Part shown: one piece after another, positions 1-64,000 of the stretch
How the letters are laid out: every line of letters starts with the position of its first letter
How positions within the stretch are numbered: the first letter of the stretch is position 1
Assembly: GCA_048939625.1 (NCBI GenBank)
Contig: JBHLPH010000003.1
Coordinates: 72,353 to 136,352 of the forward strand
Reading direction: 5' to 3'
Length of the DNA: 64,000 nt
Source: Promethearchaeota archaeon
GTDB lineage: Archaea > Asgardarchaeota > Hermodarchaeia > Hermodarchaeales > Hermodarchaeaceae
Position numbers and translations under genes: made by a program
Notes under the pieces: generated by a model
What the model was told of the DNA's origin: nothing
What the model saw: the letters and a program-made list of their open reading frames with translations, nothing else
Databases searched by the model: none

Positions 1-2
1 GT

Positions 3-308
3 ACTTACATTGAAACCGCAAAACTCCTTAATCGTTCAGATTTATTGTATATCCATTTCCTCGACTTTGATACACTATATAGAGAGCATATCAGTCGACC
101 ACCGTTAGAATTAGCTCAGAAATTACTTCACCGTACAGATCGTTGGCTTCTCGGATTTTACAAACAGGCCCGAGCCAATACACTTTTTCTTATCCTCGGT
201 AATCAGGGACAACGCGATTATGGTTTGAAATACGAAGGTAAATACCAAGATTGGGCAGCTGCAAATGTGCCCATTTGCCTCGTTATTTACAAACCTGGCG
301 GAGAATAA
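3..308 (+). CDS. 5'-truncated CDS, possibly the C-terminus of a degenerate alkaline-phosphatase-superfamily protein
   Basis: Frame is open from the window edge (TYIETAKLLNRSDLLYIHFLDFD...LILGNQG). DLLYIHFxDxD and LIxGNQG resemble the AlkP motifs (normally xDHG). Confidence 0.45.
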   Translation, partial: TYIETAKLLNRSDLLYIHFLDFDTLYREHISRPPLELAQKLLHRTDRWLLGFYKQARANTLFLILGNQGQRDYGLKYEGKYQDWAAANVPICLVIYKPGGE

Positions 309-312
309 GAAA

Positions 313-675
313 ATGACCAGTCTAATTGAATCCGAGAACGAAAGCGACGAAGAACCTCGCGAGCCCCTTGATCAGCTCGCCACAATTCTTTTTCTTGTAT
401 TTGGTGGAGCTTTGGGGTATTTACTTATTGCCTACAGTTATGGATTATACCCGTTTATTGTAGTAGACCCGATTCAATCACTTCTCCCCACCTGGGATGC
501 TGTGATTACCTTCATTGCACTTCTCATCATTATGTTTGCAGGTCTAATTGGTGGATTAGTTCGAATGCGCTATTCGATTTATCTAGTTGGAGCAGTCACC
601 CTTATTGCGATTTTCGTGATCCTATTCTATGCTTTGCTTGCAGTTAGTCAATTAGTAGGTCCTTTAGCCCCTTAG
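313..675 (+). CDS. Small 3-TM membrane protein with acidic N-terminus (possible EMC6/Get2-like)
   Basis: ATG at 313 just after the upstream stop. Acidic N-tail (ESENESDEEP) followed by three hydrophobic segments. Confidence 0.7.
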   Translation: MTSLIESENESDEEPREPLDQLATILFLVFGGALGYLLIAYSYGLYPFIVVDPIQSLLPTWDAVITFIALLIIMFAGLIGGLVRMRYSIYLVGAVTLIAIFVILFYALLAVSQLVGPLAP

Positions 676-739
676 TAAGGACAAGATAAGCCTAAAAGCA
701 AGTTCTCCATTTGATTCATATAACCGGAGCTACGCCTTC

Positions 740-1714
740 ATGACGCTTGCTGATTTGATGGATAAAGCGACTCTTCGTTTTCTCCTCTTTGGTGGAAAAG
801 GTGGAGTAGGAAAGACCAGCAGTGCCGCTGCATCAGCGCTTTGGGCTGCAGAACATGGACGAGAAACACTCGTACTTAGTACAGACCCAGCTCATAGTCT
901 TGGAGATTGTTTTGCTCAAGACATTAGTGGTGGTGAGATTATACCGATTAAAGGCGTAAAGAATCTATACGGAATGGAAATCAATCCACAAAAGGCATAT
1001 GAGCAATATAAAGAAACAGCCCAGCAATCAGATGCTGGTGATATGGAGGCGATGGGAGGGATGATGGGATTCGATGATTTGGCGGATATGTCCGCTCCTG
1101 GATCAGATGAAACCTTGGCTTTCGCAAAAGTATTGGAGTTCATCCATGAATGTGATTATGATTTAGTTGTCTTTGATACAGCTCCAACAGGCCACACTCT
1201 TCGGCTTTTAGGACTTCCAGAAATGCTGGATAGTTTCTTTGGTAAACTCATCAAGTTACGAATGCGATTCAGCAGTATGTTCAGCCGATTGAAAGTGATC
1301 TTTGGGAGAGGAGATTCATCAGAAGAAGAAAATCCAATGGAGAATTTAGAGAAACTCAAAGCTGCCATAAACGAAGCACGGGTTGAACTAACTGACCCAA
1401 CCAGAACCAGCTTCGTCATCGTCATGATTCCAGAGGCCATGGCTGTATCTGAGACTGAACGCCTTCTTCAAACACTTTACGAATATCAAATACCAACCAG
1501 TCACATCATTGTAAACATGATTTTTCCGGACGTTCCTGAATGCTATTTCTGTAAAGCCCGAAAGAACATGCAAAGCCAATATCTTACTCAAATTCATGAT
1601 ATTTATGACGATTTTACAATTTCTGAAGTACCCTTATTTGCGGATGAGATTCGAGGAATCCCTGCATTAAGCAGACTATCGAATTTATTAACAACCGGAT
1701 TACTTCCTGAATAA
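740..1714 (+). CDS. get3: Get3/TRC40/ArsA-family ATPase (single domain, Get3-like)
   Basis: GGKGGVGKTS P-loop, STDPAHSL switch I, DTAPTGHTLRLL switch II, Met-rich helical insert, CYFC zinc-dimerisation motif. Confidence 0.92.
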   Translation: MTLADLMDKATLRFLLFGGKGGVGKTSSAAASALWAAEHGRETLVLSTDPAHSLGDCFAQDISGGEIIPIKGVKNLYGMEINPQKAYEQYKETAQQSDAGDMEAMGGMMGFDDLADMSAPGSDETLAFAKVLEFIHECDYDLVVFDTAPTGHTLRLLGLPEMLDSFFGKLIKLRMRFSSMFSRLKVIFGRGDSSEEENPMENLEKLKAAINEARVELTDPTRTSFVIVMIPEAMAVSETERLLQTLYEYQIPTSHIIVNMIFPDVPECYFCKARKNMQSQYLTQIHDIYDDFTISEVPLFADEIRGIPALSRLSNLLTTGLLPE

Positions 1715-1725
1715 GGCGAAAAAGA

Positions 1726-1833
1726 ATGAGGAAAAAACAACAAAATCTACTTGTCGCAATCATCCTGATGATTCTCATCATTGGCAGTGTATTCATTGGC
1801 ATCCTCCTACTAAGCCTTCCCTTCTTACCATGA
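1726..1833 (+). CDS. Unannotated 35-aa single-pass membrane microprotein (MRKKQQNLLVAIILMILIIGSVFIGILLLSLPFLP)
   Basis: ATG 11 nt after the get3 stop. Basic N-terminus plus one long hydrophobic helix. Below the ORF-track size cutoff. Confidence 0.6.
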   Translation: MRKKQQNLLVAIILMILIIGSVFIGILLLSLPFLP

Positions 1834-1902
1834 CCTGTAATGGAACTGAGCAAAATTTATTAAGCGATGAGAGATGCCGTCTAGCAGTTCACACTTTTCG
1901 AG

Positions 1903-2118
1903 GTGCTCAAAATAACATTTCGTTGCGCTAAATGTGGGAAAACACTTTCGTGTCCATATTGCCAGACTCCGGTTCCATCGATGCCACCTAGTAATAGATG
2001 TCCCCATTGTGGAAAGCCGTTTGCAACGACCTTACCTTCCAGTAAATGTCCATTCTGCGGAGCCCGGATTATGTATAAGGAGCGCCCCCAAATTATCAAG
2101 AAACTTACCGCAAGGTAA
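1903..2118 (+). CDS. rpoP: RNA polymerase subunit Rpo12/RpoP with an inserted second zinc ribbon
   Basis: N-terminal FRCAKCGK and C-terminal KCPFCGARIMYKERPQIIKKLTAR match RpoP. Extra CPYC...CPHC lies between them. Confidence 0.85.
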   Translation: MLKITFRCAKCGKTLSCPYCQTPVPSMPPSNRCPHCGKPFATTLPSSKCPFCGARIMYKERPQIIKKLTAR

Positions 2119-2241
2119 TCCTTACGGGAGAGTAACCCCACAATCAGTTCTTAATTTTGAACCGATTTCCCAAGTAACTCCGTAAGCTTTTATAGGGGTT
2201 ACATTGGATATCCCTATCACCATAACTCTCTGAGGTAAATA

Positions 2242-2550
2242 ATGTCAGAAATTTGTCCTATTTGCAGTTTGCCTAAAGAAATTTGTCGCTGCCAAGAATT
2301 GGCGAAGACCGAGCAGCGAATTAAAGTAAGCGTTGAAAGACGAAAATGGGGACGAGAAGTCACCCTTATCGAAGGCATTAACAGCCGAGACATCTCACTA
2401 TCTGAGCTAGTCACAAAACTCAAAATGAAATGTGCCTGCGGAGGTAGTGCAAAGGAAGGCATCATCGTCCTTCAGGGAGACCATCGCCATCATATCAAAA
2501 ACATATTAGGCGATCTTGGATTCCCTGCTGACAACGTCGACATCGCTTAA
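2242..2550 (+). CDS. sui1: Translation initiation factor aIF1 (SUI1)
   Basis: CPICSLPKEIC, RRKWGREVTLIEG, LKMKCACGG, IVLQGDHR. Confidence 0.95.
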   Translation: MSEICPICSLPKEICRCQELAKTEQRIKVSVERRKWGREVTLIEGINSRDISLSELVTKLKMKCACGGSAKEGIIVLQGDHRHHIKNILGDLGFPADNVDIA

Positions 2551-2710
2551 TACTGCAAGTCTCTCTGCCAATCTTGATAAGATTCCAAGTTTGCCACTGG
2601 CAAACGAAAAAGAGAGGACCGTATAAACTGCGGTTTCTATCCTTCAAGGCTGAGAGGAAACCTTTTTGTGGAAGCACTCGTTTCAACCTTTCTCCGTGCC
2701 GGGGCACCGT

Positions 2711-2865
2711 GCCGGGATTATGCTGGTAATTCCTTACCGGCTCCCGAAGGTGTAAACTGGTATTTGCCCAGGCGCAATGGTAGCATTGAAGCCTGTGGAA
2801 TCCCATTTGTCCAGGTGGGATGCAGAAAGCTTTAGGTCGGGGTTCGAATCCCTGTCCCGGCACCA
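2711..2865 (+). tRNA. trnH: tRNA-His(GUG) with three introns: 2719-2748 (8/9), 2756-2777 (15/16), 2799-2827 (37/38); CCA encoded
   Basis: Spliced sequence GCCGGGA TG GTGT AATGGTA GCAT T GAAGC CTGTGGA GCTTT AGGT CGGGG TTCGAAT CCCTG TCCCGGC A CCA is a 71-nt canonical cloverleaf. Each intron has a 4-bp central helix flanked by 3-nt bulges. Adjacent to hisS. Confidence 0.9.
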
Positions 2866-2919
2866 TTTTTCAATCCAAAGGAGGATAATAGATAGAAATT
2901 CGAATACGAGTTGAAAAAC

Positions 2920-4404
2920 ATGAAACGTGGAAAAGAGCTAGCCGTAGGTGGGTTTCGCGACTACTACCCAGAGCTTTACCAGAAAATCGATGTAATATTG
3001 CGCGCCTTCCGTGAAATCCCTAAGCTCTTCGGATATATCGAATACGAATGCCCAACGGTAGAACCTCTGGAATTATACGAATTGAAATCGGGACCTTCCC
3101 TCGTTGAAGAAACTTTCAAAGTAACTGATCGGAAGAAGCGACGACTTGTATTACGTCCAGAAACCACACCGTCGTTAGCGAGGATGCTTGCAGTTCAACA
3201 ACAAAATTATCCACGTCCCATCCGATGGTTTTCCATTTCACGTGTATTTCGAGACGAAACTCTACAACGAGGACGCGTCAAGGAATTTTGGCAATTAAAC
3301 GTTGACATACTGGGTACAGAGGACGTCTCCGCTGATGCAGAAGTGATTAATGTTCTTGCAGCCATCATTCTGAGCTTAAACTTCACACCTGAAGACTTTG
3401 TTATTCGAATTAATGATCGCCGGCTCATCCAGAGCTTCATCGAATCCCTAGGTCTGCCAAATTATGTTGAGATTATCCGAGTGTTAGATCGTCGTGAAAA
3501 ACTCTTACAAGAAACTCTCATTACTAAACTTACAAAGGCGGGTACCCCACCAAAAAAAGCGGAAGAAATCGCACTCAAACTCCGTCATTTCTTTGTTGGT
3601 AAGCAGAAAGATATACCCAAACTTCCTCGCACAAAGCAAATAGAAGAATTGAAAAAACAGCTTCCACGTCTTCAACGCGACGCACTAATGAAAACCTTAT
3701 CTGATGCAGGTGTCCCTCAAGATGCTGCCCAACAACTCACAGATTTCTCAGCTATTCGAGGAACCCCAAAGGAGTTTCTTCAAAGAATGAAAGAGGTCAA
3801 ACTAGATGAAGCTACAAAGAAAGCCTTAGAACCCCTTAGACAGCTAGCAGAACAGTTCGAAGATTTAGGATTAACGGAAGTCTGCGAATTCGATGCCGGA
3901 ATTGCCCGGGGCCTTGATTACTATACAGGAATCGTCTTTGAAGCTTGGGATCGAAGTAGTGAATTACCTCGTGCAATTGCAGGAGGAGGTCGTTATGATG
4001 ACCTTGTTGGCATTTTTGAGGGACAGCGCTTGCCAGGTACTGGATTTGGTTTTGGTGAGACTGTTATCATGGAGCTTGCTGAGGAAATGGGCATACTCTC
4101 ACCACCTCCTCCACCAGCAGAAGTTTATCTCGCTCCTGTCTCCAAAAAGCAACTAAGCGTTTGTCGAGAAATTGCCACACAGCTTCGAGCAGCAGGAATC
4201 CGAACCATTTTCAATGGTTTCTCATGGTCCTTGTCTAAGCGTCTCGATGATGCCAGTAAAAGACAGGTACCACTCGCCGCAATTGTCGGACCGCGCGAGC
4301 TTGAGCAAAAATCAGTAAATGTCCGAAATATGAAAAGCGGGAAAGAGAAAATTGTGAAAATAAGTGCCCTTGCAGACTATGTTAAAAGTACTCTGGATTC
4401 CTAA
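2920..4404 (+). CDS. hisS: Histidine--tRNA ligase with expanded insertion domain
   Basis: GFRDY, LRPETT, motif 2 FRDETLQRGRVKEFWQ, ARGLDYYTG, GGGRYDDL, C-terminal anticodon-binding domain. Confidence 0.95.
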   Translation: MKRGKELAVGGFRDYYPELYQKIDVILRAFREIPKLFGYIEYECPTVEPLELYELKSGPSLVEETFKVTDRKKRRLVLRPETTPSLARMLAVQQQNYPRPIRWFSISRVFRDETLQRGRVKEFWQLNVDILGTEDVSADAEVINVLAAIILSLNFTPEDFVIRINDRRLIQSFIESLGLPNYVEIIRVLDRREKLLQETLITKLTKAGTPPKKAEEIALKLRHFFVGKQKDIPKLPRTKQIEELKKQLPRLQRDALMKTLSDAGVPQDAAQQLTDFSAIRGTPKEFLQRMKEVKLDEATKKALEPLRQLAEQFEDLGLTEVCEFDAGIARGLDYYTGIVFEAWDRSSELPRAIAGGGRYDDLVGIFEGQRLPGTGFGFGETVIMELAEEMGILSPPPPPAEVYLAPVSKKQLSVCREIATQLRAAGIRTIFNGFSWSLSKRLDDASKRQVPLAAIVGPRELEQKSVNVRNMKSGKEKIVKISALADYVKSTLDS

Positions 4405-4475
4405 ATTCAAGCCGGATTATAGAACCCCTTTCGCATTGCTTTTTTTGTTAATGAAGAGAAGTCCTTTAATATTAT

Positions 4476-4492
4476 TAGGATATTTTATCCTA
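4476..4492. promoter_or_regulatory. Perfect palindrome TAGGATA-N3-TATCCTA, candidate operator
   Basis: Lies between a TATA-like TTTAATA (~4465) and the start of the DUF4430/ECF operon. Confidence 0.45.
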
Positions 4493-4503
4493 CGAGGAAG
4501 CAG

Positions 4504-5025
4504 GTGATGAAAAGCCATCTCATCATTGGACTTATGATGTTGTCAGCTCTTGGCATATTGATTACACCCCCTATTTCCTATAACCGCTCAGCCGCGACCA
4601 TTATCCATGGATGTCTTGCTGCTGATATCGAGTTGACAATCGATTATGGCAATACAACACAACAGGTATTTTCTAACCAAATTGGAGTTACGGTTTTTGA
4701 TATCCTGAACCAGACTAGTATCGTCACCTTTACCCAATACGCCTATGGTAAATTCATCACGTCGATTAACGGCGTTGAAAACAATGCTAATAATAATGGA
4801 CGGTACTGGCAATATTGGGTCAATGACGAACTAGCACCAGTTGCAGCAGACAACTATCTTCTCACAGATGGCGATCAAGTCTTATGGAAATACTTAGCCT
4901 CAGAAACAACCCCCACAACCCCTCCGGTTCCTGGTCCTGAACTCTTACTTGGCCTTGGATTAATTGTTCTTATCGGCGTTGTTACGGTTGTTGCAGCCTC
5001 AATTATCTATCTAAAGATTCGGTGA
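4504..5025 (+). CDS. DUF4430 (transcobalamin C-terminal-like) membrane-anchored protein, putative cobalamin binder
   Basis: Signal peptide, YGKFITSINGV...YWQYWVN...ADNYLLTDGDQVLWKY, Pro/Thr linker, C-terminal TM. Confidence 0.8.
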   Translation: MMKSHLIIGLMMLSALGILITPPISYNRSAATIIHGCLAADIELTIDYGNTTQQVFSNQIGVTVFDILNQTSIVTFTQYAYGKFITSINGVENNANNNGRYWQYWVNDELAPVAADNYLLTDGDQVLWKYLASETTPTTPPVPGPELLLGLGLIVLIGVVTVVAASIIYLKIR

Positions 5026-5034
5026 ACCCTTTCT

Positions 5035-5757
5035 ATGAGAGCAAAAACATCCATCGGAATCTGTTTCATCTTGTCCTTAACAGTAATTCTATTGTGGGTT
5101 CAGCCCACAATGGCACAGAACCTATCGTATGCACCAGGGTTATATCCGACAGCTCTACATACGCATAAACTTCATTGGCGCATTAACAACGTTACCAATG
5201 CTGCCGTTGAATATGGATTTGGTTCAGGCACTTTCTGGCAAGCAGAAGCGGGCCAAACAATTAGCTTTGAAATCCAAGAAATCGTCAATGATGAATTACA
5301 CGGCCTATTTACAATCGGGAACCTAACGATACCCGCAAATGATTCACGAATCGCGGCAGAAATCGTTTTCAGTATTTGGCCCTGGTTCCCGGGTCTAGTA
5401 TCCCATCTTGACTGGAGTTCAGTTGATCAGTCAGCCACAGAAGTGGCAGCCAGCTTTTATATGAATGGGAGTTTAGAGATCGAGACTAAATCAACAACTA
5501 AAACTTATGAATATCACCAAGGACCTTGGGGAAACCAAAATACAACTCTTACCTACGATTTGGGAACAGGAATTTTACTTTCAGCTTATACGGAGTTCTT
5601 TTTCCTTAATGATTATCATTTAGGCATCGATTTCCTCTTAATTACTCAAAACCCCACAAACCTAGCGACCCTTCTCTTCGTGGCAATTTTAGTTGTCGTT
5701 CTCATCATAGTAATCGCTAGCCTCGCCATTACAAGAGTGCGAACCAAAAAGGAGTGA
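5035..5757 (+). CDS. Secreted, C-terminally anchored hypothetical protein
   Basis: Signal peptide, beta-rich body ending YDLGTGILL, C-terminal TM and basic tail. Confidence 0.75.
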   Translation: MRAKTSIGICFILSLTVILLWVQPTMAQNLSYAPGLYPTALHTHKLHWRINNVTNAAVEYGFGSGTFWQAEAGQTISFEIQEIVNDELHGLFTIGNLTIPANDSRIAAEIVFSIWPWFPGLVSHLDWSSVDQSATEVAASFYMNGSLEIETKSTTKTYEYHQGPWGNQNTTLTYDLGTGILLSAYTEFFFLNDYHLGIDFLLITQNPTNLATLLFVAILVVVLIIVIASLAITRVRTKKE

Positions 5758-6380
5758 TTTACGTGAAAGAAAATGGAGGAGAGCCCCTATCCTCGGACAA
5801 AACCATAGCAATCCGAGTAGCCCTAATTGCGATTTTTGCCGCCTTAGCAATAGGTGGCAATTACGCGCTAAGCGCTATTCCCAATGTGGAACTATCTTCT
5901 GTGATGGTATTTATCAGTGGATTCCTCTTTGGACCTGTAATCGGTTCGCTTGTTGGATTTATTGCCATGGTCATATACCAAGTCTGGAATCCATGGGGAG
6001 CCTTCATCCCGCCCATTGGACTAGCTGTAATTGGATGTACCATTTTCTTCGGGATTGTTGGAGGAATCCTAGGAAAAGCCCTCCAAAGACTCGATTATTC
6101 AGATTGGCGATGGTTTCTTCTGCCAGCCCTATTTGGTGTCCTCCTGACGTTGCTTTATGATTTAGTAACCAATTTCGTATATAGTTTCAGCTTCGGAGTC
6201 CCGTTCATCATTGCACTTATTACAGGATTTCCCTACCTTTTGGTTCATGTCATTAGCAATGGACTTTTGTTTGGATTACTTACTCAACCAGTCACACAAG
6301 CAATTGATCATCTTCAACTGTCATATTTACAATCTTCAAATCATAAAATAGCATCCAAGAAAGAAAAGCTATCCAAATGA
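5754..6380 (+). CDS. ECF transporter S component (CbrT-like)
   Basis: ALIAIFAALA, IPNVEL...GFLFGP, about 6 TMs. Confidence 0.8.
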   Translation: MIYVKENGGEPLSSDKTIAIRVALIAIFAALAIGGNYALSAIPNVELSSVMVFISGFLFGPVIGSLVGFIAMVIYQVWNPWGAFIPPIGLAVIGCTIFFGIVGGILGKALQRLDYSDWRWFLLPALFGVLLTLLYDLVTNFVYSFSFGVPFIIALITGFPYLLVHVISNGLLFGLLTQPVTQAIDHLQLSYLQSSNHKIASKKEKLSK

Positions 6381-6404
6381 TTTGCTAGAAGGATGAAACG
6401 CTGA

Positions 6405-7031
6405 ATGAAGCTTACTCAAATTCTAAACACTGACATCCGTCACGGACATCCTAAGCAGTTTCATCCATGGCACCTTCTCGCAGCGTTCTACACCTTTTGT
6501 CAAAGCACTTCTCCTATCGGTCGGTACCAACTGGGTTCGAACCTTGGGCTAGGTGATGGAAGTATTCGCTCCCTTATTCGATTTCTACGAAACCAAGGAC
6601 TCATTAACCCAGTAAAGCGGCAAGGTCACCGACTATCCCCTGATGGTGAACATTACTGCCAAAAGCTAACTCAAATTCTGATTAAATTCGTTGAACTTCC
6701 AGAGAATGAGTATACTATTGATGTGTTCAACTATGGTTGTCACCTACGACAACTGGCTCCCTTTGTCACAGATGGTGTGCTCCAGCGAGATGCTGCCATG
6801 CGAGCTGGGGCAAGTGGTGCTACGACCTTCATCCAGGATTCAGAACTCAACACCTTAATCATGGCAAAGGACCATCGAATAGACAAAAACGATCTTAAGA
6901 TAGTGCTTGAACAATTCGATATCGGAATTGGTGACGTATTAGTCATCGGATCAGGGACAAATTTTATTTCTGCACAACTTGGTGCATTTGCAGCATCGTT
7001 AACGCTACTTAAGAAGCGGGATGAATCCTAA
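6405..7031 (+). CDS. wHTH plus DUF4443-like protein, putative regulator
   Basis: IGRYQLGSNLGLGDGSIRSL HTH; GVLQRDAAMRAGASGATT motif. Confidence 0.7.
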   Translation: MKLTQILNTDIRHGHPKQFHPWHLLAAFYTFCQSTSPIGRYQLGSNLGLGDGSIRSLIRFLRNQGLINPVKRQGHRLSPDGEHYCQKLTQILIKFVELPENEYTIDVFNYGCHLRQLAPFVTDGVLQRDAAMRAGASGATTFIQDSELNTLIMAKDHRIDKNDLKIVLEQFDIGIGDVLVIGSGTNFISAQLGAFAASLTLLKKRDES

Positions 7032-7582
7032 GAGGTTCGGTTTAGAATGGTTCTAGCAAGTTCGGAGAAAGCAAAATCAACATTCGTATCTTCTTTTGCA
7101 CTTGTTTCAACAAAGACCATCGAGTACTCCTCAGCCTTTTTTCTACCCTCTGCAGCCGACACTTTTGCATCAAGATCTGACTTATTGGCAATAAGAACCA
7201 GCGGAACATCTCCGCACCCACGTTTGACTTCATTCAACCAATAATCAACCCGTTCGAAAGAATCTGGATTCGTCCGATCATATACAAGCAGAACCCCCTT
7301 TGCCCCACGATAATACAACTGACGAATTGGACCAAATCGTTCTTGCCCGCCCGTGTCCCATGCTTGTAATCGCAGGACATTCTCTCCTACAACAATATCT
7401 TTTACATGAAATGCCACACCAATTGTTAAAATATACGTTGGATTAAATATATTTTTTACATATCTAACAAGTAGGCTAGTCTTTCCGACAGCTGCGTCTC
7501 CGACTACGACAGCTTTAGCGATGTGGGTGTAAGGGCGCCTTGCGGTGATTGGTTGGGTGGTGCTTTCGGTGGGATTACTCAT
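7028..7582 (-). CDS. Rab-like small GTPase (no C-terminal prenylation motif)
   Basis: GDAAVGKTS, TIGVAF, WDTGGQERF, YYRGA, NKSD, ETSAK. Confidence 0.95.
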   Translation of the reverse strand: MSNPTESTTQPITARRPYTHIAKAVVVGDAAVGKTSLLVRYVKNIFNPTYILTIGVAFHVKDIVVGENVLRLQAWDTGGQERFGPIRQLYYRGAKGVLLVYDRTNPDSFERVDYWLNEVKRGCGDVPLVLIANKSDLDAKVSAAEGRKKAEEYSMVFVETSAKEDTNVDFAFSELARTILNRTS

Positions 7583-8400
7583 AGGATTTCCATCACAATT
7601 TTTTCGGTTAAAGAGTAGGTTTTGAGGCGGGTTTCTTCCGTTCGAATAAGAGGGCTTATATGCTCGAAGACGAGGGACTGGTAGGTTTGCTTGGGCATTG
7701 TTTTGCGGGTAAGTAGTATTAATTCATGGAAGATTTGAAAAAGAACATTTCGGAATTTTTGGTATTTTATTTGTTGGGGGTCGATGGATTCGTAGATAAC
7801 CACGCCTGTTTCGTCGATTTGGATACCAACTAATTCCGGGATTTTTTCCATGTTTGTTTTAAAGATTTTTTCGATTTCTTTCTTGTATGTGCGACGTGAG
7901 ATTTCTGTGAGAAATTGTTGGAGAATACTGTTGTAAAAGCGGGTAAAGATTTCAAAGATGTCCATGACCTTTGCTGCCGTAATTGTGGTTTCACCCATCC
8001 ACCAAGTGAGAACGAGATCGTCGATAAAGCCATCAAAACTTTTGAAGAGATTTGTATCAGTGGTTCCATCTTCATGAAGCTCTTCAAGCTGTTTTTGATA
8101 CATCTGCACGAATTTCTTATTAAGAAGCCCAAGGTATTTCCTAAATCGGGCAGGGCTTTCGCTGACATCGGTAATGAAGACCAGTAGTAGACTGTTTGTT
8201 TCGTCGATTTGGAAGAAGAATCGGCGGTCTTTCATGTTTACGACGTTGACATGTTGAGCGGCGACTTGCTGCGCCATGTGCTCCATGCTTGCAAGGAATC
8301 CTGAAAGGAGTGCGCTGTCGACATCGGATTGAGACCACTTCCTACTATAGAGTGGAAAGCCTTCACGTAATCCGATGACGTAGAAACTGTGTACCGTCAA
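7579..8400 (-). CDS. Longin-domain protein with C-terminal helical domain
   Basis: HSFYVI..EGFPLYSRKW...DSALLSGFLASM longin-type pattern. Its stop overlaps the Rab start (ATGA). Confidence 0.75.
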   Translation of the reverse strand: MTVHSFYVIGLREGFPLYSRKWSQSDVDSALLSGFLASMEHMAQQVAAQHVNVVNMKDRRFFFQIDETNSLLLVFITDVSESPARFRKYLGLLNKKFVQMYQKQLEELHEDGTTDTNLFKSFDGFIDDLVLTWWMGETTITAAKVMDIFEIFTRFYNSILQQFLTEISRRTYKKEIEKIFKTNMEKIPELVGIQIDETGVVIYESIDPQQIKYQKFRNVLFQIFHELILLTRKTMPKQTYQSLVFEHISPLIRTEETRLKTYSLTEKIVMEIL

Positions 8401-8574
8401 TACAAAAGTACCCTCTTAACAGCCCAACCTGTCTGAACAGATTCAAGTTTCCTCCTCGCACCACGTTACTAAAATATTGTGTTCAACAGCGATTTGAGAC
8501 AGTTTCTTCTTGGATATTTGTAGCTGGGTAAAGCTGAATAAGACAGACGCATCAGTTTGTTCGGGTTAGGTCTG

Positions 8575-10335
8575 ATGTCTTCACAACCAATTGAAACACT
8601 TGAGTTTTCCCAAATTTCTCGTCAGCAACAGCTTGAGCGACTCAAGGAAAGAACTTGGGATATCATTGTAATTGGGGGAGGAATTAATGGTGCTGGGGTC
8701 GCATTCGAGGCTAGTCAACGAGGCTTGACCGTTGCCGTGTTAGAACAAAATGACTTCGGATTCGGGACATCCAGTCGATCTACAAAGCTTGTACATGGTG
8801 GTTTTCGTTACATCGCCCAGCTGGAGTTTGGGCTGGTACGAGAAGCAGCGACTGAAAGGAATTGGCTTCGAGAAAAGGGATTACCTCACCTCACACGCCC
8901 AACACGATTTCTTTACCCCATCCTCTCGGCGGATGAGAACGATGAACGCGAACTTCCGAAAAGCTGGAGTTACCGAGCTGTTCGGCTTGGTGCGTTTTTG
9001 TATGATTTAATAACTTGGTTTAAAAGTTTCAAAGGCGCCAAGGGGATTAAGAATGTGGAAAAAATCCAAGCTCTTGAACCACTACTCGAGGCGTCTCGTC
9101 TTAAAGGAGCCGTTACGTGGTATGATTCGAATATTGATGATGGACGATTAGTCATTGAAACTTTCAAACAAGCAGTTTGGACGAATAACGCGTTACCCCT
9201 GAATTATGTTCAAGTTGTTGGATTCACTCACGATTCCAGCGGTCTAGTAAATGGTGTAGAAGCCATTGATGTTCATAGACCAAAGTCGATGAAATTTCAA
9301 GTACGAGGAAAAGTTGTCATCAATACAACAGGTGTATGGGCTGACCAGATTCTATCCCTAAATTCTGACGAAGCTGAGAAAATAATACGACCAACGAAAG
9401 GTGTCCACTTAGCGTATCATAGAAAGGATTTCCCTATCAACGATAGCGTCGCAACAAATTCCATTGATGATCGCCGATTCTTCTTTGCCATTCGACGGAA
9501 TGAGTGGGTACTTGTTGGCACAACAGACACCGATTTTGCAGGGGACCCAGCAGAGGTGTACTGCACTCGTGAGGATGCTGATTACCTCCGACGAACTATC
9601 AGAATTCTGTTTCCAAAGGCAAAAATTGATGATCATAATATCCATGGAAGTTACGCAGGACTGCGACCATTAGTCACAGAGACTGGAAAAGCGGAAAGTG
9701 ACGTTTCCCGGAAACACACTGTGTTAGAACGAAAAGATGGCTTGTACAGTCTCCTTGGAGGGAAACTCACCACCTTCCGTAAAATGGCAGAGGACCTCTT
9801 GTTAAACCATGTGCGAAAAGCGCATATAAAGCATAACTTACCGAAATTCCTAGGAAAGAAAAACCTCACAAAAATTGCTTATGCCATATCACTCTCAGAA
9901 AGCGATTGGAACTCATTGCCGGAAGTACAGAAATCAACACTTTCACCTTTCATTCTTAGACATCTCTATCAACAATATGGTCGGGGTGGTAAAACAATCC
10001 TCCAATTAATCGAGAGCCAACCCGAATTAGCAGCCCGGATATTAGATGTGTCGGAATATCCCGTCGAAGTGGCACCTTGGATTGAAGCCGAAATCGATTA
10101 CATACTACGCCATGAAGCTCCACTCCGCATCGAGGACGTGCTTTGCAGGCGCATGGAAATTAGCTGGTTGGTTCGTCCAGAATTTCAAGCACAAATCGCT
10201 GAGAAGGTCGCGAATAGTATGGAAAGAATTCTTGGGTGGTCTCCCCAAACCAAAAGAGAGGAAATTGCCAACTATTTGGAGATCATCCGGAAGAACTGCT
10301 TCTTTTATGAAGGGAAGATACCAGTTCCACGATAG
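8575..10335 (+). CDS. glpD: FAD-dependent glycerol-3-phosphate dehydrogenase/oxidase
   Basis: IGGGINGAG, GTSSRSTKLVHGGFRY, VGTTD, GLRPL, GGKLTTFR. Confidence 0.92.
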   Translation: MSSQPIETLEFSQISRQQQLERLKERTWDIIVIGGGINGAGVAFEASQRGLTVAVLEQNDFGFGTSSRSTKLVHGGFRYIAQLEFGLVREAATERNWLREKGLPHLTRPTRFLYPILSADENDERELPKSWSYRAVRLGAFLYDLITWFKSFKGAKGIKNVEKIQALEPLLEASRLKGAVTWYDSNIDDGRLVIETFKQAVWTNNALPLNYVQVVGFTHDSSGLVNGVEAIDVHRPKSMKFQVRGKVVINTTGVWADQILSLNSDEAEKIIRPTKGVHLAYHRKDFPINDSVATNSIDDRRFFFAIRRNEWVLVGTTDTDFAGDPAEVYCTREDADYLRRTIRILFPKAKIDDHNIHGSYAGLRPLVTETGKAESDVSRKHTVLERKDGLYSLLGGKLTTFRKMAEDLLLNHVRKAHIKHNLPKFLGKKNLTKIAYAISLSESDWNSLPEVQKSTLSPFILRHLYQQYGRGGKTILQLIESQPELAARILDVSEYPVEVAPWIEAEIDYILRHEAPLRIEDVLCRRMEISWLVRPEFQAQIAEKVANSMERILGWSPQTKREEIANYLEIIRKNCFFYEGKIPVPR

Positions 10336-10416
10336 CATAATATCCAGGAACACAATTTTCGAAACCCCACAACTTTTTGAGGATAAGACGAGGACCTAGA
10401 CAAGGGCATCATAAAT

Positions 10417-11004
10417 ATGACATCGCGGTCTTGGTTCCACACAGATAAGCTGTGGATTCTCGTCACGAGTATTCTGTTTGTCTTAGCTTCAGGTGCCCAT
10501 ATCTGGATACAGATTACAGGAGGATATAGCGCGGGTTCATACCTGGACATGATTCCCCACTTCCTATTCGGAGCAGCAATTTGCGCATTCCTCCTGAACT
10601 TCAGCCTAATCCGATCCTGGAAGAAGACACTCCCAATCGTTCCGCCACTCCTCTTGGTAATCCTCCCAGCAATACTTTACACTCTCGCCGTAGCTTTCAC
10701 CTGGGAAATGTTCGAAGAATTTCTCTCCATCTTCTTTCCATGGCTCGGGATTTATTCCAATTTCTGGTGGAATGGAGTCCGCGACATTGTCATGGGACTT
10801 CTAGGAGCCACATTAGCCGCAGGATTATACTTATGGCATTTCCCCGTCCTCATGGAACAGCAGACTGCATTTGAAAAAACGACGTCAAGGAGGCGTGGTC
10901 AGGGATACATTCCAGGTAAAAGTGCAATGCAATACTGTGAAAACTGTGGATCTGTAATAGAACCAGGTTCAAAACATTGTTCTCATTGTGGTCATAGGCT
11001 CTAA
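10417..11004 (+). CDS. Membrane protein (DxxxH...WE...D pattern) with C-terminal zinc ribbon
   Basis: LDMIPHF, WEMFEE, DIVMG; terminal CENCG...CSHCG. Confidence 0.7.
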   Translation: MTSRSWFHTDKLWILVTSILFVLASGAHIWIQITGGYSAGSYLDMIPHFLFGAAICAFLLNFSLIRSWKKTLPIVPPLLLVILPAILYTLAVAFTWEMFEEFLSIFFPWLGIYSNFWWNGVRDIVMGLLGATLAAGLYLWHFPVLMEQQTAFEKTTSRRRGQGYIPGKSAMQYCENCGSVIEPGSKHCSHCGHRL

Positions 11005-11088
11005 CTTAAGATAATTACCAGAATTTTCGCTGGAACATAAAGATATTCAAGGGACACTCATGTATTATGACAAATCCTGGTGAAATCC

Positions 11089-12177
11089 ATGAGTAGTGAT
11101 CCTGTATATGAACGATTGCGAGAGCATCTCGACAATCTTCCGGTTGGTTTTCCAAAAACAGAATCAGGAGTAGAAATTCGAATACTAAAACAGCTTTTCA
11201 CTGAAGAAGAGGCTGAGATGGCCATCCACTTAACCTATATTCCTGAAACAGTTGACCAAATTGCTCAACGAGCGGGTCGAACCCCTGATGAGATTAAACC
11301 ATTACTAGAACAGCTAGCTGACAAGGGATTGATTTTCCGCTCTCATAAAAGAGGAACTACTCAGTATCGGGCTGAATGGTTTGCTGTTGGTATTTATGAG
11401 CATCAAGTCAATAACATGACCAAAGAATTCGCTGAGGATTTCGAGCTGTATATGGAAGAGGCTTTACAGGATGAGCTTGTTGCCTCAGCTGACCCACCTC
11501 AACTCCGAGTAATTCCAGTAGCAGCAAGCCTATCTCCTTCAATGGGAATCCTACCACATGAAGATGCCCGAGAAATCGTGAAGAAGCAAAGTAAAATCGC
11601 GGTTGCCCCCTGCATCTGTAAACGCGAGAAGGAGGCATTGGGTGAATCGTGCGATAAACCTGAAGAAGTTTGTATGGTCTTCTCATCTGGTGCATACTAT
11701 TATATTGAAAATGGATATGGCCGCGAAATCACAGTAGATGAAGCGCTAAAGATTCTTGACCAAGCACACGAAGCTGGTCTGGTGTGCAGTCCAAGCAATG
11801 ATCAAAAGGGCTTTGTTATTTGTAACTGCTGTGGTTGCCACTGTGGCATCTTGACGAATCTAAAGAAGCTACCAAATCCTGCAAAACTGGTTGCTAGTAA
11901 TTATTACGCAGAAGTTGATGTTGATAGTTGTACTGGCTGTGAAACGTGTTTAGATCGCTGTCAGATGGATGCCATTTCATTGGAAACCGGCACAGCAAAA
12001 ATCGATTTAGATTACTGCATTGGCTGTGGATTGTGCGTTACCACTTGTCCCTCCGAGGCTCTTTCACTGAAGCGGAAAGACGAACCAGAGGTTAGCATTC
12101 CACCAGCAAATGCCTTTGAACTGTACCGTGAAATTGGTGAAAAACGCCTTCAGCGAAGAGTTAGCAGTTCAAATTAG
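11089..12177 (+). CDS. 4Fe-4S-binding protein (N-terminal HTH-like region, C-terminal 2x[4Fe-4S])
   Basis: CICK, ICNCCGCHC, CTGCETCLDRC, CIGCGLCVTTCP. Confidence 0.85.
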   Translation: MSSDPVYERLREHLDNLPVGFPKTESGVEIRILKQLFTEEEAEMAIHLTYIPETVDQIAQRAGRTPDEIKPLLEQLADKGLIFRSHKRGTTQYRAEWFAVGIYEHQVNNMTKEFAEDFELYMEEALQDELVASADPPQLRVIPVAASLSPSMGILPHEDAREIVKKQSKIAVAPCICKREKEALGESCDKPEEVCMVFSSGAYYYIENGYGREITVDEALKILDQAHEAGLVCSPSNDQKGFVICNCCGCHCGILTNLKKLPNPAKLVASNYYAEVDVDSCTGCETCLDRCQMDAISLETGTAKIDLDYCIGCGLCVTTCPSEALSLKRKDEPEVSIPPANAFELYREIGEKRLQRRVSSSN

Positions 12178-12263
12178 TGTGAATCCTGTATCGAAAAATT
12201 ACTAAAACGAGGAAAGAAGCAATAAGAGTGCTTCCAACTCTGCTTAAATCTAGGAAGCGGTTT

Positions 12264-13034
12264 TCATTCTAAGATGACATACTCCCGCTGAGAAACCTTG
12301 TTAAACCCAAGCTTTTGGGCGATTCGAACTGAGGGCAAATTATCATCACCTGCACTCCAAACAGGCGTAATTTTACGTTCTTGTAAAGCCTCTGCCACAA
12401 TCGAAGCCGCAGCACTAGCTAATCCTTGATTTCGCCAATCTTCTCGTGTGATCACTCCAATATCAGCATATTTCGTGGTATGTCCACCAGTATGGGCAAT
12501 CGAAATTATCTCACCGGAGGCAATCCCACAGGCAACTAGCCCATCTTCAAGCAACCCACGTGGTGAACCATATCCGTGCCCACGAAATTCCTTAGGCGCA
12601 ACCTCTAACAACTCCAAATCCTCAATGGTTAAACTTCTGACAAGCTCATGCTCAAATCGTTTAACAGGAACCGAGAGAGTGTAATAGAAGTCATTACAAT
12701 AGCGGACTGGTCGTTTCAGTTGTTTCTGCACGAACGAGCCAACAGTCGAGGCTATCTCCGCTGGGACATTCACACAGTCCCATCCTTTAATAGTTTGAAG
12801 TAACACCCAAACTGCATCAAGATTAGTTCCAAAAATACTAGGCTCGTGCGGCATGTTGATAAACTGTATCAGAGCAGCCTTCACCTCGGGAATCTCGCCA
12901 ACAACAGTTGCCTTACAATATAGTCGTTTCAATGCATGGACAGCAAGAACGGTTTCAGGGGAATCACCTAGAAACTCTGCTAACATGGACATTTGTTCTG
13001 CATCCAACACAAAATATGATTCTAGATTATTCAA
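12264..13034 (-). CDS. GNAT-family acetyltransferase
   Basis: IGVITREDWRNQGLA, NLPSVRIAQKLGF. Confidence 0.85.
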   Translation of the reverse strand: MNNLESYFVLDAEQMSMLAEFLGDSPETVLAVHALKRLYCKATVVGEIPEVKAALIQFINMPHEPSIFGTNLDAVWVLLQTIKGWDCVNVPAEIASTVGSFVQKQLKRPVRYCNDFYYTLSVPVKRFEHELVRSLTIEDLELLEVAPKEFRGHGYGSPRGLLEDGLVACGIASGEIISIAHTGGHTTKYADIGVITREDWRNQGLASAAASIVAEALQERKITPVWSAGDDNLPSVRIAQKLGFNKVSQREYVILE

Positions 13035-13135
13035 TGCAGATTCCCTGGTGAATGAAAGGTATGTAAAAGATGAAAAATTTTAGCAAAAAAGTATGGAGAA
13101 ACCCTCCCAGCAGAAGGGAGAGTTCCTTTCTGTTA

Positions 13136-14875
13136 CTATTTTGTTAATTCTTCATCCCGAAGGACACGCCGAAGAACTTTACCCACGGCCGACTGTGGTA
13201 GCGAGGTTCGAAATTCGATAACCCGTGGACGTTTATAGCCTGCCATACGGTCCTTAGCCCAGGTGATGATTTCTTCTTCTGTCGCCGATTCACCTGGAGT
13301 AAGTACCACAAAGGCTTTCACAGTCTCATTCGCAGGATCATCTTCACGTGGAACACCAATCACTGCAGCCATCTGGATCTTCGGATGCTCAACCAGCATC
13401 TCCTCGATTTCGGCGGGATAGGCTTTGAAGCCTGAAACGTTGATCATGTCTTTCTTGCGGTCGGTGATGTGGAGGTAGCCTTCTTCGTCGAAGTGTCCGA
13501 TATCGCCGGTGAGGAAGAAGCGTTCGCCTTTGATGTCACGCATGACAGCTTCGGTGGCTTTGGGTTTCTGCCAGTAGCCTTTCATGACTTGTGGTCCTGA
13601 AATGGCTACTTCGCCGTCTTCGCCAGTTTTCTTCTCCTTGGTTCCGGTTTCGAGGTCGAGGATTTTGATGACGGTGTCTGAGATTGGGAAGCCGACGGAT
13701 CCGAATTTACGTGTGCTGAGTTTGGAGGGATCAGCGCTTGCGAGGGGAGAGGTTTCGGTAAGTCCGTATCCTTCAAAGAGAACGGCTCCGGAGGCGGCTT
13801 CAAAGGCTTTGGCTGTAGCGGGTGGCAGTGGAGCTGCTCCTGATCCACAGGCTTTGAGGCTAGTCAGGTTGTATTTTCCGATGTCTGGATGGTAGGCCAT
13901 ACCTGCGTAGATGCTTGGTACGGCATGGAGAAGAGTGCCTTTATTGTCTTGGGTTTGTTTGAGGAGATCTGAGAGCGGGGGTTTTCCGGCGCGGGGATCG
14001 GGTATGCAGACACAAGCGCTTCGGTGGTAGACTGCTGCTATCATGGTGAGGGTGAGACCATAGCTGTGATACCAGGGTAAAGCGCCGATATAGACTTCTT
14101 TGCCGGTTTCGAGGGGTTGGGCTTTCCCGCCACCTTTAGGTTCGAGTTTGACCCATTCATCGTATTGCATGACGTTTGCGTAGAGGTTGTAGTGAGTTAA
14201 CATGGCGCCTTTGGGAACGCCAGTGGTTCCTCCAGTGTAGAGGATGAGGGCAAGATCGTCTTTGGGTTTCAGTTTGATACTCGGTAGTGTGGGTTCGTAT
14301 TGGTCCATGATGTCGGAGTAGAAGGTTGTTTTGTCTTCTTCGTAGTATTTGCTTTTTGGAATTTTGCCTAAAAGCCCGCCAAGAACTGCTTTTCCTTTGG
14401 AGAGGAAAGGTTTGATGCTGCAAACGATTACATGACTACAGTCAGTATCAACTAGTGCATCATAGCTATTAGGGACAAAAATCGGATGGTCGAATACGAA
14501 AACTGCTTTCGCTCCAGAATCTTTGAGTTGGTGGTGCAATTCGGCTGTCTTGTATTGTGGGTTACATGTAACGACCGTAGCGCCTGCTTTGAGAATGCCA
14601 AAGAATGCGGAGGGATAGTGGGGAACATTTGGCATGTAGATGGCTACACGGTCACCTTTCTTAATTCCGAGTTTGACCAAAAAATTGGTAATTCGATTGG
14701 CGCTTTCATTCACTTCTGCGAAGCTTTGGGAGTTCCCTGAATAGACTGTATATGGTTTGTCACCGGCTTCTTGAGCTGCTTTGTCGAGGATTGCGAAGAG
14801 TGGCTCTTCGGGGTATTTGATGGTTTTTTTGACCTCTTCGGGCCATTTATGTTTGTGCCATAGCATTTCTTTCAT
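13136..14875 (-). CDS. fadD: Long-chain fatty-acid--CoA ligase
   Basis: YTGGTTGVPKG, EGYGLTET, TGDIG, DRKKDMI, GKVLRR. Confidence 0.92.
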   Translation of the reverse strand: MKEMLWHKHKWPEEVKKTIKYPEEPLFAILDKAAQEAGDKPYTVYSGNSQSFAEVNESANRITNFLVKLGIKKGDRVAIYMPNVPHYPSAFFGILKAGATVVTCNPQYKTAELHHQLKDSGAKAVFVFDHPIFVPNSYDALVDTDCSHVIVCSIKPFLSKGKAVLGGLLGKIPKSKYYEEDKTTFYSDIMDQYEPTLPSIKLKPKDDLALILYTGGTTGVPKGAMLTHYNLYANVMQYDEWVKLEPKGGGKAQPLETGKEVYIGALPWYHSYGLTLTMIAAVYHRSACVCIPDPRAGKPPLSDLLKQTQDNKGTLLHAVPSIYAGMAYHPDIGKYNLTSLKACGSGAAPLPPATAKAFEAASGAVLFEGYGLTETSPLASADPSKLSTRKFGSVGFPISDTVIKILDLETGTKEKKTGEDGEVAISGPQVMKGYWQKPKATEAVMRDIKGERFFLTGDIGHFDEEGYLHITDRKKDMINVSGFKAYPAEIEEMLVEHPKIQMAAVIGVPREDDPANETVKAFVVLTPGESATEEEIITWAKDRMAGYKRPRVIEFRTSLPQSAVGKVLRRVLRDEELTK

Positions 14876-15135
14876 GTGTCATCCTACACTCCATTGGAGT
14901 AATTGTAGTTAGTGTGAATTTAGTATCGGGTATTGGTACTGTTCTAGTTGAATTACCTTTTGGCAGAGTGAGAAAATGGCGACAAAAATCAGCAATTGTA
15001 GGTTTCTCAACACGAGTATATGCGCTATATTCGTTGTTTTGGTTGAAATCAAATAGACATAGATGTGAAGAGGACTAGCGTGTTTTGTGGATTCTAGGAA
15101 GAAAAGGTGAGAAAAGCTGGATCTGAGCTAGTTAC

Positions 15136-16176
15136 TCAGACCTCAACTTTGAGACCGAGTTCCCGGACAAGTTCTTTGTAGCGGTTGCGTACAGTGACTT
15201 CGGTGACTCGGCTGATTTCGGCAATTTCACGTTGGGTACGGCGTTCGCCTTCCTGGATGGAGGCAATGTAGAGGCTAGCTGCGGCGAGACCGGTGGGGTC
15301 TTTGCCAGCTGTGATACCTTTGGATCGGGCTTGGTCCACAATCTCTGCGGCTGTGTGTTGAACATCACCACTAAGCTCTAAGGCTTGAGCAAAACGTGGG
15401 ATGAAATCGGTAGGTGAGGCGATTGGGATTCGAACTTCGAGTTCCCTGAGAAGGAGTCGATAACAGCGTCCGAGTTCTTTGCGGCTGATTCGACTGTGAT
15501 GAGCAATCTCATCGAGGGTTCGTGGAACCTGGCGGAGGCGACAGGCTGCATAGACACAGGAAGCTATCATAGCTTCAATACTGCGACCCCTGATAAGGTG
15601 GTGTTCGATGGCACGGCGATAGAGGATAGCTGCTGCTTCCTTTACGGGTCTGGGAACGCCAAGTTGACTGGTTAACCTGTCCAATTCACTCATAGCGTAG
15701 GCGAGGTTTCGGTCTATGCTGGAGTGTACCCGTGTTCGGATTTGCCATTTTCGGAGTCGATAAATTTGCGCTCGTCGGCTGGGAGCTAATTTCTTTCCAT
15801 AGGCGTCGCGATTCCGCCAGTCAATCATGGTGCTTAGGCCTTTATCGTGCACCGTATAGGTCATTGGGCTTCCAACTCGACTACGTTTGTCGCGTTCTTC
15901 CGAGGTAAAAGCCCGCCATTCGGGTCCTTGATCAACCATATGGGCATCAAGTACAAGTCCGCAGTTTCGACAGATAATTTCACCGCGTGTGGTATCACGG
16001 ATGACCTCTTGGCCACTACAATCTGGACATCGAGTTACTTGTTGAGGAGAGTCTGGCGGACTGACCCGTAGTTTTTCTTCTACAAAAGGAGCTTCTTCAA
16101 CCATTACTCTTTCGACCTTCTTTCTCCGATGAAGAGGGGACCGGGGATATTGAGAGAGTCTGCTCTCTAAGAGCAT
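15136..16176 (-). CDS. tfb: Transcription initiation factor IIB (start may be the downstream MVEE)
   Basis: CPDC...CRNCG zinc ribbon, GPEWRAF B-reader, HDKGLST, two cyclin folds, VTEVTVRNRYKEL. Confidence 0.97.
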   Translation of the reverse strand: MLLESRLSQYPRSPLHRRKKVERVMVEEAPFVEEKLRVSPPDSPQQVTRCPDCSGQEVIRDTTRGEIICRNCGLVLDAHMVDQGPEWRAFTSEERDKRSRVGSPMTYTVHDKGLSTMIDWRNRDAYGKKLAPSRRAQIYRLRKWQIRTRVHSSIDRNLAYAMSELDRLTSQLGVPRPVKEAAAILYRRAIEHHLIRGRSIEAMIASCVYAACRLRQVPRTLDEIAHHSRISRKELGRCYRLLLRELEVRIPIASPTDFIPRFAQALELSGDVQHTAAEIVDQARSKGITAGKDPTGLAAASLYIASIQEGERRTQREIAEISRVTEVTVRNRYKELVRELGLKVEV

Positions 16177-16286
16177 CGTCCCAGTCTGTTGGTAGGTATT
16201 TCAAGCCATTTTTTCCATCGTCCGCTGGTTACGACGGAAAAGGATGCTATCATCTAGTGTATTTGTGGTATTTTTCCCCGCTTGGT

Positions 16287-16397
16287 CTGGCGAAACCTTT
16301 ATAAGGTTCGCCAGTAGGGAACGGGCTTCCAGCCTTTTAAAGCTTTCTTCAATCATATGTGTAAACATAATAACGTTAATGATAGCTTTACACATAT
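16287..16397. promoter_or_regulatory. tfb upstream region with two long inverted repeats and tandem BRE/TATA elements
   Basis: CTGGCGAAACCTT-TAT-AAGGTTCGCCAG (16287-16314); ATATGTGTAAA-N21-TTTACACATAT (16355-16397); minus-strand AAAGCTTTAAAA at ~16335-16346. Confidence 0.55.
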
Positions 16398-16483
16398 CTT
16401 CGTATTACCCGACTCAAATCCGTTTTTTCACAAGTTTTTTCGATTTCATCGATTCGTTGGAAAAAAATCAAATTTTTTTAAAT

Positions 16484-17500
16484 TTATTCGGTGGTGAGTT
16501 CAATGCCGTCCTTGGTGATTAAGAAGGTATGTTCGGTTTGGGCAACCTTACTACCCTTAGTGTCGGCGAGCACACTGTACTGTCGAAGAACTTTCTTTGT
16601 GGTAAGTTCGCGTAATCCCATCGCTAGACTAAGTTTGGATATATGCTTGGTCAAATAGCGGCGACTAAATGGTAGACCTTTGAATTCACGAGCTACGAGG
16701 CGGAGAATGTCACGGGCACCTTGAGTTCGGACTGGGGTTCGTGTGGGATTTAGGCTGAAGATATAATATTGACCTGTTTCATGAACGCTCCCAGTACCCG
16801 TGGTAGCAAATGTTTCAAGGGCGTAGGCTTCGCCTTCTTCAAGGATGGAGCCATGAGGAACAGCAATGTTTGGGAGACTCTTGGGTCCATGGAGAACGTA
16901 CTCGTCTAATTGATGGCCACTGAGATCTCGAATCGGGCGATAGCCATACCCGCGAATTGTGTTTTCTATGATTTTTCCAAGATCTTTGCTGTTGGTTTTG
17001 GGTCGGATAAGAAGAAGGGCTTTACTAAGAGCCTCACGACTTGCTTCAACAAGGGAATCCAATTCGGTGTCAAAACTGACCGTAGTTGCTGTGTCAGCAA
17101 TATATCCATCGATATGAACGCCGATATCGATTTTGACGATGTCGCCTTCCTGAATTACTGTTGTATCTTCTTCAGGGCTAGAATAGTGGGCTGCAACCTC
17201 ATTTATGGAGACATTGGTCGGAAAACCAATTCCACCACCTAATTCAATAATTCGTGCTTCTACAGTTTCACAAAGCTCAAGAGCGCTAGCTCCAATCTTT
17301 ATTTGAGGGAGGATTTCTCCACGGACTTGGCTTGCAATTTTTCCTGCCCGCCGGTATTTGTCCTCAGGACTTTCTTCGGACTCCTGTTTCTCTTCTTTCT
17401 CCAGTGTTTTTTCTTCCGAAGTAGGAGGAACAGGTGGGGTTTCCGTGGCTTTTTCTGGTTTCTCGTCTGGTTTTTCCTTAGCTTTTGTTCGCTTTGCCAT
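16484..17500 (-). CDS. map: Methionine aminopeptidase type II
   Basis: AAHYS, KIDIGVHIDGYIAD, LSGH, ALETF, AQTEHT. Confidence 0.95.
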   Translation of the reverse strand: MAKRTKAKEKPDEKPEKATETPPVPPTSEEKTLEKEEKQESEESPEDKYRRAGKIASQVRGEILPQIKIGASALELCETVEARIIELGGGIGFPTNVSINEVAAHYSSPEEDTTVIQEGDIVKIDIGVHIDGYIADTATTVSFDTELDSLVEASREALSKALLLIRPKTNSKDLGKIIENTIRGYGYRPIRDLSGHQLDEYVLHGPKSLPNIAVPHGSILEEGEAYALETFATTGTGSVHETGQYYIFSLNPTRTPVRTQGARDILRLVAREFKGLPFSRRYLTKHISKLSLAMGLRELTTKKVLRQYSVLADTKGSKVAQTEHTFLITKDGIELTTE

Positions 17501-17657
17501 GATGATTGCAGCCTCTTTGTGTGGTTTGCCAGTTGAAGGGGGATTCTTTAAGGTTTACGTTCCTCAATAGGAGAGGTATAGCTTCCCTTTCTAAATTTGC
17601 GCATTGACCAGAACAATTTTAGCTGTTTTGAGATATTTACGAAAAGGGGTTCTGTTA

Positions 17658-18032
17658 ATGTCGGCTACAGCCAAGAATCTTCAAGCCCTCCTTCGCCAAA
17701 TGGAGAGTACGACACCGGGCATCGAAGCAAGCGCTATTGTCACGGCTCAAGGGTTACCAATTGTAGCAGCGATGCCTCAAACCGTCAATGAAGCCATCGT
17801 CGCTGCAATGACAGCGGCGTTATTGGGTGTTGCAGAGCGCGCGTTAACAGAGATACCACGTGGGAAACTTATGCAGATTACTGTGGAAGCAGAAAATGGT
17901 TATATTATTTTGAAAGGTGCAGGAGAAAATGCAATCCTCACTTCTTTAGTAAAGAAAAGTGCGAATCTTGGAATGATATTCTTGGTTATGAAGCGATATA
18001 GTAGCCAAATCGAATCGATCCTCCAAGCCTAA
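17658..18032 (+). CDS. Roadblock/LC7 (MglB-like) protein
   Basis: GIEASAIVTAQGLPI, VAAMTAALL, ANLGMIF. Confidence 0.9.
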   Translation: MSATAKNLQALLRQMESTTPGIEASAIVTAQGLPIVAAMPQTVNEAIVAAMTAALLGVAERALTEIPRGKLMQITVEAENGYIILKGAGENAILTSLVKKSANLGMIFLVMKRYSSQIESILQA

Positions 18033-18088
18033 CAAACGATTCGAGTAATTGTTGGAGCTTTTTTTGATTTGGCGATTGACAAAAAGGT

Positions 18089-18160
18089 GGCGGCTCTAGT
18101 CCGCCCGTCGTTCACTTCATCTTGGTATCAGTGCGATCAGGTTTCCTCTTCATTGCCGCC
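18089..18160 (-). ncRNA. Box C/D guide sRNA; D guide antisense to SSU rRNA helix 44 (predicted Cm1402-equivalent)
   Basis: Minus strand reads GGCGGC a ATGAAGA(C) ggaaacctgatcgca CTGA(D') tacc AAGATGA(C') agtgaACGACGGGCGGa CTAGA(D variant) GCCGCC, then a T-run. It has a 6-bp terminal stem, and the guide is complementary to the conserved CCGCCCGUC. Confidence 0.8.
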
Positions 18161-18182
18161 GAGATAAGAGGAGAGCTAAGCG

Positions 18183-18797
18183 TTACTTAAGGGTTGTGAG
18201 CAGATTATCGATTTGCTGTTGAATTTGGTTTTGCACTTCACGAATCGAGCACGTTGCATCAATTATCGTGAAACCATTTTCTTGTGCCCTTTCAATGAAG
18301 ATTTGTCTTACCTTCTCGAGGAAGGTGACATATTCGAATTTTTCTTTTGGTTTTGGTCTTCTCTTTCGTGCTAAAGCAGTTTTGGGGGCAATATCGAGCA
18401 CGAAGGTGATGGTTGGAGTGAGGGCATACCGATTTAGGTTCTGCACCCATTCGCGATCAAGTCCGGAAGAACATTGATAGGCAAAGGATGATTCAACATA
18501 GCGATCCGTGATGACGATTTGTCCTTTATCCAGAGCCGGCTGAATTTTGTTCAATGTATTATCAATGCGATCAGCTGCAAAAAGTAAGGCATCAATTGCA
18601 GGCGATACCGTTGTGTCTTGTAATATTTGCCGTATCAGCTTTCCAATTCGTTCATCTGTTGGTTCATGGGTTTCGACTACTTCGAACCCTTTTTTTCTCA
18701 GCCATTTGCTCAGTAATTTTGTGTGAGTGGTTGTACCACTTCCATCGATTCCTTCTAGCGCAATGAAAAGTCCTTGTTGCATTTCAAGCACACTCAA
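18183..18797 (-). CDS. tmk: Thymidylate kinase
   Basis: FIALEGIDGSGTTT, LLFAADR, TDRYVESSFAYQ. Confidence 0.95.
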   Translation of the reverse strand: MSVLEMQQGLFIALEGIDGSGTTTHTKLLSKWLRKKGFEVVETHEPTDERIGKLIRQILQDTTVSPAIDALLFAADRIDNTLNKIQPALDKGQIVITDRYVESSFAYQCSSGLDREWVQNLNRYALTPTITFVLDIAPKTALARKRRPKPKEKFEYVTFLEKVRQIFIERAQENGFTIIDATCSIREVQNQIQQQIDNLLTTLK

Positions 18798-18867
18798 GAG
18801 AACTTGTTTTGGTCCTGAATGAGTTAGAGGTTATTAAATAAAAAGGGAGTGATGAGATTCTTTATTT

Positions 18868-19383
18868 ATGAATGTCCAGCCACTATTTGCCTCTTCCGTC
18901 TTTACAATATCTTCGAACCTTGAAGTATACCAGGTAATCAATTATGATTATTCTGATCCAGAAGGGGTGTACGCAGAGATTCTTGAAGATGAGGAAGCGG
19001 TCGAAACTGAAATCACCAAGATTCATTCTAACATGGCTGAATTTCTTGAAGCAGAAAAGGTGTATATTAACGGCACTCAAGTAAGACAAGAAATTGTGCA
19101 TGTCGATATTGGATTGCGTGGAACACCTGAAATCGCGTATTTCCAATGGGTTATTCATTTCCAGGGTGCACCAATAAAGGATGAAAACATCTTAGCGAGT
19201 GATGTTGAAACAGAAGTAGCAGAATATGATATCGAAGTACTGTATTTGTTTCCAAAGAACACACGAATTCTTGAAGTCATCACTCCGATGGAATCTGAGA
19301 TTCGTGGACCATTGTTTTTTGTTTGGGCACTAAAAGGGGATCTTGTTGGAGGACATGAATCAGTTCGATTCCGATTTACTTAG
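18868..19383 (+). CDS. Conserved-looking archaeal hypothetical protein (acidic)
   Basis: Fills the gap between tmk and the next gene; protein-like composition; no recognised motif. Confidence 0.7.
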   Translation: MNVQPLFASSVFTISSNLEVYQVINYDYSDPEGVYAEILEDEEAVETEITKIHSNMAEFLEAEKVYINGTQVRQEIVHVDIGLRGTPEIAYFQWVIHFQGAPIKDENILASDVETEVAEYDIEVLYLFPKNTRILEVITPMESEIRGPLFFVWALKGDLVGGHESVRFRFT

Positions 19384-20285
19384 CGTTGAAGCAGCCGCCC
19401 ACAGGAATAGCACCACTTAGTTCCTAGAGTGATTTTTGCTTGACAGTAAGGACAGATACCTTTTCCTTTCTGATCTGTTTTCTTCTTCTTACTAGAAGTA
19501 GATTCGGTTGGTTGGGTAAGAGGAGCGGCCACTGTTCCTAGGATTGAACGAAGCCCTGCGATGATACTTGTTGTTTTATTGAGTTCATCGTCTATTGCCT
19601 TCAGCTGTTTATTCACATCCTTTTTTGATACCTCATCGATACGGGCGCGAATCTGAAGTGTCTCTTTTTCAAATTCGAGTTGTTGTTTACGCTCTTCTAA
19701 TTTCGCTAGCCAACCATTTGCTTGGGAGAACTCATTTTCAAGCTGTTGATTTGTTTCAGCTAGTTTACTTCCATACTCAGAGGACAACCGCTGATAAATC
19801 GCGTCATCAACTTCTCCAGATTTCCGAAGATCATCAAGACGTTGAATACGACCTTCTTGGACTTTCTTTTCTTGTTGAAGTTGCTCAAGTGGTGTAATGG
19901 CTTTGTTTTCCAAGTCATCGATTTCTTTTGAAATAGGATCTAATCGGGTTTGTAGCTTTTCAGACTGGGATGTTGCCTCTTTTTCTGATAACTCGCCCAC
20001 GAGTTGTTTTACTTTGATGGTTTCTTGCTCTTCATCAAGAGCGGCTTTTTGTGATCGAAGCCTCTCGAGTTTTCCGCGCATGATTAGGGCTGATTCTGCC
20101 ATGGGAGGGATGGCTTCGACCTCTTTTATCAGTTCGTTTGATGGAGTGGGTGCTGCACTCGTTGTTTTTGGTTGAACAGCGGTCGCCATTCTTTGCCGGG
20201 CAGTTAGTGAAACTCCGCAATATGAACAGAACTTGGCGTTAGGCTTTAATTTTCGCCCGCATTCGGGGCATTGTTGATTTGACAT
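19380..20285 (-). CDS. Zinc ribbon / coiled coil / zinc ribbon protein (CdvA-like coiled-coil repeats)
   Basis: CPECG..CSYCG and CPYCQ..CYSCG at the termini; three GEL/GEV/DEV helical-hairpin repeats in a long coiled coil. Confidence 0.7.
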   Translation of the reverse strand: MSNQQCPECGRKLKPNAKFCSYCGVSLTARQRMATAVQPKTTSAAPTPSNELIKEVEAIPPMAESALIMRGKLERLRSQKAALDEEQETIKVKQLVGELSEKEATSQSEKLQTRLDPISKEIDDLENKAITPLEQLQQEKKVQEGRIQRLDDLRKSGEVDDAIYQRLSSEYGSKLAETNQQLENEFSQANGWLAKLEERKQQLEFEKETLQIRARIDEVSKKDVNKQLKAIDDELNKTTSIIAGLRSILGTVAAPLTQPTESTSSKKKKTDQKGKGICPYCQAKITLGTKWCYSCGRLLQR

Positions 20286-20360
20286 CGTTCTCAGTCCTAT
20301 CAGCTATCTTGAAAGAGCAGGAACGAACTTATAAAGTCGGGGGATTAGGCTACTCGCCCT

Positions 20361-21650
20361 TCAAAGGAAATAGTAAATTCCTAAAAATTGGAGAATCGTC
20401 AAAATCGTAGCTGTTATAATAGGCACCGCAAGGTTGTCATCTAACCGTAAAGGGAGGAGCTCAATAACCGCTGCGATGATTACTGTTAGGAGCGCCGAGA
20501 TTGGAGACACAATAAGGATGAGAACGAAAAATGCTGAAGTAAACCCGATTAATGTGCCTTCAATTGTTTTCTTACGATTGAAAGGATAATGGTGTCTTCC
20601 TAAAAAGATCCCGCCTATAGTGGAGAAGGCATCACCTATCAGGAATGCAATTATGCTTGCTACTGCAATATGTGGGAGTTGAAGTAGAGTGCCGAAAATG
20701 AGAAGTGGAAGTGTGACTCCTGCAGCGAAATATAAAGGAGAGAGCACATAACTATCAATCTCTTCTTCTCGACCCGCGGCGAGTACCATATTTGAAATTA
20801 AAGGTATCTTTATCCCAAAACTCCTGAGAACCTCGGAGAGGATAAACAACAGTGTTAGACTCCCAATTAATATGTAGATTAAACTGTGCCATGAAACATC
20901 TAAAAACCAAAGAAGCGGGATAAATACCGCACTTGCATGGAGAAGTTGACGAAGGAGTTCTTGCCCTAGCCGTCGGGGGACGTGGACTTGTAAAGAAGGA
21001 GAAGTTAAGTAAGGCAGCAGGGCACGTAAATCTGGTGTGTTTACAACAACCCGAACATATTGGCGTGCAACTTGATCTGGGCGGAATCCAATGGCCAAGT
21101 TAACGTATTTGAAAAGTGGAACGTTGTTGCGATCATTCGCGACTGCTACAGTTTCATAATCAGATAACTGGTGCCTATCAATCAAATCTTCGAGCGCATC
21201 GACTTTGGTTTTCCCTCGACAGTCTAAAGCGGCAATGTGACCTGTTAGTCGGTTTTCTTCGAGCTCAACTCGGATTCCGCTAGCAAAATGAGCTCCCAGA
21301 GTTTTACTTAGCCGCGCTACGGCGAAATCAGGAATGCCTGAACTCGTCAGTACAATGATATGGTGTTGTTGTCTGAGGATTTTGAAGGACTGCTCAACAC
21401 CTCGATGTAAATACACCTGGTCAGTCATGCGGATGAGCCAATCTTTTGGGACTCCACGAAGTAATCGATAGGAATATCGCATGAAGGAGGCAACTTCCAT
21501 GATTCGAGCCTCATAAAGAATTCCTAATACACCGAACACAAAGGCTTTGACTAGGCCGAGTCGTGCAATGATTTGAGATAGCCAGAAACCATTGACGATT
21601 GTTCCATCAACATCAAAGGCAATTATGCGACGAGAGTTCGACTTGGCCAT
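20361..21650 (-). CDS. Fusion of a HAD (SerB-like) domain and a SEC59/DGK1/VTE5-family CTP-dependent lipid kinase
   Basis: N-terminal FDVDGT, SSG; C-terminal ELLRQLLH, GDAFSTIGG, KKTIEG, LDDNL with multiple TMs. Confidence 0.8.
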   Translation of the reverse strand: MAKSNSRRIIAFDVDGTIVNGFWLSQIIARLGLVKAFVFGVLGILYEARIMEVASFMRYSYRLLRGVPKDWLIRMTDQVYLHRGVEQSFKILRQQHHIIVLTSSGIPDFAVARLSKTLGAHFASGIRVELEENRLTGHIAALDCRGKTKVDALEDLIDRHQLSDYETVAVANDRNNVPLFKYVNLAIGFRPDQVARQYVRVVVNTPDLRALLPYLTSPSLQVHVPRRLGQELLRQLLHASAVFIPLLWFLDVSWHSLIYILIGSLTLLFILSEVLRSFGIKIPLISNMVLAAGREEEIDSYVLSPLYFAAGVTLPLLIFGTLLQLPHIAVASIIAFLIGDAFSTIGGIFLGRHHYPFNRKKTIEGTLIGFTSAFFVLILIVSPISALLTVIIAAVIELLPLRLDDNLAVPIITATILTILQFLGIYYFL

Positions 21651-21785
21651 GAGTTATTCTACACTTCGTTTGTCCTTTTATCAATAGCTAAAATATAGCT
21701 GTAGGTAAGTAGTTTCCTAGGTTGACAACAAAGTTTTACCCACATCAACTCTAAAATTGGGTTGAAATAAGTGAGGTGCTAGTTG

Positions 21786-22280
21786 ATGCGACAATTTCTC
21801 TATGCGGACCCTACAGTGTGTGTTGGTTGTCGAATCTGTGAAGCCATCTGTAGTCTACATTATGAAAAGACAATAAACCCCAAGAAATCACGTATCCGAG
21901 TACGTCGAGTCAATCCTGGGCTAGATGTAGTTGTTGCTTGCCGAAATTGCGATCAGGCTTGGTGTATTGAAGCGTGTCCAGAGGAAGCTCTACGAAAAAA
22001 TCGGAAAGGGATTGTGATTGTGGATTCGAAGAAATGCAAGGGATGTGGGGCATGTGTGGAGGCATGCCCTTTTGGAGCGATATTCTTGAACCCTGATACA
22101 CAAAAAGCCATCAAATGCATTGCATGTGGATTCTGCACGAAATATTGCCCTGTTGAAACCCTTCGCATTCTGACAGAAGAGGAATTGGCAGCGTTGAAGC
22201 AGCAGAAGGTGATTCAACATGAATGTAGAGATCTCCTTGATGAGCTTAGAATAGAAGAAGCTGAGGGGGGTGAGAGCTGA
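21786..22280 (+). CDS. Multi-[4Fe-4S] electron-transfer subunit of AOR
   Basis: CVGCRICEAIC, CRNC..CIEACP, CKGCGACVEACP, CIAC...CP; overlaps the AOR start. Confidence 0.9.
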   Translation: MRQFLYADPTVCVGCRICEAICSLHYEKTINPKKSRIRVRRVNPGLDVVVACRNCDQAWCIEACPEEALRKNRKGIVIVDSKKCKGCGACVEACPFGAIFLNPDTQKAIKCIACGFCTKYCPVETLRILTEEELAALKQQKVIQHECRDLLDELRIEEAEGGES

Positions 22281-24202
22281 TGGGGAAGAAAGCGAAGCTT
22301 GGTGGATATTCAGGGCAGCAGTTACATGTGGATATGACAAAAGAAACATGTAAGCCGGTCCCAATTGACAAAGATTTAGCTCTCATGTATCTTGGCGGAC
22401 AAGGCTTTGCCTCACGAATTATGTATGATCACGTTGGACCAACAACTGACCCACTGAGTCCTGATAATATCCTCATTTGGGCAACAGGTCCCTTCACGGG
22501 GACATTATGGCCTCAAGCAGCCCGTTATGTTGTAGCAGCTAAATCGCCTTTGACAGGCATCTTTGGTGAAGCCCATTCAGCGGGGCATTGGGGACCCGAA
22601 CTCAAATTCGCAGGGTTTGACACAATCATCGTAACTGGACGGGCAAAAAAACCGCTTTACTTAATTGTTGATAATGGTTCAGCCAGATTAGTCGATGCTC
22701 AGGATCTATGGGGGAGGAATACATCCGAGACTGAAGACATGATTAAAGAAGCGCAAGGTGATCCAAACTTTCGCGTCTCTTGCATCGGGCAAGCAGGAGA
22801 AAATCTTGTCAGATTTGCCGCAATAATCAATGACTATGATCGAGCCGCCGCTCGCTCTGGTATTGGTGCTGTGGCAGGAAGTAAACGGCTCAAAGCAGTT
22901 GCAGTCCGAGGGGGACAAGATATTCCTATTGCGAAGCCTGATCGCTACCTTGATGTAATTGATGAATTGCATCGAAAAATGCTGGCAAGCCCCTTCACGG
23001 CTAGTCGGGCTATGTATGGGACAACTAACTTAGTTGAACTCATGCAAGAAATCGGTCGGCTTCCTAGCTACAATATGCGTTCTGGCGTGTTTGCTGAATA
23101 TCAGAAAATCAGTGGTGAAACAATTCGAAAGAAGTACCTTGTAAAACCACGCGCAGATTTTGCATGTTTACAACGTTGTGGGCGATACACACGGGTCAAA
23201 ACGGGTCCCTATGCTTATTGTGGAGGATCTCCTGAATATGAAACTCAGGCAGCTATGGGGAGTCGATGTGGAAATGATAATCTTGAATCCATTCTCTATG
23301 GACACCATTTAAGCAACCTATATGGGATGGATACGATCTCAACCGGCGCGACTATTAGTTGGGCGATGGAAGCCTGGGAAGAGGGACTTATTACTGCTGA
23401 AGATACAGGCGGCATTGATTTGAGTTGGGGGAACCATGAATCGATTATCAAACTAATCCACATGATCGCGAAACGTGAGGGATTTGGTGACATTTTAGCC
23501 GAAGGGAGTTTCCGTGCTGCACAACGCATTGGAAGAGGTACTGAGAAATTCGTAATGCATTGCAAGAAACAAGAAATCGCTGGACAAGAACCCCGTGCAC
23601 AAAAATCAATGGGATTAGCAGCGGCCACAGCAGCGCGTGGTGCGGATCATCTCTATGCATTTCCTGTTCTTGATGAGGTCGGATTTGATGAAGAAATCGG
23701 AATACGATATGGCACAGAATACCTTCCGGAAATTGGCGACCGCCTTGATCCGAAATATAAGGGCATCATGGTGAAAGAAAATGAAGACTTTTGTGCTGTC
23801 GTTGAATCACTGGGTGTCTGTAAATATGGAACCCTAATTCCTCCTGTCCTCTTTTACGAAGATGTTGTAAAAGCCTTTGATGTGACGGTGGGTGTCGCGA
23901 TAACAGAGAAACAATTACGAGCAATAGGAGAAAGGATCGTCAACCTGAATCGTTGTTTCAATGTGCGTGAAGGTATTCGCCGAAAGGACGACTCATTACC
24001 AGCCCGGCTAACTGATACTCCTGCTCCAGAAGGTCCATCAAAAGGGCAGATAGTCGAATTAGAACAGATGCTCGATGAATACTACGAATTACGTGGATGG
24101 CGACTGAAAGACGGGCTTCCCACTAAGCATGTATTACAGCGTTTAGGGCTTGAAGACTTAATCACTGATCTCGAAAAATATGGTATAATTTTACCTGAAT
24201 AA
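22280..24202 (+). CDS. aor: Aldehyde:ferredoxin oxidoreductase family (W/Mo-pterin)
   Basis: KSPLTG, ELKFAGFD, IGQAGENLVRFA, PEYET, GMDTIS, RGADHL, LDEYYELRGW. Confidence 0.93.
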   Translation: MGKKAKLGGYSGQQLHVDMTKETCKPVPIDKDLALMYLGGQGFASRIMYDHVGPTTDPLSPDNILIWATGPFTGTLWPQAARYVVAAKSPLTGIFGEAHSAGHWGPELKFAGFDTIIVTGRAKKPLYLIVDNGSARLVDAQDLWGRNTSETEDMIKEAQGDPNFRVSCIGQAGENLVRFAAIINDYDRAAARSGIGAVAGSKRLKAVAVRGGQDIPIAKPDRYLDVIDELHRKMLASPFTASRAMYGTTNLVELMQEIGRLPSYNMRSGVFAEYQKISGETIRKKYLVKPRADFACLQRCGRYTRVKTGPYAYCGGSPEYETQAAMGSRCGNDNLESILYGHHLSNLYGMDTISTGATISWAMEAWEEGLITAEDTGGIDLSWGNHESIIKLIHMIAKREGFGDILAEGSFRAAQRIGRGTEKFVMHCKKQEIAGQEPRAQKSMGLAAATAARGADHLYAFPVLDEVGFDEEIGIRYGTEYLPEIGDRLDPKYKGIMVKENEDFCAVVESLGVCKYGTLIPPVLFYEDVVKAFDVTVGVAITEKQLRAIGERIVNLNRCFNVREGIRRKDDSLPARLTDTPAPEGPSKGQIVELEQMLDEYYELRGWRLKDGLPTKHVLQRLGLEDLITDLEKYGIILPE

Positions 24203-24327
24203 AACGACGCAAAACCGACGCGGAAGCAAGGTTTAAATTAAAACCTCATGAGATTGAATTATCCGCGGGGCGTTCTCGGGGCAACCCCTATCACTTGAAT
24301 GGGTCGAAAATAAAGGATTTTGATAAA

Positions 24328-25005
24328 ATGAAAGTACTCGTTACAGGACCGCATTTATCAGGAAAAAGCTACCTCATTAAACAACTCGCTGAAGGGAACG
24401 TAATCAACATTCAGGCAAACGGTACAACAGTTGGCCTTGACCATGGTGTCGCTGAGGTATTTGGAGTTCCTGTTCGTTTGTTTGGTACACCGGGATTAGC
24501 CCGGTTCAAAGTTTTACGTAGAATCATTTCCGAAGGTGCTGATGGCATTATCTTTGTGGTGGATGCAAGTAAACCGGATGGTGATGCTGAAGCCCGTTAT
24601 ATTTGGACAGAAATTAGCGATCTGCTTCCAAACGTTCCCTGTATTGTCGCTGCAAATAAACAGGATTTAAGGGCTTCCAGAACACCCGATAGAATCCGTA
24701 AGGATTTTAGTTTCATGGTCGGTGTTCCTGTAATTCCTATTAGTAATAAAACTGAATACAACTTGGACAAACTGCTTCCAGCTATGGTGATGCTTATTGT
24801 TTATGAATGGAGCCCGATTCTCCGAGCCTTTGGAGCCACAGGAAAAACAGGTTTCGTGAATCTTGCAAAGAATCTTCATGTCAGTGAAAGCCAAGTCCGG
24901 AATTATTTGCGTTGGTTTGAACTTCGAAAATTAGTCATTGTGGACTGGGATAAAGAAACAGCACATGTGGCACCAGGCGTAGTTAAAATCCTTGCCCAAC
25001 GATAA
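24328..25005 (+). CDS. MglA-like small GTPase with C-terminal winged-helix extension
   Basis: VTGPHLSGKS, TTVGLDHG, FGTPG, ANKQD; C-terminal LAKNLHVSESQVRNYLRWFE HTH. Confidence 0.8.
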   Translation: MKVLVTGPHLSGKSYLIKQLAEGNVINIQANGTTVGLDHGVAEVFGVPVRLFGTPGLARFKVLRRIISEGADGIIFVVDASKPDGDAEARYIWTEISDLLPNVPCIVAANKQDLRASRTPDRIRKDFSFMVGVPVIPISNKTEYNLDKLLPAMVMLIVYEWSPILRAFGATGKTGFVNLAKNLHVSESQVRNYLRWFELRKLVIVDWDKETAHVAPGVVKILAQR

Positions 25006-25050
25006 CAAAGTTAAAAGCTTGAACTGTATGCTTGAATCCAGGGAATTAGA

Positions 25051-25824
25051 ATGACAAAAACCGGTCCGGTTTGGAAAAGCATCCTCAAAATCATCGAAGA
25101 CGAAAAGGTTGCCCATTTAACACTAATCGATCCTGACCCTATGAAACAATCCGCTGAAAAAGCAGGTGAGATAGCTAATCTCGCCGAGAAGGCAGGAAGT
25201 AATGGCATCATGGTTGGCGGCTCAACTGCTTTTGGCATTATTGATGAGACAGTGGAAGAGATTAAGAAACACGTTAATATTCCTGTAATTTTATTCCCTG
25301 GGAATGTTTCAGGGCTTTCACATTCGGCGGATGCTGTTTTCTTCATGAGTCTTCTGAATGCTCGAACCACCTACTGGATGATAGATGCTCAAACTCTCGG
25401 GGCGCGTCACATCAAAGGCTATAATATTGAACCCATCTCGATGGCCTACCTTATTGTCCAACCCGGAGGCACCGCAGGATTTGTGGGCGACGCACGACTG
25501 CTCCCTCGGGATAAACCAGAAATCGCACTCGGCTACTCATTAGCCGCGCAGTACATGGGATTCAAATTCATCTATCTTGAAGCCGGTTCTGGTGCTGAAA
25601 ATGCGGTTCCCCTTAACATGATTAAATTAGTTTCGAAAACTATTGATGTTCCCCTAGCTGTTGGTGGAGGAATCTACACCCCCGAGCAGGCAGCCAAAGC
25701 CTCTGCGGCAGGTGCAGATATCATCGTGCAAGGAACTATTATAGAACGCACAATTCTGAAAGATAGGGGCAAGGAGTTATCAGCTACAGTGCAGGCTATG
25801 CGCCAGGCCAAGAAAAGTAGCTAA
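25051..25824 (+). CDS. Geranylgeranylglyceryl phosphate synthase
   Basis: HLTLIDPD, IMVGGST, ILFPG, YLEAGSGA, VGGGI. Confidence 0.95.
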   Translation: MTKTGPVWKSILKIIEDEKVAHLTLIDPDPMKQSAEKAGEIANLAEKAGSNGIMVGGSTAFGIIDETVEEIKKHVNIPVILFPGNVSGLSHSADAVFFMSLLNARTTYWMIDAQTLGARHIKGYNIEPISMAYLIVQPGGTAGFVGDARLLPRDKPEIALGYSLAAQYMGFKFIYLEAGSGAENAVPLNMIKLVSKTIDVPLAVGGGIYTPEQAAKASAAGADIIVQGTIIERTILKDRGKELSATVQAMRQAKKSS

Positions 25825-26140
25825 GAGTCGAATAATACCCCAATAAACTGCTGGCTCCACCACCTATCGGAGGAAATATCGCTACAACATCTCCATCAGT
25901 TAAAGGTGTTTGTAGTCCTTTTTGGAGTCTGATGTGTCGTCCATTAACGAGAACATGGAAATAAGATTTGAGTGAGCCATCAGGTTCTAAGACCATTTTT
26001 TTGAATTTTTCTCCGAATCTTTCACTGAGAATGTCAATGACTTCTTGGACAATTTCTGCTTTGAGTTGGGTTTCTCGGACTCCAGTTAGGGCACGGAGAC
26101 TAGTGAACATGCGAACTGTGACCTGTGGCTTTTTGGTCAT
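25796..26140 (-). CDS. MoaD/SAMP ubiquitin-like protein with a 20-aa extension after the GG
   Basis: VLVNGR...LTDGDVVAIFPPIGG followed by GASSLLGYYSTLSYFSWPGA. Confidence 0.85.
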   Translation of the reverse strand: MTKKPQVTVRMFTSLRALTGVRETQLKAEIVQEVIDILSERFGEKFKKMVLEPDGSLKSYFHVLVNGRHIRLQKGLQTPLTDGDVVAIFPPIGGGASSLLGYYSTLSYFSWPGA

Positions 26141-26155
26141 AGGTTTGTTCTCACC

Positions 26156-27343
26156 TCATCCACTGGTTTGGAAGGAGAGGGCGCGGTGGGGGCAGATGCT
26201 CACACAGACACCGCAGCCATAACAGAGTTCGGAATCCACTTGGGCTTTTTTGGTTTTTGGGTTGACGGCTATTGCAGAATATGTACAGGATTTATTGCAG
26301 AGTCCACAGCCTGAACAGGCTTCTTCATCCACAGTTGGAGGAAGACTTTCGATTCGGAGTGTTTCTTTGGGAAGATGTTTAAGAGCAACACCACGAACGT
26401 CAAGGGGGGAGTCGTGCCCATGGTTTTGGAGGAATTCAGCAATTTCGGTAGCGATGCGTCCATATACGGAGTGACCTTCCAAGATAGCTGCCGTACACAC
26501 TTGGACTGCTGTGGCTCCACACATGAAGAACTCGATGGCATCGGCACCAGTGCTTACTCCACCAACGCCGATGACTGGTTTGGATGTTCCACGGGCAATA
26601 TCTGCAACACAGCGGACCGCGAGTGGTTTGATAGCAGGTCCCGAAAGCCAACCAACGCCTCCCGGACCACCAAGCAGGGGACGCCTTGTTTCGATATCAA
26701 TGTGCAAACAGGGTCCTAGAGTGTTAATTGCAACAAATCCATCAACATATTTCTCGACTGCCTTTGTGAAAATTGTCAGGTCTTTGACATGGGGACTCAT
26801 TTTTGCAAAGACTGGGATTTCGACGGCTTCCTTAATCGTTTTAGCGACTTGGTTGAACACTTTGGGATCTGTTTCAATGTAATGGGTGCTGAATTCTATA
26901 CCGTCGACACCCGCTTTTTCAACAAGAGGAGCAAGTTTCTGCAATTCGTCAGGAGTATAGCCTACAGAGGCAATCAGAGAAAGCCCTGCTTCCTTTGCTC
27001 GAGGGTACTCATGCTTAAGCCATTTTTTAAATGGTTTATCGCTCCAAAGTTCATGGTTCAATAAACCGTACGCACCGCGTACTCGTATTCGTTCAAAATG
27101 AACCACTTGGTTTTGCATGGCTGTAGCAAGAAGCCATTGGCTATGACCACGGTCAAGCGTTTGCATATTAGGTCGGGGAACTTCGGCAGGTTTGATACTG
27201 ATTGTTTTTGCAACTAAGCCACCTACTCCACCTCTAGCCGCCTGGAGTAGCGTCTCCCCATCCCGGCTAGTTGGTCCTGCCGCAGTTAACACGGGGTTTC
27301 GAAGCGGAATACCGGCAATATCAACATTCAAATTTACAGTCAT
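26156..27343 (-). CDS. Dihydropyrimidine/dihydroorotate dehydrogenase-like flavoprotein with 2x[4Fe-4S]; catalytic Cys absent
   Basis: NPVLTAAGP, VAKTI, FAKMSP, AINT, GWLSGPAIKP, GVGGV, VQVCTA; EFSTHY where ELNxSCP is expected. Confidence 0.85.
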   Translation of the reverse strand: MTVNLNVDIAGIPLRNPVLTAAGPTSRDGETLLQAARGGVGGLVAKTISIKPAEVPRPNMQTLDRGHSQWLLATAMQNQVVHFERIRVRGAYGLLNHELWSDKPFKKWLKHEYPRAKEAGLSLIASVGYTPDELQKLAPLVEKAGVDGIEFSTHYIETDPKVFNQVAKTIKEAVEIPVFAKMSPHVKDLTIFTKAVEKYVDGFVAINTLGPCLHIDIETRRPLLGGPGGVGWLSGPAIKPLAVRCVADIARGTSKPVIGVGGVSTGADAIEFFMCGATAVQVCTAAILEGHSVYGRIATEIAEFLQNHGHDSPLDVRGVALKHLPKETLRIESLPPTVDEEACSGCGLCNKSCTYSAIAVNPKTKKAQVDSELCYGCGVCVSICPHRALSFQTSG

Positions 27344-29280
27344 TAATCTTCCACCAATTTACCCATTTTTGCTAAATCGTCTGCAACATCGCTCAATCCC
27401 AATCGGACGAGTTCTGATCGCTTTGGAAGTCCATCTTTTGACCAATTTCGCACCTCATAATACTCGTCAAGCATTGGTTCTAGGTTACACACTTGTCCCT
27501 TTGCAGGACCTTCGGGAATGGGTTCTTCAGTGAAGCGTGGGTGTAGTTGTTCGTTTTCACGGGTTACTCCTTCTCGGACGTTGAAACAACGTCGAAGATT
27601 ACTTATGCGTTCAGCAATTATGCGGAGTTGATTTACGTCCCCAAATTCCTTGATTCCTGTAAGAGGTGCAAGCATCTCAGCAATAAGATCAAAGTAATAG
27701 ATAGGAGGCCACATGCTACCATATTTGCAAAGAATGACACTGTCAATTATCACATACAAATCTTCTTGGTCTTTGATAAGATGCCCTTTGTATGTCGTGC
27801 TGTGTAAATCCATTACGTCAGCAGCATGATCTTCACCGAACCGTTCAATAGCCACGTCAGGAAAACCGAGTTCCTCATAACAACTAAGACTACGTAAGTG
27901 ATCTGCACCGCGAACGTTAGTAGCATAAGTTAGTCCTACACTTTGCTGTGGTCGGGGATCTTGACCTGAGGCTTCGAGCCCTTTCACATGAATGGCAAAC
28001 CGCTCTGCCCCTTTCCCGATTTTCTGAGCTGCCCGCATGGACCCCTCAGCAAGCATGTTTCCAATCCCTTCACGGTGTGCGATTTTTTCGATAAGTGCTA
28101 TTATCGTTTTGTCGTTTCCCCACGACAAGTCAAGTCCATCGGCTTCTTTTGAGGAAATTAACCCGTTTTCAGCTGCTTCCATAAGAAAGGCAATGGTACA
28201 CCCTGTGCTGATGGTGTCTAGCCCATAACGGTTGCAGAGCTGATTCGCATAAAGAATGGACTCAATATTACTATTCAGGCAGTTGCTGCCAAAGGCCATG
28301 AGGGTTTCGTATTCGGGTCCCCCGGTTTTAACTTTGTAGGGACCTGATTTGACCTGAGACGTAAACTTACATTGTAAGGCGCATCCAAAGCAGGCTTCTC
28401 TGCTTGTACGGTAATGCTTCCGAATAGTTTCGGGACCAATGGCGTCAGCGTCTGGGTAAACACCAGTGGTATGGTTCTTTGTGGGAAGTCGTCCAATTTC
28501 CCCGATAGCGGTAACTAGATTTGTGGTTCCGTATTTTCCTAGGGATTCTTCGTTCATTTCTCCCCATTTTCCCGTTGTTGTCTGTTCGAAGGCTTTGCGG
28601 GAAGCTGCAAGGAATTTTCCATGCTGTGCAATTTGGACTCCACCCAACCCGCGGGCAGCAATCGCTTTGAGATGTTTACTTCCCATTACAGCACCCCCGC
28701 CCGCGCGTCCAGCTGCCCGATAATACGAACCAATAATTGCAGCGTACTTAACCAGGTTTTCTCCAGCTATACCAATGGATGCGACTTCAATATCATTGTC
28801 GCCATGCTCTTTTTTGATGAGATCGGTAGTTTCGGTTGTGTCACGAGTCCAAAGATGCGAAGCATCCAGAATCTTCACATCTTTATTCTGAACCATAAGG
28901 TAGACGGGATTGGGTGCTTTGCCATGAATAAGTAGCATATCAAACCCCGCATATTTCAGTTGAGGTCCCCAATGTCCTCCACAATGTGCTTCGCCCCATA
29001 CACCAGTTAGGGGTGATTTGAACGCTACCATGAAACGCCCAGAAGGCGAGAAGAATGCTCCTGTAACGGGACCAACACCAAATATCAGAGGGTTCTTCGG
29101 ATCAAGAGGATCGGTTCCAGGTTTAACTCGTTCCCACAGGATTCGTGAAGCAAAGCCCGTTCCCCCGAGATAACCTTTCGCAAAATCACGATCCAAAGGC
29201 AGTATTTCAACCTTAGAATTTGTCAAATCAATATCCGCGATTCGACCAGCGTATCCATAATAAACGTCTTCCTTACTCAT
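27343..29280 (-). CDS. aor: Aldehyde:ferredoxin oxidoreductase family (second paralog)
   Basis: KSPLTG, LKYAGFD, GAVMGSK, CFGC...C, GPEYET, GLDTIS, RGADHL. Confidence 0.93.
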   Translation of the reverse strand: MSKEDVYYGYAGRIADIDLTNSKVEILPLDRDFAKGYLGGTGFASRILWERVKPGTDPLDPKNPLIFGVGPVTGAFFSPSGRFMVAFKSPLTGVWGEAHCGGHWGPQLKYAGFDMLLIHGKAPNPVYLMVQNKDVKILDASHLWTRDTTETTDLIKKEHGDNDIEVASIGIAGENLVKYAAIIGSYYRAAGRAGGGAVMGSKHLKAIAARGLGGVQIAQHGKFLAASRKAFEQTTTGKWGEMNEESLGKYGTTNLVTAIGEIGRLPTKNHTTGVYPDADAIGPETIRKHYRTSREACFGCALQCKFTSQVKSGPYKVKTGGPEYETLMAFGSNCLNSNIESILYANQLCNRYGLDTISTGCTIAFLMEAAENGLISSKEADGLDLSWGNDKTIIALIEKIAHREGIGNMLAEGSMRAAQKIGKGAERFAIHVKGLEASGQDPRPQQSVGLTYATNVRGADHLRSLSCYEELGFPDVAIERFGEDHAADVMDLHSTTYKGHLIKDQEDLYVIIDSVILCKYGSMWPPIYYFDLIAEMLAPLTGIKEFGDVNQLRIIAERISNLRRCFNVREGVTRENEQLHPRFTEEPIPEGPAKGQVCNLEPMLDEYYEVRNWSKDGLPKRSELVRLGLSDVADDLAKMGKLVED

Positions 29281-29783
29281 TTCTTGGAACCTCCGGTGAT
29301 GATGTGAAGATAATCGGCTGCTCTTTTCACGCCTTTCTCCCTAAGTCGGGCCGTTAATCCACTTGGTTCAAGATACAATATCGCTCCACGAGGACAAAAT
29401 TGAGCGCACATCGCATACCCCTCACATAAATCGCATTTCACGGTACGACCATCCGTTGTATCAATATGGATACCCCCAAATGGACAGGCAATAAGACATT
29501 GATGACAACCAATACAATTCTCCTGATTGATACAAACGGCATTCGTCTGGGGATTACGATAAATCGCATCTGCAGGGCAACTTTCCATACAGAGAGGAAC
29601 CTCACAATGTTGGCAGATTACTGGGATGTTTACTCCACTTTTTTCATCACGTATAATAGTGAGGAGCGCACGGGAAGGGTTGTATTCCTTGTTATGTCGG
29701 AAGGAGCAGACGAGCGTGCATATGCCACAGCCCGTGCATTTCTCTGGGTCGACAACTAGAACCTTATGCGATAACTTGTTCAT
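29277..29783 (-). CDS. Multi-[4Fe-4S] subunit of AOR
   Basis: Four Cys clusters (CTGCGICTLVC, CQHC..CMESCP, CIGCHQCLIACP, CDLC..CAQFCP). Confidence 0.9.
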   Translation of the reverse strand: MNKLSHKVLVVDPEKCTGCGICTLVCSFRHNKEYNPSRALLTIIRDEKSGVNIPVICQHCEVPLCMESCPADAIYRNPQTNAVCINQENCIGCHQCLIACPFGGIHIDTTDGRTVKCDLCEGYAMCAQFCPRGAILYLEPSGLTARLREKGVKRAADYLHIITGGSKK

Positions 29784-29877
29784 AGAAATTCACGCCTTGA
29801 AAAATGGGACATAGAAGCCTTAAAGGGTTACTCGATTACCATTATTCACCCATTCGGTTTGTTTGGAGTGTATTATT

Positions 29878-31209
29878 ATGCGTACACTGATAAAAAACGC
29901 ATTAATTGTCACGATGGATCCAAAGCGACGTGTCCTCCCCAATGCTGACCTTCTAATTGAGGATACGCATATCGCAGCAGTTGGTCCTAATCTGAAGGAC
30001 TCTGCTGACAGGGTCGTTGATGCCACCGGTCGTATATTGTTGCCTGGATTCATTTGTGGTCACACCCACCTCTATGGGATCATGCTTCGTGGAGCCCCCC
30101 TGGACATCAAACCTACAACTGATTTTCTCCAGATTCTCGACCGTATATGGTGGAAAGTGGATTCAGCATTTGTCAACGAGGACGCTTATGCAAGTGCCTT
30201 AGCCTCCTGTTTTGAGTTTATTCGTAGCGGGACCACATGTTTTGCCGACACCTATTCAGGACCAGGTTCAATTGAGGGAGTTTTAGATGCTGTTGCAAAA
30301 GGTGTCACAGAAACAGGGATGCGAGGAATCTTGGCTTTCGAGGCAACAGAAAGGAATTCAAAAGAAGAAGGTGAACGTGGACTCAAAGAGAATGTCCGCT
30401 TTCTCAAAAAGCTCCAGAAAAAACCGAATGAGCTTCTTTCTGGAATGTATAGCCTCCACGCTTCTTTCACATTGAGTGATGAACTTATTCAAAAGACCCG
30501 CGAACAGGCTGACCAGTTACCTGCCCCACTTACTATTCATACTAGCGAAGGACTCATCGATGTGTATCATAATATCGAAAGATATGACAAACGCACCGTT
30601 GAGCGCCTGTTTGATTTGGGACTACTTGGATCTGATGTGATATTAGCCCACTGTGTTCATGTTAATCATGACGAGTTACAACTCATTAAAGCTAGTGGAG
30701 CCACAGTTGCCCATAACCCCATGAGCAACATGAATAACGCAGTTGGTGTGACCCCCGTCAAAGAAATGTATGAATTGGGTATACCGGTGTGTTTAGGCAA
30801 TGATGGATTCATCTTCGATGCCATTGAAAATATTCGCACGGCTTATCTCATACATAAGGTTCATCACCTCGATACACGTGTAACAACTCCACAGCAAGTC
30901 ATTGAGATGGCTACGATTAATGGGGCGCAAGTCTACGGACTTGGAGATAAGTTAGGATCCATCGAACCAGGGAAAATGGCAGATTTAGTAATACTCCACC
31001 CCAATCCACGAATTACCCCATTACTTCCAACTGGAGTTTATGGATATATTGTGTATGGTTGCACCGCACATGACGTAGAGCATGTTTTCGTGAACGGTAA
31101 GAAGGTTGTAGAAAATCACCAAGTAGTTTCTGTCGATGCAGAAATTGTGGAAAAGGCGCTTGGACGCGTCGTACCAACGCTTTGGGAAAAACTTGGAATC
31201 GACCTCTAA
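29878..31209 (+). CDS. ssnA: SsnA-like amidohydrolase
   Basis: CGHTHLY...RG...DFLQILDRIWWKVD, GTT, SIEG, FEATERN...ENVRF and LHASFTLSD parallel E. coli SsnA motifs (recalled, not aligned). Confidence 0.75.
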   Translation: MRTLIKNALIVTMDPKRRVLPNADLLIEDTHIAAVGPNLKDSADRVVDATGRILLPGFICGHTHLYGIMLRGAPLDIKPTTDFLQILDRIWWKVDSAFVNEDAYASALASCFEFIRSGTTCFADTYSGPGSIEGVLDAVAKGVTETGMRGILAFEATERNSKEEGERGLKENVRFLKKLQKKPNELLSGMYSLHASFTLSDELIQKTREQADQLPAPLTIHTSEGLIDVYHNIERYDKRTVERLFDLGLLGSDVILAHCVHVNHDELQLIKASGATVAHNPMSNMNNAVGVTPVKEMYELGIPVCLGNDGFIFDAIENIRTAYLIHKVHHLDTRVTTPQQVIEMATINGAQVYGLGDKLGSIEPGKMADLVILHPNPRITPLLPTGVYGYIVYGCTAHDVEHVFVNGKKVVENHQVVSVDAEIVEKALGRVVPTLWEKLGIDL

Positions 31210-31493
31210 AGTACTCCTCCAGCTACAGGTGGAAATAAAGCAACGACATCGCCATCTGTGAGAGGTGTTTCAAGACCCTTAAGAAGATGAAGCCCTCGGC
31301 CATTTAGTAAGACTTTGATGTACCTGCGAAGTTGACCATTTTCATCAAAAATGATATTGCAAAATTTCTGCCCCCGTTCTTCACAGAGTTGGCTGAGTAA
31401 ATCACTCACGGTGCGCCCTTTGAAATTCACTGTTAATTGATGAAAACCGAATTGATCAGAAAATGGCCCAATTGTTCTAACGGAAACGTGCAT
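31206..31493 (-). CDS. MoaD/SAMP ubiquitin-like protein ending GG-VL
   Basis: VLLNGR...LTDGDVVALFPPVAGGVL*. Confidence 0.88.
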   Translation of the reverse strand: MHVSVRTIGPFSDQFGFHQLTVNFKGRTVSDLLSQLCEERGQKFCNIIFDENGQLRRYIKVLLNGRGLHLLKGLETPLTDGDVVALFPPVAGGVL

Positions 31494-31609
31494 CTATTAG
31501 ATTCTCCGATTCGGCAAAGGTTTGGCGCTAGATAAACATGCTGGTATCCTTCTTCTTTGAGAAACCCAATCCTTAATAAGAATAAATCGCATGCTCACTG
31601 CTGATTCCC

Positions 31610-33001
31610 ATGGCAGATTTGATTATTGATGAGGCAACTGTCATAACCGTGGATCCAAAACGACGTATTATTTCCGATGGAGCAGTAGTTGTGGAAGACC
31701 AACGGATTATCGCTGTTGGAAAATCTCATGAAATCAAACAGAAGTTTAGTGCTGACACAAGGATATCAGGAAAGAACAAGATACTCATCCCGGGTCTCAT
31801 TGACTGTCACGTACACCTTGCTCAAGCCCTGATTCGTGGAACTGCTGACGATGTGGATCTAATTCCCTGGCTTCGTGATTACGTTTGGGTTTTACAGGGT
31901 AACTTTACACCTTCAGACGGGAAGGTAAGTGCAGAACTTTGCATTGCCGAGATGCTAAAATCAGGAACTACGAGTTTTCTTGAAAGTATGATTCATAAAC
32001 GGTATGGGATGGATGGAATAGCTCAGGTCGTTGAAAAAACTGGTATTCGTGGTTGCCTCTCGAAACTTTTCATGGATTGGACTGGATATGCTGATGAAGA
32101 AGCGATTATGTATGAGGGGATGATTGAAGATCCTGAGGAGTGCATCGCTGAAACTGTATCGATGCATAACAAGTGGCAAGGCGCTGCGGATGGTCGAATC
32201 TTTATTTGGTGGGGAGCTCGGACACCTGGTGCGGTTAGCCCTGAATTGTATCGCCGTGTTGCTGAGTTAGCCCGGAAACGCCATATGGGAATTACCATGC
32301 ACCTCGGTGAGGTAAAAGAAGACGTCGAGTATACAAAGGCACAGTTCAATCAGCTGCCTGCAGAATTCGCACGCGATGTAGGGATGATGGGTGATAACGT
32401 CGTGTTAGTACATGGGGTCTGGATCACTCCTGAGGAATTCCCGATTTATGTTGAGACTGGAACTCACATGTGTCACTGTCCAGCAAGTAATTCTAAGCTT
32501 GCTTCAGGCATTGCGCTTATCCCCGAAATGCTTGCAGCGGGTATCAATGTTTGTTTGGGTTGTGATGGAGGACCTAGTAATAACGCCTATGATATGTTCC
32601 GAGAAATGTTTCTGGCGGCAGTAATCCATAAAGCACGAACACTGGATCCCCTGACAATGCCAGCTGAAACCGTTTTAGAAATGGCTACGATTAATGGTGC
32701 AAAAGCCATTGGAATGGAAAAAGAGATTGGAAGTATTGAAATTGGAAAACGAGCAGACTTGGTACTAATAGATACAACTCAACTAAACCTTGCTCCAACA
32801 TACAATCCTGTGAGTAATATTATCTATGCAGCGAATGGCTTCAATGTGTATACTACAATCGTGAATGGGCAAATCCTTGTTCATGAAGGAAAACTTCTGA
32901 TCATGGATGAAGAGAAAGTTATCGAAACCGCAAGAAAACACGGAGAACAACTTCTCGAACGAGCAGAAGTTGAAATTCAAAGTCGATGGAAAACAGAGTG
33001 A
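31610..33001 (+). CDS. Amidohydrolase, TrzA/AtzA/MtaD-like deaminase (HxHxxQ type)
   Basis: DCHVHLAQ, MHLGE, HGVW, HCPASNSKL, LGCDG. Confidence 0.88.
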   Translation: MADLIIDEATVITVDPKRRIISDGAVVVEDQRIIAVGKSHEIKQKFSADTRISGKNKILIPGLIDCHVHLAQALIRGTADDVDLIPWLRDYVWVLQGNFTPSDGKVSAELCIAEMLKSGTTSFLESMIHKRYGMDGIAQVVEKTGIRGCLSKLFMDWTGYADEEAIMYEGMIEDPEECIAETVSMHNKWQGAADGRIFIWWGARTPGAVSPELYRRVAELARKRHMGITMHLGEVKEDVEYTKAQFNQLPAEFARDVGMMGDNVVLVHGVWITPEEFPIYVETGTHMCHCPASNSKLASGIALIPEMLAAGINVCLGCDGGPSNNAYDMFREMFLAAVIHKARTLDPLTMPAETVLEMATINGAKAIGMEKEIGSIEIGKRADLVLIDTTQLNLAPTYNPVSNIIYAANGFNVYTTIVNGQILVHEGKLLIMDEEKVIETARKHGEQLLERAEVEIQSRWKTE

Positions 33002-33153
33002 ACTACCTTTGTAAGATTGCAGGGGTTTTCATCGAGTCCCCCTCAATTCAAAATTAGCGTGATAGCAGATTAATTCTTTAAAGCGATTCAATTAAATTGA
33101 AAAGATTAAAAGGACCTCTCGATTTAGTCGCAGTAATTCAAGGTGACTCAAAT

Positions 33154-34215
33154 ATGGGTGTTAATATAGTTGGTAAATACCATGGCCGTGATTGGTTGAC
33201 TATCCAGGAATGGAGCCAAGAAGATTTACAAACGTTGATTGATGCAGCAATCGAAATAAAAGAGCTGCAAAAGGCACGAAAACCCCATGATTATCTTGCC
33301 AGACAAACCTTGTTTATGATTTTCTTCAATCGATCTTTACGAACTCGAAACTCATTCGAGGCAGGCATGACTCAAATGGGTGGTCACGCCCATTTCCTCT
33401 CTCCGCAGGATGTTTATCGACCTGCTCTGCCTGATGATGAAGAAGCATATACCAGTGAAAGGATTTCAGATGTAGCACGAGTTCTAGCACGGATGGGCGA
33501 TGGGATTGCGATTCGCATTTATGGATCACACGCTAAGTGGATTTATGGTCGCGGTCACCGCATTCTTCGTGAATTTGCTAAATGGTCAGATATTCCCATT
33601 ATTAACATGGAAGATGACGTTTATCATCCCTGCCAAGCGATGGCGGACATGCAAGCTATTCAAGAACATTCACCCAATGTGCAAGGAAAAAAGTTCGTCA
33701 TGAGTTGGGCCTATAGCCCGAGTACGCAAAAACCACTTGCTGTTCCACAGAGTGGGATATTGATGGGTACTAAATGGGGAATGGATACGGTATTGGCTCA
33801 TCCAAAAGGCTTTGAACTGGATCCGAAAATCATTGAGATGTGTGAGAAAAACGTTGCCGAGTATGGAGGGTCCTTTGAAATAACTAATGATATGGAGGAA
33901 GCTTTCGCTGGTGCTCATTACGTATATCCAAAGTGTTGGACAAGTAAACATCACATTCCTCCGATTGCTCCCGCCGAGGACTGGGAGGGCGCTAAGAAGC
34001 TATTTGAAGCAAATAAGGATTGGATTGCGACTCCAGCGAAAATGGATCTTGGAGCAAAAGGCGTCAAGTATATGCATTGTTTACCAGCGGATCGGGGGTT
34101 TGAAGTAGCCGATGAAGTCTTAGATGGCAAATGGAGCATCGCGTTTGATGAAGCTGAAAATCGACTCCATACTCAGAAAGCCATTATGGCTGCAATTATG
34201 GGTCAACCCCAGTAA
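33154..34215 (+). CDS. Carbamoyltransferase, YgeW/AOTCase-like (knotted) type
   Basis: SLRT, HPCQ, SWAYSPSTQKPLAVPQS (YgeW has WAYSPSYGKPLSVPQG), YPKCW, HCLP, EAENRLH. Confidence 0.88.
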   Translation: MGVNIVGKYHGRDWLTIQEWSQEDLQTLIDAAIEIKELQKARKPHDYLARQTLFMIFFNRSLRTRNSFEAGMTQMGGHAHFLSPQDVYRPALPDDEEAYTSERISDVARVLARMGDGIAIRIYGSHAKWIYGRGHRILREFAKWSDIPIINMEDDVYHPCQAMADMQAIQEHSPNVQGKKFVMSWAYSPSTQKPLAVPQSGILMGTKWGMDTVLAHPKGFELDPKIIEMCEKNVAEYGGSFEITNDMEEAFAGAHYVYPKCWTSKHHIPPIAPAEDWEGAKKLFEANKDWIATPAKMDLGAKGVKYMHCLPADRGFEVADEVLDGKWSIAFDEAENRLHTQKAIMAAIMGQPQ

Positions 34216-34230
34216 TAGGTGCACGCAGAT

Positions 34231-35250
34231 TTAGAGCAAGTTATCCTCGCTCATTACTAACGAGAGAAGCCCCTTCTGTAGATGCAACCGATTCTCTGCC
34301 TGATCAAAGATAACACTTTGAGGGCTGTCGACAACTTCGTCAGTGGCTTCCTCACCACGAAAGACAGGAAGACAATGCATATAGATAGCATCTTTGCTAG
34401 CTAAATCCATAAGTTCGGAATTACAAATCCAGTCTTGATATTTCTCATGGAGTTGGGCTTCCGTTTCTTCCCCCCATTTATCTATGCCGACGGCTGAGCA
34501 TTCTGCACTCATCCATGACCGCGGATAGACAACGTGAGCACCCGAGTATGCATCTTTGATATTATTGGTTATGGAAAAGTCGCCGCCAGACTCATGGGCA
34601 TTTTGATGACACCATTCCATAATTTCCGGGTCTAATTCGAAACCCGGAGGATGAGCAAGCGTAACATCCATTCCAAATCGTGTAGCCGTTAGAATAGCAC
34701 TCTGCACACTACACCATGAGCGGGAGTGACGGCTATATGCCCATGAAAATAAGAACTTCTTTCCTTGTATTTTCGGAAATTTCTCTTGTACTGTCATCAG
34801 GTCGGTGAGCGATTGGCAGGGATGAAACTTGTCATCTGCCATATTGATAATGGGTATGTCAGAATATTTAGCATAGTCACGTAAGACTTGGTTGCCCCGT
34901 CCATAGATGTATCCAACCGCTTTTTCAAGAATACGAATACCGATACCGTGACCATATCGAGCTAGTGTGTTCGCAGTGTCTTTCACACTTTCTCCTTCAC
35001 CAAGTCGCATCGCACCAGGTTCAAGGAATTGCGCGTGTCCACCTAGTTCGGTTAAAGCCGCTTCAAAGCTGGCGCGAGTTCGTGTGCTGGTATTGTAAAA
35101 AAGCATGAAAAACGTCTTATCCGATAAAAGGTGTGGCGATTTTCCTGCCTTGGTTTTTTTCTTCAAATCTTTTGCGAATCTGAGAACTGCTTCGAGTTCT
35201 TCTCTAGTCCACTCCTGGGTGGTTATCATGTCTCGGCCACGAAGATCCAT
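34231..35250 (-). CDS. Second carbamoyltransferase paralog (convergent)
   Basis: STRT, HPCQ, SWAYS, YPRSW, HCLP, QAENRLH. Confidence 0.88.
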   Translation of the reverse strand: MDLRGRDMITTQEWTREELEAVLRFAKDLKKKTKAGKSPHLLSDKTFFMLFYNTSTRTRASFEAALTELGGHAQFLEPGAMRLGEGESVKDTANTLARYGHGIGIRILEKAVGYIYGRGNQVLRDYAKYSDIPIINMADDKFHPCQSLTDLMTVQEKFPKIQGKKFLFSWAYSRHSRSWCSVQSAILTATRFGMDVTLAHPPGFELDPEIMEWCHQNAHESGGDFSITNNIKDAYSGAHVVYPRSWMSAECSAVGIDKWGEETEAQLHEKYQDWICNSELMDLASKDAIYMHCLPVFRGEEATDEVVDSPQSVIFDQAENRLHLQKGLLSLVMSEDNLL

Positions 35251-35342
35251 ATTAATCAGCTTCAGAATCTAAATATGTGGATGCGGTGGAGCCAAAACCT
35301 TTTGAAGCTTTCGAGAGGACGCTAACGGGAAGGGATTTCGTC

Positions 35343-36113
35343 GTGCGGTTATTTGATACTCACTCCCATTTAGAGATGCCACGACTCTTTCCGAAAGCTG
35401 AAGCAATTGTGCGACGTGCGCAGGCAGCAGGAGTTATCGGTGTCGTAGTGAGTGCCATTGAGCCAAAATTCTATCCTAAGGCATTAAATTTGAAAGAACG
35501 GTTTCCAAACTATGTTTGGCCCACTTTTGGGCTTCATCCTCCACGGGCAACGCCTCACATGGTTAAGCAGGCAAAAGATGCTATCATTGCTCATCAAGAG
35601 GAGATTGTAGCAATTGGTGAAGTGGGATTGGATTATTACTGGGTTAAGGACCCAAAAGAACGCAAATATCAGAAGAGCGCATTTATCGAGTTTATTCATC
35701 TTGCTGATGAGTTGAATTTGCCCCTAGTTGTGCATTCTCGAGATGCTGAAGCAGATGCGATAAGTATTCTACGTGATGAGAAGATGTTTGATGTGCAGCT
35801 CCATTGTTTTAATAATCCTGATTTTGTGATGCAGGCAGCTGAAGATCGCTTCTTTATGAGTGTTCCAACAAGTGTTGTTTCTCGTAAACGGATGCAGCGT
35901 ATTGCAAAGGTGATGCCTTTGGAAAATATGTTATTGGAAACTGATGCGCCATATCTATCTCCTGTTCCCGGGCAAACCAATGAGCCATCAAATATTCCAG
36001 AGGCTGCCAAAAAAATTGCAGAATTGAAAGGAACAACTCCTGAAGTTATTGCAGCTTCTACAACAACGAATGCCCTGAGTTTTCTTCATCTCCAGCACGT
36101 CTACAAGCAATAG
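35343..36113 (+). CDS. tatD: TatD-family nuclease/hydrolase
   Basis: DTHSH, GLHP, IGEVGLDY, VHSRDA, LHCF, LETDAPY. Confidence 0.92.
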   Translation: MRLFDTHSHLEMPRLFPKAEAIVRRAQAAGVIGVVVSAIEPKFYPKALNLKERFPNYVWPTFGLHPPRATPHMVKQAKDAIIAHQEEIVAIGEVGLDYYWVKDPKERKYQKSAFIEFIHLADELNLPLVVHSRDAEADAISILRDEKMFDVQLHCFNNPDFVMQAAEDRFFMSVPTSVVSRKRMQRIAKVMPLENMLLETDAPYLSPVPGQTNEPSNIPEAAKKIAELKGTTPEVIAASTTTNALSFLHLQHVYKQ

Positions 36114-36136
36114 ACAGAAAACAAGGGGTAAATTGG

Positions 36137-37963
36137 TTAGCGAACAGTCAAAGTTTTGCTTATATTTCGAGGATAGTCGGGGTCAATATCTTTGTACGTG
36201 GCTAAGTGATATGCCATAAGTTGAAGTGGTATGGCCTGAAGAATGGGGCTTAGGTATTGATTTGATTTGGGAACAATAAGGAAGTCTTCTTCCTTCACAT
36301 AGCGACGAAGGAGGGGGTGATCTTCACCGGTCGCAATTATCCGAGCGCCTCGACATTCAACTTCCGCAAGATGATTAACAATATGCTCTGCGTCGTTGGG
36401 TGCAATTGTAAAAACGATTGGATAGCCTTCATCGACGATGCTCAGAGGTCCGTGTTTGAATTCACTAGAATACATGCCATCTGCAACGATATAACATACT
36501 TCTTTAATTTTCAACGCACCTTCAAGGGCAACCCCATGGGTTAAGCCATGTCCAAGAACGTAAAAATGCGAATATTCTGATAAATAGGGAGCGAGAGTCC
36601 TTGCTTTTAAGGTCGTTGTTGATATCGTTTCATCAATCAGAGCTGGAAGCTTAGTTTTGAGATTGTTTATCAGGGATTTAGCCGATTTTGCGCTAAGGGT
36701 GGCTTTCTTTTCACCGGCTTTAATGGCAAGGAAACTAAAGAGAGTCACTTGGCTGGTGTAGGTTTTGGTTGCAGGTACGCTGATTTCAAAACCTGATCCT
36801 ATAGGTAAGTAAAGGTCGCTGAGATGAGTTAGCGTTGAGCCTAAAACGTTTACAACACTTAGGATTTTGGCCTTACGTTTTCTAACGTGATGAACGACGT
36901 CAATGACATCTTTTGTTTCACCACTTTGGCTAATGCATACAACTACATCGTTTTCATTAATGGATTCGCCATATAGTGAGATGAACTGGCCACCGATAAC
37001 TGGAATAGCCGCAATATTTGCCAAATCATTAAAAAAATAGCTCCCTACAACGGAAGCATGAAAACTGGATCCACATGCAACAAAAAACACTCGTTCAGCT
37101 TCAATAAGTGTGGCTATAAATTGGCTGATATAGGGTTCACGAATTGCACTGAAAAGCGTCCGTGTCGCACTGACTTGTTCATGAATTTCTTTAAGCATGA
37201 AGTGAGGATATCCACCTTTTTGGGCTACCCGGATGTCAGCATCAGAAATGTAGGGTTTTCTTTCTATTAGTTCTCCATCAGAAATTCGCCGGAGTTCAAG
37301 CGTTTCAGGGGTAAGTATAACCATTTCTCCATCATGTATGTTGACAATTTTCCGAGTGACAGGTAAAATACTGGGTAAATCACTACTCACACAAGTTTCC
37401 CCTTCACCGATTCCGGCAAATAAACTGGACCCCATCTTTACAGCGTAGACTTTGTCATCATCTCGATGCATGACCGCAAATGCATAATCGCCTTTAAGAT
37501 CACTACAACCACCACGAATTGCTTCGAGCATATCCCCAGTTTGATCAAAGTATCTTTCGACTGCGTGAACACAAATTTCTCCGTCATTCATACTTCGGAC
37601 AATATGACCTTCTTTGGTGTATTGTTCACGAAGAGGTAGAAAATTGAGAATGTTACCATTGTGGGCAGCACAGAGATCTTCATCGCAGTCGAGGTGTGGT
37701 TGAGCGTTCAGTTTACTAGGAGCACCAAATGTTGCCCATCGAAGTTGAGCAATTCCTTTTGAGCCACGCATTTCGTGCAGGCGAAGCTTTTCAGCAACCT
37801 CATCGAACTTGCCTTTGTCTTTTCGGAGTTGGATGGAATTCTTATACACTGTAGCAATACCGACGGTGTCATACCCACGGTAGGTGAGCTTCTCAGCACA
37901 TTCGACAAGAATTTCGCCTATGTTATTCCGTTTGTTACTGGTAATTGCGAAAATGCCGCACAC
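36137..37963 (-). CDS. glmS: Glutamine--fructose-6-phosphate aminotransferase (variant glutaminase site)
   Basis: MCGI, YRGYD, RWAT, HNG, SQSGET, EGALKIKE, EFKHGP, PRNISKTLTV. Confidence 0.9.
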   Translation of the reverse strand: MCGIFAITSNKRNNIGEILVECAEKLTYRGYDTVGIATVYKNSIQLRKDKGKFDEVAEKLRLHEMRGSKGIAQLRWATFGAPSKLNAQPHLDCDEDLCAAHNGNILNFLPLREQYTKEGHIVRSMNDGEICVHAVERYFDQTGDMLEAIRGGCSDLKGDYAFAVMHRDDDKVYAVKMGSSLFAGIGEGETCVSSDLPSILPVTRKIVNIHDGEMVILTPETLELRRISDGELIERKPYISDADIRVAQKGGYPHFMLKEIHEQVSATRTLFSAIREPYISQFIATLIEAERVFFVACGSSFHASVVGSYFFNDLANIAAIPVIGGQFISLYGESINENDVVVCISQSGETKDVIDVVHHVRKRKAKILSVVNVLGSTLTHLSDLYLPIGSGFEISVPATKTYTSQVTLFSFLAIKAGEKKATLSAKSAKSLINNLKTKLPALIDETISTTTLKARTLAPYLSEYSHFYVLGHGLTHGVALEGALKIKEVCYIVADGMYSSEFKHGPLSIVDEGYPIVFTIAPNDAEHIVNHLAEVECRGARIIATGEDHPLLRRYVKEEDFLIVPKSNQYLSPILQAIPLQLMAYHLATYKDIDPDYPRNISKTLTVR

Positions 37964-38034
37964 ACAACTTCGCTCCTTATAGATGGCTTCACTGGGAAAA
38001 TTCGTTTAACTGTGTTTCGTTGTAACACACTTTG

Positions 38035-39297
38035 TTAATTCTGGAGGTCAAGAGCGTTCTGGAGTTGTTTTAAGTCGGCATCAATTACTGGTGGTTTAGG
38101 CATTCGCTGGATCACTACATCCTGATCTTTTAATCCGCCACCAGTAGCCTCTATTAAGATTGTTTCTGAGGGATCTTGCTCTCCAGAGTCTAGCTGGTCA
38201 ATGAGACCTGCAAGACCTGTGACGCCTGTGGGTTCTGCGAAAATTCCTTCATACTTGGCGAGTAATTGTTGAGCTTGAAGAATGGCATCATCTTCAACTG
38301 CAATTGCACAACCCTTGGATTTCCGAATGGCGTTGAGCGCCAAATCGCCATCCCAAGGTAAGGGATCACATAACCCTTCAGCTACGCTATGTGGTGAGGC
38401 ACACGGAATAATCTTGAAAGGATCCTGGTTAGTACGAAACGCCTGAACCAAAGGAGCACACCCTGCTGCTTGGACTGCGACCATTCGTGGACGTGTTTTA
38501 ACAAGTCCAAGGGTATGAAAATCGCTAAATCCGCGCCATTGACCTCCTAAAAGGCCCCCCGCCCCCACTTGGACATAGGTTACGTCTGGAACCTCCCATT
38601 CTAATTGTTCAAGGATTTCATATCCGAGTGTTTTAGGACCTTCAGCCTGATAGGGATTGAAAGGGCCAAAGCTAGGACAAGGCGTCCAGCCATAACTGGA
38701 GCACGCTTCACGGAGAAGTTTCACGGTTGGATCATCACCTTTATGTAATCCCCGTAAACGAACGACTTTCGCGCCGTATAACAGTAATTGTGCAATTTTT
38801 CCCATAGGAGCGATATCGGGTACAAAGCAATAACATGTAAATCCGGCTCGAGCACAATAAGCCGCTAATGCAGCAGCAGCATTGCCGCTACTGGCCGATG
38901 CAAGGGTGGTAGCTCCTTGTTCTTTCGCTTTGGACACACCAACCGTCATTGGTCGATCTTTGAAAGACCATGTGGGATTACGCGTTTCGTCCTTTATGTA
39001 TAGTTCACGGAGTCCTAGTTTCTTCGCGAGTCGTTTGCTACGAAGAAGTGGAGTTCCACCTTCACCAAGGCTTATGATATTTGCACGATTTTCGATTGGG
39101 AGTAATTCAAAGTAGCTCCAAACACCTAATGGTCGATTTGCCAGACTTTTCTTTGTAATAACTTCCCTAAGACGAATGTAATCATAATGAATATCAATGC
39201 GTGCTTCACAGCCATGGGTCTTACAAAAGAATGGATTTTCGGAGAGGTTATACTTAGCGCCACATTTCGGACATCGTAGGTGAGTGACATAGGACAA
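38035..39297 (-). CDS. thrC: Threonine synthase-like PLP enzyme
   Basis: N-terminal Zn knuckle, LGEGGTPL, NPTWSFKDR, ASSGNA, EGIFAEP, TGGGLK. Confidence 0.85.
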   Translation of the reverse strand: MSYVTHLRCPKCGAKYNLSENPFFCKTHGCEARIDIHYDYIRLREVITKKSLANRPLGVWSYFELLPIENRANIISLGEGGTPLLRSKRLAKKLGLRELYIKDETRNPTWSFKDRPMTVGVSKAKEQGATTLASASSGNAAAALAAYCARAGFTCYCFVPDIAPMGKIAQLLLYGAKVVRLRGLHKGDDPTVKLLREACSSYGWTPCPSFGPFNPYQAEGPKTLGYEILEQLEWEVPDVTYVQVGAGGLLGGQWRGFSDFHTLGLVKTRPRMVAVQAAGCAPLVQAFRTNQDPFKIIPCASPHSVAEGLCDPLPWDGDLALNAIRKSKGCAIAVEDDAILQAQQLLAKYEGIFAEPTGVTGLAGLIDQLDSGEQDPSETILIEATGGGLKDQDVVIQRMPKPPVIDADLKQLQNALDLQN

Positions 39298-39299
39298 GG

Positions 39300-39959
39300 T
39301 TAGTCCTCCTCCTGAAGGATTTCTCGGTGTAAAGTAATAAGCCCATCTCGAATAATTGCATATCGCTGTGAAGATGCCTGAAGATATTCATAAAGAGTAG
39401 AATAGTCTGATCGGATCCTGAGAGTGGTTTTTGTTTCCAGTTCATCTATGGGAACCAAGGACCGACGATTTATGGACCGGCGTAATGCAATCGCAACGCG
39501 ATACCCGTCTTCGCGACTCCGTGCTTTCTGCGCCTTTTCCGAAAGCAGATTTCGAATGTCTTGAAGCCGTGCACTCATCTGGGTTGGATCATCAACGATT
39601 ACAAGACAGGCTGCTTGCAAAAAGAGTGTCCCAATCATTTCCTTTTCCCACCAAGTTAATCGTGCTTTTTGGTTCATCAGACTTAATGCCACTTCTAAAC
39701 ATCGATAGCTAGTTACGAGATTGTGGTCTAAGTAGAATAGGTCACTGGCTTCTAACAAGATTCCAGCGGCTCGGGTCAGTTGGTGTTTGCGCCAATAGTA
39801 TTCCGCACTGACAAGAACAATGAGCAGGGCGTCTTTGTAACGTTTGGTTCTCCGAAGTTTTTTCGCTTCTTGAAGATACTGACCCAGCTTTGTTTTTGCA
39901 ACTTCAGATTCTGGTGAGGTCATGAGACCGGTTAAGCGTAATTCAGCCTCTGTTTCCAT
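39300..39959 (-). CDS. Helical-repeat (TPR/SNAP-like) hypothetical protein
   Basis: Amphipathic helical pairs (A..YY...AA..LLEAS.LF); 2 nt upstream of thrC. Confidence 0.6.
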   Translation of the reverse strand: METEAELRLTGLMTSPESEVAKTKLGQYLQEAKKLRRTKRYKDALLIVLVSAEYYWRKHQLTRAAGILLEASDLFYLDHNLVTSYRCLEVALSLMNQKARLTWWEKEMIGTLFLQAACLVIVDDPTQMSARLQDIRNLLSEKAQKARSREDGYRVAIALRRSINRRSLVPIDELETKTTLRIRSDYSTLYEYLQASSQRYAIIRDGLITLHREILQEED

Positions 39960-40177
39960 TGACCGGTCCTGATTTTGTATCTCTTTATAGAGACCACGCC
40001 AGATGTTTTGCAGATTAACACCTCGTACGAGAATGGTAAAACCCTGAGCATCAGTCCTTAGTTAATAGGATAGAAAAAGATTCGGTGACCTCAGAAACTG
40101 CAACAATTCTGTTGTTCCTTTGTCTGATTTAGCAAAGTTTATGTTGGCTTATTCTTTGGTTCAGTTGGTGGCAACAC

Positions 40178-43100
40178 GTGGTTTCCAAGCGGTCAGTAGT
40201 AGCAGCTATTTCCGCAGTTATTATCATAATGCTAATTCTAAGTTTTTTGATGCCACTTATTTTTCTGCCTCCAATTCCCCGTCAACGACCTTACGATGAT
40301 GTCGAAGATTGGGGAACAGGTGTCACTGTTGAAGGGGGAGACGATACCTTCCTTGACAATATTACAATTGATGACGTCACCTTAGATTTGAATTGGTCAT
40401 TTGACCCTTCATTTGTCGTAGCCATAATCTCTCCTGCAGAGCCCCCAAGGTATTGGCGAAACACCGCCTATGACCGGTATATTGGAACCGATTGGCAAAA
40501 GAGTTCTAATACAACTACTCCTCTTGCTGGTGTAAATCCTGGAAGTGAAATCGTTTATACAGTGACACAAAATATCACCAACCAAGGCTTCAGTGGAACT
40601 TTTCCTCTTCTAACATTATGGCCAGACCCCATGATTATTAATAACTCCCTTCAGTTCCCGTATCTATCAAATCCAACCTCATATAACTTTGAAATTGATG
40701 ATTTCGGCACTGCTTTCTTCAATGGTTTCTTTAGTCAAAATGGGACAGCAACCCTTCAGTATGATGTTACGTACATTCCCCGTAATTGGACTCTAATCCG
40801 TCCCCAGTCTCTATCTGCAAGTTCAACCCCTGGACCAATTCTTGCTCAATATCAACAGCAGGGACTCAACTTCATGAATCCAGCTACACGAGCTTCATTG
40901 CAAACCCAACTCGCAACCATTCTAGCGGGTGTGCCAAATACCGCCTTTGAGCAAGCTTTCGCCATCCAGAATTATTTCAAAACTAACTTCGTATTTGACC
41001 CCTTCACCCCACGACCAGGTCCAAACGATGAACATGTCGAATGGTTTCTACAAGAAGGAGGAGGAATTGGTCTTGATTTTGCCACCTCCTATACGATGTT
41101 TCTCCGCGAAGCAGGGATTGCTGCTCGACCAGTCTTTGGAGCAATCCTTGGCGAGGATCAGGGAACTCAAAGAGTTCTTCACCTAATGCATATACACTTC
41201 TGGGTTGAGGTGTATATTCCCACAGCGACACAGGATTATTGGATTCAATTTGATCCAACTCCCTTGCCTAGCTTCATTACCGATGGTAGTCCTCCTCCTA
41301 CTCCCTCTGACAAGTCACCAAGTCCTGTTTTACCCGATGAAGACCCGTGGGTGGTCAGTACATACTATAACCTCACCCTTGACGCTTCTCCAATCGTTGT
41401 TAACAGGCTTGAGCAATTCACAATCACTGCAACCCTAACTCAAGATGGAGCCCCACAATCAGGAGAAACGATTTCCTTCTATGATGAAACGGAACAGTGG
41501 TTTTTGGGCAGTAATATTACTTCGGCTTTGGGTGAAGCTAGTATTACCTTTAACTATAACAACTCAGCCATTGTTGGCGCCCACCTATTACGAGCTGAGT
41601 TTAGTGCATTAAATGCATTCAATGCAGTCGGACTCCATGGTCCAGCGAATCTGTCCATCTCGATGACCCCCGTAGAGGCGAATCGAAGTAGCGTAGTGCA
41701 AATTAGTGGTTATTTGCGGGATGTCATCAATGGGCGGGGAATTTCTGAAAATGAAACAGGATTTACAGGAGTCAGTATCGCCTTCAACTCAATTTTGGCT
41801 ACAGAACCCCTTACAGACAGTGTGGGATATTACACGGTGAACTATCCTATTCCCTTATCTCAAGCTCCTCTCGGTTCGACATCTGTCCAAGCGACTTTTA
41901 CGCTTCCAGGTATCATCGATCCGATTGTTAGTTCCATTGAGATATTGAACGTAACTGCAACTTCTCAGCTTTCTGTTCAAGCGGTTCCGAACTCAATACG
42001 ATTGCACAGCAATACGACCCTTCAGGGATATTTGCAGTATGATAATGGCACGGGTATTGCTAGTCAAACGATCCAGTTGTATTGGAATGGTACACCAATT
42101 GGGGTGGCAAGTACTGACAGTGTTGGTTACTATTTCATGGAGTATAATGCAACAACGATTGGACAAGTTACCATTGAGGCTGAATTTTCAGGTGCACAGT
42201 ATGTATATGGCACAAGAGCTTCAAATAATGCCTTAGTTCACGAAGAAGGCACAATAGTTGTATTTGTAGACGATGATGATGGTGATGATTTAACGCAACG
42301 AGGGAACACCATATACTTCTCAGGTTGGGTAGAAGACCAAAATGGGACCCGGCAAGGAGGAGTAACGGTCCTTATCCTTCTAAATGGAACCCAAGTTGCA
42401 TCCACGATGACATTTCCTAATGGATCGTTTTTTGTTAGCTATCAGATTACGGCCACGCAACCAATTGGTATTCGAGAAGCCACAGGCAATATTGTACATC
42501 CAACTCTAGTGGTGATTTCGAGTTACGATTATTTCACGATTAATTCATCAACCCAAATACAGAATCTTATGATTGATTTTTCTCCAGTTCTACTAGGAGA
42601 AACTGTAACATTAACAGGTCAACTAATTGACGATCAAGGAGTAGGAATTTCAGGACAGCCCCTCGACATTGACATTTCATATCTAGCTATCTCGGTTTCC
42701 GTCGGAACCATTTTGACTCAAACAGGTGGTTCTTTTTCGTTGACTTTGGCAATTCCTACAAGTGTACCTACAAGTGTTTCGACTCTCTCCTTTGATGTCT
42801 CATATGCAGGAGCCCTCTATTATGGAACTAGTTCCGATTCTGAACTCCTTGATGTGTTTTCAAATGCGACTTTAGTGATTGATGTACCACCTGGACCCTT
42901 TGCGTGGAATACAAGCATTGTGGTTAATGGAACCCTTGTTGATAACTTTGGACGGGCAGTCCCTAACCGAGATGTTTGGCTTCTCGTTAATGGAACAAGT
43001 AGCATTTCCACTGCATCAAACCAAATGGGTCATGTGGGTTTTGTGCTGAGATTCGCGCCTTTAGGAATCAACGATATTTCCTATACACTTCAGCTTCGAC

Positions 43101-43681
43101 ACGAAACGATAATTACCTTTAACTCATCTGTAAGAAACATAATTGTGGAGGCCCAACAACCCATGCAACCACCACCAGTACTACCTATCCCCATTGAATG
43201 GATCATTGCACTAGTTGTAGTCATAGCCTTTGTAGTAGTAGCCATCCTTGGTTATCGCTACTGGAAACGCCGTCCGCGAAGATCAGCTGCACCCTCGATT
43301 GATGCAGCTGCGATGCTGACTTCACTCCGCCAACTGTTAACCGATAAGAAATACCGTGAAGCAATAATCTATGCATTCCGTATGTTTGAGACAATCATCC
43401 AGGCCCAGCTCGGCATATACCGGGACCCCAGCATTACTGTGCGCGAGTTTGCCAACCTGACTATTGCCCACGGTCGCTTAGATTCACGAACCATGGGAGT
43501 TTTTATTCGAGGTGTCGAGGAAGCCCGATATAGCGATCATCCCATTAGTTACAATCTTGCTCTCCAAACATTAAGCGCCTTTGCCAGTTTGTACAACTCC
43601 TTAACCGGAGGCAATTTGCGGTTTGTCACGCAAGAACAACAGCAACCTGAATCAGATGCCCAACCAACCGAAAGCGGCTGA
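40178..43681 (+). CDS. Large surface protein: transglutaminase-like domain (Cys to Gly), Ig-like repeats, TM, DUF4129-like tail
   Basis: RYWR..AYDRY, GGIGLDFATS (GxC expected), HFWVEVY, WIQFDPT; repeated G.L.D..G..I beta modules; EEARYS. Confidence 0.85.
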   Translation: MVSKRSVVAAISAVIIIMLILSFLMPLIFLPPIPRQRPYDDVEDWGTGVTVEGGDDTFLDNITIDDVTLDLNWSFDPSFVVAIISPAEPPRYWRNTAYDRYIGTDWQKSSNTTTPLAGVNPGSEIVYTVTQNITNQGFSGTFPLLTLWPDPMIINNSLQFPYLSNPTSYNFEIDDFGTAFFNGFFSQNGTATLQYDVTYIPRNWTLIRPQSLSASSTPGPILAQYQQQGLNFMNPATRASLQTQLATILAGVPNTAFEQAFAIQNYFKTNFVFDPFTPRPGPNDEHVEWFLQEGGGIGLDFATSYTMFLREAGIAARPVFGAILGEDQGTQRVLHLMHIHFWVEVYIPTATQDYWIQFDPTPLPSFITDGSPPPTPSDKSPSPVLPDEDPWVVSTYYNLTLDASPIVVNRLEQFTITATLTQDGAPQSGETISFYDETEQWFLGSNITSALGEASITFNYNNSAIVGAHLLRAEFSALNAFNAVGLHGPANLSISMTPVEANRSSVVQISGYLRDVINGRGISENETGFTGVSIAFNSILATEPLTDSVGYYTVNYPIPLSQAPLGSTSVQATFTLPGIIDPIVSSIEILNVTATSQLSVQAVPNSIRLHSNTTLQGYLQYDNGTGIASQTIQLYWNGTPIGVASTDSVGYYFMEYNATTIGQVTIEAEFSGAQYVYGTRASNNALVHEEGTIVVFVDDDDGDDLTQRGNTIYFSGWVEDQNGTRQGGVTVLILLNGTQVASTMTFPNGSFFVSYQITATQPIGIREATGNIVHPTLVVISSYDYFTINSSTQIQNLMIDFSPVLLGETVTLTGQLIDDQGVGISGQPLDIDISYLAISVSVGTILTQTGGSFSLTLAIPTSVPTSVSTLSFDVSYAGALYYGTSSDSELLDVFSNATLVIDVPPGPFAWNTSIVVNGTLVDNFGRAVPNRDVWLLVNGTSSISTASNQMGHVGFVLRFAPLGINDISYTLQLRHETIITFNSSVRNIIVEAQQPMQPPPVLPIPIEWIIALVVVIAFVVVAILGYRYWKRRPRRSAAPSIDAAAMLTSLRQLLTDKKYREAIIYAFRMFETIIQAQLGIYRDPSITVREFANLTIAHGRLDSRTMGVFIRGVEEARYSDHPISYNLALQTLSAFASLYNSLTGGNLRFVTQEQQQPESDAQPTESG

Positions 43682-45077
43682 AGCGAAAAAACGAAGCAAG
43701 TTTTTCACTCTCTTTGTTTTCTGCTTCGTATTCGCCATAGCCTGGCTACCTATTATTCTCAGTATTAGCGGTGTGGGTGGAATCGATAATCTCGCCTTTT
43801 CCATTTACAATACTAGCCCAGTCCTAGGTGATGGATGCTCAGAGCTATCATTGGAATTAGAAAATAATGGTTTTGAAGTTAGTCCACTAATTAGTTCATT
43901 GAGTGTGGTAAACGGTATTCCAGGTAATCATGTTCTCTGTATCATAGGCCCCACCCATTACTTTTCAATCGTCGAAATATCAGCGCTTCTAGATTTCTTC
44001 TTAGATGGGGGTAGTTTGCTGTTAGTAGATGATTTTGGGTCCGCAAATACCTTGTTAGATGGACTTGCGCTTTATCTCTCAGAGTTTGGTTGGCCGACCC
44101 GGATGGAGAATCTAATGAGGGTCTCCGCGATTCGATTCACGCGAAATTTACTGCTTGATGCGGGTAGTAATGATGGAGGACGTCCACTATTACCTGCAAT
44201 TAATTCCTTCAATGATGGGGGACTTATCTTCTCGTCTGGACATCATGTTGTCATGAATTATGCTACAACAATTGAAGTACCAGGGGGGACTGGCCTAGCA
44301 ATGACTTCAACCAATTCTTGGAGCGTTGCAGGCGATGTCTTAAGCCACATCCAACAAGGAGGAGATCCCAATTACATTATCTATAATGCAAGTCGCGGAG
44401 ACCAAATTGGTCCTTTCCCCGTAATGGTGGAGATTCAGATACCAAATGGAACCCTTATGTTGCTCAGTGATCCAAGTATTTTCATTAACAATATGATTGA
44501 TCGGGGGACCAACCGACAATTCGCTGTGGAACTCTTTAGGTATCTGGCTAACAAGGGGAATACGAATTCAATCATTATTGATCATAATCATCTGGGTTGG
44601 TCACCCCAGTCACCTGTTCTGTATGTGGGTCTGATGCTGGGCCAAATCACTTATGTATCCACAAATTGGCTCCTTGCACCTTTGGCACCACTTCTTGCGA
44701 TTTGGATGGTGCGACGCTACTTGCCCTATGGTCGACCTGAGAAACAAAAGCCGATGGAGCTGTATCGGTTGAAAGGGCAAACCATGTTTACAAAATCGCT
44801 TTACGATTACATCAACAATCATCGCTATAATGATGCATTGGAGATAATATACGGTCAATTAAAGCGCGATTTACGCCGACGTTACGGGTTACGAATTTTC
44901 GATGTACCACGATTATTAGTAACCGTTTCACGAACCCGCCAACCAGGTGATATTGCGCTATTAACAAGCGACTTTGAAGCGATAGAAAAGGCAATTCAAG
45001 AATCAAAAAAGATGAACCGAGAAGCATTTCTGGACCTTTTCTTTAAAATTGAACGAATTCGAGATAATATCGGGTGA
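43656..45077 (+). CDS. DUF4350-like membrane protein
   Basis: FSIYN...G.SEL, GGSLLLVDDFGSAN, SDPSIFINNMI; N- and C-terminal TMs. Confidence 0.8.
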   Translation: MPNQPKAAEAKKRSKFFTLFVFCFVFAIAWLPIILSISGVGGIDNLAFSIYNTSPVLGDGCSELSLELENNGFEVSPLISSLSVVNGIPGNHVLCIIGPTHYFSIVEISALLDFFLDGGSLLLVDDFGSANTLLDGLALYLSEFGWPTRMENLMRVSAIRFTRNLLLDAGSNDGGRPLLPAINSFNDGGLIFSSGHHVVMNYATTIEVPGGTGLAMTSTNSWSVAGDVLSHIQQGGDPNYIIYNASRGDQIGPFPVMVEIQIPNGTLMLLSDPSIFINNMIDRGTNRQFAVELFRYLANKGNTNSIIIDHNHLGWSPQSPVLYVGLMLGQITYVSTNWLLAPLAPLLAIWMVRRYLPYGRPEKQKPMELYRLKGQTMFTKSLYDYINNHRYNDALEIIYGQLKRDLRRRYGLRIFDVPRLLVTVSRTRQPGDIALLTSDFEAIEKAIQESKKMNREAFLDLFFKIERIRDNIG

Positions 45078-46055
45078 ATGAAAATGAGCCGAAGACGTCA
45101 AAGCAGAGATGGCATGTCCATTGCTGAATTTAGAAAAAACGCTGCTACAATTCTTGATGAAGTTGGTAAAGTCATTGTAGGAAAACGTAACATCCTCCAA
45201 GACATACTGATAGGACTCCTCGCAAAGGGCCACATACTTCTCGAAGGGGTCCCAGGCATCGCCAAGACTTACATGGCGAACGCCTTCGCCCAAGCCATCG
45301 GATGCGATTTCAAACGCATTCAATTTACTCCAGACATGCTTCCCGCAGACATTGTAGGGACAAATATCTACGACCCAAACACCGGAGAATTCCGCTTACG
45401 CAAAGGTCCAGTATTTTCAAATCTAGTCCTAGCCGATGAAGTTAACCGATCACCACCCAAAACTCAATCAGCGTTACTCGAAGCAATGCAAGAAGTTCAG
45501 GTAACTATCGAAGGTTCGACCTTACCGCTTCCCCAGCCTTTCATGGTTCTTGCGACTCAGAACCCCATTGAACTGGAGGGCACATATCCTCTTCCTGAAG
45601 CACAGGTGGATCGATTCTTGTTTAAATTACATGTTGATTATCCATCGGATGCAGAGGAAGTAGAGATTCTCCGAAGGAAACACCAACCTGAAGAGGTGGA
45701 ATTGGAACCTGTCGTTGATCCTCCAATATTGATTCAGATGCAGGAAACGACCAAACGTGTATTCGTGGAACCCTATATTATGTCCTATATTCGAGACATT
45801 GTCGTTCGAACCCGAAATGATCCCCAGATTTTAATTGGGGGATCTCCACGAGCTTCGATTGTGTTATTGGACACTTCGAAAGTCCATGCAGCGCTGAGTG
45901 GCAGGGACTATGTTACACCTGATGATGTGAAAGCTTTAGCTCAGCATGCGCTAAATCATCGATTAATTCTCAAACCCGAATCAGAACTAGAAGGGACTTC
46001 GGTGCATGCTGTTATTGATCGAATTCTGAAGCAAATCAGTGCACCGGGAGCGTAA
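45078..46055 (+). CDS. moxR: MoxR-family AAA+ ATPase
   Basis: GHILLEGVPGIAKT, RIQFTPDMLPAD, LADEVNR, ATQNPIE, YPLPEAQVDRF. Confidence 0.95.
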   Translation: MKMSRRRQSRDGMSIAEFRKNAATILDEVGKVIVGKRNILQDILIGLLAKGHILLEGVPGIAKTYMANAFAQAIGCDFKRIQFTPDMLPADIVGTNIYDPNTGEFRLRKGPVFSNLVLADEVNRSPPKTQSALLEAMQEVQVTIEGSTLPLPQPFMVLATQNPIELEGTYPLPEAQVDRFLFKLHVDYPSDAEEVEILRRKHQPEEVELEPVVDPPILIQMQETTKRVFVEPYIMSYIRDIVVRTRNDPQILIGGSPRASIVLLDTSKVHAALSGRDYVTPDDVKALAQHALNHRLILKPESELEGTSVHAVIDRILKQISAPGA

Positions 46056-46061
46056 ATTTTT

Positions 46062-47384
46062 GTGTTCTCTGAACGTGGACGAACTGTCCTCCTCATAGGA
46101 ATCTTCATCCTCGTATCAGGGTTCGCTTTCATCAATTATGTTCTCGTTCTTGCAGGTATTTTCCTCATAATTGGCTCAGTTGCTAGCTCCCCCTATTTTC
46201 AACTGACTATGCCGGTTGAAACCTTAGAGGTGACGCGAGAAATTGATAAACGGAAAATTTTCCAAGATGACTTCGTTCACATAAAACTCACTATCAAGAA
46301 TACAGGATCGCATCGAATCGATTCAGTGGATATCTTTGATGTTTACCCTGAAATTTTCCGGTTGGTCTTGGGAAAGAATCGTATTCGCACTCGTATCGAT
46401 CCAAATCAAGTGGTTAAGTTTTCTTATATTCTTCAAGCACCATTACGAGGTAAATTTACCTTTGGACCTACAAAATTCCAAATATATGACCGGTTGGAAT
46501 ATCGGTTTGAGGAGATGTCTGGAGAAAACTTTGAAGAGTTGCTGATATACCCGAATGTTGAAGAAGTTCGGATAATGGAAAGTCTTGCAAAGAAGCGAAG
46601 ATTAGGTCATATGTTTGGGATACACAAAACCCGGCAGATGAGTTTAGGCACAGATTTTACTGGTATTCGAAAGTATGAGATAGGTGATGAATATCGCCGT
46701 ATTGATTGGAAATCCTCAGCCCGTTTGCAAAAACTCATGATGCGCCAGTATGAAACTGAGCGCAATATTCGCATGTTTATTCTTCTTGATACCGGCGCAA
46801 CGATGGCTGCAGGGCGACCAGAATATAGTAAACTTGAAGCAGCCATTCGCGCGGCCTTGATGCTTGCCAAAACTGCAATGGAACGAAAAGATCATGTTGG
46901 GTTACTAGCATGGTCAACGAAACATCATTCGTTTCTCAAACCCGGTCTTGGGGATGCACACTACCACCGAATGCTCGATCAACTCGCCGAAATTGAGCCT
47001 GGCGGGGAATTTGATCTAACAGCAGCAGTCGAGTATCTGGCTCCACGAATTAACCAACAAAGCTTTTTCATCATTATTACAGATCTCGAATCCAATCGAA
47101 GACGATTAGAGAAAGGAATCAGACTCATCCGAGGCTACAAACATAACGCTCTCATTATTCGACCCTTTGGTCCCTGGTTTGAAATCGAAGAGATTTATCT
47201 TTCACCGGTAGAACAAGCAATTGGCGAAGCCATCGTTCATAAGCTTCTCGAAGAACAGTCCCAGATAGCCAAAGGCTTTCAACGAGTGGGCGTTTCAATA
47301 ATTCCCGTAGGACCGGGTGATTTTCTCCCCACGGTACTCAGCGAGTATCTGAAAGCCAAGAAACGGAGTGTTGCGGTGATATAG
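46062..47384 (+). CDS. DUF58 (vWA-like) protein
   Basis: DFTGIRKYEIGD..RRIDWKSSAR, LDTGATM, IITD. Confidence 0.9.
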   Translation: MFSERGRTVLLIGIFILVSGFAFINYVLVLAGIFLIIGSVASSPYFQLTMPVETLEVTREIDKRKIFQDDFVHIKLTIKNTGSHRIDSVDIFDVYPEIFRLVLGKNRIRTRIDPNQVVKFSYILQAPLRGKFTFGPTKFQIYDRLEYRFEEMSGENFEELLIYPNVEEVRIMESLAKKRRLGHMFGIHKTRQMSLGTDFTGIRKYEIGDEYRRIDWKSSARLQKLMMRQYETERNIRMFILLDTGATMAAGRPEYSKLEAAIRAALMLAKTAMERKDHVGLLAWSTKHHSFLKPGLGDAHYHRMLDQLAEIEPGGEFDLTAAVEYLAPRINQQSFFIIITDLESNRRRLEKGIRLIRGYKHNALIIRPFGPWFEIEEIYLSPVEQAIGEAIVHKLLEEQSQIAKGFQRVGVSIIPVGPGDFLPTVLSEYLKAKKRSVAVI

Positions 47385-47403
47385 AAATGGAGGGAAACAA
47401 TAC

Positions 47404-48675
47404 ATGACACGGTACATTCTCTGGGCACTCCGAAGTGTCGCTATCGCGGTATTCGTTGCCTTTGCCGCAATCATCCTTGTAGGTTTAGATCCTTTTGTTT
47501 GGCGTGTTACAGGGCCAGCGGGGATTTTCACGTCACTACTAGACTTTGCCGTTGGACTACGAAATGTCCTGACACTAATGGTGTTTCTTTTTGTGGAAGT
47601 GGCTGCCTTTTTGAGTGCCGCTATTGGATCAAGTATTTACCATGTTCCACCCGAAAGTCTTTATCAATTCTATCGAGAGAGCATTGTTGCTTATTTCCAA
47701 GCCTTTGGCTTCACTCTCTCAACCGTTGTACCCCCAGAACAGCTGATTTTCTATATTTTCAACTTCCTTCAGAGTTTGTATTTTCTATCATTTTGGTTGT
47801 TACTTTTTGTAGCTATTGCCGCAGGGATAATGTCCTTTCTTCGCATCAGTGGTCGATTAGCTACTCTTTGTTTTGTCACTATGATGGGGTTAGCGATTCT
47901 GGGTGCCGCAGGAATTGCCCTAAATATTCCAGGAGGTGAAAATGGTTATTTTATGCCCCTTATAAGCACCAATCTTCCTGACCTGAATTTTCTTTTCTTT
48001 TTACAATCCCCTGTGTTTCTTGTTGCCCTTATGAGTTTTATTTACCTTGAGGTCTCCTTCCAAGTCGTGTACTTCTATTCCCTACTTGAGCCACCGACTC
48101 TTCGTGAGGAACAATTACGAAGACAACTTAACCAATTACAAACCGATGCTCAAAGACAAGTTCCCATTCAGACCCAAGATATTCCGGTGCCAAAAGCCTT
48201 GCAACGTATGTTAGGATCTGATGCGTTCCGTCTAATGCGTCAAGTCATTGAACGGAAACTGCTTCGCCGAGAATGGCTGGTTGAACTCAAGGATGCCCAC
48301 GAAGTTCGTCGACTCAACACGTTTGTTAATCGCTTATTCCGAGAGGATCCTGAAGCAGAATCTACGCTAACGGCACGAGCGTCGATGCCTTCTCTGACAC
48401 GGATGACTGCGTTATCGATTGGATCATCAGTTGTACGTTTTGTGTTTGTGATTTTAATTGCGTATATTTGTATTCACCCGGCAATATTTCTCGCTTTTAT
48501 GAATGCACCGCCAATTATCATCGAATCAGTAGAACTACTATTTTTACCAGAGAAGACCTTGCTGTTTCTGTTACCCTTGGTACTCCTATTTCCACTTGCT
48601 GCAACTATAATTGGGTATATACGACAGCGTCGAGCCCAACCTGCGGAGCCCATTAGACCGACATTGACACAATAG
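47404..48675 (+). CDS. Polytopic membrane protein, last gene of the MoxR operon
   Basis: About 8 hydrophobic segments plus a soluble helical loop; SD-like GGAGG upstream. Confidence 0.75.
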   Translation: MTRYILWALRSVAIAVFVAFAAIILVGLDPFVWRVTGPAGIFTSLLDFAVGLRNVLTLMVFLFVEVAAFLSAAIGSSIYHVPPESLYQFYRESIVAYFQAFGFTLSTVVPPEQLIFYIFNFLQSLYFLSFWLLLFVAIAAGIMSFLRISGRLATLCFVTMMGLAILGAAGIALNIPGGENGYFMPLISTNLPDLNFLFFLQSPVFLVALMSFIYLEVSFQVVYFYSLLEPPTLREEQLRRQLNQLQTDAQRQVPIQTQDIPVPKALQRMLGSDAFRLMRQVIERKLLRREWLVELKDAHEVRRLNTFVNRLFREDPEAESTLTARASMPSLTRMTALSIGSSVVRFVFVILIAYICIHPAIFLAFMNAPPIIIESVELLFLPEKTLLFLLPLVLLFPLAATIIGYIRQRRAQPAEPIRPTLTQ

Positions 48676-49129
48676 CACGGGATGAAGCACTTTCGGCAAG
48701 ACTAACTTGAATCTTAGAGATTTTCGGAAAATCAGTTGAAAGATTTTCCTTCAGTTTTTGACATAAAAGCCGTGCTAGCTCTTCTGCGGTTGTTTCTACA
48801 ACATCTATAACTCGGACATCTTTGGATGGAAAAGAATAGGTGCCTGTAGGTGTTGTGACCTGAGTCTGTTGACCTTGCTGGCTGGTTGTAATCAACTGTG
48901 ATGCTGCAGGTAACAAAATGAAATGATCCCACTGTTTACAGAGGTCTCCTATCCGCTGTTTTAGGATGCGGAAGTCAATCACCATGCCATATTCATTGAG
49001 TTCTCCATGGACTGTGACTGTTACATGATAATTGTGACCATGAAGTTGTTCACAGGTTCCACCTTCACTCACAAAATGAGCTGCAGCAAAATCGATACCG
49101 GAAACCTCTACGGCAGCATGCTTAGACAT
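48653..49129 (-). CDS. queD: 6-carboxytetrahydropterin synthase / PTPS family
   Basis: FAAAH, CEQLHGHNY, GMVIDF, TTAEELA. Confidence 0.88.
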   Translation of the reverse strand: MSKHAAVEVSGIDFAAAHFVSEGGTCEQLHGHNYHVTVTVHGELNEYGMVIDFRILKQRIGDLCKQWDHFILLPAASQLITTSQQGQQTQVTTPTGTYSFPSKDVRVIDVVETTAEELARLLCQKLKENLSTDFPKISKIQVSLAESASSRAIVSMSV

Positions 49130-49216
49130 AATAATTACCCACTACTCATACGTAACAAGAAGTAGAAAAAGAATAGGAAAAAAGAAAGATTGGCGCCCGC
49201 CAAAGCGGACGCTTGT

Positions 49217-50884
49217 TTACATCATTCCAGGCATACCGCCCATACCAGGAGGCATGCCACCCATTCCTGGAGGCATTCCGCCAGCACCAGCGGGTGGACC
49301 GGCGCTTCGTTTGGAAGCGATAACATCATCAATTCTGAGAATTAGTGATGCGGCTTCTGTGGCAGAGCGGATTGCATGGGTCTTTACGCGAAGCGGCTCA
49401 AGGACGCCTGCTTTCAGCATGTCTTTGGCTTTGCCTGTCAAGATGTCGACGCCTATGGTGTTCTTCTTACTTCCGTGTTCAGCGCGGAGTGCAACAATTA
49501 CATCGATGGGATCGTGCCCAGCGTTTTCTGCAAGAGTTTTGGGAATGATTTCCATGGCATCAGCAAATTTGTTTACTGCAATTTGCTCACGACCCTTGAG
49601 TGTTGAAGCGTATTCGCGAAGGTGGGATGCCACTTCGACTTCTGGGGCACCGCCTCCTGGGACGATTTTGCCATCTTCAACTGCATCTCGAACAACTGAG
49701 ACGGCATCATGGAAGGCTCGTTCAGCTTCATCAACAACACGTTCAGTGCCGCCACGAATGAGTACACTTACTGTTTTAGGATCTTTACAGCCTTCGACGA
49801 AGACCATCTTGTCATCGCCTACTTTTCGTTCTTCTACAGTATCACATTTGCCAAGATCCTTAGCTGTAAGGTGGTCGATTGTGGATACGACTTGTCCTCC
49901 TGTGGCGCGAGCCAGAGATTCCATATCACTCTTTTTCACTCGGCGTACAGCAATAATGCCATCCTTTGCGAGATAGTGTTGCACTTTGTCATCAATTCCC
50001 TTTTGGGCAAAGACGACGTTTGCACCAACTTCTTTCACCTTTTCGGAGATGCTTTTTAGCATTCGTTGTTCTTCATCAAGGAAGGATTGCATTTGTTCAG
50101 GATTGGTAATTCGAATTTCTGCATCCATCTCTGTTTTCTCGACTTCCATCGAAGCATTGAGAAGAGCAATTTTTGCACCATTGATACTACGAGGCATTTC
50201 AGAATGCACAATTTCTTTGTCAATGATTACTCCGCGAACTAATTGAGTCTCACGGATGGAGCCGCCTTCCTTCTTCTCAACTTTTATATGGTCGATATCG
50301 GCGACGATTCCATCAGGAGTGACCTCTGTGATCTGGATTACGGAGTCAACCGCTATGGGAGAGAGAAAATCTTTGGCTTCAGCAATGAGTTTACTTGCCA
50401 TTGAAGTATTACTGACCTTCAGAAGTTTATCACGAGCTTCAACGGGGCAATCGATGGCCATGTTGTTTAGAATTTCACTTGCCTTGTCTACGGCTTTTCG
50501 ATATCCGGAGATGATGACGGTTGGATGGACGCCTGATGTGATGAGACCCAGTGCTTGCTTGAGATATTCACCGCACAGGACTACTGCCGATGTGGTGCCA
50601 TCACCTGTTTCAGAGTCTTGGGCTTTGGCTACCTGAACAAGCATTTTGGCAGCAGGATGCTGAACTTCAATCTCATCAAGGATAGTAGCACCATCATTTG
50701 TGATGGTGACATCGCCCAGGCTATCCACGAGCATTTTATCTTGACCACGCGGACCCAAAGAGGTGCGAACTGCATCAGCTAGTGCTCGCACAGCCATGAT
50801 GTTGTTTTCACGAGCATCACGACCTCGGGCGCGTTCAGTTCCTTCTTTAAGTATTAATACCGGCACGCCTTGCATTTGTGCCAT
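49217..50884 (-). CDS. Thermosome (group II chaperonin) subunit
   Basis: LGPRGQDKM, ITNDGATIL, GDGTTS, LRIDD, GGM-rich tail. Confidence 0.97.
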   Translation of the reverse strand: MAQMQGVPVLILKEGTERARGRDARENNIMAVRALADAVRTSLGPRGQDKMLVDSLGDVTITNDGATILDEIEVQHPAAKMLVQVAKAQDSETGDGTTSAVVLCGEYLKQALGLITSGVHPTVIISGYRKAVDKASEILNNMAIDCPVEARDKLLKVSNTSMASKLIAEAKDFLSPIAVDSVIQITEVTPDGIVADIDHIKVEKKEGGSIRETQLVRGVIIDKEIVHSEMPRSINGAKIALLNASMEVEKTEMDAEIRITNPEQMQSFLDEEQRMLKSISEKVKEVGANVVFAQKGIDDKVQHYLAKDGIIAVRRVKKSDMESLARATGGQVVSTIDHLTAKDLGKCDTVEERKVGDDKMVFVEGCKDPKTVSVLIRGGTERVVDEAERAFHDAVSVVRDAVEDGKIVPGGGAPEVEVASHLREYASTLKGREQIAVNKFADAMEIIPKTLAENAGHDPIDVIVALRAEHGSKKNTIGVDILTGKAKDMLKAGVLEPLRVKTHAIRSATEAASLILRIDDVIASKRSAGPPAGAGGMPPGMGGMPPGMGGMPGMM

Positions 50885-51002
50885 GTTAGTTTTCCTCCTG
50901 AGTAATTATTGGTTTTTCAAGTAGGATGAACTGCTCCGGCAATCCTTGCACTGACATAAAAAGCTTACGCCATTTCTGGTTCGAGTTTATAATGAATCTA
51001 TT

Positions 51003-51629
51003 CTACATTTCGGTGAGTGGAGTATAATCCCAGGCGGTAAATATCGTCTTTAGCAGCTTGACTATTCCCCGAGAGAGAAAGATGGTCTCCATAAGAAATG
51101 CCATAAAGAGAATCTCAATCCAAGCTTTCCCAACTATTCCCATTGCAATAATTAGGACGAATTCCGCGGGTATAGGAGTTAGGAAGGGAACGACAAAAAC
51201 GAAAAGCCAAATTGTAAAGATGCACTCTGGTACATATCCAAGGATCACAGACAGAAATGGACGTTTCAGAGTCCTTTGTGCGATTCCGCTGGTGAATCCA
51301 GTCATGGCTTTTCCCGCGGGTAGACCGATAAGCCCGACTATTCCTAGCTGACCCCATATGTAACCAAACGCAATTCCAGGATAGATTCCTACTATAGCGC
51401 CAGTTATGGCGCCAAGGATAGCGCCACCTGGAATGGCCACCATAAAAGTTCCAAGATGGCTCAAATCCAGTGAAATCTGAGTAGCACCCAGTTGAACAGT
51501 GTTTATTGTTAAAATTGAGACTGCGGTGCCGAGGGCAGCCATGATAGCAACATAAACGATAATTTTTGTACTATACAATTGCGATTTTGCGTTAATTGCC
51601 ACCGTGATGCCTCCATGGAGTAGGCGCAT
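51003..51629 (-). CDS. ECF transporter S-component-like membrane protein
   Basis: YVAIMAALG, SLDLSH..., about 6 TMs. Confidence 0.7.
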   Translation of the reverse strand: MRLLHGGITVAINAKSQLYSTKIIVYVAIMAALGTAVSILTINTVQLGATQISLDLSHLGTFMVAIPGGAILGAITGAIVGIYPGIAFGYIWGQLGIVGLIGLPAGKAMTGFTSGIAQRTLKRPFLSVILGYVPECIFTIWLFVFVVPFLTPIPAEFVLIIAMGIVGKAWIEILFMAFLMETIFLSRGIVKLLKTIFTAWDYTPLTEM

Positions 51630-51741
51630 TGAAATGTCCAGATATATAAGAGTAGCTACTCGTTTTTGAGTAGAACCGTACCTTGGTTGTGGAGAAAGCT
51701 ATTTCTGATTCGGGTTTACGAACAGTGGTGAGGTTGATTCA

Positions 51742-53148
51742 GTGTCCAACTTTCGTCATTCATTCCTCCCCACCGTTGGCAAGCAAGAGGCAGAAATGCT
51801 TGCAACTCTGGGGATAAAGCACATCCATGAGTTATTCGAGGATATTCCATCAAAGTTTCAATTGAAAGAACGGTTGAAAATTCCTGATTGCTTATCTGAA
51901 AGTGAAGTCAGCATCAAGATCTCTGAAGCACTTTCGCAGAACTGGAATCCAGAGCATGGCATCACTTTTTTGGGAGGCGGGGTTTGGCCCCATCTTATTC
52001 CTGAAGCGGTTAAAGCAGTAGTGAATCGTACAGAGTTTCTAACGGCATACACACCTTATCAGGCTGAAATTAGCCAAGGTATGTTACAGGCCCTTTTTGA
52101 GTATCAGAGTCTGATGGCTGAGCTTGTAGATCTTCCGATTGTTAATGCATCGATGTATGACTGGGCGAGTGCTTTAGGAGAAGCAGCGCTATTAGCGAGT
52201 CGGGTTACCAATCGAAATCGATTTCTTATTCCCCAACTTGTGTCACCTAATCGCCAAGCCGTTTTACAGACCTATGCTAAGCCTGCAAATATACAGATTG
52301 AGAGTATCAGTTATGATCAGCGGACAGGGCAACTAAATCTTGAGCAGTTGAAAGAGTTGCTTAAAACTAACACCGCCGGTGTGTATTTTGAAAATCCTGG
52401 ATATCACGGCGTTTTACAGGATGATGTTGACGCAATAGCTGATATTGTGCATGATGCTGGAGCCCTGCTGGTGGTTGGTGTCGATCCGATCTCGCTGGGA
52501 GTGATTCGACCCCCTGGCAATTATGATGCAGACCTTGTTATTGGAGAAGGACAGCCTCTGGGAAGCTCCATGAATATGGGTGGTCCGTTATTAGGGATTT
52601 TTGCTAGCAAAGATGAACGGAAGATTTTACGTCAGCTTCCAGGTCGCATTATTGGTCTAACGACGACTCAGAGCGGGAGCGAAAGGGGGTTTGTTATGAC
52701 TATTCAAGCACGTGAACAGCATATTCGAAGAGAAAAGGCTACCTCGAACATTTGTTCTAACCAGGCGCATTCTGCAATTACAGCAGCAGTCTATCTTTCA
52801 TTACTAGGACCGCAAGGCATGGTTGAACTTGGAAAGAAAATCCTACAACTAGGCAAATATGCTACCAAACAACTTAACGCAGTTGAAGGAATTAAAGCCC
52901 CCTATTTTGAGTCCCCACATTTCAAAGAATTTATCGTATCAATTGAAATCAGTTCCGGAAATCAAACTGGCGGGATTCGAGCTGTTTTGGAACGCATTCA
53001 CCAGTGTGGCATACTCGCAGGTGTCCCTCTAGATCAGAGCTTTCCTGACCTTGGACAATCGGCACTTGTGTGTGTTACCGAAACGCATAGTCAGGAAGCT
53101 ATAGACCAACTGGCACTTGCATTTCAACAAGTAATGGAGGGTGAATAA
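51742..53148 (+). CDS. gcvPA: Glycine decarboxylase P protein subunit 1
   Basis: TAYTPYQAEISQG, NASMYD, REQHIRREKATSNICSNQ. Confidence 0.96.
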   Translation: MSNFRHSFLPTVGKQEAEMLATLGIKHIHELFEDIPSKFQLKERLKIPDCLSESEVSIKISEALSQNWNPEHGITFLGGGVWPHLIPEAVKAVVNRTEFLTAYTPYQAEISQGMLQALFEYQSLMAELVDLPIVNASMYDWASALGEAALLASRVTNRNRFLIPQLVSPNRQAVLQTYAKPANIQIESISYDQRTGQLNLEQLKELLKTNTAGVYFENPGYHGVLQDDVDAIADIVHDAGALLVVGVDPISLGVIRPPGNYDADLVIGEGQPLGSSMNMGGPLLGIFASKDERKILRQLPGRIIGLTTTQSGSERGFVMTIQAREQHIRREKATSNICSNQAHSAITAAVYLSLLGPQGMVELGKKILQLGKYATKQLNAVEGIKAPYFESPHFKEFIVSIEISSGNQTGGIRAVLERIHQCGILAGVPLDQSFPDLGQSALVCVTETHSQEAIDQLALAFQQVMEGE

Positions 53149-54668
53149 TGAAGTTTCATCAAGCAAAATGGGATGAACCACTCATCTTCGATCGAACTCG
53201 ATCGGGAACAATTGGTTATTCGCTTCCTCAACACAGTAAAGCAATCAAAAATACGCTTCCTAATCCCACCTCATCCATTCCCGAAGCCCTTCGTCGTAAA
53301 GATCCTCCAGCCTTACCTGAATTATCAGAGCCTGAAGTTGTCCAGCATTTTGTTCGACTATCACAAATGAACTATTGCGTTGACTTGGGTCTTTACCCGC
53401 TTGGCAGTTGTACAATGAAGTATAACCCAGCATTGAATGAAGCGATTATCAAAAACCCTTCCTTTTCGCAATCCCATCCGAGTCAAGATTGTTCTACGCT
53501 GCAAGGCATTCTTCGTATTTTATTTGAATTACAACAATGGCTTTCTGAGATTACGGGGATGGATCAACATTCCTTACAGCCTTCAGCAGGAGCCCAAGGA
53601 GAATTGGCAGGGGTTCTAATTATTCGCGCCTATCATGAGGATCACGGCGAACTTCAAACTCGACGCCAAATTCTTATTCCTGATTCAGCCCATGGGACAA
53701 ATCCTGCAAGTGCGGCAATGGCTGGTTTTGACGTTGTCGTTGTTCCTTCAAACAAACAGGGACAGGTTGATATTCAGGCCTTGAAAAGCGCAGTCTCGGA
53801 GCAAACGGCGGGGTTGATGTTAACAAACCCCAACACACTTGGATTATTTGAGCAGAAGATTGAAACAATTGCCGCGGTTATCCACAAAGCGGGTGGATTA
53901 CTGTATTATGATGGTGCTAACCTGAACGCAAACCTTGGACGAGTTCGCCCAGGTGATATGGGATTTGATATCATCCACACCAACCTACACAAGACTTTTG
54001 CCACGCCTCATGGAGGAGGTGGTCCTGGTGCGGGACCGGTTGGGGTCAAACAACATCTTGCACAATATCTTCCCGTGCCCGTCATCTCTTTTGATGGCAA
54101 GCAGTATTATTCAGACATTGACCGACCGAAATCAATTGGTCGTCTACATGGATTCTACGGGAACATCGCGGTTTTGCTAAAAGCCTATGCATATATCATG
54201 AGAATGGGTTGGCAGGGGCTACATGCTGTTTCAGAATATGCAGTATTGAATGCAAATTACCTAATGAAACGCATTGAGGGCACCAAAGGTTACAGCATTC
54301 CCTTCGCCCCGGGTGTATGGCGAAAACATGAGGTTGTTATAAGTGCAAAACCGCTTGAACGTGATACAGGTGTCAACGCACGAGATGTTGCCAAAGCACT
54401 CCTCGACCGAGGCTTACATGCTCCAACCTTTTATTTTCCAGCAATAGTTGAGGAAGCTCTAATGATTGAGCCTACAGAGACCTTTAGTAAAGCAGAGTTG
54501 GATCGTTTTGTTGACGCATTGCAGGAAATTGCTCAACTAGCTTATTCTGATCCTTCGCGTATTACTGAGGCTCCGAAGAATACGACTATTGAACGTTTGG
54601 ATGAGGTTAAAGCCGCTCATCCACGCACAATGACTTTATCGTGGAAGATGCTGCGACAGCATGATTAA
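53148..54668 (+). CDS. gcvPB: Glycine decarboxylase P protein subunit 2
   Basis: YPLGSCTMKYNP, AHGTNPASA, NLHKTFATPHGGGGPG. Confidence 0.96.
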   Translation: MKFHQAKWDEPLIFDRTRSGTIGYSLPQHSKAIKNTLPNPTSSIPEALRRKDPPALPELSEPEVVQHFVRLSQMNYCVDLGLYPLGSCTMKYNPALNEAIIKNPSFSQSHPSQDCSTLQGILRILFELQQWLSEITGMDQHSLQPSAGAQGELAGVLIIRAYHEDHGELQTRRQILIPDSAHGTNPASAAMAGFDVVVVPSNKQGQVDIQALKSAVSEQTAGLMLTNPNTLGLFEQKIETIAAVIHKAGGLLYYDGANLNANLGRVRPGDMGFDIIHTNLHKTFATPHGGGGPGAGPVGVKQHLAQYLPVPVISFDGKQYYSDIDRPKSIGRLHGFYGNIAVLLKAYAYIMRMGWQGLHAVSEYAVLNANYLMKRIEGTKGYSIPFAPGVWRKHEVVISAKPLERDTGVNARDVAKALLDRGLHAPTFYFPAIVEEALMIEPTETFSKAELDRFVDALQEIAQLAYSDPSRITEAPKNTTIERLDEVKAAHPRTMTLSWKMLRQHD

Positions 54669-54794
54669 CTAAACAGATCTGGATTTTTATTCGGCAAAGG
54701 CGTTTTCAATGAATGCTGCAGATTAGCTGAATAAACAACGGCTTAAAAGTTCACGGTCAGTTCCGATACATGAATTCTTTTAGAATCTGTTTGG

Positions 54795-55346
54795 TCATGC
54801 TTTGGGGAGTATACGCTTTCTACGGGGAATGATGAAGGGTACTGCTTCTCGGTACATACCATACGTATCGCCAAAGCGTCGTAGCAGCTCAAATTCCTCA
54901 TAACCCAGCAAGGCGAGTTGAAGGGATGTAAAGAGAACGGCAATGATAAGAAAGGGGACTAAGTCAAACATCAACGCTAATGCTGGGTTCATAAGAATTA
55001 AGCCCAATGTCTGGGGATGACGGCAATAAGAATATGCTCCCACGGTCACAAGAGTTGAAGTACGCCGACTGAGCCCTATCTCACCACCTTGTGTCCGATC
55101 CCGACCCAGAGATGTCACCCCCCATACGATGAACATAATCGCAAGTAGGAGCAGAATCGTTCCCACTAATAGCTCGAGAAATCTCCATGGGTTCAATAGA
55201 CTAGCCCCAGGAAGCAATTGCCATGGAATCTGTGGGAGATACGCTGTCAATAGAATAGCGATAATGACTATCACTAAGTAGAGGATATTTGGTAAAATGA
55301 TAATTCTTGCTTGTCCCTTTGATATATGCCGAATTGATTCAGCCAT
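54795..55346 (-). CDS. ICMT/PEMT-family membrane methyltransferase
   Basis: LVTVGAYSYCRHPQ, EE..L.RRFGDTY..Y...VPFIIP. Confidence 0.85.
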   Translation of the reverse strand: MAESIRHISKGQARIIILPNILYLVIVIIAILLTAYLPQIPWQLLPGASLLNPWRFLELLVGTILLLLAIMFIVWGVTSLGRDRTQGGEIGLSRRTSTLVTVGAYSYCRHPQTLGLILMNPALALMFDLVPFLIIAVLFTSLQLALLGYEEFELLRRFGDTYGMYREAVPFIIPRRKRILPKA

Positions 55347-55505
55347 GCAGGGTCCTCCGATATATTTGTCTTAGGTATCTAGACACCTTACTTATCAGTG
55401 ATATCTGCAACGAGTAAATTAATCCCTACAATAAATATACCTTCAGTCGATTATTCACGAATGATCAGCTCTCAAAGTATCCAAACCCTGTCGAGGAATC
55501 TCCCT

Positions 55506-55892
55506 ATGGACAACCGTTCTAAAGCTGCAGAACTAATCCGAACCGCAAAACACCTGGTCGCCCTTACAGGCGCTGGTATTTCCAAGGAATCCAATGTCCC
55601 TACCTTCCGAGGTAAAGATGGTCTCTGGAAACGCTATAATGTCATGAACCTTGCCACCCCGCAGGCTTTCAACAGAAATCTCGCTCTCGTTTGGGAATGG
55701 TATACCTGGCGTCAAAATCTTATCGCGCATCGTGAACCTAATCCCGCTCATTACACTCTAGCGAAATAGGAAAAAAATCACATTCTCAAATCGCTAATTA
55801 CCCAAAACGTTGACGGGCTCCACCGAAAAGCAGACTCAACCAAGGTACTTGAAGTCCACGGTAATATCTGGATGGTTAGCAGGTTTGGTTGA
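55506..55892 (+). pseudogene. cobB: Sir2/CobB NAD-dependent deacylase remnant
   Basis: TGAGISKES..PTFRG, PNPAH, in-frame TAG at 55767-55769, then ITQNVDGLH...EVHGNIW. It ends before the Zn-binding and C-terminal half. Confidence 0.85.
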
Positions 55893-55911
55893 TTAATTAA
55901 AAGAAGCGCGT

Positions 55912-56643
55912 CTATCCACGCTTCTTTCGACCTGAGCGCTTCGGTGCAATTAATCCTACCTTTTGACCTGGAGGTGCGGTTCGTGATACTGAACTAGGAC
56001 CGCCAGGACGTTGTTTGTTGCCACCGCCATGTGGGTGGCTAACGGCGTTCATTGCAACACCACGGACCTTGGGGTAGGTCAGACCCTTAGCATAGCGGTG
56101 TTTGTGTTTACTACCGGCTTTTAGAAATGGTTTTTCGGGTCTTCCTCCACCCGAAACTACGCCTATGGTTGCTCGAGCAGTGGAACTGAAGGCGCGGGTT
56201 TTGCCGGAGGGTAAGCGAATAGAGGTTTTTCCCTTTGAATGGGTAACAATGGTGGCATAGGTGCCGCTGGAACGGACGAACTTTCCGCCATCACCTGGTT
56301 GGCTTTCTATATTGAAAACAGGTGTACCTTCAGGAATTTTCCCTAAAGGAAGAATATGTCCAGCACGGATGCCTGCTTTTGGTCCTATTCGTAGTTGCTG
56401 TCCGACAGCTGTGCCCTCTGGCACCAAAGATAAATGGGAATCACCAGTCTCGAGGCGGAGTGAAGCAATAGGTGCACCTCGCCCGGGATCATGGAGGAGT
56501 TCTTCAACTTCAGCTAATAGGTATCCGCGTTTATCCATGACAGCTAGTGGAGGGTATTTGACTGGTCCGCGTCTCCGGTGTGTTTTAGCGCGAAATGTAG
56601 ATGAGCCACGCCCGCGACGTTGAACTAATATTCGTTTTCCCAT
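55912..56643 (-). CDS. rpl2: 50S ribosomal protein uL2
   Basis: MGKRILVQRRGRG, HDPGR, VRGVAMNAVSHPHGGG. Confidence 0.98.
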   Translation of the reverse strand: MGKRILVQRRGRGSSTFRAKTHRRRGPVKYPPLAVMDKRGYLLAEVEELLHDPGRGAPIASLRLETGDSHLSLVPEGTAVGQQLRIGPKAGIRAGHILPLGKIPEGTPVFNIESQPGDGGKFVRSSGTYATIVTHSKGKTSIRLPSGKTRAFSSTARATIGVVSGGGRPEKPFLKAGSKHKHRYAKGLTYPKVRGVAMNAVSHPHGGGNKQRPGGPSSVSRTAPPGQKVGLIAPKRSGRKKRG

Positions 56644-56658
56644 TTTTGTTGCCTCCGA

Positions 56659-56919
56659 TTAGAATAGACCCAATTTTACGGCCAGGTCAGCGGCGTTATA
56701 TTCAGGAGAAAGCTTCACAAGGGCTTTTTTCTTCCCATCGGGGGTAATCATTGTGTTGACTTTGACCACTTTCACTTCATAAAGTAGCTCGATTGCTTCA
56801 CGAATTTGACCTTTCGTTGCTCGCCGATTAACCATGAAGGTCAGCCGATTTTCTTTTTCGACGATTTCTGATGCCCGTTCAGTAATCATCATTCGGATTA
56901 TTACATCATACGGATCCAT
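56659..56919 (-). CDS. rpl23: 50S ribosomal protein uL23
   Basis: TERA..VEKENRLTF, KVNTMI, KKALVKL. Confidence 0.97.
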   Translation of the reverse strand: MDPYDVIIRMMITERASEIVEKENRLTFMVNRRATKGQIREAIELLYEVKVVKVNTMITPDGKKKALVKLSPEYNAADLAVKLGLF

Positions 56920-57710
56920 TATTGACCACCCTCAGAGGGTTCTTTTGAAAGGGCTTCCATTGCCGATTTTGTCCAGATGGTGAGCCGACCAGGTTGTGTT
57001 CCCGGAGCTAGTATCTCCGCATTAAGCTTGGATACATAAATCACATTGACACCGGGAATATTACGGGCAGCCTTCCGTATACCACCATCTTCGGTTATCA
57101 CGATTAAGGGGCCTACTGGTTTTCGATATTTTCGCCCGCGTCGTCTTGCATTTCCTCCGCGAACTTTGCGACCGTTTTTAACGCGAACAATGTCGTTCCA
57201 GATACCGAGTTTTTGTAAGACGTCTTGGACTTCCTCGGTAGACTGTAATTCTTGAAACTTGTCAACAATTACAATTGGAAATTGTTCAATTTCAAAACGG
57301 TGACCTCGCGATGAAACGATTTCCGGATTCGCTGTTGCCGCAATTGCCGATTGGATGGCTAAACGGCGCTCTTTTTTATTGATTCGTTCTATTGGGTTTT
57401 TAGCAGATTCTGGAGGATGAGTTCTTCGCCCACTAACAGTAAACGGAGCAAACGCAGCGTGTGATGCAGAACGGTATCCTTGCCCTTTTCTTCGAGGAAC
57501 TCTCGCTCGCCCCTGTCCTGTCCCCCACGATTCAGCAGAGGTTCGTTTACCAGCCATGGGATCTACGCCATGTCGCTGATATCTAGCAGATTGTTGAGCT
57601 AAAACAGCCCGTTTTATCATGTCTTTGCGGAGAGGAGTTTCAAACACCGTAGGAATTGTGACTGTGCCCCTTGTTGAGCCCTCTAATGTATGAATCTTAA
57701 CGGTCGTCAA
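56919..57710 (-). CDS. rpl4: 50S ribosomal protein uL4 (TTG start after GGAGG)
   Basis: TSAESWGTG, INKKERRLA, LAPGTQPGRLTIWT. Confidence 0.97.
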   Translation of the reverse strand: MTTVKIHTLEGSTRGTVTIPTVFETPLRKDMIKRAVLAQQSARYQRHGVDPMAGKRTSAESWGTGQGRARVPRRKGQGYRSASHAAFAPFTVSGRRTHPPESAKNPIERINKKERRLAIQSAIAATANPEIVSSRGHRFEIEQFPIVIVDKFQELQSTEEVQDVLQKLGIWNDIVRVKNGRKVRGGNARRRGRKYRKPVGPLIVITEDGGIRKAARNIPGVNVIYVSKLNAEILAPGTQPGRLTIWTKSAMEALSKEPSEGGQ

Positions 57711-57723
57711 CTTCCTTCCTCCA

Positions 57724-58725
57724 TCATTTCTTTGCTGTTGTACTGATATAGACAATTTCGGGCGGTTTCTCTGGTAAGGGTTTCGGTCGACTTGGTACTC
57801 GAAGACGTACTAGTCGTCGTGATGGTCCGGGAATGGAACCATCGATGAGAAGGAAGTCAGATTGGAGATTGCCATAGTGTGGAAATCCGCCTGCAGGTGT
57901 GATATCGTCGCTCTTTTCTCCAATACGCAATAAGCGTTTATTATATTCTGTTCGTTGATGGAACCCCATCTGTCCTCCACGTGCAACTGTATACATAATA
58001 CGATTCGGGTGCCAAGGACCGAGTGTTCCTACTGCACGAACGCGCTTGCGTGATTTATGTGGGAGTTTTGACACACCGAAGCGTTTGATAACACCTTGAA
58101 AACCCTTGCCCTTGGTGACTGCGACAACATCCAGAAATTGGCCTGGTTGAAAGATGTCTCGCACACGTAGTTCTTGCCCGAGGAGCCCTTTGGCATGTTC
58201 AAACTGATCTTTTATGGATCCACCGAAAATCCCGCACTCAATTATTTCAGGCGTTTTCTTTCCAATTCCCGCTTGTTTCGGTTGAGTCAAAAGACTAACT
58301 CGAAATTCCTTAATGTCATCTAAGGATTTACTTAATTTACCCATAGATGCTTTCGAATCATAATCTTTCGGCCAGGGCAAAACTCGTCGAATATCACGTG
58401 GAAGATTTTCTATCCATGTTTCACCTAAAACTTTCAATTCTCCGCCGTTTTGACCATGTGCGCGAATTGATGCAACCAACATTGGGGGTGTATCTATTAT
58501 GGTCACGGCCCGACTGACTTCTCGGCCAAACCATGGACTATTTGGTTTGTCATCGATGAGAATCACATGCGTCATACCGACTTTGTAGCCAGCGAACCCC
58601 AGAATATGGGGTTCTGTTGCTTGTTCAGGCCAATGACGAATCCGTCCACTAACCCGACGCACCCGTTTGCGCGGACGATAGGAAAGGCTACCATGTCTTG
58701 GGGAGCTTTGTTTTCGGTGACCCAT
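57724..58725 (-). CDS. rpl3: 50S ribosomal protein uL3
   Basis: PRHGSL, GYKVGMTH, TKGKGFQG, GQMGFHQRTEYNK. Confidence 0.98.
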   Translation of the reverse strand: MGHRKQSSPRHGSLSYRPRKRVRRVSGRIRHWPEQATEPHILGFAGYKVGMTHVILIDDKPNSPWFGREVSRAVTIIDTPPMLVASIRAHGQNGGELKVLGETWIENLPRDIRRVLPWPKDYDSKASMGKLSKSLDDIKEFRVSLLTQPKQAGIGKKTPEIIECGIFGGSIKDQFEHAKGLLGQELRVRDIFQPGQFLDVVAVTKGKGFQGVIKRFGVSKLPHKSRKRVRAVGTLGPWHPNRIMYTVARGGQMGFHQRTEYNKRLLRIGEKSDDITPAGGFPHYGNLQSDFLLIDGSIPGPSRRLVRLRVPSRPKPLPEKPPEIVYISTTAKK

Positions 58726-58731
58726 GGATTA

Positions 58732-58830
58732 CACTTCCAAGGGAAGCGTTTTCTGGGGAGGCAGGTATAGTTATTAATAAGATGTGCCTCCACCAGCTCA
58801 ACGGCTCGGAAGCGGATGGAGCGATTTAAG
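58732..58830 (-). promoter_or_regulatory. rpl3 promoter and two-hairpin 5' leader
   Basis: GAAAGACTTAAAT BRE/TATA at ~58824-58836; stem 58753-58763/58785-58796; stem 58732-58748 sequesters GGAAGUG 6 nt before the ATG. Confidence 0.5.
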
Positions 58831-58956
58831 TCTTTCGTACTCCTAAACTCCAAGAATGGAAACATCCACTTTACTAGGTCATTTTTCGTGCACCGTTATT
58901 CCTATAAACTACTATCTATATCCTACTCGAAGGAAAAAATCGCTAAAAATGTCTAT

Positions 58957-59068
58957 GCCGGGATAGCCAAGTGGTTACGGCGCGGGCCTTGAGAGATGCC
59001 TTTAAGTATCATCCAAGGTAGCCTGTGACTTTTGGGTCGCAAGGGTTCGAATCCCTTTCCCGGCGCCA
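58957..59068 (+). tRNA. trnS: tRNA-Ser(UGA) with canonical 37/38 intron (58994-59019), long variable arm, G73, CCA encoded
   Basis: GCCGGGA...CGGGC CT TGA G^intron^A GCCTG...GGTTCGAATCC...TCCCGGC G CCA. Strict BHB: CTTG/CAAG helix with AGA and GTA bulges. Confidence 0.95.
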
Positions 59069-59172
59069 TTCTTCGTTGCCAACTCTCTATTTCTATTAAA
59101 GGCATTAACGAATACCCAATGTTAAAATGCAGAAACTCATTCATTTTTTTCAGTTTCACTTGGTGATAGTCT

Positions 59173-59595
59173 GTGTCATACGAATACTTCGACGAAATCA
59201 CATCTGACCAGTTGTTCCGTGCATACGGATTTACCCTACCGGAGGTACTATGTAACGCAGCAAAGGCAATGTTCGGAGTTATGTATGACCTAAACGAGGT
59301 CAGGATTGAAACTGAAGTGACAGTCAGAGCAGAGGGTTCTACTGAAGAAAGCCTGCTCTATAATTGGTTGTCAAATTTATTACTCGAGTTCGAAGTTGAA
59401 GGAGTGTTTTTCGCCGATTTTTCTATTACCTCAATCGAAGAAACCGAGAAAGGGAAAATGCAGCTTGTAGGAATTGGAAAAGGAAGCTCAAAGATGCCGG
59501 AGCTTCGTACTCATGTTAAAGGTGTTACATTTCATCGCTTTGCTCTTGAAAGGGTTAATAACCGATACATAGCAACAGTTGTGGTAGATATTTGA
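59173..59595 (+). CDS. Archease
   Basis: YEYFDEITSD..FRAYG, LLYNWLS, VKGVTFH, VVVDI. Confidence 0.93.
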   Translation: MSYEYFDEITSDQLFRAYGFTLPEVLCNAAKAMFGVMYDLNEVRIETEVTVRAEGSTEESLLYNWLSNLLLEFEVEGVFFADFSITSIEETEKGKMQLVGIGKGSSKMPELRTHVKGVTFHRFALERVNNRYIATVVVDI

Positions 59596-59619
59596 AAGAT
59601 AAAGAAGAGGTGATGCATT

Positions 59620-61068
59620 ATGAAAGAAAAGTTGGTACAACAAGACGAGTTTCGATGGTGGCTTGATAAGACAGCCCGGCCTCGAATGAATGTCGGTGCG
59701 AAGATTATTGGTTCAAAGAAAATCATCAACACCTTAGAGGATGCAGCTATTGAGCAATTGACTAATGTTGCCACACTTCCAGGGGTTATTGAGCCCGTTC
59801 TGGCGATGCCTGATGCTCATTGGGGATACGGGCTTCCGATGGGAGCGGTTGGAGCCTTTGATGCTGAAGATGGGATAATTTCTGCGGGATGTACTGGATT
59901 TGACATAAATTGTGGCGTTCGATTAATCCGGACAAACTTAACACATGATGAGGTAAAACCCAAGTTACGACAGTTAGTTGATGAACTATTTAATCGGGTT
60001 CCTGCAGGTGTTGGATCAAAAGGTAAAATTCGGTTGAGTGAAAGGCAATTTAATGACGTTATACGACTTGGTGCACGATGGGCAGTAGAAAATGATCACG
60101 GTGTGGAAGCCGATTTAGTACATTGCGAGGAGGGCGGAGGAATGGAGGGAGCTGCTATTACAGCTCCACAAATTTCTGAAAAAGCGAGACGTCGTGGACG
60201 CCCCCAATTAGGAACTTTAGGCGCTGGAAACCATTATCTTGAAGTTCAAAGGATCGAAAAAATCTTTGATGAGACTTCGGCTCAAGTCTTCGGTCTTGAG
60301 AAGAATCAAGTTGTTGTTATGTTACATTGTGGCTCACGGGGTTTTGGTCATCAAGTTGCCACTGATTATCTAGAGCGGATGGAGGCTGCAGTTAAAAAAT
60401 ATAATATTTGGTTACCTGATCGACAGCTAGTTTGTGCTCCTGCTACCTCACAGGAAGGGCAGGACTATTATGCGGCAATGAAGGCAGCAGTGAATTTTGC
60501 GTTTTGTAACCGGCAAGTTATGACGCATTGGATTCGCGAAGGATTTGAAGCTGTTTTTAAGCGGGACTGGGATTCCATGGGTTTGAATTTGATTTATGAT
60601 GTAACACATAACATCTGCAAGTTTGAGACCCATGTCCTAAATGGTTCGAAACGTGATTTGTATGTTCACCGGAAAGGTGCAACTCGTTCCTTTGGTCCAG
60701 GGCACCCAAAGATTCCACAAGACTATCGTTCAGTTGGTCAACCAGTATTAATTGGCGGTTCCATGGGTACGGCGTCTTATGTATTGGTTGGTACAGAACA
60801 AGCAATGAAAGAAACTTTTGGCTCCACATGTCATGGTGCAGGTCGGGCAATGTCACGAAGAGCAGCTATTCGAAAATACCATGGACGAGATGTAAAGCAC
60901 GCTCTCGAATCTAAAGGCGAGGTGGTTCGGTCAATCAGTACAAAGATCCTAGCTGAAGAAGCGCCTAATGCATACAAGGATGTACATGTTGTGGTTGATT
61001 CAGTGCATGGTGCCGATATCTCACGAAAAGTGGCAAGCCAAATTCCCTTGGGTGTTGTGAAAGGCTAA
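59620..61068 (+). CDS. rtcB: RtcB tRNA-splicing ligase
   Basis: MPDAHWGYG, DINCG, GTLGAGNHY, HCGSRG, HRKGAT, STCHGAGR, EEAP.AYK. Confidence 0.97.
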   Translation: MKEKLVQQDEFRWWLDKTARPRMNVGAKIIGSKKIINTLEDAAIEQLTNVATLPGVIEPVLAMPDAHWGYGLPMGAVGAFDAEDGIISAGCTGFDINCGVRLIRTNLTHDEVKPKLRQLVDELFNRVPAGVGSKGKIRLSERQFNDVIRLGARWAVENDHGVEADLVHCEEGGGMEGAAITAPQISEKARRRGRPQLGTLGAGNHYLEVQRIEKIFDETSAQVFGLEKNQVVVMLHCGSRGFGHQVATDYLERMEAAVKKYNIWLPDRQLVCAPATSQEGQDYYAAMKAAVNFAFCNRQVMTHWIREGFEAVFKRDWDSMGLNLIYDVTHNICKFETHVLNGSKRDLYVHRKGATRSFGPGHPKIPQDYRSVGQPVLIGGSMGTASYVLVGTEQAMKETFGSTCHGAGRAMSRRAAIRKYHGRDVKHALESKGEVVRSISTKILAEEAPNAYKDVHVVVDSVHGADISRKVASQIPLGVVKG

Positions 61069-61083
61069 GTATGGTAAACGAGA

Positions 61084-61971
61084 ATGACAAAGAAGGAAGC
61101 GCCCCGAAGACTACTTTCCCTTGCCATTGCCATCCCCACTTCATTTATCGACGTTTATTCTAGCAAAGCACAAAAGACCCAGCAGATTGGACGAATTGCA
61201 CGTGCAAGTGCCATTTTTCAAGTGGATGAAATTCTACTCTTTAAGGATAAAGAGAATCAGAAACAAGCCAAGAATCTCCGATTCATATCGCGCGTATTGG
61301 AGTATATTGAAACACCCCAATATCTCCGAAAACATCTCTTTGCTAAGTTACCTGAACTCCAATATGTGGGGTTGCTTCCTCCATTACGCACCCCTCATCA
61401 CCCTCTGGTTAAGAAAGCATCCCAGCTCAAACAAGGTGAAATGCGAGAAGGAGTAGTATTCCAACATAGAGGAAAACTCATGGTTGACGTTGGTGTAGAA
61501 TCACCTCTCCCATTGGTAAAATCCAACCTTACTAAATTTCCAAAACGTATTACAGTTCAAATTACACGAACTAAAACAGGTAACTTAATTGCAACTCAGT
61601 CTTCTCCTCCTCGATTCCAACAGTATTGGGGCTTTAACGTTCGATGTTTAGATCTACCTTTAGGCAAGTTTTTGCAAGAAAACCATGAGTACAAATATGT
61701 TATTGCAACAAGTCGGAAAGGCAAACCCGTAGAAGAGCTTTCTAGAGAAATCGGAGTTAAATGGCAGAACCATAAGCGGCTTCTTTTGATTTTTGGGAGT
61801 TATGATGAGGGTCTTTCTGAGATTCTTCAACGGGAACAGATCGATGTAGCTAAAGTCGTTGATTGTTCTGTTAACTTGGTCAGGAATCAAGGTACTGCAA
61901 CAATTCGAACAGAAGAAGCAGTTCAAATAGGCCTTACCGTGTTTCGATACCTTGAAAGTACGTACGTGTAG
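61084..61971 (+). CDS. SPOUT RNA methyltransferase (DUF171/C9orf114-like)
   Basis: IGRIARASAIF, YIETPQYLRK, LPPLRTPHH, YWGF, QGTATIRTEEA. Confidence 0.92.
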   Translation: MTKKEAPRRLLSLAIAIPTSFIDVYSSKAQKTQQIGRIARASAIFQVDEILLFKDKENQKQAKNLRFISRVLEYIETPQYLRKHLFAKLPELQYVGLLPPLRTPHHPLVKKASQLKQGEMREGVVFQHRGKLMVDVGVESPLPLVKSNLTKFPKRITVQITRTKTGNLIATQSSPPRFQQYWGFNVRCLDLPLGKFLQENHEYKYVIATSRKGKPVEELSREIGVKWQNHKRLLLIFGSYDEGLSEILQREQIDVAKVVDCSVNLVRNQGTATIRTEEAVQIGLTVFRYLESTYV

Positions 61972-61981
61972 GTAATCAAAA

Positions 61982-62536
61982 TTACTCGTAATTACGATTT
62001 TCTGGTTCTATTCTGTCTTGAACTTCGCTGGTGGCAACAAGAAGTTCATAGGAATTTGTCCCTTTGAAATACCCCTCTTGAGTGACCTGAATAGTGATGG
62101 TGTGGTACCCTGAAGAGACATCAGGGATTTGAATTTGGACTTCAGTGGGGCTGGATTCGAGTTTTTGGGCGTAAATGTTGAGTTTGCCGAAAAACGCTTC
62201 TATCAATGCTCCCTTCGGAGGCGCGTTTCTTGGAAAGCCCACAACGACGGTAAGTTTTAGTTCTTCGCCAGGTTCAGCACCTGCTAGCTTTGGACCCAGT
62301 ATCTTTACATCAATGCGGTAGCTCCAATAAACATAGCTTGCTGGTAATAGAAAGACCAGGAAAAGAACAAGGTATACTAAGGCGCCTTGTAAAATTGCAA
62401 TAATTAGATCCTCGCGAACAATTATACTAGGAGCTATGAAGGGTAGAATAATGATTGCTACTGCTACATAGACTATGAGGCTGCCACAAAGGACAATTGT
62501 TAGAGTGGAACGAGGATTACGATCAGTCACAACCAC
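61982..62536 (-). CDS. 2-TM membrane protein with C-terminal Ig-like beta domain
   Basis: Two hydrophobic helices followed by a beta-strand pattern (IQIPDVSSGYHTITIQV). Confidence 0.65.
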   Translation of the reverse strand: MVVTDRNPRSTLTIVLCGSLIVYVAVAIIILPFIAPSIIVREDLIIAILQGALVYLVLFLVFLLPASYVYWSYRIDVKILGPKLAGAEPGEELKLTVVVGFPRNAPPKGALIEAFFGKLNIYAQKLESSPTEVQIQIPDVSSGYHTITIQVTQEGYFKGTNSYELLVATSEVQDRIEPENRNYE

Positions 62537-62644
62537 AAGGAGGCGGTCTTGTGCTAAATAGCGTTTCGATTAGGGATATGTTGTTAATCAAGAATTAGCT
62601 AGTAGTCATAAGCCTTGTTTTTACAATTTCAGAAGTGTGAAACA

Positions 62645-62953
62645 TTATTTCAAAGTGATTTCGATAAAAACTTCATCTGGTACTCGGATGCGCATGATTT
62701 GACGCATGGTGCGTTCGTCTGCGTCTAAATCAATAAGTCGTTTGTGGATGCGCATTTGCCAATGATCCCAAGTGGGTGTTCCTTCTCCACATGGGGATTT
62801 TCGAGTATGGACTTTGAGCGTCTTTGTGGGTAAGGGAATTGGACCTGACATGTGAACTCCAGTCCGAGAAACAATAGATTGGACTTGATTGCACACTTCG
62901 TTTAACTTGGGAATGTCCGTACTTGATAGTCGAATCCGAGCTTTTTGCGCCAT
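62645..62953 (-). CDS. rps10: 30S ribosomal protein uS10
   Basis: [32 protein letters not shown]. Confidence 0.98.
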
Positions 62954-63100
62954 TACTACTACACCAAAGAGACTTTGGGATTCAACCCGAATGTTTGCTT
63001 CCTTTTAACTGTTTTTGCATATCCACAGTGTTTCCACTCAAAAAAAGTTGAAAAAAAGAGAAAGAGGGAGAAGATTTGCGAATATCAAAGAAACGCTATT

Positions 63101-64000
63101 CTACTTCTTCTCCTCGGTGATTTTACGAACGATGCCAACAGCGACTGTTCGACCGCTATCTCGGATTGCAAAGCGACCTAGCTGCTTCATATCGGCATAG
63201 GTTTCTAAGCATACAGGGGTAACTGGTCGTAGTTTGACAATTGCAGAGTCACCTTGCTTGATAAAGTCAGGCTTCTCTTGAACGGTTTCACCTGTTCGTG
63301 GGTCAATTTTTGCAAGGATTTCTGTGAAGGTCGTTGCCACCTGAGCTGTGTGAGCATGCATGACTGGCGTATAACCAGCAGCAATCGCACGGGGGTGGTA
63401 AATAACAATGATTTGACCTTCAAACTCTGAAACAACACGCGGTGGTTTATTGAGTGGTCCCATTACATCACCGCGTCGAATTTCGCCTTTCGCGATCCCA
63501 CGGACGTTAAAACCGATATTGTCTCCAGGTTCTGCAGAATCTAGCCGTTCATGGTGCATTTCAATTGTTTTGATTTCACCTTCTTTGCCAGGAGGCATGA
63601 AGATGACTTTTTCACCGATTTTCATTTTTCCAGTTTCAACACGGCCCACAGGAACGGTACCAACACCAGTAATGGTGTAGACATCCTGAACGGGTACCCG
63701 TAGAGGTTGGTCAACGGGTTTGGGTGGTAGGACAAACTCATCAATTGCTGCAAGCAATGAAGGGCCCTTGTACCAGTCCATCTCAGAACTGGCGTCAGTT
63801 AGCAAATCACCAGTCCAAGCAGATACTGGAACAAAGTTGATTTTGCTGGTGTCAAATTGTGCACCTTTCAACAGTTCAGTGACCTCAGCCTTGATCTCTT
63901 CGTATCGGTCCTTAGACCATTTTGGCGTTGAGTCATCCATTTTGTTGATGGCAACGACAAGCTGCTCGATGCCCAGAGTTCGTGCGAGGAAAGCGTGCTC
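63101..64000 (-). CDS. tuf: Elongation factor 1-alpha (5' part lies outside the window)
   Basis: Frame open to the window edge (EHAFLARTLG...INKMD); VPVGRVETG, PGDNIGFNV, LGRFAIRD. Confidence 0.98.
   Translation of the reverse strand, partial: EHAFLARTLGIEQLVVAINKMDDSTPKWSKDRYEEIKAEVTELLKGAQFDTSKINFVPVSAWTGDLLTDASSEMDWYKGPSLLAAIDEFVLPPKPVDQPLRVPVQDVYTITGVGTVPVGRVETGKMKIGEKVIFMPPGKEGEIKTIEMHHERLDSAEPGDNIGFNVRGIAKGEIRRGDVMGPLNKPPRVVSEFEGQIIVIYHPRAIAAGYTPVMHAHTAQVATTFTEILAKIDPRTGETVQEKPDFIKQGDSAIVKLRPVTPVCLETYADMKQLGRFAIRDSGRTVAVGIVRKITEEKK

Follow-up and report, generated by a model that had tools for sequence, protein, structure and literature searches.

The tRNA-His(GUG) gene and the adjacent gene for histidyl-tRNA synthetase (HisRS; hisS) in the window (the whole stretch of DNA analysed, 64,000 nucleotides) appear to encode a histidine identity pair that is independent of G-1, a reading to which a probability of about 0.72 is assigned on the basis of comparative sequence analysis. 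Recognition within the pair is probably governed by a rewired rule rather than by that of eukaryotes: the HisRS would no longer accommodate or need a nucleotide at position -1 and would select tRNA-His mainly via the GUG anticodon, with A73 and backbone contacts of an enlarged insertion domain perhaps adding to this selection. Of the three options raised by an initial annotation of the window (a eukaryote-type Thg1 activity, a retained U-1 and a G-1-independent HisRS), the last is backed by a filled G-1 pocket, a remodelled motif-2 loop and the covariation of the enzyme with A73 across families.

G-1 on tRNA-His is among the most nearly universal tRNA identity marks, and the known exceptions, with a G-1-less tRNA-His and a co-evolved HisRS, are one alphaproteobacterial clade (PMC3064791) and a few protists (PMC3561963, PMC4338351). 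The state common to Hermod- and Heimdall-type Asgard archaea, taken together with a HisRS whose pocket is filled, therefore suggests that the G-1 rule was abandoned independently in a third domain. Nothing relevant was found in the literature on Asgard archaea with Thg1, tRNA-His or HisRS, and no paper was found describing a G-1-less tRNA-His with a co-evolved HisRS in the Archaea. The pair offers a natural tRNA/synthetase system for tests of co-evolution and, possibly, an orthogonal pair for engineering.

A tRNA-His gene interrupted by three introns

The tRNA-His(GUG) gene occupies window positions 2711–2865 on the forward strand, with A73 at 2862, an encoded CCA at 2863–2865 and a T at position -1 (2710); the initial annotation, which had reported A73 and the lack of an encoded G-1, was right in both bases and coordinates. 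The acceptor stem is formed by GCCGGGA (5' strand, 2711–2717) and TCCCGGC (3' strand, 2855–2861), and with a G at 2709 ahead of the T at 2710, G-2/U-1 could pair with C74/A73. No tRNA was called at 2711–2865 by ARAGORN on the unspliced window or by Rfam at the gathering score because three introns interrupt the gene, a warning to annotators that tRNA-His genes of this kind slip past standard tRNA finders. The introns were located by a search for bulge-helix-bulge (BHB) geometry combined with a reading of the anticodon region, and each lies in a BHB motif whose central helix is 4 bp long and whose bulges are 3 nt each (Table 1). Their removal in silico yielded a 74-nt product that ARAGORN identified as tRNA-His(GTG) with A73, CCA, G1:C72, a 7-nt D loop and a 4-nt variable loop. 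The T run that follows the CCA is likely, from its sequence, to act as an archaeal terminator. No second tRNA-His turned up in the metagenome-assembled genome (MAG) when ARAGORN was run with introns permitted, nor when acceptor and T-arm frames were searched for GUG loops by a custom scan.

Table 1. Features of the tRNA-His and hisS region, in window coordinates
Feature	Position	Strand	Remarks
Leader near-copy of acceptor 5' strand (-2 to +7), then CACC	2696..2708	+	GTGCCGGGG; read directly
tRNA-His exon 1, positions 1–8	2711..2718	+	GCCGGGAU; invariant in relatives
Intron 1, 30 nt, positions 8/9, BHB motif	2719..2748	+	central helix CGGG/CCCG; bulges AU/U and AA/G (slash, predicted cut site)
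Exon 2: G9, D-stem GUGU, A14 A15	2749..2755	+	invariant block; joined to exon 1 in sister-genus genes
Intron 2, 22 nt, positions 15/16, BHB motif	2756..2777	+	central helix GUGU/GCGC, inner helix CUGG/CCAG; bulges AA/A and AA/U
Exon 3: remaining D arm, anticodon stem 5' strand, loop with anticodon GTG (2795–2797)	2778..2798	+	
Intron 3, 29 nt, canonical positions 37/38, strict BHB motif	2799..2827	+	central helix CUGU/GCAG, inner helix AUCCCA/UGGGAU; bulges GG/A and AA/A
Exon 4: A38, anticodon stem 3' strand, 4-nt variable loop, T arm, acceptor 3' strand, A73, CCA	2828..2865	+	
T5 run directly 3' of CCA, putative terminator	2866..2870	+	TTTTT kept in relatives
hisS, HisRS of the Hermod/Heimdall clade ('type H'), 494 aa	2920..4404	+	PF13393, PF03129; ATG at 2920
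Lys75-Lys76 in place of the Gly-Gly G-1 pocket	3133..3138	+	from alignment; pocket role from PMC4357726
Motif-2 loop	3253..3294	+	DETLQRGRVKEFWQ; GRYRE replaced by GRVKE; Gln matching E. coli Q118 kept
56-aa Lys/Arg-rich insertion, residues 211–266, in the insertion domain	3541..3708	+	clade-specific

The neighbouring hisS genes place the organism in the Hermodarchaeota, and one genome of the same genus is titled Candidatus Hermodarchaeum yapensis. The gene was compared with 16 relatives, consisting of 12 same-genus and four sister-genus assemblies or loci (L014–L017). A73, the encoded CCA, the T run and a base other than G at -1 occurred in all 16, position -1 being U in 15, A in one (L013) and G in none. 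Since A73, CCA and the non-G at -1 are identical throughout these relatives, assembly error and chance are excluded, including the misreading of a C73 that the initial annotation had considered. The alignment of the 12 same-genus loci spans the whole gene, with invariant exons (exon 4 is unchanged in all 12), variable introns and compensatory changes in the intron hairpins. Intron 2 is present in all 16 relatives and is the only intron in two sister-genus genes (L016, L017), while L014 combines it with the 37/38 intron and L015 with the 8/9 intron, such that intron 1 is absent from L014, L016 and L017 and intron 3 from L015–L017. In the sister genus, exon 1 abuts GGUGU directly, and the splice sites are therefore fixed.

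Two other parsings of the gene were rejected. A single D-loop intron with a D stem of AUGC/GCAU (2720–2723/2783–2786) was abandoned, as the AUGC is not conserved and no BHB fits, and this model is also contradicted by the sister-genus genes that join exon 1 straight to GGUGU. The upstream copy at 2698–2704 was rejected as the real exon 1 of the source genome because C8 would replace U8.

The window also contains a gene for tRNA-Ser(UGA), interrupted by a 29-nt intron, at positions 58957–59065 on the forward strand; its acceptor stem (GCCGGGA/UCCCGGC) is identical to that of tRNA-His. At the acceptor end the two tRNAs differ only in the G73 of tRNA-Ser(UGA), and the stem pairs therefore cannot specify histidine.

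Leader copy and precursor processing

The near-copy of the acceptor 5' strand in the leader, which includes G-2 and U-1, was present in all 13 genes with the 8/9 intron (the 12 same-genus loci and L015) and absent from the three genes without it. Unconstrained minimum free energy (MFE) folds of the 12 same-genus precursors all paired the leader copy, and not exon 1, with the 3' acceptor strand, and in the same folds nucleotides 3–7 of exon 1 paired with the intron. These predicted structures suggest that the leader copy may serve as a surrogate acceptor strand, holding the precursor together during formation of the BHB of the 8/9 intron.

The precursor would be spliced at 8/9, 15/16 and 37/38, and a cut by RNase P at +1 would give a mature tRNA-His starting at G1. 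This position of the cut is expected because many other U-1/A73 tRNAs of the genome need the same cut. Genes for an RNase P RNA of the archaeal type (179.6 bits) and for two splicing-endonuclease paralogues (tRNA_int_endo, PF01974) are present in the MAG; two such paralogues fit heteromeric enzymes, which cut introns at non-canonical positions. All 24 parsed tRNA genes of the MAG encode a 3' CCA. Among the tRNA genes of the MAG, GU is a recurrent dinucleotide just 5' of +1.

The adjacent histidyl-tRNA synthetase

The hisS gene starts 55 nt 3' of the CCA end of tRNA-His; its open reading frame was listed from a TTG at 2911, and the product counted from the ATG at 2920 is identical to a 494-aa database entry. 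Matches to this product in 151 Asgard genomes were bimodal, with full-length matches (36–46% identity, ~500 aa) confined to the families f1, f4, f13, f25 and f27 and distant, shorter HisRS in the remaining families. Outside the Hermodarchaeota, nearly all of the nearest database relatives carry the label Heimdallarchaeota or 'Asgard group', and two are labelled Thor or Bathyarchaeia. In a quick tree, which took in no alphaproteobacterial sequences, the type-H clade formed one side of a branch with an SH-aLRT of 95 and the enzyme of family f9 was its sister. Within the same quick tree, the Hermod HisRS nested among Heimdall-labelled sequences (support 89–91). Considering that tRNA-His and hisS are adjacent in the Hermodarchaeota, this nesting points to the possibility that the two genes may have passed together from one Asgard class to another.

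The structure of the Thermus HisRS-tRNA complex places the G-1 pocket at a conserved Gly-Gly dipeptide (PMC4357726). This site lies four residues ahead of the motif 1 LxLRPE, and in the enzyme from the window it reads DRKKRR. None of the 115 type-H clade homologues aligned there possesses Gly-Gly: the dipeptide is KK, KE, KD or KN in the Hermod sequences, EK, EE or DD in the Heimdallarchaeaceae-type sequences and SG, with one Gly retained, in a Heimdall subgroup. Most Asgard enzymes from families with G-1:C73, and most other standard enzymes examined, have D[KR]GG, and variants among the standard enzymes include DKGN (f6), DQGQ (f21), DKGG or DKSG (f18) and DPWS (f19 and f7).

The motif-2 loop is also remodelled, with Q[RK]GRV[KR]E in 116 of 116 homologues matching the motif-2 pattern and GRYRE in most standard enzymes. 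The 56-aa insertion was found in all 15 type-H sequences compared and in none of 17 others; it falls in the insertion domain, and in the Thermus complex this domain clamps the acceptor stem (PMC4357726). The insertion and the segment that follows it align to one and the same stretch of human HisRS, a hint of internal duplication, and this candidate was rejected when a direct comparison was not significant (E = 0.27). One same-genus hisS orthologue (L095; G003:C68) contains a single in-frame TAA, which could represent a sequencing error, a pseudogene or recoding.

Covariation of tRNA-His and HisRS

Spliced tRNA-His sequences from Hermod and DPANN archaea were used to build a covariance model, which found tRNA-His in many of the Asgard genomes on which it was run. 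The survey of N73 across Asgard tRNA-His that the initial annotation had proposed gave A73 without G-1 in five families, all with a remodelled HisRS, and G-1:C73 in seven, all with a standard HisRS, with no exception among the 12 families in which tRNA-His was recovered and scored. A73 without G-1 accompanied the type-H HisRS in f1, f4 (including two closed genomes), f13 and f25, plus two further MAGs titled Heimdallarchaeota. The combination of G-1:C73 and the standard HisRS was found in f5, f6, f9, f16, f19, f21 and f22, and G-1:C73 is the state of most Asgard families sampled. In the scans of the 151 genomes, tRNA-His was not recovered in 14 of 27 families, and those families are unscored. 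The covariance model R1 returned no tRNA-His in G019 (f2), G031 (f3), G024 (f7), G025 (f8), G123 (f27) or any f18 genome, and none was found adjoining hisS in G053, G056, G019 or G024.

Family f23 (G097; L277, L249) has a tRNA-His with A1:U72, A73 and U-1, located 1.1 kb upstream of a second remodelled HisRS in which motif 2 reads YDEPAPGRFRQF and an insertion replaces the Gly-Gly site. An A at position 1 is an unusual feature in tRNA-His of any kind.

C73 is the typical discriminator of archaeal tRNA-His (PMC3245924), and the initial annotation had asked whether A73 might be common outside the Asgard archaea. A sample of the DPANN phylum gave 28 parsed tRNA-His genes (three further genes were not parseable), with G-1 in 27, C73 in 26 and both in 25; the exceptions to C73 were one U73 and one A73, each with G-1. 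A73 without G-1 is thus not common in this non-Asgard sample, in agreement with the published account. At four further DPANN loci, in Woesearchaeota and Pacearchaeota MAGs (L050, L051, L053, L055), tRNA-His lies directly upstream of hisS with an encoded G-1 and a discriminator that is U73 at three loci and A73 at one, not C73. The HisRS motif-2 loop at these loci is without the usual Gln (FRDGPIKLGRYRE).

Alternative explanations

Eukaryotic tRNA-His genes show precisely this combination of A73 and no encoded G-1 (PMC3245924), and Thg1 homologues (PF04446) do exist in some families of Asgard archaea, with 14 positive genomes among 301 sampled from 30 families. Both points would suit a eukaryote-like route in which cleavage by RNase P at +1 is followed by the addition of a non-templated G-1 opposite A73, by an enzyme of the Thg1 type or an unrelated one, and the HisRS needs that G-1. 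This route is nevertheless improbable. The Asgard families with Thg1 are ones with a standard HisRS, and none of the 14 genomes belongs to a family with the type-H enzyme. Neither PF04446 nor the C-terminal Thg1 domain PF14413 was detected in any of the 19 genomes of the family (the source MAG and 18 others), with PF04446 detected in the control, Methanosarcina acetivorans, and PF04446 was likewise missing from the other families with type-H HisRS (0/29, 0/11, 0/3 and 0/11; ~54 Heimdall-type genomes). As the MAG is 87.6% complete, the absence is drawn from the 19-genome family and not from the MAG alone. Moreover, the characterised archaeal-type Thg1 requires C73 (PMC3245924), and the HisRS lacks the Gly-Gly pocket that would accommodate G-1. 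The suggestion of a eukaryote-type Thg1 activity is therefore not supported. The other suggestion, a retained U-1, supposes that pairing of U-1 with A73 (and of G-2 with C74) moves the RNase P cut in the way that G-1:C73 moves it in bacteria, so that the 5' phosphate of U-1 sits where that of G-1 would. U-1 and G-2 can indeed pair with A73 and C74 and are kept in 15 of the 16 Hermod loci, and U-1 is also found in f4, one f13 genome and f23. This explanation is very unlikely, however, given that nine of the 13 other A73 tRNAs of the genome have U-1 and six tRNAs share the GU leader, such that U-1 is not specific to tRNA-His. A-1 occurs in L013 and, with the same HisRS clade, in f25, the Heimdall S139 MAG and one f13 genome (loci L124/L192, L193 and L130 among these lineages); with U-1 common and A-1 in lineages with the same HisRS, there is no reason to expect RNase P to treat this precursor differently. 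Lys-Lys at the pocket also argues against the housing of an extra base.

That the gene is a pseudogene, a product of misassembly or part of a contaminating contig, and that a canonical tRNA-His lies in the unassembled 12% of the genome, is extremely improbable. In favour of this, the MAG has 6.3% contamination and is 87.6% complete, and the gene goes undetected by standard tRNA finders. Against this stand the invariant exons set among introns with compensatory changes over 16 independent assemblies, the position of the gene beside hisS on a 136-kb contig, the failure to find a second tRNA-His in the MAG and the A73/no-G-1 state shared by the related closed genomes (G042, G084). The G-1-independent pair has evidence of its own to contend with. 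The HisRS retains the Gln that matches E. coli Q118, the residue that reads C73, and this would be unexpected if the acceptor end were simply ignored. The single Gly kept in one Heimdall subgroup of the clade also counts against it. In addition, the HisRS of both Trypanosoma cruzi and T. brucei keep Gly-Gly, yet the T. brucei tRNA-His is without a post-transcriptionally added G-1 (PMC4338351), and the dipeptide is therefore an imperfect marker.

Comparison with known systems

The canonical archaeal and bacterial tRNA-His, with its encoded G-1:C73, shares the GUG anticodon and overall cloverleaf with the tRNA described here, which differs in its A73 and U-1 and in a HisRS without the pocket. 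The HisRS of Nanoarchaeum equitans (PMC10100707) is likewise an archaeal enzyme that tolerates A73, but there G-1 is still the major identity element and the organism's own tRNA-His has C73.

Eukaryotic cytoplasmic tRNA-His, to which G-1 is added by Thg1, also has A73 and no genome-encoded G-1. Unlike in eukaryotes, Thg1 was not found here and CCA is encoded, and the HisRS has KK at the pocket and LQRGRVKE with its Q in motif 2, compared to DQGG in the human enzyme and an Ala-Met-Thr motif-2 loop. The gene state matches the eukaryotic one and the mechanism, without Thg1 or a G-1 pocket, does not, and a eukaryote-like reading of the pair is not supported. The bearing on the origin of the eukaryotic histidine identity system that the initial annotation had claimed stands only insofar as A73 occurs in Heimdall-type lineages, and is otherwise weak: eukaryotic HisRS keeps Gly-Gly, and the type-H HisRS is less like the human enzyme (117 bits) than is the standard Asgard enzyme (206 bits; similarity scores, not phylogeny). 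A73 has been proposed to arise in early eukaryotes (PMC3245924). Its occurrence in archaea that published phylogenies place near the eukaryotic stem qualifies an early-eukaryote-only view. It is conceivable, though doubtful, that eukaryotic A73 was inherited from a Heimdall-type Asgard ancestor already without G-1:C73 and that Thg1 later re-imposed G-1, in which case A73 would predate eukaryogenesis.

Acanthamoeba castellanii and T. brucei (PMC3561963, PMC4338351) resemble the present case in having a tRNA-His without a post-transcriptionally added G-1, and T. brucei differs in its U73 and in a HisRS that keeps Gly-Gly. The Acanthamoeba HisRS has been used to complement a yeast thg1 deletion (PMC4338351). 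The trypanosomatid enzymes were the second and third best solved relatives of the type-H enzyme (202 and 192 bits), and against trypanosomatid HisRS the type-H enzyme scored 202 bits and the standard Asgard enzyme 181 (again similarity scores, not phylogeny). The f9 HisRS (L177, L178, L189), sister of type H, has a GRRRE motif-2 loop like that of Trypanosoma HisRS and scored 197 bits against the trypanosomatid and 111 against the human enzyme; the f9 tRNA-His is canonical, with G-1:C73.

Caulobacter crescentus and related Alphaproteobacteria (PMC3064791, PMC4357726) share the lack of G-1, A73, the lack of Thg1 and a co-varying HisRS. They also share charged residues at the site of the Gly-Gly pocket, which are two aspartates in the G-1-less Caulobacter enzyme (PMC4357726), Lys-Lys here and Asp-Asp in some f4 relatives, and in both systems histidine identity is expected to shift to the anticodon. 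In contrast to the alphaproteobacterial tRNA, with G1:U72 and a 9-nt D loop containing U20a (PMC3064791), the tRNA described here has G1:C72, a 7-nt D loop without U20a and, in its gene, three introns. The HisRS differs in retaining the motif-2 Gln and in carrying its extra segment in the insertion domain and not in the anticodon-binding domain, and it belongs to another domain of life, within a clade nested among Asgard enzymes. The best reading of these likenesses and differences is that the Hermod pair is analogous to the Caulobacter pair and probably of independent origin.

Follow-up and report, generated by a model that had tools for sequence, protein, structure and literature searches.

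A probable three-intron tRNA-His(GUG) gene with a 7-nt exon, and a leader copy of its acceptor strand, in an Asgard archaeon of the class Hermodarchaeia

A short stretch of DNA upstream of hisS in an archaeon of the class Hermodarchaeia raises two questions: whether a locus in which standard programs recognize no tRNA can be the tRNA-His gene of the organism, and how a transcript with an intron just behind its 5' acceptor strand could be folded for splicing. The locus lies in a 64,000-nt stretch of contig C38 of the genome G000; this stretch is referred to as the window, and coordinates without a prefix are positions in it. On the unspliced locus ARAGORN calls no tRNA, and with the Rfam tRNA model it reaches 20.1 bits, below the cut-off of 29, as the preliminary description of this DNA, made from the sequence alone, had predicted for standard finders. 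That description had also called for a search for other tRNA-His genes, and no second one was found in the 88%-complete, 2.3-Mb genome, whether with Rfam, with ARAGORN set to permit introns or with the exons as BLAST queries. We conclude that the locus is very probably a functional single-copy tRNA-His(GUG) gene with three endonuclease-type introns, a judgement that covers the gene model and the splicing mechanism together.

In Asgard archaea, introns interrupt 92–95% of the tRNA genes, and over half of the genes have several of them (PMC11291895, 2024); a census preprint of 2026 reports up to five introns per Asgard tRNA gene as well as D-arm introns missed by tRNAscan-SE. The present gene, with three introns, two of them at non-canonical positions, in an Asgard genome, adds one case to the multi-intron Asgard tRNAs already published in these two works. 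It resembles them in the Asgard host, in its several endonuclease-type introns at non-canonical positions, in D-arm introns missed by software and in the two EndA paralogues. Its own traits are that it comes from Hermodarchaeia, has an intron at 8/9 and an exon of 7 nt, and carries the leader copy. The name Hermodarchaeia is absent from the main text of the 2026 preprint, where introns at the junction of acceptor and D-arm are only a few cases classed as 'other', and the word 'leader' has no occurrence in that main text.

Only 17 tRNAs in G000 exceed the Rfam cut-off, so that most tRNA genes of this genome must be hidden in the same way; ARAGORN makes 28 calls, which are partly wrong. D-loop introns are common in the genome, for example at C28:8396 and C38:103343 (minus strand), and some T-arms are interrupted. 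CCA is encoded at all 28 tRNA loci of G000 that have an uninterrupted T-arm. The sole tRNA of the window that passes Rfam (48.3 bits) is the tRNA-Ser(UGA) at 58957–59065, which has one canonical intron. An ARAGORN call at C38:74790-75217, tRNA-Leu(cag) with a 340-nt intron, is an artefact that stems from the tRNA-His gene's 3' half. Another locus, G000:C36:31765-31965, is a tRNA-like stretch of 201 nt closed by an acceptor stem (GGGCCGAT...TCGGCCCACCA), from which neither ARAGORN nor splice-motif enumeration produced a cloverleaf. Permissive scans of the whole genome, one for 8/9 introns and one for further His anticodon arms, returned hundreds of matches in coding sequence and were discarded for stricter versions.

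Layout of the gene and its splice motifs

The gene occupies positions 2711–2865 of the plus strand, with four exons, three introns and an encoded CCA; all of the following features are on the same strand. Exon 1 (2711–2718; tRNA positions 1–8; DNA GCCGGGAT, RNA GCCGGGAU) is identical in 16 relatives and is followed by intron 1 of 30 nt at 8/9 (2719–2748). Exon 2 (2749–2755; positions 9–15) is a micro-exon of 7 nt, GGTGTAA (RNA GGUGUAA), which is invariant in 16/16 family sequences. It is separated by the 22-nt intron 2 at 15/16 (2756–2777), found in 16/16 family genes, from exon 3 (2778–2798; positions 16–37; 21 nt), to which both the sequence and the ARAGORN call on the spliced form assign the anticodon GUG. 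Intron 3, of 29 nt, is at the canonical position 37/38 (2799–2827), and exon 4 (2828–2862; positions 38–73; 35 nt) contains the 4-nt variable loop, the T-arm, the 3' acceptor strand and the discriminator A73. The encoded CCA (2863–2865) runs into a run of T, a likely terminator (2863–2870 for both together). Upstream, a purine-rich box and a T-rich TATA-like element, GAGAGGAAACCTTTTTGTGG, at 2652–2671 form a putative archaeal promoter; this assignment comes from conservation, the box being kept between both genera of the family as AGAGGAAAsCTTTTTGTG with a fixed spacing of 35 nt from its T-run to the first acceptor-strand copy. A minus-strand open reading frame at 2495–2866 has no Pfam match and was taken as spurious.

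Removal of the three introns in silico leaves 71 nt, which ARAGORN identifies as tRNA-His(gtg). All four stems of the spliced 71-mer pair, and U8, A14, G18G19, the T-loop UUCGAAU and a GUG within a 7-nt anticodon loop are in place. The preliminary description had proposed introns at 8/9, 15/16 and 37/38 and exons of 8, 7, 21 and 35 nt that join into an exact 71-nt cloverleaf; its positions agree with the sequence base for base, the cloverleaf is the one that ARAGORN accepts, and the comparison with relatives described below bears out the introns.

Each of the three introns can form a central helix of 4 bp, in which four exon bases ahead of the 5' bulge pair with four intron bases ahead of the 3' bulge, with two 3-nt bulges on opposite strands, the core of a bulge-helix-bulge motif. 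When at least two pairs are asked of a flanking helix, intron 3 has both (a strict hBHBh' motif), intron 2 has h' only (a relaxed HBh' motif) and intron 1 has a weak h together with an h' of 8 bp; for introns 2 and 3 this geometry is as first described. In intron 1 the central helix consists of C3–G6 of the acceptor strand with CCCG (2743–2746), and the bulges are AU|U and AA|G. The central helix CGGG/CCCG and the bulges were thus given correctly at the outset, and the inner stem required adjustment: in this species one A-U pair and a 1-nt bulge separate the 8-bp stem from the central helix, which it directly abuts in the sister-genus allele G017. The outer helix GUGC/GUGU of intron 1 is weak, with three G-U pairs. 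Intron 2 combines the helix GUGU/GCGC, the bulges AA|A and AA|U and the inner helix CUGG/CCAG without any outer helix. It is noted that its cut is compatible by sequence with 13/14, 14/15 or 15/16, because AA is shared at both ends; the product is the same, and the bulge rule selects 15/16.

Comparison with relatives

Permissive enumeration of splice motifs at the locus gave 32 products acceptable to ARAGORN, including two-intron tRNA-His parses and other isotypes. The fold alone is therefore no proof of the gene model, and it is comparison with relatives that, at the level of sequence, settles the structure of the gene. Twelve complete orthologues from 12 species of the same genus, with 81–95% identity over the locus, made up the comparison set, and all three introns are kept in 12/12 of them. 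The invariant columns are 69/71 in the exons, 5/32 in intron 1, 18/25 in intron 2 and 10/29 in intron 3. The splicing-competent structure is paired in 96.2% of the cells of this alignment versus 37–45% when the partners are slid by 1–3 columns, and 0/500 shuffles matched the observed pairing values. Ten pairs have changed on both sides, 8 of the 9 in the intron 1 hairpin and 2 of the 6 in intron 3. The central helices of introns 1, 2 and 3 are paired in 100%, 100% and 95.8% of the cells over the 12 species, with changes on the intron strand only.

In the sister genus, intron 1 is precisely missing from one allele (G015), intron 3 from another (G017), and both from two more (G016 and G018). The junctions of these intron-less alleles read GCCGGGAT^GGTGTAA and CCTGTGG^AGCTTT, which are exactly the predicted junctions, and we regard these alleles as the most decisive evidence for the gene model. 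No allele without intron 2 was found in the family, and BLAST for Asgard relatives reached only a few diverged tRNA-His genes. The case for intron 2 rests on its geometry, its conservation and the logic of the D-arm, and is therefore different in kind from that for introns 1 and 3. The spliced D-arm, GUGUAAUGGYAGCAU, is found in identical form, as one contiguous stretch, in a tRNA-His of Iainarchaeum that lacks introns. No variation was seen in the inner helix of intron 2, and in its central helix a U-G pair has become U-A by a change on the intron side (GCGC to GCAC) in G008 and G016.

The same observations bear on a gene with two introns only, in which 2719 to about 2768 would be a single long intron, GGTGTAA would be no exon and the 5' strand of the D-stem would be the GCGC at 2772–2775. 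ARAGORN accepts such parses, of 76–81 nt, as tRNA-His, and the Rfam alignment also takes GCGC as D-stem. However, GCGC/GCAU contains a C-A mismatch and leaves surplus bases between acceptor and D-stem, while GUGU/GCAU pairs at 4/4 positions. The GCGC to GCAC change would worsen a GCGC D-stem yet preserves the central helix of intron 2, and GGTGTAA stays invariant in 16 genes despite variable flanks. The D-arm known from intron-less homologues is the one that three-intron splicing predicts. We consider a two-intron gene very improbable. A decaying pseudogene or tRNA-derived relic, whose cloverleaf would be the outcome of freely chosen cut sites, is least probable of all: it would account for the failure of standard finders, the many alternative splicings in silico and the lack of spliced RNA in metatranscriptome contigs, yet it is at odds with exons that are near-invariant across 12 species at 81–95% overall identity, with covarying intron stems, with precise intron losses in relatives, with the failure to find a second His gene and with the conserved hisS synteny.

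Processing enzymes, the 5' end and RNA data

The gene for histidyl-tRNA synthetase, hisS (2911–4404, plus strand; 497 aa; Pfam tRNA-synt_His 4.5e-50 and HGTP_anticodon), starts 46 nt downstream of the tRNA-His gene on the same strand, and this order is kept in 17/17 loci of the family, covering both genera. The genome encodes RNase P RNA and an RtcB RNA ligase, the expected joiner of exons (59755–61065, plus strand, or G000:C38:132107-133417; PF01139, 569.9 bits). The RtcB gene is located about 700 nt downstream of tRNA-Ser(UGA).

Two EndA paralogues are present. A protein of 186 aa is closest to the catalytic alpha subunit of Aeropyrum pernix (3p1z_B, 4.8e-47) and has the Tyr/His/Lys triad; across the Crenarchaea-specific loop the alignment is free of gaps, with K44 kept and R46 replaced by K. 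The 198-aa paralogue matches structural beta subunits and is without the catalytic His. By these alignments, the endonuclease is predicted to be of the (alpha-beta)2 type with the broad-specificity loop. Broad substrate specificity has been traced to the loop and K44, and D-loop introns are among the sites cleaved (PMC3241643). The genome thus encodes the kind of enzyme that, as argued in the preliminary description, relaxed motifs need.

At its 5' end the gene has U at −1 (2710; A in G008), and the discriminator A73 is at 2862; no G-1 is encoded. A G-1 opposite N73 is the hallmark of most tRNA-His and is not strictly defining, exceptions being known. No Thg1 homologue was found in 19/19 family genomes. 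In the Asgard families f8 and f20, tRNA-His encodes G-1 with C73. The lineage would either use a tRNA-His that lacks G-1 or add G-1 by an unrecognised enzyme.

In the contigs of four metatranscriptome runs no spliced joints were found, only unspliced relatives. Small shares of the window were present in five RNA runs. The contigs from the four runs may be carried-over DNA and have no joints, and so are evidence neither for splicing nor for transcription. One contig of 191 nt from the wetland metatranscriptome X17, corresponding to 2682–2872, matches the entire unspliced precursor of a relative. Its ends, close to the T-run and to where transcription would be expected to start, hint weakly at a discrete primary transcript; other contigs extend beyond the T-run.

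The leader copy and the order of processing

The second question arises from intron 1. Its central helix uses acceptor bases 3–6, and therefore no acceptor stem can exist while that splice site is presented. Upstream of exon 1, the leader contains a copy of acceptor bases 1–7 at 2696–2704 (plus strand, GU-GCCGGGG; core 2698–2704, GCCGGGG), which complements the 3' strand UCCCGGC-A-C. The copy sits 13 bases upstream of exon 1, and the two copies form a 13-nt tandem duplication. It was found in 13/13 complete His precursors with intron 1 and is absent from 3/3 alleles without it; it should be mentioned that such counts across related genomes are not independent observations. That copy 1 is itself the true exon 1 was ruled out, since no U8 follows it and no splice-motif register fits. 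A splice motif between leader and trailer was ruled out as well, the transcript ending in the T-run right after CCA.

The same arrangement is seen in a second gene, tRNA-Leu(CAA) (G000:C42:40365-40594), which has four introns, one of them at 8/9. Its leader copy, GCGGGGG, lies 42 nt upstream, is followed by two covarying leader hairpins, and is invariant, amid variable flanks, in 18/18 family genomes of two genera that have the 8/9 intron; the tRNA-Leu(CAA) of G002 has neither the 8/9 intron nor the copy. A scan of G000 found a leader copy at two tRNA loci only, His and Leu-CAA, and these are the only two convincing 8/9-intron genes of the genome; the copy was found at 0/27 other tRNA loci with an uninterrupted T-arm. 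Beyond this family, an 8/9 intron is found again in the tRNA-His genes of the Asgard families f8 and f20 (G025; G058, G066 and G073); its CCCG strand is identical, its hairpins are unrelated, and these genes too have leader copies. By sequence comparison, the leader copy co-occurs with the 8/9 intron in tRNA-His of three Asgard families and in tRNA-Leu(CAA) of this family. A possible exception is the tRNA-His of G049 (G049:C265, ~57900-58060), with an intron at about 9/10 and no leader copy. The first bases of that intron partly repeat the end of the exon (GGGAT GGGAT), and the parse used has an A-C mismatch in the D-stem. The tRNA-His of G025 (G025:C78:19006-19150) has a 22-nt intron at 8/9, an apparent second one at 29/30, two leader copies, and a tRNA-Ala close behind. 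A pattern match in G330 proved to be protein-coding sequence and no tRNA.

These genes also qualify an early remark that 8/9 is an unfamiliar intron site: it is not in the lists of PMC4090602 and PMC4033280, and it recurs here in tRNA-Leu(CAA) and in tRNA-His of two other Asgard families.

In partition-function folds, the His copy pairs with the 3' strand (2855–2863) at P=0.69–1.00 and the Leu copy at P=0.90–0.99, and pairing of exon 1 with the 3' strand is never seen. The central helix of intron 1 has P=0.72–0.99 in 10/13 His precursors. When the copy is scrambled, the central-helix probability of the His precursors drops to 0–0.43 and the acceptor stem is restored; in the Leu precursors a scrambled copy leaves the modelled pairing of exon 1 unchanged. 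A low acceptor-stem probability is also obtained for 5/17 control precursors, and the predictions are to be read as noisy. From these models, we give close to an even chance to the view that the copy acts as a decoy, which would hold the 3' acceptor strand and free exon 1 for the splice motif. We tentatively favour, at somewhat under an even chance, the broader reading that the copy is a functional cis-acting folding device, which is inherited along with introns located right after the acceptor strand (8/9, 9/10) and which, once splicing is done, is displaced and then cut off by RNase P.

A different reading, which we regard as a distinct possibility of lower probability, accepts the gene and its introns and takes the copy as functionless: a remnant of the ancestral exon 1, or a tandem duplicate created when the intron module was inserted, retained by linkage. 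The 13-nt tandem duplication of the His copies fits this reading, and relative to the TATA-like box the copy is located exactly where exon 1 is found in the intron-less alleles of both His and Leu-CAA. The sequence of the His copy is no more conserved than the remaining leader, and the noise of the thermodynamic predictions is also in keeping with this reading. A functionless copy is harder to reconcile with the 7-nt Leu-CAA copy, in which no base differs between 18 genomes of two genera despite highly variable flanks, and with the changes seen in the His copy (C4 to U, G7 to A), which preserve pairing with the 3' strand. Copy and intron have, moreover, been lost jointly in two genes, whereas recombination between the repeats would delete the copy alone, and the arrangement persists in three Asgard families with intron hairpins unrelated in sequence. 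Partial duplications of tRNA genes at the sites of integrative elements likewise present a short direct repeat of the tRNA 5' end. However, the repeats here are 4 to 35 nt apart, enclose no cargo, lie within one transcript and track the intron, not an element.

The following pathway can be proposed. The primary transcript would be a precursor of about 175–190 nt. If the copy is a folding device, its pairing with the 3' acceptor strand would close the precursor, and exon 1 would stay available to the intron. The (alpha-beta)2 EndA would cut after the second base in each of the six 3-nt bulges, and RtcB would ligate the four exons (8+7+21+35 nt). Once intron 1 is gone, exon 1 would take over the 3' strand; RNase P, acting after exon joining, would remove the leader, and its cleavage would make the switch irreversible. 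Cutting and joining, the succession of steps and whatever role the leader copy has are here inferred from the sequence and its modelled folds.

That splicing precedes RNase P cleavage is a reasonable assumption. The preliminary description had gone further and proposed that intron 1 pairs with the acceptor strand and competes with intron 2 for exon 2, which would impose an order on the two introns. The first part holds, in that intron 1 pairs with acceptor bases 3–6 and excludes the acceptor stem. An obligatory order of introns 1 and 2 is not required, because the three motifs have their cores (central plus inner helix) in separate columns, where they can form side by side. Competition for exon 2 would arise only if intron 1 uses an outer helix, as in the minimum-free-energy fold, where the leader CACC pairs with GGUG.

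A close parallel outside the Asgard archaea is found in Thermoproteales, the classic hosts of multi-intron tRNAs whose motifs are relaxed. In Pyrobaculum islandicum, tRNA-Pro(UGG) is interrupted at 25/26, 37/38 and 56/57, and position 3/4 is another intron site in this order (PMC4090602, PMC4033280). These tRNAs share with the present gene the three introns per gene, the combination of BHB and relaxed HBh' motifs and an (alpha-beta)2 EndA with the Crenarchaea-specific loop, and their 3/4 acceptor-stem intron clashes with the mature fold as intron 1 does here. They belong, however, to another phylum; the 7-nt internal exon and the leader copy are particular to the gene described here, and neither 8/9 nor 15/16 is listed in those two papers. 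In a targeted search of the literature, no account of a leader copy of this kind was found.

The gene extends the Asgard multi-intron phenomenon to Hermodarchaeia and to the junction of acceptor and D-arm, with an exon of 7 nt. The 2026 census preprint leaves open the origin of archaeal tRNA introns, and the pairing of leader copy and intron bears on how such introns arise: the copy may record the origin of the intron, as a module of exon 1 copy plus intron inserted downstream of the ancestral exon 1. How an intron whose splice motif uses up the acceptor stem can be processed would find a concrete, testable answer in a leader pseudo-acceptor strand that is gained and lost together with the intron. 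For the organism itself, the gene would supply the tRNA-His that is missing from the standard annotation of this genome and of the whole genus.

What the first reader, a model, noticed from the sequence alone, without database searches (positions are those of the whole stretch)
18089..18160. Unannotated box C/D sRNA predicted to methylate the decoding-centre C1402
Seen (minus strand): terminal stem GGCGGC/GCCGCC, C box AUGAAGA, D' CUGA, C' AAGAUGA, variant D box CUAGA, D guide ACGACGGGCGG. Known: SSU rRNA has the near-universal CCGCCCGUC (E. coli 1399-1407). Counting +5 from the D-box C lands on C1402, which is 2'-O-methylated by the protein RsmI in bacteria and by snR70 (yeast Cm1639) or SNORD43 (human) in eukaryotes. 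The guide also implies G at 1408, as in eukaryotes. The 15-16-nt spacers and closing stem are longer than typical archaeal sRNAs. It sits 22 nt after the tmk stop, suggesting processing from an mRNA 3' end. The D' guide (target UGCGAUCAGGUUUCC) is unassigned. If UAGA is the real D box, the target shifts to G1401.
Basis: partly seen in the sequence, partly recalled or inferred. Interest (0 to 1): 0.72.

Follow-up and report, generated by a model that had tools for sequence, protein, structure and literature searches.

The report
Asgard guide RNA for ribosome decoding site
This 72-base stretch is a real, conserved small guide RNA of an Asgard (Hermodarchaeota) archaeon. It most likely directs a sugar methylation of 16S rRNA at the decoding-site base C1402, a site already known to be modified in bacteria, eukaryotes and some other archaea, so it is a new member of a familiar kind.

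Summary
Window 18089-18160 (minus strand) has a 6-bp GC terminal stem, a C box (AUGAAGA), D' (CUGA), a C' box, a D-like box (CUAGA) and a guide core, CGACGGGCGG.

- **Target.** The guide core matches CCGCCCGUCG (E. coli 1399-1408) perfectly in every Asgard 16S examined, including two of the same genus. The MAG itself has no 16S.
- **Conservation.** A covariance model finds the element in 17 of 19 Hermodarchaeia genomes, always 20-22 nt after tmk. Weaker homologues occur in three other Asgard families. It is 94% identical among close species, against 38-48% for its intergenic flanks.
- **Site.** Homologues with an ordinary 4-nt D box (CUGA or CCGA) and a 12-nt spacer put N+5 on C1402. C-box position 5 and D-box position 2 covary (A-U, G-C, G.U). 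So the extra A in CUAGA is an insertion, and C1402 is favoured over G1401.
- **D' spacer.** No target was found, and its 3' end pairs inside the RNA. The RNA is probably a single guide.
- **Transcription.** An invariant CTTAAGTAA over the tmk stop suggests the RNA has its own promoter.
- **Machinery.** Fibrillarin, Nop5 and L7Ae are encoded in the genome.

Cm1402-equivalent methylation is already listed for Pyrococcus and was measured in Nanoarchaeum. This scan had already reached the same reading on another genome. No expression or methylation data could be obtained.

The parts
18183..18797 (-). tmk (thymidylate kinase) gene, upstream neighbour
   Evidence: 204-aa ORF, PF02223 E 3.3e-51. Relatives of 78-85% identity lie in MAGs titled Candidatus Hermodarchaeota or Promethearchaeota.
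18183..18191 (-). CTTAAGTAA: last two tmk codons plus stop. Probable TATA-like promoter element for the sRNA (inferred).
   Evidence: Invariant in the 15 homologues from two genera aligned, at 20-22 nt from the RNA 5' end, while the adjacent codons and the spacer vary. G011, found later, reads TTTAAGTAA.
18155..18160 (-). 5' strand of the terminal stem, GGCGGC
   Evidence: Pairs with 18089-18094. All cells are paired across the homologues. G-C becomes G.U in genus g2, and A-U in G018.
18147..18153 (-). C box AUGAAGA (consensus RUGAUGA; position 5 is A)
   Evidence: Position 5 covaries with D-box position 2.
18132..18146 (-). D' spacer GGAAACCUGAUCGCA, with no assigned target. Its last 2-3 bases pair with the bases after C'.
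   Evidence: No convincing complement in relatives' rRNAs or in the genome. The 3' half varies among close species. Internal pairing is shown.
18128..18131 (-). D' box CUGA
   Evidence: Conserved in genus g1.
18121..18127 (-). Loop between D' and C' (UACCAAG)
   Evidence: Variable in sequence, 6-7 nt long.
18114..18120 (-). C' box AUGAAGU (revised register)
   Evidence: This register is shared by genus g1, genus g2 (AUGACGC) and f2 (AUGAUAC). It forms G.A, A.G, A-U, G-C, U-A and G-C pairs with CACUGA.
18100..18113 (-). D spacer GAACGACGGGCGGA. The guide core CGACGGGCGG is at 18101-18110.
   Evidence: Forms 10 Watson-Crick pairs with 16S CCGCCCGUCG (1399-1408), flanked by mismatches on both sides in all Hermodarchaeia except G011 and G018, which pair over 9 bp, and in f14.
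18095..18099 (-). D box CUAGA, that is CUGA with an inserted A
   Evidence: Homologues read CUGA (g2, f14, f2), CCGA (f3) or CCAGA (g1b/c).
18089..18094 (-). 3' strand of the terminal stem, GCCGCC
18080..18088 (-). ACCUUUUUG: oligo-U tract, probable transcription stop
   Evidence: T-rich tract within 2-8 nt of the stem in most homologues.

Best explanation
This is a box C/D small RNA gene of a Hermodarchaeota (Asgard) archaeon.

**Proposed mechanism.**
- The RNA folds so that its 6-bp terminal stem brings the C box (AUGAAGA) and the D box (CU[A]GA) together into a kink-turn bound by L7Ae. An internal C'/D' kink-loop, extended by a short stem, forms the second protein site.
- Nop5 and fibrillarin assemble on both sites.
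- About 12 free bases before the D box remain single-stranded (ACGACGGGCGGA). They form a 10-bp duplex with 16S rRNA 1399-1408. This places the ribose of C1402, paired with the fifth base upstream of the D box, in the fibrillarin active site and yields Cm1402 at the P-site/decoding centre.
- The D' spacer probably guides nothing.
- The gene is probably transcribed from its own TATA-like element, which overlaps the tmk stop, and ends at an oligo-U tract.

**Shown:** motifs, conservation, complementarity, covariation, and presence of the protein machinery.

**Inferred:** expression, RNP assembly, methylation and the exact nucleotide modified.
For: **Anatomy.**

**Conservation.**
- Found in 17 of 19 genomes of the class.
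- Homologues occur in families f14, f3 and f2.
- The element is far more conserved than tmk or its flanks.

**Guide and target.**
- The guide core is invariant in all Hermodarchaeia homologues except G011 and G018, which carry G-to-A at guide position 2, and in f14.
- It matches CCGCCCGUCG in 16S of same-genus G005 and G007, of genus g2, and of other Asgard lineages.
- N+5 falls on C1402 in 11 of 12 representatives. Position 11 is always paired and position 12 never is, which fits the 10-bp duplex in a 12-nt spacer.

**Reading of the D box.**
- C-box position 5 and D-box position 2 read A-U (g1a, f2), G-C (g1b/c, f3), G.U (g2) and U.U (f14).
- The same A5-U2 pairing appears in the C'/D' motif of the same RNA.

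**Strand.** G.U and A-U variants in the terminal stem fit only the minus strand.

**Machinery.**
- Fibrillarin and Nop5 are adjacent on contig C12, and L7Ae is on C19.
- No RsmH or RsmI homologue was found in the 88%-complete MAG.

**Resemblance to known families.**
- Rfam gives sub-threshold, whole-length hits only to C/D families.
- The Rfam SNORD43 consensus guide reads UUGACGGGCGgAC.
Against:
- The MAG has no 16S or 23S rRNA, so the target is read from relatives.
- The D box is not a canonical CUGA. If the kink-turn uses UAGA, the target shifts to G1401.
- One same-genus homologue (G011) has GGGCGAAA-CCAGA, which shifts the register by one and shortens the duplex to 9 bp.
- Covariation rests on few independent lineages: 62 of 500 shuffles reach the observed score.
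- The minimum-free-energy fold of the naked RNA is no better than that of shuffled sequence (z -0.5). This is usual for C/D RNAs.
Confidence: 0.75

Rival explanations
1. It is the same C/D sRNA, but in this genus the kink-turn uses UAGA/CAGA as the D box (3b.3n = A.A or G.A). The fifth base upstream then pairs with G1401, and the product is Gm1401.
For: - The GA dinucleotide next to the terminal stem fixes the sheared pairs. A linear reading of the four preceding bases gives UAGA.
- The G011 variant shifts the register anyway.
- N. equitans data hint at a modified G1401 (PMC5389701).
Against: - It needs three different targets within one RNA family.
- It breaks the otherwise constant pairing of C-box position 5 with D-box position 2.
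- It makes the free spacer 13 nt instead of 12.
Confidence: 0.12
2. The RNA binds 16S 1399-1408 mainly as a folding or processing helper rather than as a methylation guide. For example, it could hold the start of helix 44 open, or flank the 3' bulge of the 31-nt mini-intron that ends one base before the duplex in Hermodarchaeia pre-16S.
For: - The guide duplex starts at C1399. This is the second base of the exon that follows a BHB-type mini-intron whose outer helix is missing.
- Pyrobaculum sR25 pairs with the same site but carries a mismatch at the target base (PMC4644070).
Against: - The RNA is present where the 16S has no intron (f2 G019: L107 and L001).
- No such guide was found in G029, whose 16S has the intron.
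- The geometry is exactly that of a methylating guide.
Confidence: 0.06
3. It is a 3'-UTR or terminator structure of tmk (GC hairpin plus a T run), with C/D-like motifs present by chance.
For: - The terminator scan flags GGCGG-ACUAGAG-CCGCC followed by ACCUUUUUG.
- The element always follows tmk in Hermodarchaeia.
Against: - The boxes and a 10-nt rRNA complement are conserved while the flanks drift.
- Homologues in f14, f3 and f2 lie in other sequence contexts, which were not annotated here.
- Archaeal termination does not need a hairpin (my own knowledge).
Confidence: 0.03

Closest known systems
Archaeal box C/D sRNAs (L7Ae-Nop5-fibrillarin RNPs; sets of Pyrococcus, Sulfolobus, Pyrobaculum; PMC4644070)
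   Same: - C, D', C' and D order, with a terminal stem.
- About 12 free guide bases forming a 10-bp duplex, and the N+5 rule.
- The protein machinery is encoded in the genome.
   Different: - 72 nt long with a 6-bp GC stem.
- The C box has A or G at position 5, forming a Watson-Crick or wobble pair with D-box position 2.
- The D box carries an inserted A in this genus.
- The C'/D' motif is extended by a stem, and only one guide appears functional.
Pyrobaculum calidifontis sR25 and Thermoproteus tenax sR35 (predicted 16S C1389*, equal to E. coli C1402)
   Same: For P. calidifontis sR25, whose sequence was read here, the D guide is CGACGGACGGA-CUGA against CGACGGGCGGA-CUGA in the Asgard homologues, with the same register. 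T. tenax sR35 is listed only with the same predicted site.
   Different: - The Pyrobaculum guide has A opposite the target C, a mismatch flagged by the authors. The Asgard guide pairs perfectly.
- In Pyrobaculum the other guide has its own 16S target (C1349).
Eukaryotic SNORD43/U43, yeast snR70, Arabidopsis AtU43 (18S Cm1703, Cm1639, Cm1645)
   Same: - Same rRNA nucleotide.
- Identical guide core GACGGGCGGAC in the Rfam SNORD43 consensus.
   Different: - In SNORD43 the guide follows the C box (the D' side); here it precedes the D box.
- The Rfam score is 13.8 bits against a cut-off of 45.
- Identity of the guide is forced by the shared target, so homology cannot be shown.
Archaeal Cm1402 equivalents already reported: P. 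abyssi Cm1369 (tabulated in PMC11542601) and N. equitans Cm1402 by RiboMeth-seq (PMC5389701)
   Same: 2'-O-methylation of the same decoding-site cytidine in archaea.
   Different: - They come from other phyla.
- I did not see the responsible sRNA sequences.
- No Asgard case turned up in the papers I could search.
Bacterial RsmI (2'-O) and RsmH (N4) acting on C1402
   Same: Same nucleotide and same chemistry as RsmI (PMC2831307).
   Different: - These are stand-alone protein enzymes, not RNA-guided.
- No homologue was found in this MAG.

Membership tests
Archaeal box C/D sRNA | C box RUGAUGA near the 5' end | tested here: met
   AUGAAGA matches 6 of 7 positions, with the G-A of the sheared pairs intact. 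It is conserved as AUGA[A/G]GA across homologues.
Archaeal box C/D sRNA | D box CUGA next to the 3' end | tested here: inconclusive
   Here it reads CUAGA, with the GA abutting the stem and one extra A. Homologues have CUGA or CCGA at the same place. Whether L7Ae accepts the inserted A was not tested.
Archaeal box C/D sRNA | Terminal pairing that brings C and D together | tested here: met
   A 6-bp stem with 100% of cells paired, and G-C, G.U and A-U variants.
Archaeal box C/D sRNA | Internal D' and C' boxes | tested here: met
   CUGA and AUGAAGU separated by a 7-nt loop. The non-canonical stem is extended and covaries.
Archaeal box C/D sRNA | Guide of at least 9-10 nt complementary to a stable RNA, with the target at N+5 | tested here: met
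   10 bp with 16S 1399-1408 of same-genus relatives, and N+5 = C1402. The genome's own 16S is not assembled.
Archaeal box C/D sRNA | Fibrillarin, Nop5 and L7Ae encoded by the host | tested here: met
   PF01269 E 2e-89, PF01798 E 5e-65, PF01248 E 5e-27.
Archaeal box C/D sRNA | Discrete small transcript, RNP formation, and Nm at the predicted base | not testable with these tools
No reads were laid.
SNORD43 / snR70 (Rfam RF00221) | Score at or above the family's gathering threshold | tested here: not met
   13.8 bits against 45. Only the guide and one box align.
SNORD43 / snR70 (Rfam RF00221) | Guide for the C1402-equivalent cytidine of SSU rRNA | tested here: met
   Same guide core GACGGGCGGAC. 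This is a shared function, not proof of descent.

The most novel reading that the evidence does not exclude
This Asgard-wide RNA family is seen in Hermodarchaeia and at least three other families. It always carries the same 10-bp guide and the unusual paired C5:D2 kink-turn. It could be the direct evolutionary counterpart of eukaryotic U43/snR70. If so, it would be one of very few individual guide RNAs traceable across the archaea-eukaryote boundary, and the single-guide, stem-closed architecture seen here would be an early step towards snoRNA-like design.
Probability: 0.15. Interest if true: 0.6.

Novelty: new member of a known kind. Interest (0 to 1): 0.3.

Why it matters
- **Conserved site.** It adds Asgard archaea to the lineages that methylate the P-site cytidine C1402. 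The same mark is made by a protein in bacteria and by guide RNAs in eukaryotes and some archaea. This supports the view that it is one of the oldest and most conserved rRNA modifications.
- **Annotation.** It gives a concrete, conserved RNA family for annotating Asgard genomes (model R1).
- **Kink-turn variant.** It offers a natural kink-turn variant for biochemists: D box CU-A-GA with a covarying Watson-Crick pair at the 3b.3n position.
- **Overall.** Otherwise it is an ordinary guide RNA.

Tried and rejected
- **Own rRNA.** The MAG has none. I used same-genus pieces instead (L007, L043, L044, L040-L042).
- **D' guide target.**
  - No convincing complement exists in 16S or 23S of relatives. 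The best runs are 8-10 nt with G.U pairs.
  - Only chance-level 10-12-mers occur in the genome.
  - tRNAs were not checked separately.
- **Genome-wide C/D scan.** Two of my own scripts were too crude. They gave 2 and 44 candidates, mostly inside coding DNA. I dropped the attempt to describe the typical sRNA of this genome.
- **Exact guide-plus-D-box pattern in 400 Asgard genomes.**
  - Only Hermodarchaeia and one f14 genome were real.
  - Hits in G168, G256, G336, G334, G033, G008:C71, G346, G362 and G364 lack boxes and look like chance.
  - The covariance model was needed to find the f2 and f3 homologues.
- **Coupling with the 16S mini-intron.** Rejected as a general rule. The RNA occurs without the intron (f2), and the intron occurs without the RNA (G029).
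- **Pyrococcus paper.** PMC7758197 was checked for a C1402-equivalent site and says nothing on it.
- **Naked-RNA fold.** It is not better than shuffled sequence. I did not count this against the reading, because C/D RNAs fold around proteins.
- repeats the analysis from references.

Full report
**What is there.**

On the minus strand, window 18160 to 18089 reads GGCGGC-A-AUGAAGA-GGAAACCUGAUCGCA-CUGA-UACCAAG-AUGAAGU-GAACGACGGGCGGA-CUAGA-GCCGCC, followed by ACCUUUUUG.
- The stretch lies in a 150-nt gap between two convergent genes. One is tmk (18183-18797, minus strand; PF02223, E 3e-51). The other is a Roadblock/LC7 gene (17604-18032, plus strand).
- No ORF of 40 aa or more covers it.
- Rfam gives only sub-threshold hits, and nearly all are box C/D families that align from end to end (SNORD103, snoZ169, sR1, sR17, sR43). 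A partial hit to SNORD43 rests on the guide.

**Organism and machinery.**

- The window is part of an 88%-complete, 2.3-Mb MAG.
- Close Tmk relatives (78-85% identity) lie in MAGs titled Candidatus Hermodarchaeota or Promethearchaeota. This agrees with earlier notes of this scan.
- The genome encodes an adjacent Nop5-fibrillarin pair and L7Ae.
- It has no detectable RsmH or RsmI.
- It has no assembled 16S or 23S rRNA, so all target statements rest on relatives.

**Conservation.**

- BLAST found the element in most same-genus genomes and in the sister genus.
- A covariance model built from 13 copies finds it in 17 of the 19 genomes of the class. The two misses are 77% and 83% complete.
- Among close species the element is 94% identical. 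The adjacent tmk coding DNA is 68% identical, and the flanking intergenic DNA is 38-48%.
- The model also finds weaker homologues in two further Asgard families: f3 at E 2e-4 to 5e-4, and f2 at E 4e-3 to 2e-2. A pattern search found one in f14.
- Other pattern hits were chance matches without boxes.

**Target.**

- The ten bases CGACGGGCGG are invariant in all Hermodarchaeia copies except G011 and G018, which have A for the last G, and in f14.
- They are the exact complement of CCGCCCGUCG in every Asgard 16S I fetched. These include two from the same genus (G005, G007) and one from the sister genus. This is E. coli 1399-1408.
- The base on each side of the duplex is a mismatch in all these lineages.
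- In representatives of five families, position 11 upstream of the D box is always paired and position 12 never is.
- This fits the standard archaeal arrangement of a 10-bp duplex inside a 12-nt spacer. That arrangement is my own knowledge of the Sulfolobus RNP structures.

**Which nucleotide.**

- In genus g2, f14 and f2 the D box is a plain CUGA. In f3 it is CCGA.
- In g2, f14 and f2 the spacer is 12 nt (13 in G017), and N+5 falls on C1402 in all four groups.
- In the window's genus the box reads CUAGA or CCAGA.
- Two facts argue that this is CUGA/CCGA with an inserted A rather than a box shifted by one:
  - C-box position 5 and D-box position 2 always form a standard or familiar pair: A-U (this genome, f2), G-C (g1b/c, f3), G.U (g2), U.U (f14).
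  - The internal C'/D' motif of the same RNA shows the same A5-U2 and G6-C1 pairs without any extra base.
- With this reading, 11 of 12 representatives aim at C1402.
- The exception, G011, has GGGCGAAA-CCAGA. This shifts the register to G1401 and shortens the duplex.
- The statistical power is low because few lineages are independent. I put C1402 at about three in four and G1401 at about one in eight.

**Second guide.**

- The D' spacer has no convincing target in relatives' rRNA or in the genome.
- Its 3' half differs among close species, and it is replaced altogether in subgroups g1b/c.
- Its last 2-5 bases pair with the bases that follow C'. The covariation is A-U, C-G, and GGG/CCC.
- Because those are the positions a working guide must keep free, the RNA is probably a single guide.
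- The same stem absorbs the first bases of the D spacer and leaves about 12 free bases.

**Transcription.**

- The nine bases CTTAAGTAA (Leu-Lys-stop of tmk) are identical in the 15 homologues from two genera aligned. One later-found homologue, G011, reads TTTAAGTAA.
- They sit 20-22 nt from the RNA start, while the preceding codons and the intervening spacer change freely.
- Homologues in other gene contexts also have A/T-rich boxes 25-30 nt upstream.
- I infer a TATA-like promoter that overlaps the tmk stop. Processing from a tmk read-through transcript is not excluded.
- A T-rich tract follows the 3' stem in most homologues.

**What is already known.**

- Bacteria make m4Cm1402 with RsmH and RsmI (PMC2831307).
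- Yeast Cm1639 (snR70), human Cm1703 and Arabidopsis Cm1645 (AtU43) are the equivalents. The same table lists P. abyssi Cm1369 (PMC11542601).
- RiboMeth-seq found Cm1402 in Nanoarchaeum equitans (PMC5389701).
- Dennis et al. predicted 16S C1389* (E. coli 1402) for Pyrobaculum sR25 and T. tenax sR35. The Pyrobaculum guide, CGACGGACGGA-CUGA, differs from the Asgard one only by an A opposite the target base (PMC4644070).
- I found no paper on Asgard C/D sRNAs in the library.
- A follow-up agent of this scan reached the same reading on a homologous stretch of another genome.

**A neighbour worth noting.**

- In the 16S of Hermodarchaeia relatives, a 31-33-nt insert lies between C1397 and A1398, five bases before the target. 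The same insert occurs in one genome of another family.
- It has the shape of a splicing-endonuclease intron: a 4-bp helix GCAC/GUGU, 3-nt bulges ACA and AGA, and a covarying inner stem. It lacks an outer helix.
- The guide duplex would abut its 3' bulge.
- However, the RNA occurs where there is no intron (f2), and the intron occurs where no such guide was found (G029). I therefore see no evidence of coupling.

**Verdict.**

It is a genuine, conserved box C/D guide RNA, most likely for Cm1402, and a new member of a known kind. Its modest peculiarities are the inserted A in the D box, the paired C5:D2 position, the single guide, and the promoter over the tmk stop. Expression and methylation remain untested.

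Noticed in passing
L007:794-845 (-), L043:1159-1212 (+), L004:1637-1688 (-), L006:3769-3822 (+): A 31-33-nt BHB-type mini-intron lies in the 16S rRNA of Hermodarchaeia relatives and one other Asgard family, between E. coli C1397 and A1398 in the decoding centre. It has central helix GCAC/GUGU, bulges ACA and AGA/AAA, a covarying inner stem and no outer helix. It is absent from four other Asgard 16S genes (L001, L003, L005, L075).
   Followed up: partly
L043:1245-1256: The tip of 16S helix 44 in same-genus genome G007 holds a second 12-nt site, UCCGCUCGUCGU. It is complementary to the D guide with one G.U pair and lies about 45 nt after the main site. It is not present in G005, so it may be chance.
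   Followed up: no
L007 (G005:C71:619-4212): The same-genus 16S gene spans about 3.6 kb for a 1.5-kb rRNA, with several large inserts between conserved blocks. These are presumably introns.
   Followed up: no
L026:1453-1524, L058:1450-1521 (genus g2 homologues): The D' spacer of the sister genus contains UACCGCGG, the complement of the 16S 530-loop CCGCGGUA. That is only 8 nt, and the following D' box is degenerate (GUAA/GUGA). It may be a second decoding-centre guide in that genus.
   Followed up: partly
genome contig C83:353-406 (-), outside the window: Another C/D-like candidate reads GGAUUC-AUGAGGA-15 nt-CAGA-CAUAG-CUGAUGG-11 nt-CUGA-GGAU. Its D guide has 9 nt complementary to relatives' 23S. 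It uses the same AUGAGGA C-box variant.
   Followed up: no
window 58957-59065 (+): A tRNA match 109 nt long against a 71-position model (Rfam, 48 bits), so it probably contains an intron.
   Followed up: no
window 17604-18032 (+): A Roadblock/LC7-domain gene (PF03259, E 4e-14) converges on the sRNA locus.
   Followed up: no
PMC4644070 supplement (P. calidifontis sR25): The Pyrobaculum guide to the same site carries A opposite C1402. All Asgard homologues seen here pair G with it. It is unclear why a guide would keep a mismatch exactly at its target.
   Followed up: no

Follow-up and report, generated by a model that had tools for sequence, protein, structure and literature searches.

The closest described system to the locus reported here is the bacterial reductive pathway for uric acid and 2,8-dioxopurine. 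In E. coli it is encoded by xdhD-ygfM, ygfK, ssnA, hyuA, ygeW-yqeA, ygeY as well as ygeX (PMC12507026; bioRxiv 10.1101/2025.04.24.650524), and ATP is made by the YgeW and YqeA pair. The C. difficile variant of the pathway uses UacX and UacY (PMC12507026; bioRxiv 10.1101/2025.04.24.650524). UacX is a known bacterial DHO_dh-type reductase in place of YgfK, and SsnA and UacX have been shown experimentally to be a pair in this pathway (PMC12507026). Archaea and tungsten enzymes are not mentioned in either of the two papers. A second relevant system is the aorABCDE operon of Aromatoleum aromaticum (PDB 8c0z; PMC6365974), in which a 4x[4Fe-4S] subunit is followed by a W-pterin AOR, a flavoprotein and one or more MoaD-like genes. 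Known AORs conserve four second-shell residues, one of which is Tyr427 in the numbering of P. furiosus AOR (PMC12096430).

The window analysed here is a stretch of 64,000 nucleotides from the genome of a Promethearchaeota archaeon that is 87.6% complete. It contains, between 21.8 and 39.3 kb, genes that, together with others elsewhere in the genome, share their enzyme classes and likely step order with the bacterial 2,8-dioxopurine cluster. Common to both are a redox enzyme with a metal-pterin cofactor, a ring reductase with FMN, ring openers of the SsnA and hydantoinase types, and a carbamoyltransferase that works with a carbamate kinase to give ATP. The reductase is of the DHO_dh type and, like that of C. 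difficile, has no NAD(P)H domain; this implies a low-potential Fe-S electron supply. The bacterial cluster has a gene of the xanthine dehydrogenase (XDH) family, however, whereas here no such gene was found and two pairs of FeS and AOR genes are found instead, one of them in an operon with the reductase. The archaeal SsnA-like protein belongs to a sister clade and is not an orthologue inside the bacterial family, two carbamoyltransferase paralogues stand against the bacterial YgeW plus YgeY amidase, and a ThrC-type PLP enzyme recurs instead of YgeX. A search of the genome gave no orthologue of YgeX or of YgeY. The order of the AOR operon is that of aorABCDE, but the FAD/NAD-binding AorC of A. 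aromaticum is replaced by an FMN barrel of the PreA/DPD type that carries two 4Fe-4S clusters, which suggests an enzyme that reduces a substrate. The genomic partners also differ from those of AorABC, as they are nucleobase-type amidohydrolases. Taken together, the region probably encodes one catabolic system, an archaeal version of the reductive uric-acid/2,8-dioxopurine pathway that does without an XDH-family enzyme. A literature search did not find a paper describing this archaeal system.

Gene content and recurrence in archaea

Every gene named in a preliminary description of the window was found at the position given there. The genes are as follows.

21783..22280, plus strand: FeS1, polyferredoxin subunit of 165 aa, several 4Fe-4S dicluster Pfam matches
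22280..24202, plus strand: AOR1, AOR-family W/Mo-pterin enzyme of 640 aa from a cluster-specific clade, AFOR_N and AFOR_C
25796..26140, minus strand: MoaD1, MoaD/ThiS-fold protein of 114 aa, TIGR01687 and SAMP1 matches
26156..27343, minus strand: PreA-like ring reductase of 395 aa, PF01180 and Fer4
27343..29280, minus strand: AOR2, AOR-family W/Mo-pterin enzyme of 645 aa, AFOR_N and AFOR_C
29277..29783, minus strand: FeS2, AorA-like 4x[4Fe-4S] subunit of 168 aa, Fer4 Pfam matches
29863..31209, plus strand: SsnA-like amidohydrolase of 448 aa, candidate ring-opening enzyme, best NCBIfam model SsnA
31206..31493, minus strand: MoaD2, second MoaD/ThiS-fold protein, 95 aa, TIGR01687 match
31610..33001, plus strand: DadD-like HxHxxQ amidohydrolase of the deaminase type, 463 aa, Amidohydro_1
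33097..34215, plus strand: CTaseA, supernumerary carbamoyltransferase, OTCace_N and OTCace
34231..35250, minus strand: CTaseB, second supernumerary carbamoyltransferase, 339 aa, same domain, motif and tree evidence as CTaseA
38035..39297, minus strand: ThrC-type fold-type II PLP enzyme of 420 aa, threonine-synthase model NF006050

The central operon begins with FeS2, continues with AOR2 and the PreA-like gene, and ends with MoaD1. FeS2 and AOR2 overlap by 4 nt and AOR2 and the PreA-like gene by 1 nt, the PreA-like start overlapping the AOR2 stop, so the three genes are translationally coupled. The end of FeS1 likewise overlaps the start of AOR1. The SsnA-like gene is divergent from the FeS2 operon across a gap of 79 bp, and the two carbamoyltransferase genes are convergent, with the ATG at 33154 as the likely start of CTaseA in correction of 33097. 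Housekeeping genes for a small GTPase, GGGP synthase, TatD and GlmS are scattered between the cluster genes. The window holds neither a hydantoinase nor a carbamate kinase, as had been said of it, and both were found elsewhere in the genome; the cluster genes of this organism are split over several loci.

The operon of FeS2, AOR2, PreA-like and MoaD genes is found repeatedly, in Hermod/Hod, Thor, Heimdall-type, Nitrososphaerota, Geothermarchaeota and Hadarchaeota genomes; in Hod, Thor, f14, Nitrososphaerota and Geothermarchaeota its first three genes keep their order and have ends that overlap or nearly touch. The operon is accompanied by SsnA-like, deaminase-like and hydantoinase-like amidohydrolases, two carbamoyltransferase clades and the second pair, FeS1-AOR1. 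Among 20 Thor genomes, FeS2-AOR2 lies beside the PreA-like gene in 19 and is flanked by DadD-like orthologues (50-61% identity) in 18; a run of MoaD, hydantoinase-like and FeS1 genes is found in 19 and AOR1, which belongs to this run, in 18. The SsnA-like and carbamoyltransferase genes of Thor genomes lie far from the AOR module. In a survey of 301 Asgard genomes, where related genomes are dependent samples, the PreA-like gene is present in 14/14 genomes of this genus, the SsnA-like gene in 13/14 and CTaseA in 14/14; for each of them the count in the sister genus is 0/4. All five Asgard families that have the PreA-like gene also have the SsnA-like gene. The preliminary description had made its proposal depend on co-occurrence in other genomes, and the cluster genes are indeed found together, and close to one another, in many genomes and phyla besides this one. 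One related cluster contains a nucleoside-type Bmp ABC transporter.

The ring reductase, the AOR enzymes and the XDH family

The PreA-like protein consists of a DHO_dh FMN barrel and a C-terminal 2x[4Fe-4S] domain and has no PreT partner. It resembles PreA and DPD in its FMN-binding (beta/alpha)8 barrel, its conserved Lys and Asn and its C-terminal domain, and it scores 195 bits on the PreA model, which has a cut-off of 335. The genuine PreA of the genome is located on contig C61. In contrast to PreA/PreT, mammalian dihydropyrimidine dehydrogenase and class 1B dihydroorotate dehydrogenase, the NxSCPH catalytic-Cys loop and about 12 residues are deleted, and an invariant EFSTHY is found in its stead. 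Of 46 PreA-like loci, 15 have an AOR gene directly upstream and 30, from several phyla, have one within 5 kb, and the AORs of these 30 loci belong to the same orthologous AOR clades. With 10 AOR genes in a genome of 2.3 Mb, an AOR is expected within 5 kb of any given gene about 4% of the time; the adjacency is thus not due to chance.

AOR1, AOR2 and AOR3 form one clade in the tree, separate from seven other paralogues. All 59 sequences of the cluster AOR clade have Gln at the position of the conserved second-shell Tyr427, including the 22/22 of the AOR1 clade, and Gln is also found there in five Hadarchaeota homologues. The AOR1 clade has an SH-like support of 100%, and Asp replaces the first Cys of CxxCxxxC in 21 of 22 AOR1 orthologues. 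In loci of Thor, f14 and Nitrososphaerota, the gene before AOR1 is an orthologue of FeS1 (43-59% identity). FeS2 has four 4Fe-4S motifs, and 16 Cys residues are invariant among 21 orthologues. The nearest solved structures to AOR2 are all AORs sensu stricto (9mqx, 454 bits; 1aor, 418; 8c0z, 382, the last being the AOR subunit 8c0z_A). AOR2 keeps the Cys ligands, Thr243, Glu313 and His448. Because of the scores of about 420-450 bits to solved AORs and the retained Thr243, Glu313 and His448, AOR2 may carry out ordinary aldehyde or acid chemistry, a point against the proposed pathway.

No XDH-family gene (PF02738) was found in this genome. PF02738, which also includes enzymes with no relation to purines, is found in 0/18 and 0/76 genomes of two Asgard families that carry AOR2 and the PreA-like gene, and in 19/21 genomes of one family that has the SsnA-like gene without the PreA-like gene. 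In other archaea, SsnA-like neighbourhoods contain XdhABC at 12 loci, AOR pairs at six and both at none. XDH-family genes occur together with Gln-type AORs in Hadarchaeota genomes, so that at the genome level one does not exclude the other. The replacement of the XDH-family enzyme by an AOR gains indirect support from the alternation of XdhABC and AOR, from the XDH-free families of the AOR type and from the dedicated clade with its altered active-site residue. That the cluster AORs perform the XDH-family job is plausible on these comparisons, if somewhat short of probable.

An unlikely alternative is that the pathway is of the purine type and no AOR touches the heterocycle. The AORs would be an electron-input module that oxidises ordinary aldehydes or uses H2, as AorABC can, and low-potential electrons would pass through the polyferredoxin to the PreT-less reductase; the entering substrate would need no hydroxylase or dehydroxylase step. 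This would agree with the place of AOR2 among AORs sensu stricto with three of the four catalytic second-shell residues kept, with the coupling of AOR2 to a reductase that has no NAD(P)H-binding partner, and with the same FeS wiring to a flavoprotein in AorABC. Hadarchaeota and Desulfurococcales have SsnA-like and PreA-like genes without an adjacent AOR, and in Hadarchaeota XDH-family genes are available as well. However, electron input leaves unexplained the presence in each cluster of two or three separate AOR clades that diverged long ago, the location of the AOR1 pair with a hydantoinase-like gene and not with the PreA-like gene, and the clade-wide change to Gln at a residue proposed to position the aldehyde. 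It would also leave the XDH-free lineages without an enzyme for steps of hydroxylation and dehydroxylation, which are needed in every characterised version of the pathway.

Ring opening, carbamoyl transfer and the PLP enzyme

The preliminary label of SsnA-like was borne out by phylogeny, which places the protein in a clade sister to the bacterial SsnA clade with a joint support of 96%. Its best NCBIfam model is SsnA (385 bits, under the cut-off of 444), and its full-length alignment with E. coli SsnA gives 31% identity (E 2e-65). Archaeal orthologues adjoin PreA-like, hydantoinase-like, XdhABC, carbamoyltransferase, ArcC and ThrC-like genes. The DadD-like protein falls outside the SsnA clade, and its best NCBIfam model is 5'-deoxyadenosine deaminase (418 bits, cut-off 522). 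No orthologue of the Thor cluster hydantoinase was found in this genome, and the only hydantoinase candidate is an enzyme on contig C61, where a complete canonical reductive pyrimidine cluster is encoded (PreA, dihydropyrimidinase, CN-hydrolase and aminotransferase).

It is quite likely that the pathway acts on purine-type N-heterocycles. The same logic of reduction, ring opening and phosphorolysis of ureido groups could in principle serve a pyrimidine, a pterin, a hydantoin, a creatinine-type compound or a modified base, and the first two had been raised in the preliminary description. The SsnA-like, PreA-like and carbamoyltransferase proteins all lie outside the curated purine-pathway families, and the active site of the PreA-like protein has been rebuilt. 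The pyrimidine route is already provided by contig C61, however, and the SsnA-like protein is the sister group of the purine-pathway SsnA. Elsewhere in archaea the same genes stand together with XdhABC and with a deaminase from the purine-deaminase superfamily, and the Bmp transporter of the related cluster is of the nucleoside type. A substrate other than a purine therefore seems improbable.

The best HMM matches of CTaseA and CTaseB are N-acetylornithine/ornithine carbamoyltransferase models, at or under cut-off, and on the YgeW models they score 148-175 bits against cut-offs of 453-500. Their closest known counterparts are the 'knotted' carbamoyltransferases YgeW and N-acetylornithine carbamoyltransferase (PDB 3q98, 3kzc), with which they share the SxRTR, HPxQ and HCLP carbamoyl-phosphate motifs; the nearest solved structures by score are AOTCase and P. 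furiosus OTCase (~230 bits). A SWAYSPS..KPL.VPQ insert is common to CTaseA and YgeW. A limited tree, built without AOTC, SOTC and PTC reference sequences, joins YgeW, CTaseA and CTaseB with 98% support and excludes OTC and ATC. The two had been described as YgeW-like, and the grouping with YgeW holds, but they represent two separate ancient paralogous clades, usually encoded side by side, and are not YgeW equivalogs. The CTaseB clade is found in Asgard, Nitrososphaerota, Thermoproteota and Bathyarchaeia, and ArcC is often a neighbouring gene. One Heimdall/Hod-type relative has the operon CTaseB-ArcC-CTaseA, with the carbamate kinase in the middle, and a second arrangement is SsnA..CTaseA-MFS-ArcC-CTaseB. 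The carbamate kinase of this genome is on contig C81. The neighbourhood with carbamate kinase is a catabolic one, as with YgeW-YqeA, and CTaseA is probably a catabolic carbamoyltransferase. Anabolic (acetyl)ornithine enzymes, named beforehand as a finding that would speak against the proposal, are not what was found: both proteins lack the ornithine-binding DxxxSMG motif, and the canonical ArgF, PyrB and PyrC/PyrD are on other contigs, so that CTaseA and CTaseB are extra copies.

These observations also bear on whether the genes could be unrelated neighbours, namely a generic aldehyde-detoxifying AOR operon, deaminases for nucleoside salvage, and carbamoyltransferases of arginine or pyrimidine anabolism. 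The abundance of AOR genes, the HMM names of the carbamoyltransferases and the interspersed housekeeping genes would be in keeping with this. It is nevertheless very hard to reconcile with the synteny and co-occurrence of the same orthologous groups in at least five archaeal phyla, the joint gain or loss of three marker genes between sister genera, the canonical ArgF, PyrB, PyrC and PyrD located elsewhere, and the operon of carbamoyltransferases and carbamate kinase in a relative.

A fold-type II PLP gene is present at 38 kb as described, but by score it is ThrC-type and not YgeX. It reaches 351 bits on NF006050, above the cut-off of 303, and no other ThrC of the genome passes the cut-off. Among 80 archaeal loci, at least 12 have an orthologue directly next to SsnA-like or carbamoyltransferase genes, and the same is seen in G258, G029 and G025. 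From this synteny it is a possible member of the pathway. As the sole threonine synthase candidate of the genome, it may simply be ThrC.

Proposed pathway and cofactor maturation

The steps of the proposed purine-type pathway are drawn from homology and synteny. Aminopurines would be converted to oxopurines by the DadD-like deaminase. FeS1-AOR1 and FeS2-AOR2 would then carry out oxygen-atom transfer on ring carbons (C-H hydroxylation and/or lactam dehydroxylation), the role of XdhA/XdhD/DOPDH in bacteria. Their 4x[4Fe-4S] subunits may exchange electrons with ferredoxin and, where FeS2-AOR2 is coupled to the PreA-like protein, also directly with this reductase. The PreA-like FMN/Fe-S protein would dearomatise the ring, as UacX and YgfK do, the SsnA-like protein would open the six-membered ring, and a hydantoinase, which is in the cluster in Thor and has only the C61 candidate here, would open the five-membered ring. 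CTaseA and CTaseB would phosphorolyse the ureido groups to carbamoyl phosphate, from which the carbamate kinase on C81 would make ATP. The C3 remnant could be converted to pyruvate and ammonia by a PLP enzyme, either the ThrC-type protein at 38 kb or a dehydratase-like protein beside arcC. If this is true, an Asgard archaeon, with a cluster that is conserved in several archaeal phyla, degrades purine-type bases anaerobically in a manner close to that of gut bacteria, and an AOR clade coupled to a ring reductase, in the place of the molybdenum enzyme of the XDH type in bacteria, points to a new candidate job for the tungsten-type AOR family. The AOR-driven purine/urate cluster of the preliminary description is upheld in its co-occurring genes and its non-anabolic carbamoyltransferases, and amended in its SAMP, YgeX and YgeW-equivalog details.

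MoaD1 and MoaD2 would support the maturation of the pterin cofactor of the AORs. Both had been taken for SAMPs, an identity that gives way to a match with the MoaD-like maturation genes of aorABCDE operons. MoaD1 reaches 75.4 bits on TIGR01687 moaD_arch, where the cut-off is 49.5, and 65 on SAMP1, where it is 60, has a tail of 19 residues after GGG, and comes last in its operon like aorD/aorE of A. aromaticum (PMC6365974). The two proteins are probably MoaD-type cofactor factors, MoaD1 for maturation of the W-cofactor. MoaD2 scores 64.2 bits on TIGR01687 (cut-off 49.5), ends in ...AGGVL and is kept in the genus and in Hod relatives.

Gene content and conservation of the cluster

The synteny, phyletic patterns and phylogeny of the genes described here make it probable that the cluster breaks down a purine-type heterocycle by a reductive route in which some steps yield carbamoyl phosphate. 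This much of the preliminary description stands, while its overall reading is only partly supported as a whole. Genes were identified by an ORF listing and by Pfam and NCBIfam scans over the window (C38:72353-136352, from a genome of 2.31 Mb in 83 contigs that is 87.6% complete), and all the genes named earlier are present at the locus. By their labels, the nearest database proteins are from Asgard archaea (Promethearchaeota, Hermod-, Hod- and Thorarchaeota).

Genes of the cluster (window coordinates, strand, description)
21783-24202, +, FeS1-AOR1, a polyferredoxin subunit and AOR-family W/Mo-pterin enzyme pair
25796-26140, -, MoaD1, MoaD-type protein, last gene of its operon
26156-27343, -, PreA-like, FMN ring-reductase-type protein, DHO_dh barrel and C-terminal 2x[4Fe-4S] domain
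27343-29280, -, AOR2, AOR-family enzyme, AFOR_N and AFOR_C domains
29277-29783, -, FeS2, polyferredoxin subunit, four 4Fe-4S motifs
29863-31209, +, SsnA-like amidohydrolase
31206-31493, -, MoaD2, MoaD-type protein
31610-33001, +, DadD-like HxHxxQ amidohydrolase, top match 5'-deoxyadenosine deaminase
33097-34215, +, CTaseA, carbamoyltransferase, probable start 33154
34231-35250, -, CTaseB, carbamoyltransferase, convergent with CTaseA
38035-39297, -, fold-type II PLP enzyme, ThrC-type

FeS2 and AOR2 overlap by 4 nt and AOR2 and the PreA-like gene by 1 nt, forming a tightly packed minus-strand operon that lies 79 bp from the divergent SsnA-like gene. The 16 Cys of FeS2 are invariant across 21 orthologues. 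A small Ras/Arf-like GTPase gene and a PcrB/GGGP synthase gene (24295-25824, +) are located between AOR1 and the AOR2 operon, and the same insertion is found in a Hodarchaeota-labelled relative (L019); in Thor genomes FeS1-AOR1 is preceded by a MoaD-hydantoinase-like pair instead. The longest CTaseA ORF begins with TTG and has about 19 residues (33097-33154) more than all orthologues. Orthologue alignments begin near residue 23-27, and the ATG at 33154 is more likely to be the start.

The cluster genes belong together. The preliminary description had made its reading depend on co-occurrence in other genomes, and the same orthologous groups were found together in close relatives, Thor genomes, other Asgard genomes and further archaea. 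Close relatives, including a Hodarchaeota-labelled genome whose PreA-like protein is 86% identical, keep the whole arrangement, and distant genomes have the same groups reshuffled. In an Asgard genome of family f14, FeS2-AOR2 is divergent from a series of genes in the order SsnA-like, second amidohydrolase, PreA-like, FeS, MoaD, AOR, FeS1 and AOR1. A Heimdall-labelled genome has the PreA-like gene divergent from the SsnA-like gene, followed by DadD-like, MoaD, FeS and AOR genes. CTaseA in GCA_027491915 precedes a Bmp-type (nucleoside-type) ABC transporter and then FeS2-AOR2-PreA-like-FeS-AOR-hydantoinase-like-AOR1. Twenty Thor-family genomes from many genera were sampled; FeS2-AOR2 is beside the PreA-like gene in 19/20, a MoaD-hydantoinase-like-FeS1 run is found in 19/20, and the DadD-like and AOR1 genes in 18/20 each. 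The SsnA-like and carbamoyltransferase genes of Thor genomes are a long way from this AOR module.

An AOR of the cluster clade is within 5 kb of a PreA-like orthologue in 30 of 46 loci, directly upstream in 15 of the 46, and 14 PreA-like loci with no cluster-clade AOR nearby are from Hadarchaeota and Desulfurococcales. Among 301 Asgard genomes scanned, those of this genus have the PreA-like gene (14/14), the SsnA-like gene (13/14) and CTaseA (14/14), all three are found in 0/4 genomes of a sister genus of the same family, and all five Asgard families with the PreA-like gene also have the SsnA-like gene; the genomes are related, so these counts are descriptive and not statistical proof.

A scan with an SsnA alignment, taking one genome per species, gave 574 relatives, and the best 80 were annotated against a reference set. 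These 80 are from Hadarchaeota, Bathyarchaeia, Caldarchaeales and other Nitrososphaerota, Desulfurococcales, Geothermarchaeota and Asgard lineages. Hadarchaeota loci have a hydantoinase-like gene divergent from the SsnA-like and PreA-like genes. One Desulfurococcaceae locus holds the full set of hydantoinase-like, CTaseA, SsnA-like, PreA-like, CTaseB, DadD-like and XdhBCA, and a Desulfurococcales locus has the order hydantoinase-like, DadD-like, CTaseB, CTaseA, ArcC, SsnA-like, PreA-like, ThrC-like, YgeY-like.

The AOR-family enzymes and xanthine dehydrogenase

Two studies from 2025 have determined that XdhD/DOPDH turns urate into 2,8-dioxopurine, the substrate dearomatised by YgfK, that SsnA and HyuA open both rings to give 2,3-diureidopropionate, and that the ureido groups are removed by YgeW (with YqeA making ATP) and YgeY before YgeX converts the product to pyruvate (PMC12507026; bioRxiv 10.1101/2025.04.24.650524). 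This gut-bacterial route uses selenium/molybdenum xanthine dehydrogenase (XDH)-type enzymes, and neither paper mentions archaea or tungsten. The archaeal system would resemble the bacterial pathway in its way of working. It differs from the bacterial cluster in having no XDH-family enzyme, YgeX or YgeY, and its SsnA-like protein and carbamoyltransferases are outside the curated families. No archaeal or AOR-linked version of the purine pathway turned up in full-text searches of open-access papers and bioRxiv.

In the aorABCDE operon of A. aromaticum, AorA with its four 4Fe-4S clusters is encoded together with the tungsten subunit AorB, the FAD protein AorC and the MoaD-like maturation factors AorD/E (PMC6365974). 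The cluster shares with AorABC an AorA-like 4x[4Fe-4S] subunit upstream, an AOR catalytic subunit and a MoaD-like protein downstream, in matching operon order, but the PreA-like FMN/Fe-S protein, of a substrate-reducing type, takes the place of the FAD/NAD(H)-binding AorC subunit. MoaD1 and MoaD2 had been described as SAMPs. Both are above the cut-off on the TIGR01687 and SAMP1 models, have a ThiS/MoaD fold and possess the C-terminal Gly-Gly; however, the order FeS>AOR>flavoprotein>MoaD copies aorABCDE, and they are therefore best read as cofactor-maturation MoaD proteins. MoaD1 (...PPIGGG) has 19 residues beyond Gly-Gly, a tail reaching into the end of the convergent gene for GGGP synthase, and MoaD2 (...AGGVL) has 2. 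These residues may require C-terminal processing, or MoaD1 may have lost its stop codon. The MoaD1 orthologue in the Hod relative has only 95 residues.

All trees are FastTree trees with supports of the SH-like kind only. AOR1, AOR2 and a third type, AOR3, form one clade (support 91) apart from the seven other AOR paralogues of the genome, and each of the three subgroups is spread over several phyla. AOR2 keeps the CxxCxxxC motif and the distal Cys. The first cluster-binding Cys is replaced by Asp in AOR1 (21/22 orthologues); ligation by three Cys and one Asp is described for WOR5/ASOR (PMC12096430). Four second-shell residues are conserved in AORs, Thr243, Glu313, Tyr427 and His448 in P. furiosus numbering, and Tyr427 has been proposed to position the aldehyde, with known exceptions accompanying altered or lost activity (PMC12096430). 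The cluster AORs keep Thr243, Glu313 and His448 but differ from AOR sensu stricto in having Gln at the Tyr427 position in 59/59 sequences. This position is Tyr, His or Trp in the other paralogues of the genome. Gln is also present in five Hadarchaeota homologues (46-52% identical), two of which adjoin CTaseB-like or PreA-like genes, and is not found in the more distant homologues examined.

The genome has ten AOR-family genes in 2.3 Mb, and the four residues that occur at the Tyr427 position (Tyr, His, Trp and Gln) suggest that this small genome encodes tungsten enzymes of several functional classes. A third FeS-AOR pair, of the AOR3 group in the Gln427 clade, is at C78:16131-18594 (L139 9132-11595). 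Its neighbours (AspRS, a small GTPase, an FAD-binding protein, an acyl-CoA dehydrogenase fusion and an aldehyde dehydrogenase) are unrelated, so they give no information on the system.

The XDH family (PF02738) has no match in this genome (87.6% complete). Among the 301 Asgard genomes, the two families with both AOR2 and the PreA-like gene have PF02738 in 0/18 and 0/76 of their genomes, as against 19/21 for the family that has the SsnA-like and carbamoyltransferase genes without the PreA-like gene; one further Asgard family has XDH directly beside the SsnA-like gene. XdhABC is beside the SsnA-like gene in 12 of the best 80 of 574 loci and AOR pairs in 6, and none of the 80 combines XDH with cluster AORs. 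A strictly exclusive occurrence of XDH and Gln-type AORs was considered and fails at the genome level, as Hadarchaeota genomes have both. For this reason, and because PF02738 takes in many non-purine enzymes, the complementarity is local and not universal, and the argument for replacement draws only on local synteny and the Asgard families. It is plausible that the AORs replace an XDH-family enzyme, at somewhat under even chances.

A serious rival is that the AORs are only an electron-input module, in which the oxidation of an aldehyde or H2 would feed the PreT-less reductase. The similarity of AOR2 to genuine aldehyde oxidoreductases is about that found among the latter. On the other side, the separate clade, the Gln at position 427, the Asp in AOR1 and the XDH pattern argue that the cluster AORs are specialised parts of a pathway and not generic aldehyde scavengers.

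If the AORs do replace an XDH-family enzyme, AOR1, AOR2 and AOR3 would catalyse C-H hydroxylation and/or reductive dehydroxylation of a lactam carbon on the purine ring. FeS2, AOR2 and the PreA-like protein would provide one Fe-S cluster chain connecting the tungsten site to the FMN ring reductase. With both sites on one chain, it is proposed that one ferredoxin-linked complex both prepares and dearomatises the purine. CTaseA and CTaseB could then convert both ureido groups to carbamoyl phosphate, for up to 2 ATP per purine. Taken jointly, the action of Gln427 AORs on purine ring carbons, a wired W-FMN complex and the harvest of both ureido groups make up a scheme to be held slightly more tentatively than the replacement of XDH. 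To our knowledge, oxygen-atom transfer at purine ring carbons is so far known only from molybdoenzymes of the xanthine oxidase family. By analogy, such a reaction of the AORs is plausible. The AOR and XDH families alike transfer oxygen atoms to or from carbon at the formyl/carboxyl oxidation level. C2, C6 and C8 of purines are cyclic formamidine or amide carbons at this level, and three such carbons would fit two or three AOR types per cluster.

Candidate genes for ring reduction, ring opening and carbamoyl transfer

The PreA-like protein differs from PreA/dihydropyrimidine dehydrogenase (DPD) in several ways. It scores 195 bits on the PreA model (cut-off 335), no PreT gene is adjacent to it, and the catalytic Cys loop is deleted, with an invariant EFSTHY there instead, so it may work by a different chemistry from DPD. 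In bacteria the dearomatising reductase is YgfK or the DHO_dh-type UacX. The PreA-like protein has no meaningful similarity to E. coli YgfK apart from the Fe-S motifs. The PreA-like gene adjoins the SsnA-like gene here and in about 20 of the best 80 of 574 archaeal SsnA-like loci. The predicted complex of FeS2 and the PreA-like protein has a score of 0.00 with 21-row alignments, which counts neither for nor against.

SsnA is the top NCBIfam model for the SsnA-like protein (385 bits, below the cut-off of 444), and the identity to E. coli SsnA is 31% over the full length. In a tree of 150 sequences, the archaeal SsnA-like clade is the sister of a 108-member bacterial clade that includes E. coli SsnA (joint support 96). 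It is outside this bacterial clade, which is 100% supported, and the DadD-like and GuaD deaminases are outside the two together (support 100).

Neither a hydantoinase nor a carbamate kinase is found in the 64-kb window, and no orthologue of the hydantoinase-like gene of the Thor clusters was found in this genome (87.6% complete). The genome would have to use the D-hydantoinase/dihydropyrimidinase on contig C61 (495 bits, above the cut-off), located inside a canonical pyrimidine cluster, unless the gene is in the missing 12% of the genome. A second hydantoinase-like match, on C44, was rejected as a member of the system; it is PyrC adjoining PyrD and therefore biosynthetic. The C61 cluster (C61:41200-50300; L014 5220-14264) is a complete canonical set for reductive pyrimidine degradation, separate from the system studied here, with PreA (432 bits), a class-III aminotransferase, a CN-hydrolase (beta-ureidopropionase-like), the dihydropyrimidinase and an M20 deacylase.

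The preliminary description named both carbamoyltransferases YgeW-like and regarded an anabolic role in ornithine metabolism as the finding that would speak against its reading. The ornithine-binding DxxxSMG motif of OTCase is absent from CTaseA and CTaseB, which have KCWTS and RSWMS where the ArgF of the genome has DVFVSMG. The canonical ArgF is on C35 (423 bits), PyrB is on C41 (383 bits), and PyrC and PyrD are on C44; with these and PreA encoded elsewhere, CTaseA, CTaseB and the PreA-like protein are extra paralogues. On the AOTCase model (cut-off 288), CTaseA scores 288.4 bits and CTaseB 281.9. CTaseA and E. coli YgeW have a common insert, SWAYSPS..KPL.VPQ. YgeW is grouped with the CTaseA clade (95) and the CTaseB clade (96) at 98% support, and with OTCases outside, in a FastTree tree rooted on ATCase that has a long YgeW branch and is without AOTCase, SOTCase or PTCase references. 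However, both proteins are below the YgeW model cut-offs (NCBIfam), and the nearest solved structures by raw score are Xanthomonas AOTCase and P. furiosus OTCase (about 230 bits) and not YgeW (about 150), so the name YgeW-like is right only in a broad sense.

Carbamate kinase (ArcC) is encoded on C81 (365.6 bits, cut-off 358.25). Its use as a phyletic marker of the system was rejected, as arcC is present in 226/301 Asgard genomes, and only a local operon of arcC with carbamoyltransferases is informative. Heimdall/Hod-type Asgard genomes have such an operon, CTaseB-ArcC-CTaseA, and a second arrangement, SsnA-like..CTaseA-MFS transporter-ArcC-CTaseB. By analogy, a carbamoyltransferase adjoining carbamate kinase is a signature of a catabolic, ATP-yielding enzyme; the making of ATP by such a pair has been demonstrated for YgeW-YqeA (PMC12507026; bioRxiv 10.1101/2025.04.24.650524).

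YgeX was not found in the genome (best TIGR03528 score 37 bits, cut-off 532), and the sole M20 candidate for YgeY, on C61, has a YgeY-model score of 116 bits against a cut-off of 321. The PLP enzyme at 38 kb scores 351 bits on the threonine synthase model (cut-off 303) and is the only ThrC of the genome above the cut-off. The ThrC-type gene directly adjoins the SsnA-like or carbamoyltransferase genes in at least 12 of the best 80 of 574 loci and in three further genomes, and going by synteny alone it is a plausible stand-in for YgeX. The carbamate kinase gene on C81 is divergent from that of a serine/threonine-dehydratase-like PLP enzyme (C81:76533-78451; L015 9525-11551). The top match of the latter is threo-3-hydroxy-L-aspartate ammonia-lyase (426 bits, cut-off 452), and this enzyme could be a partner that deaminates diaminopropionate in the pathway.

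Possible range of the pathway and neighbouring genes

The anaerobic route of purine and urate breakdown was elucidated only in 2025 and only in gut bacteria. The data discussed here suggest that many uncultured anaerobic archaea use a related route, among them Thor-, Hermod- and Hod/Heimdall-type Asgard archaea, Hadarchaeota, Nitrososphaerota, Bathyarchaeia and Desulfurococcales, and that some of them run it with tungsten-type AORs instead of XDH-type enzymes. In sediments and the subsurface, nucleic-acid bases would then be a source of energy and nitrogen. Action of the AORs on the heterocycle, if true, would take the known chemistry of their family past aldehydes, sulfonates and benzoyl-CoA, and a large uncharacterised clade marked by a single active-site substitution would have a function. 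The annotations "aldehyde ferredoxin oxidoreductase", "PreA", "ornithine carbamoyltransferase" and "threonine synthase" in Asgard genomes may mislead metabolic reconstructions.

Several other genes are located near these loci. A PLDc_2 (phospholipase-D-like) protein of about 450-500 residues adjoins the SsnA-like gene in several Heimdall/Hod-type genomes (L033, L035 and L026), and one such genome has an AhpC/TSA peroxiredoxin and an MFS transporter between the SsnA-like gene, CTaseA and ArcC. In the window, a gene a short way downstream of the ThrC-type gene (40178-43681, +) encodes a large transglutaminase-core protein of 1167 aa that has Ig-like domains and an N-terminus of the TgpA type.
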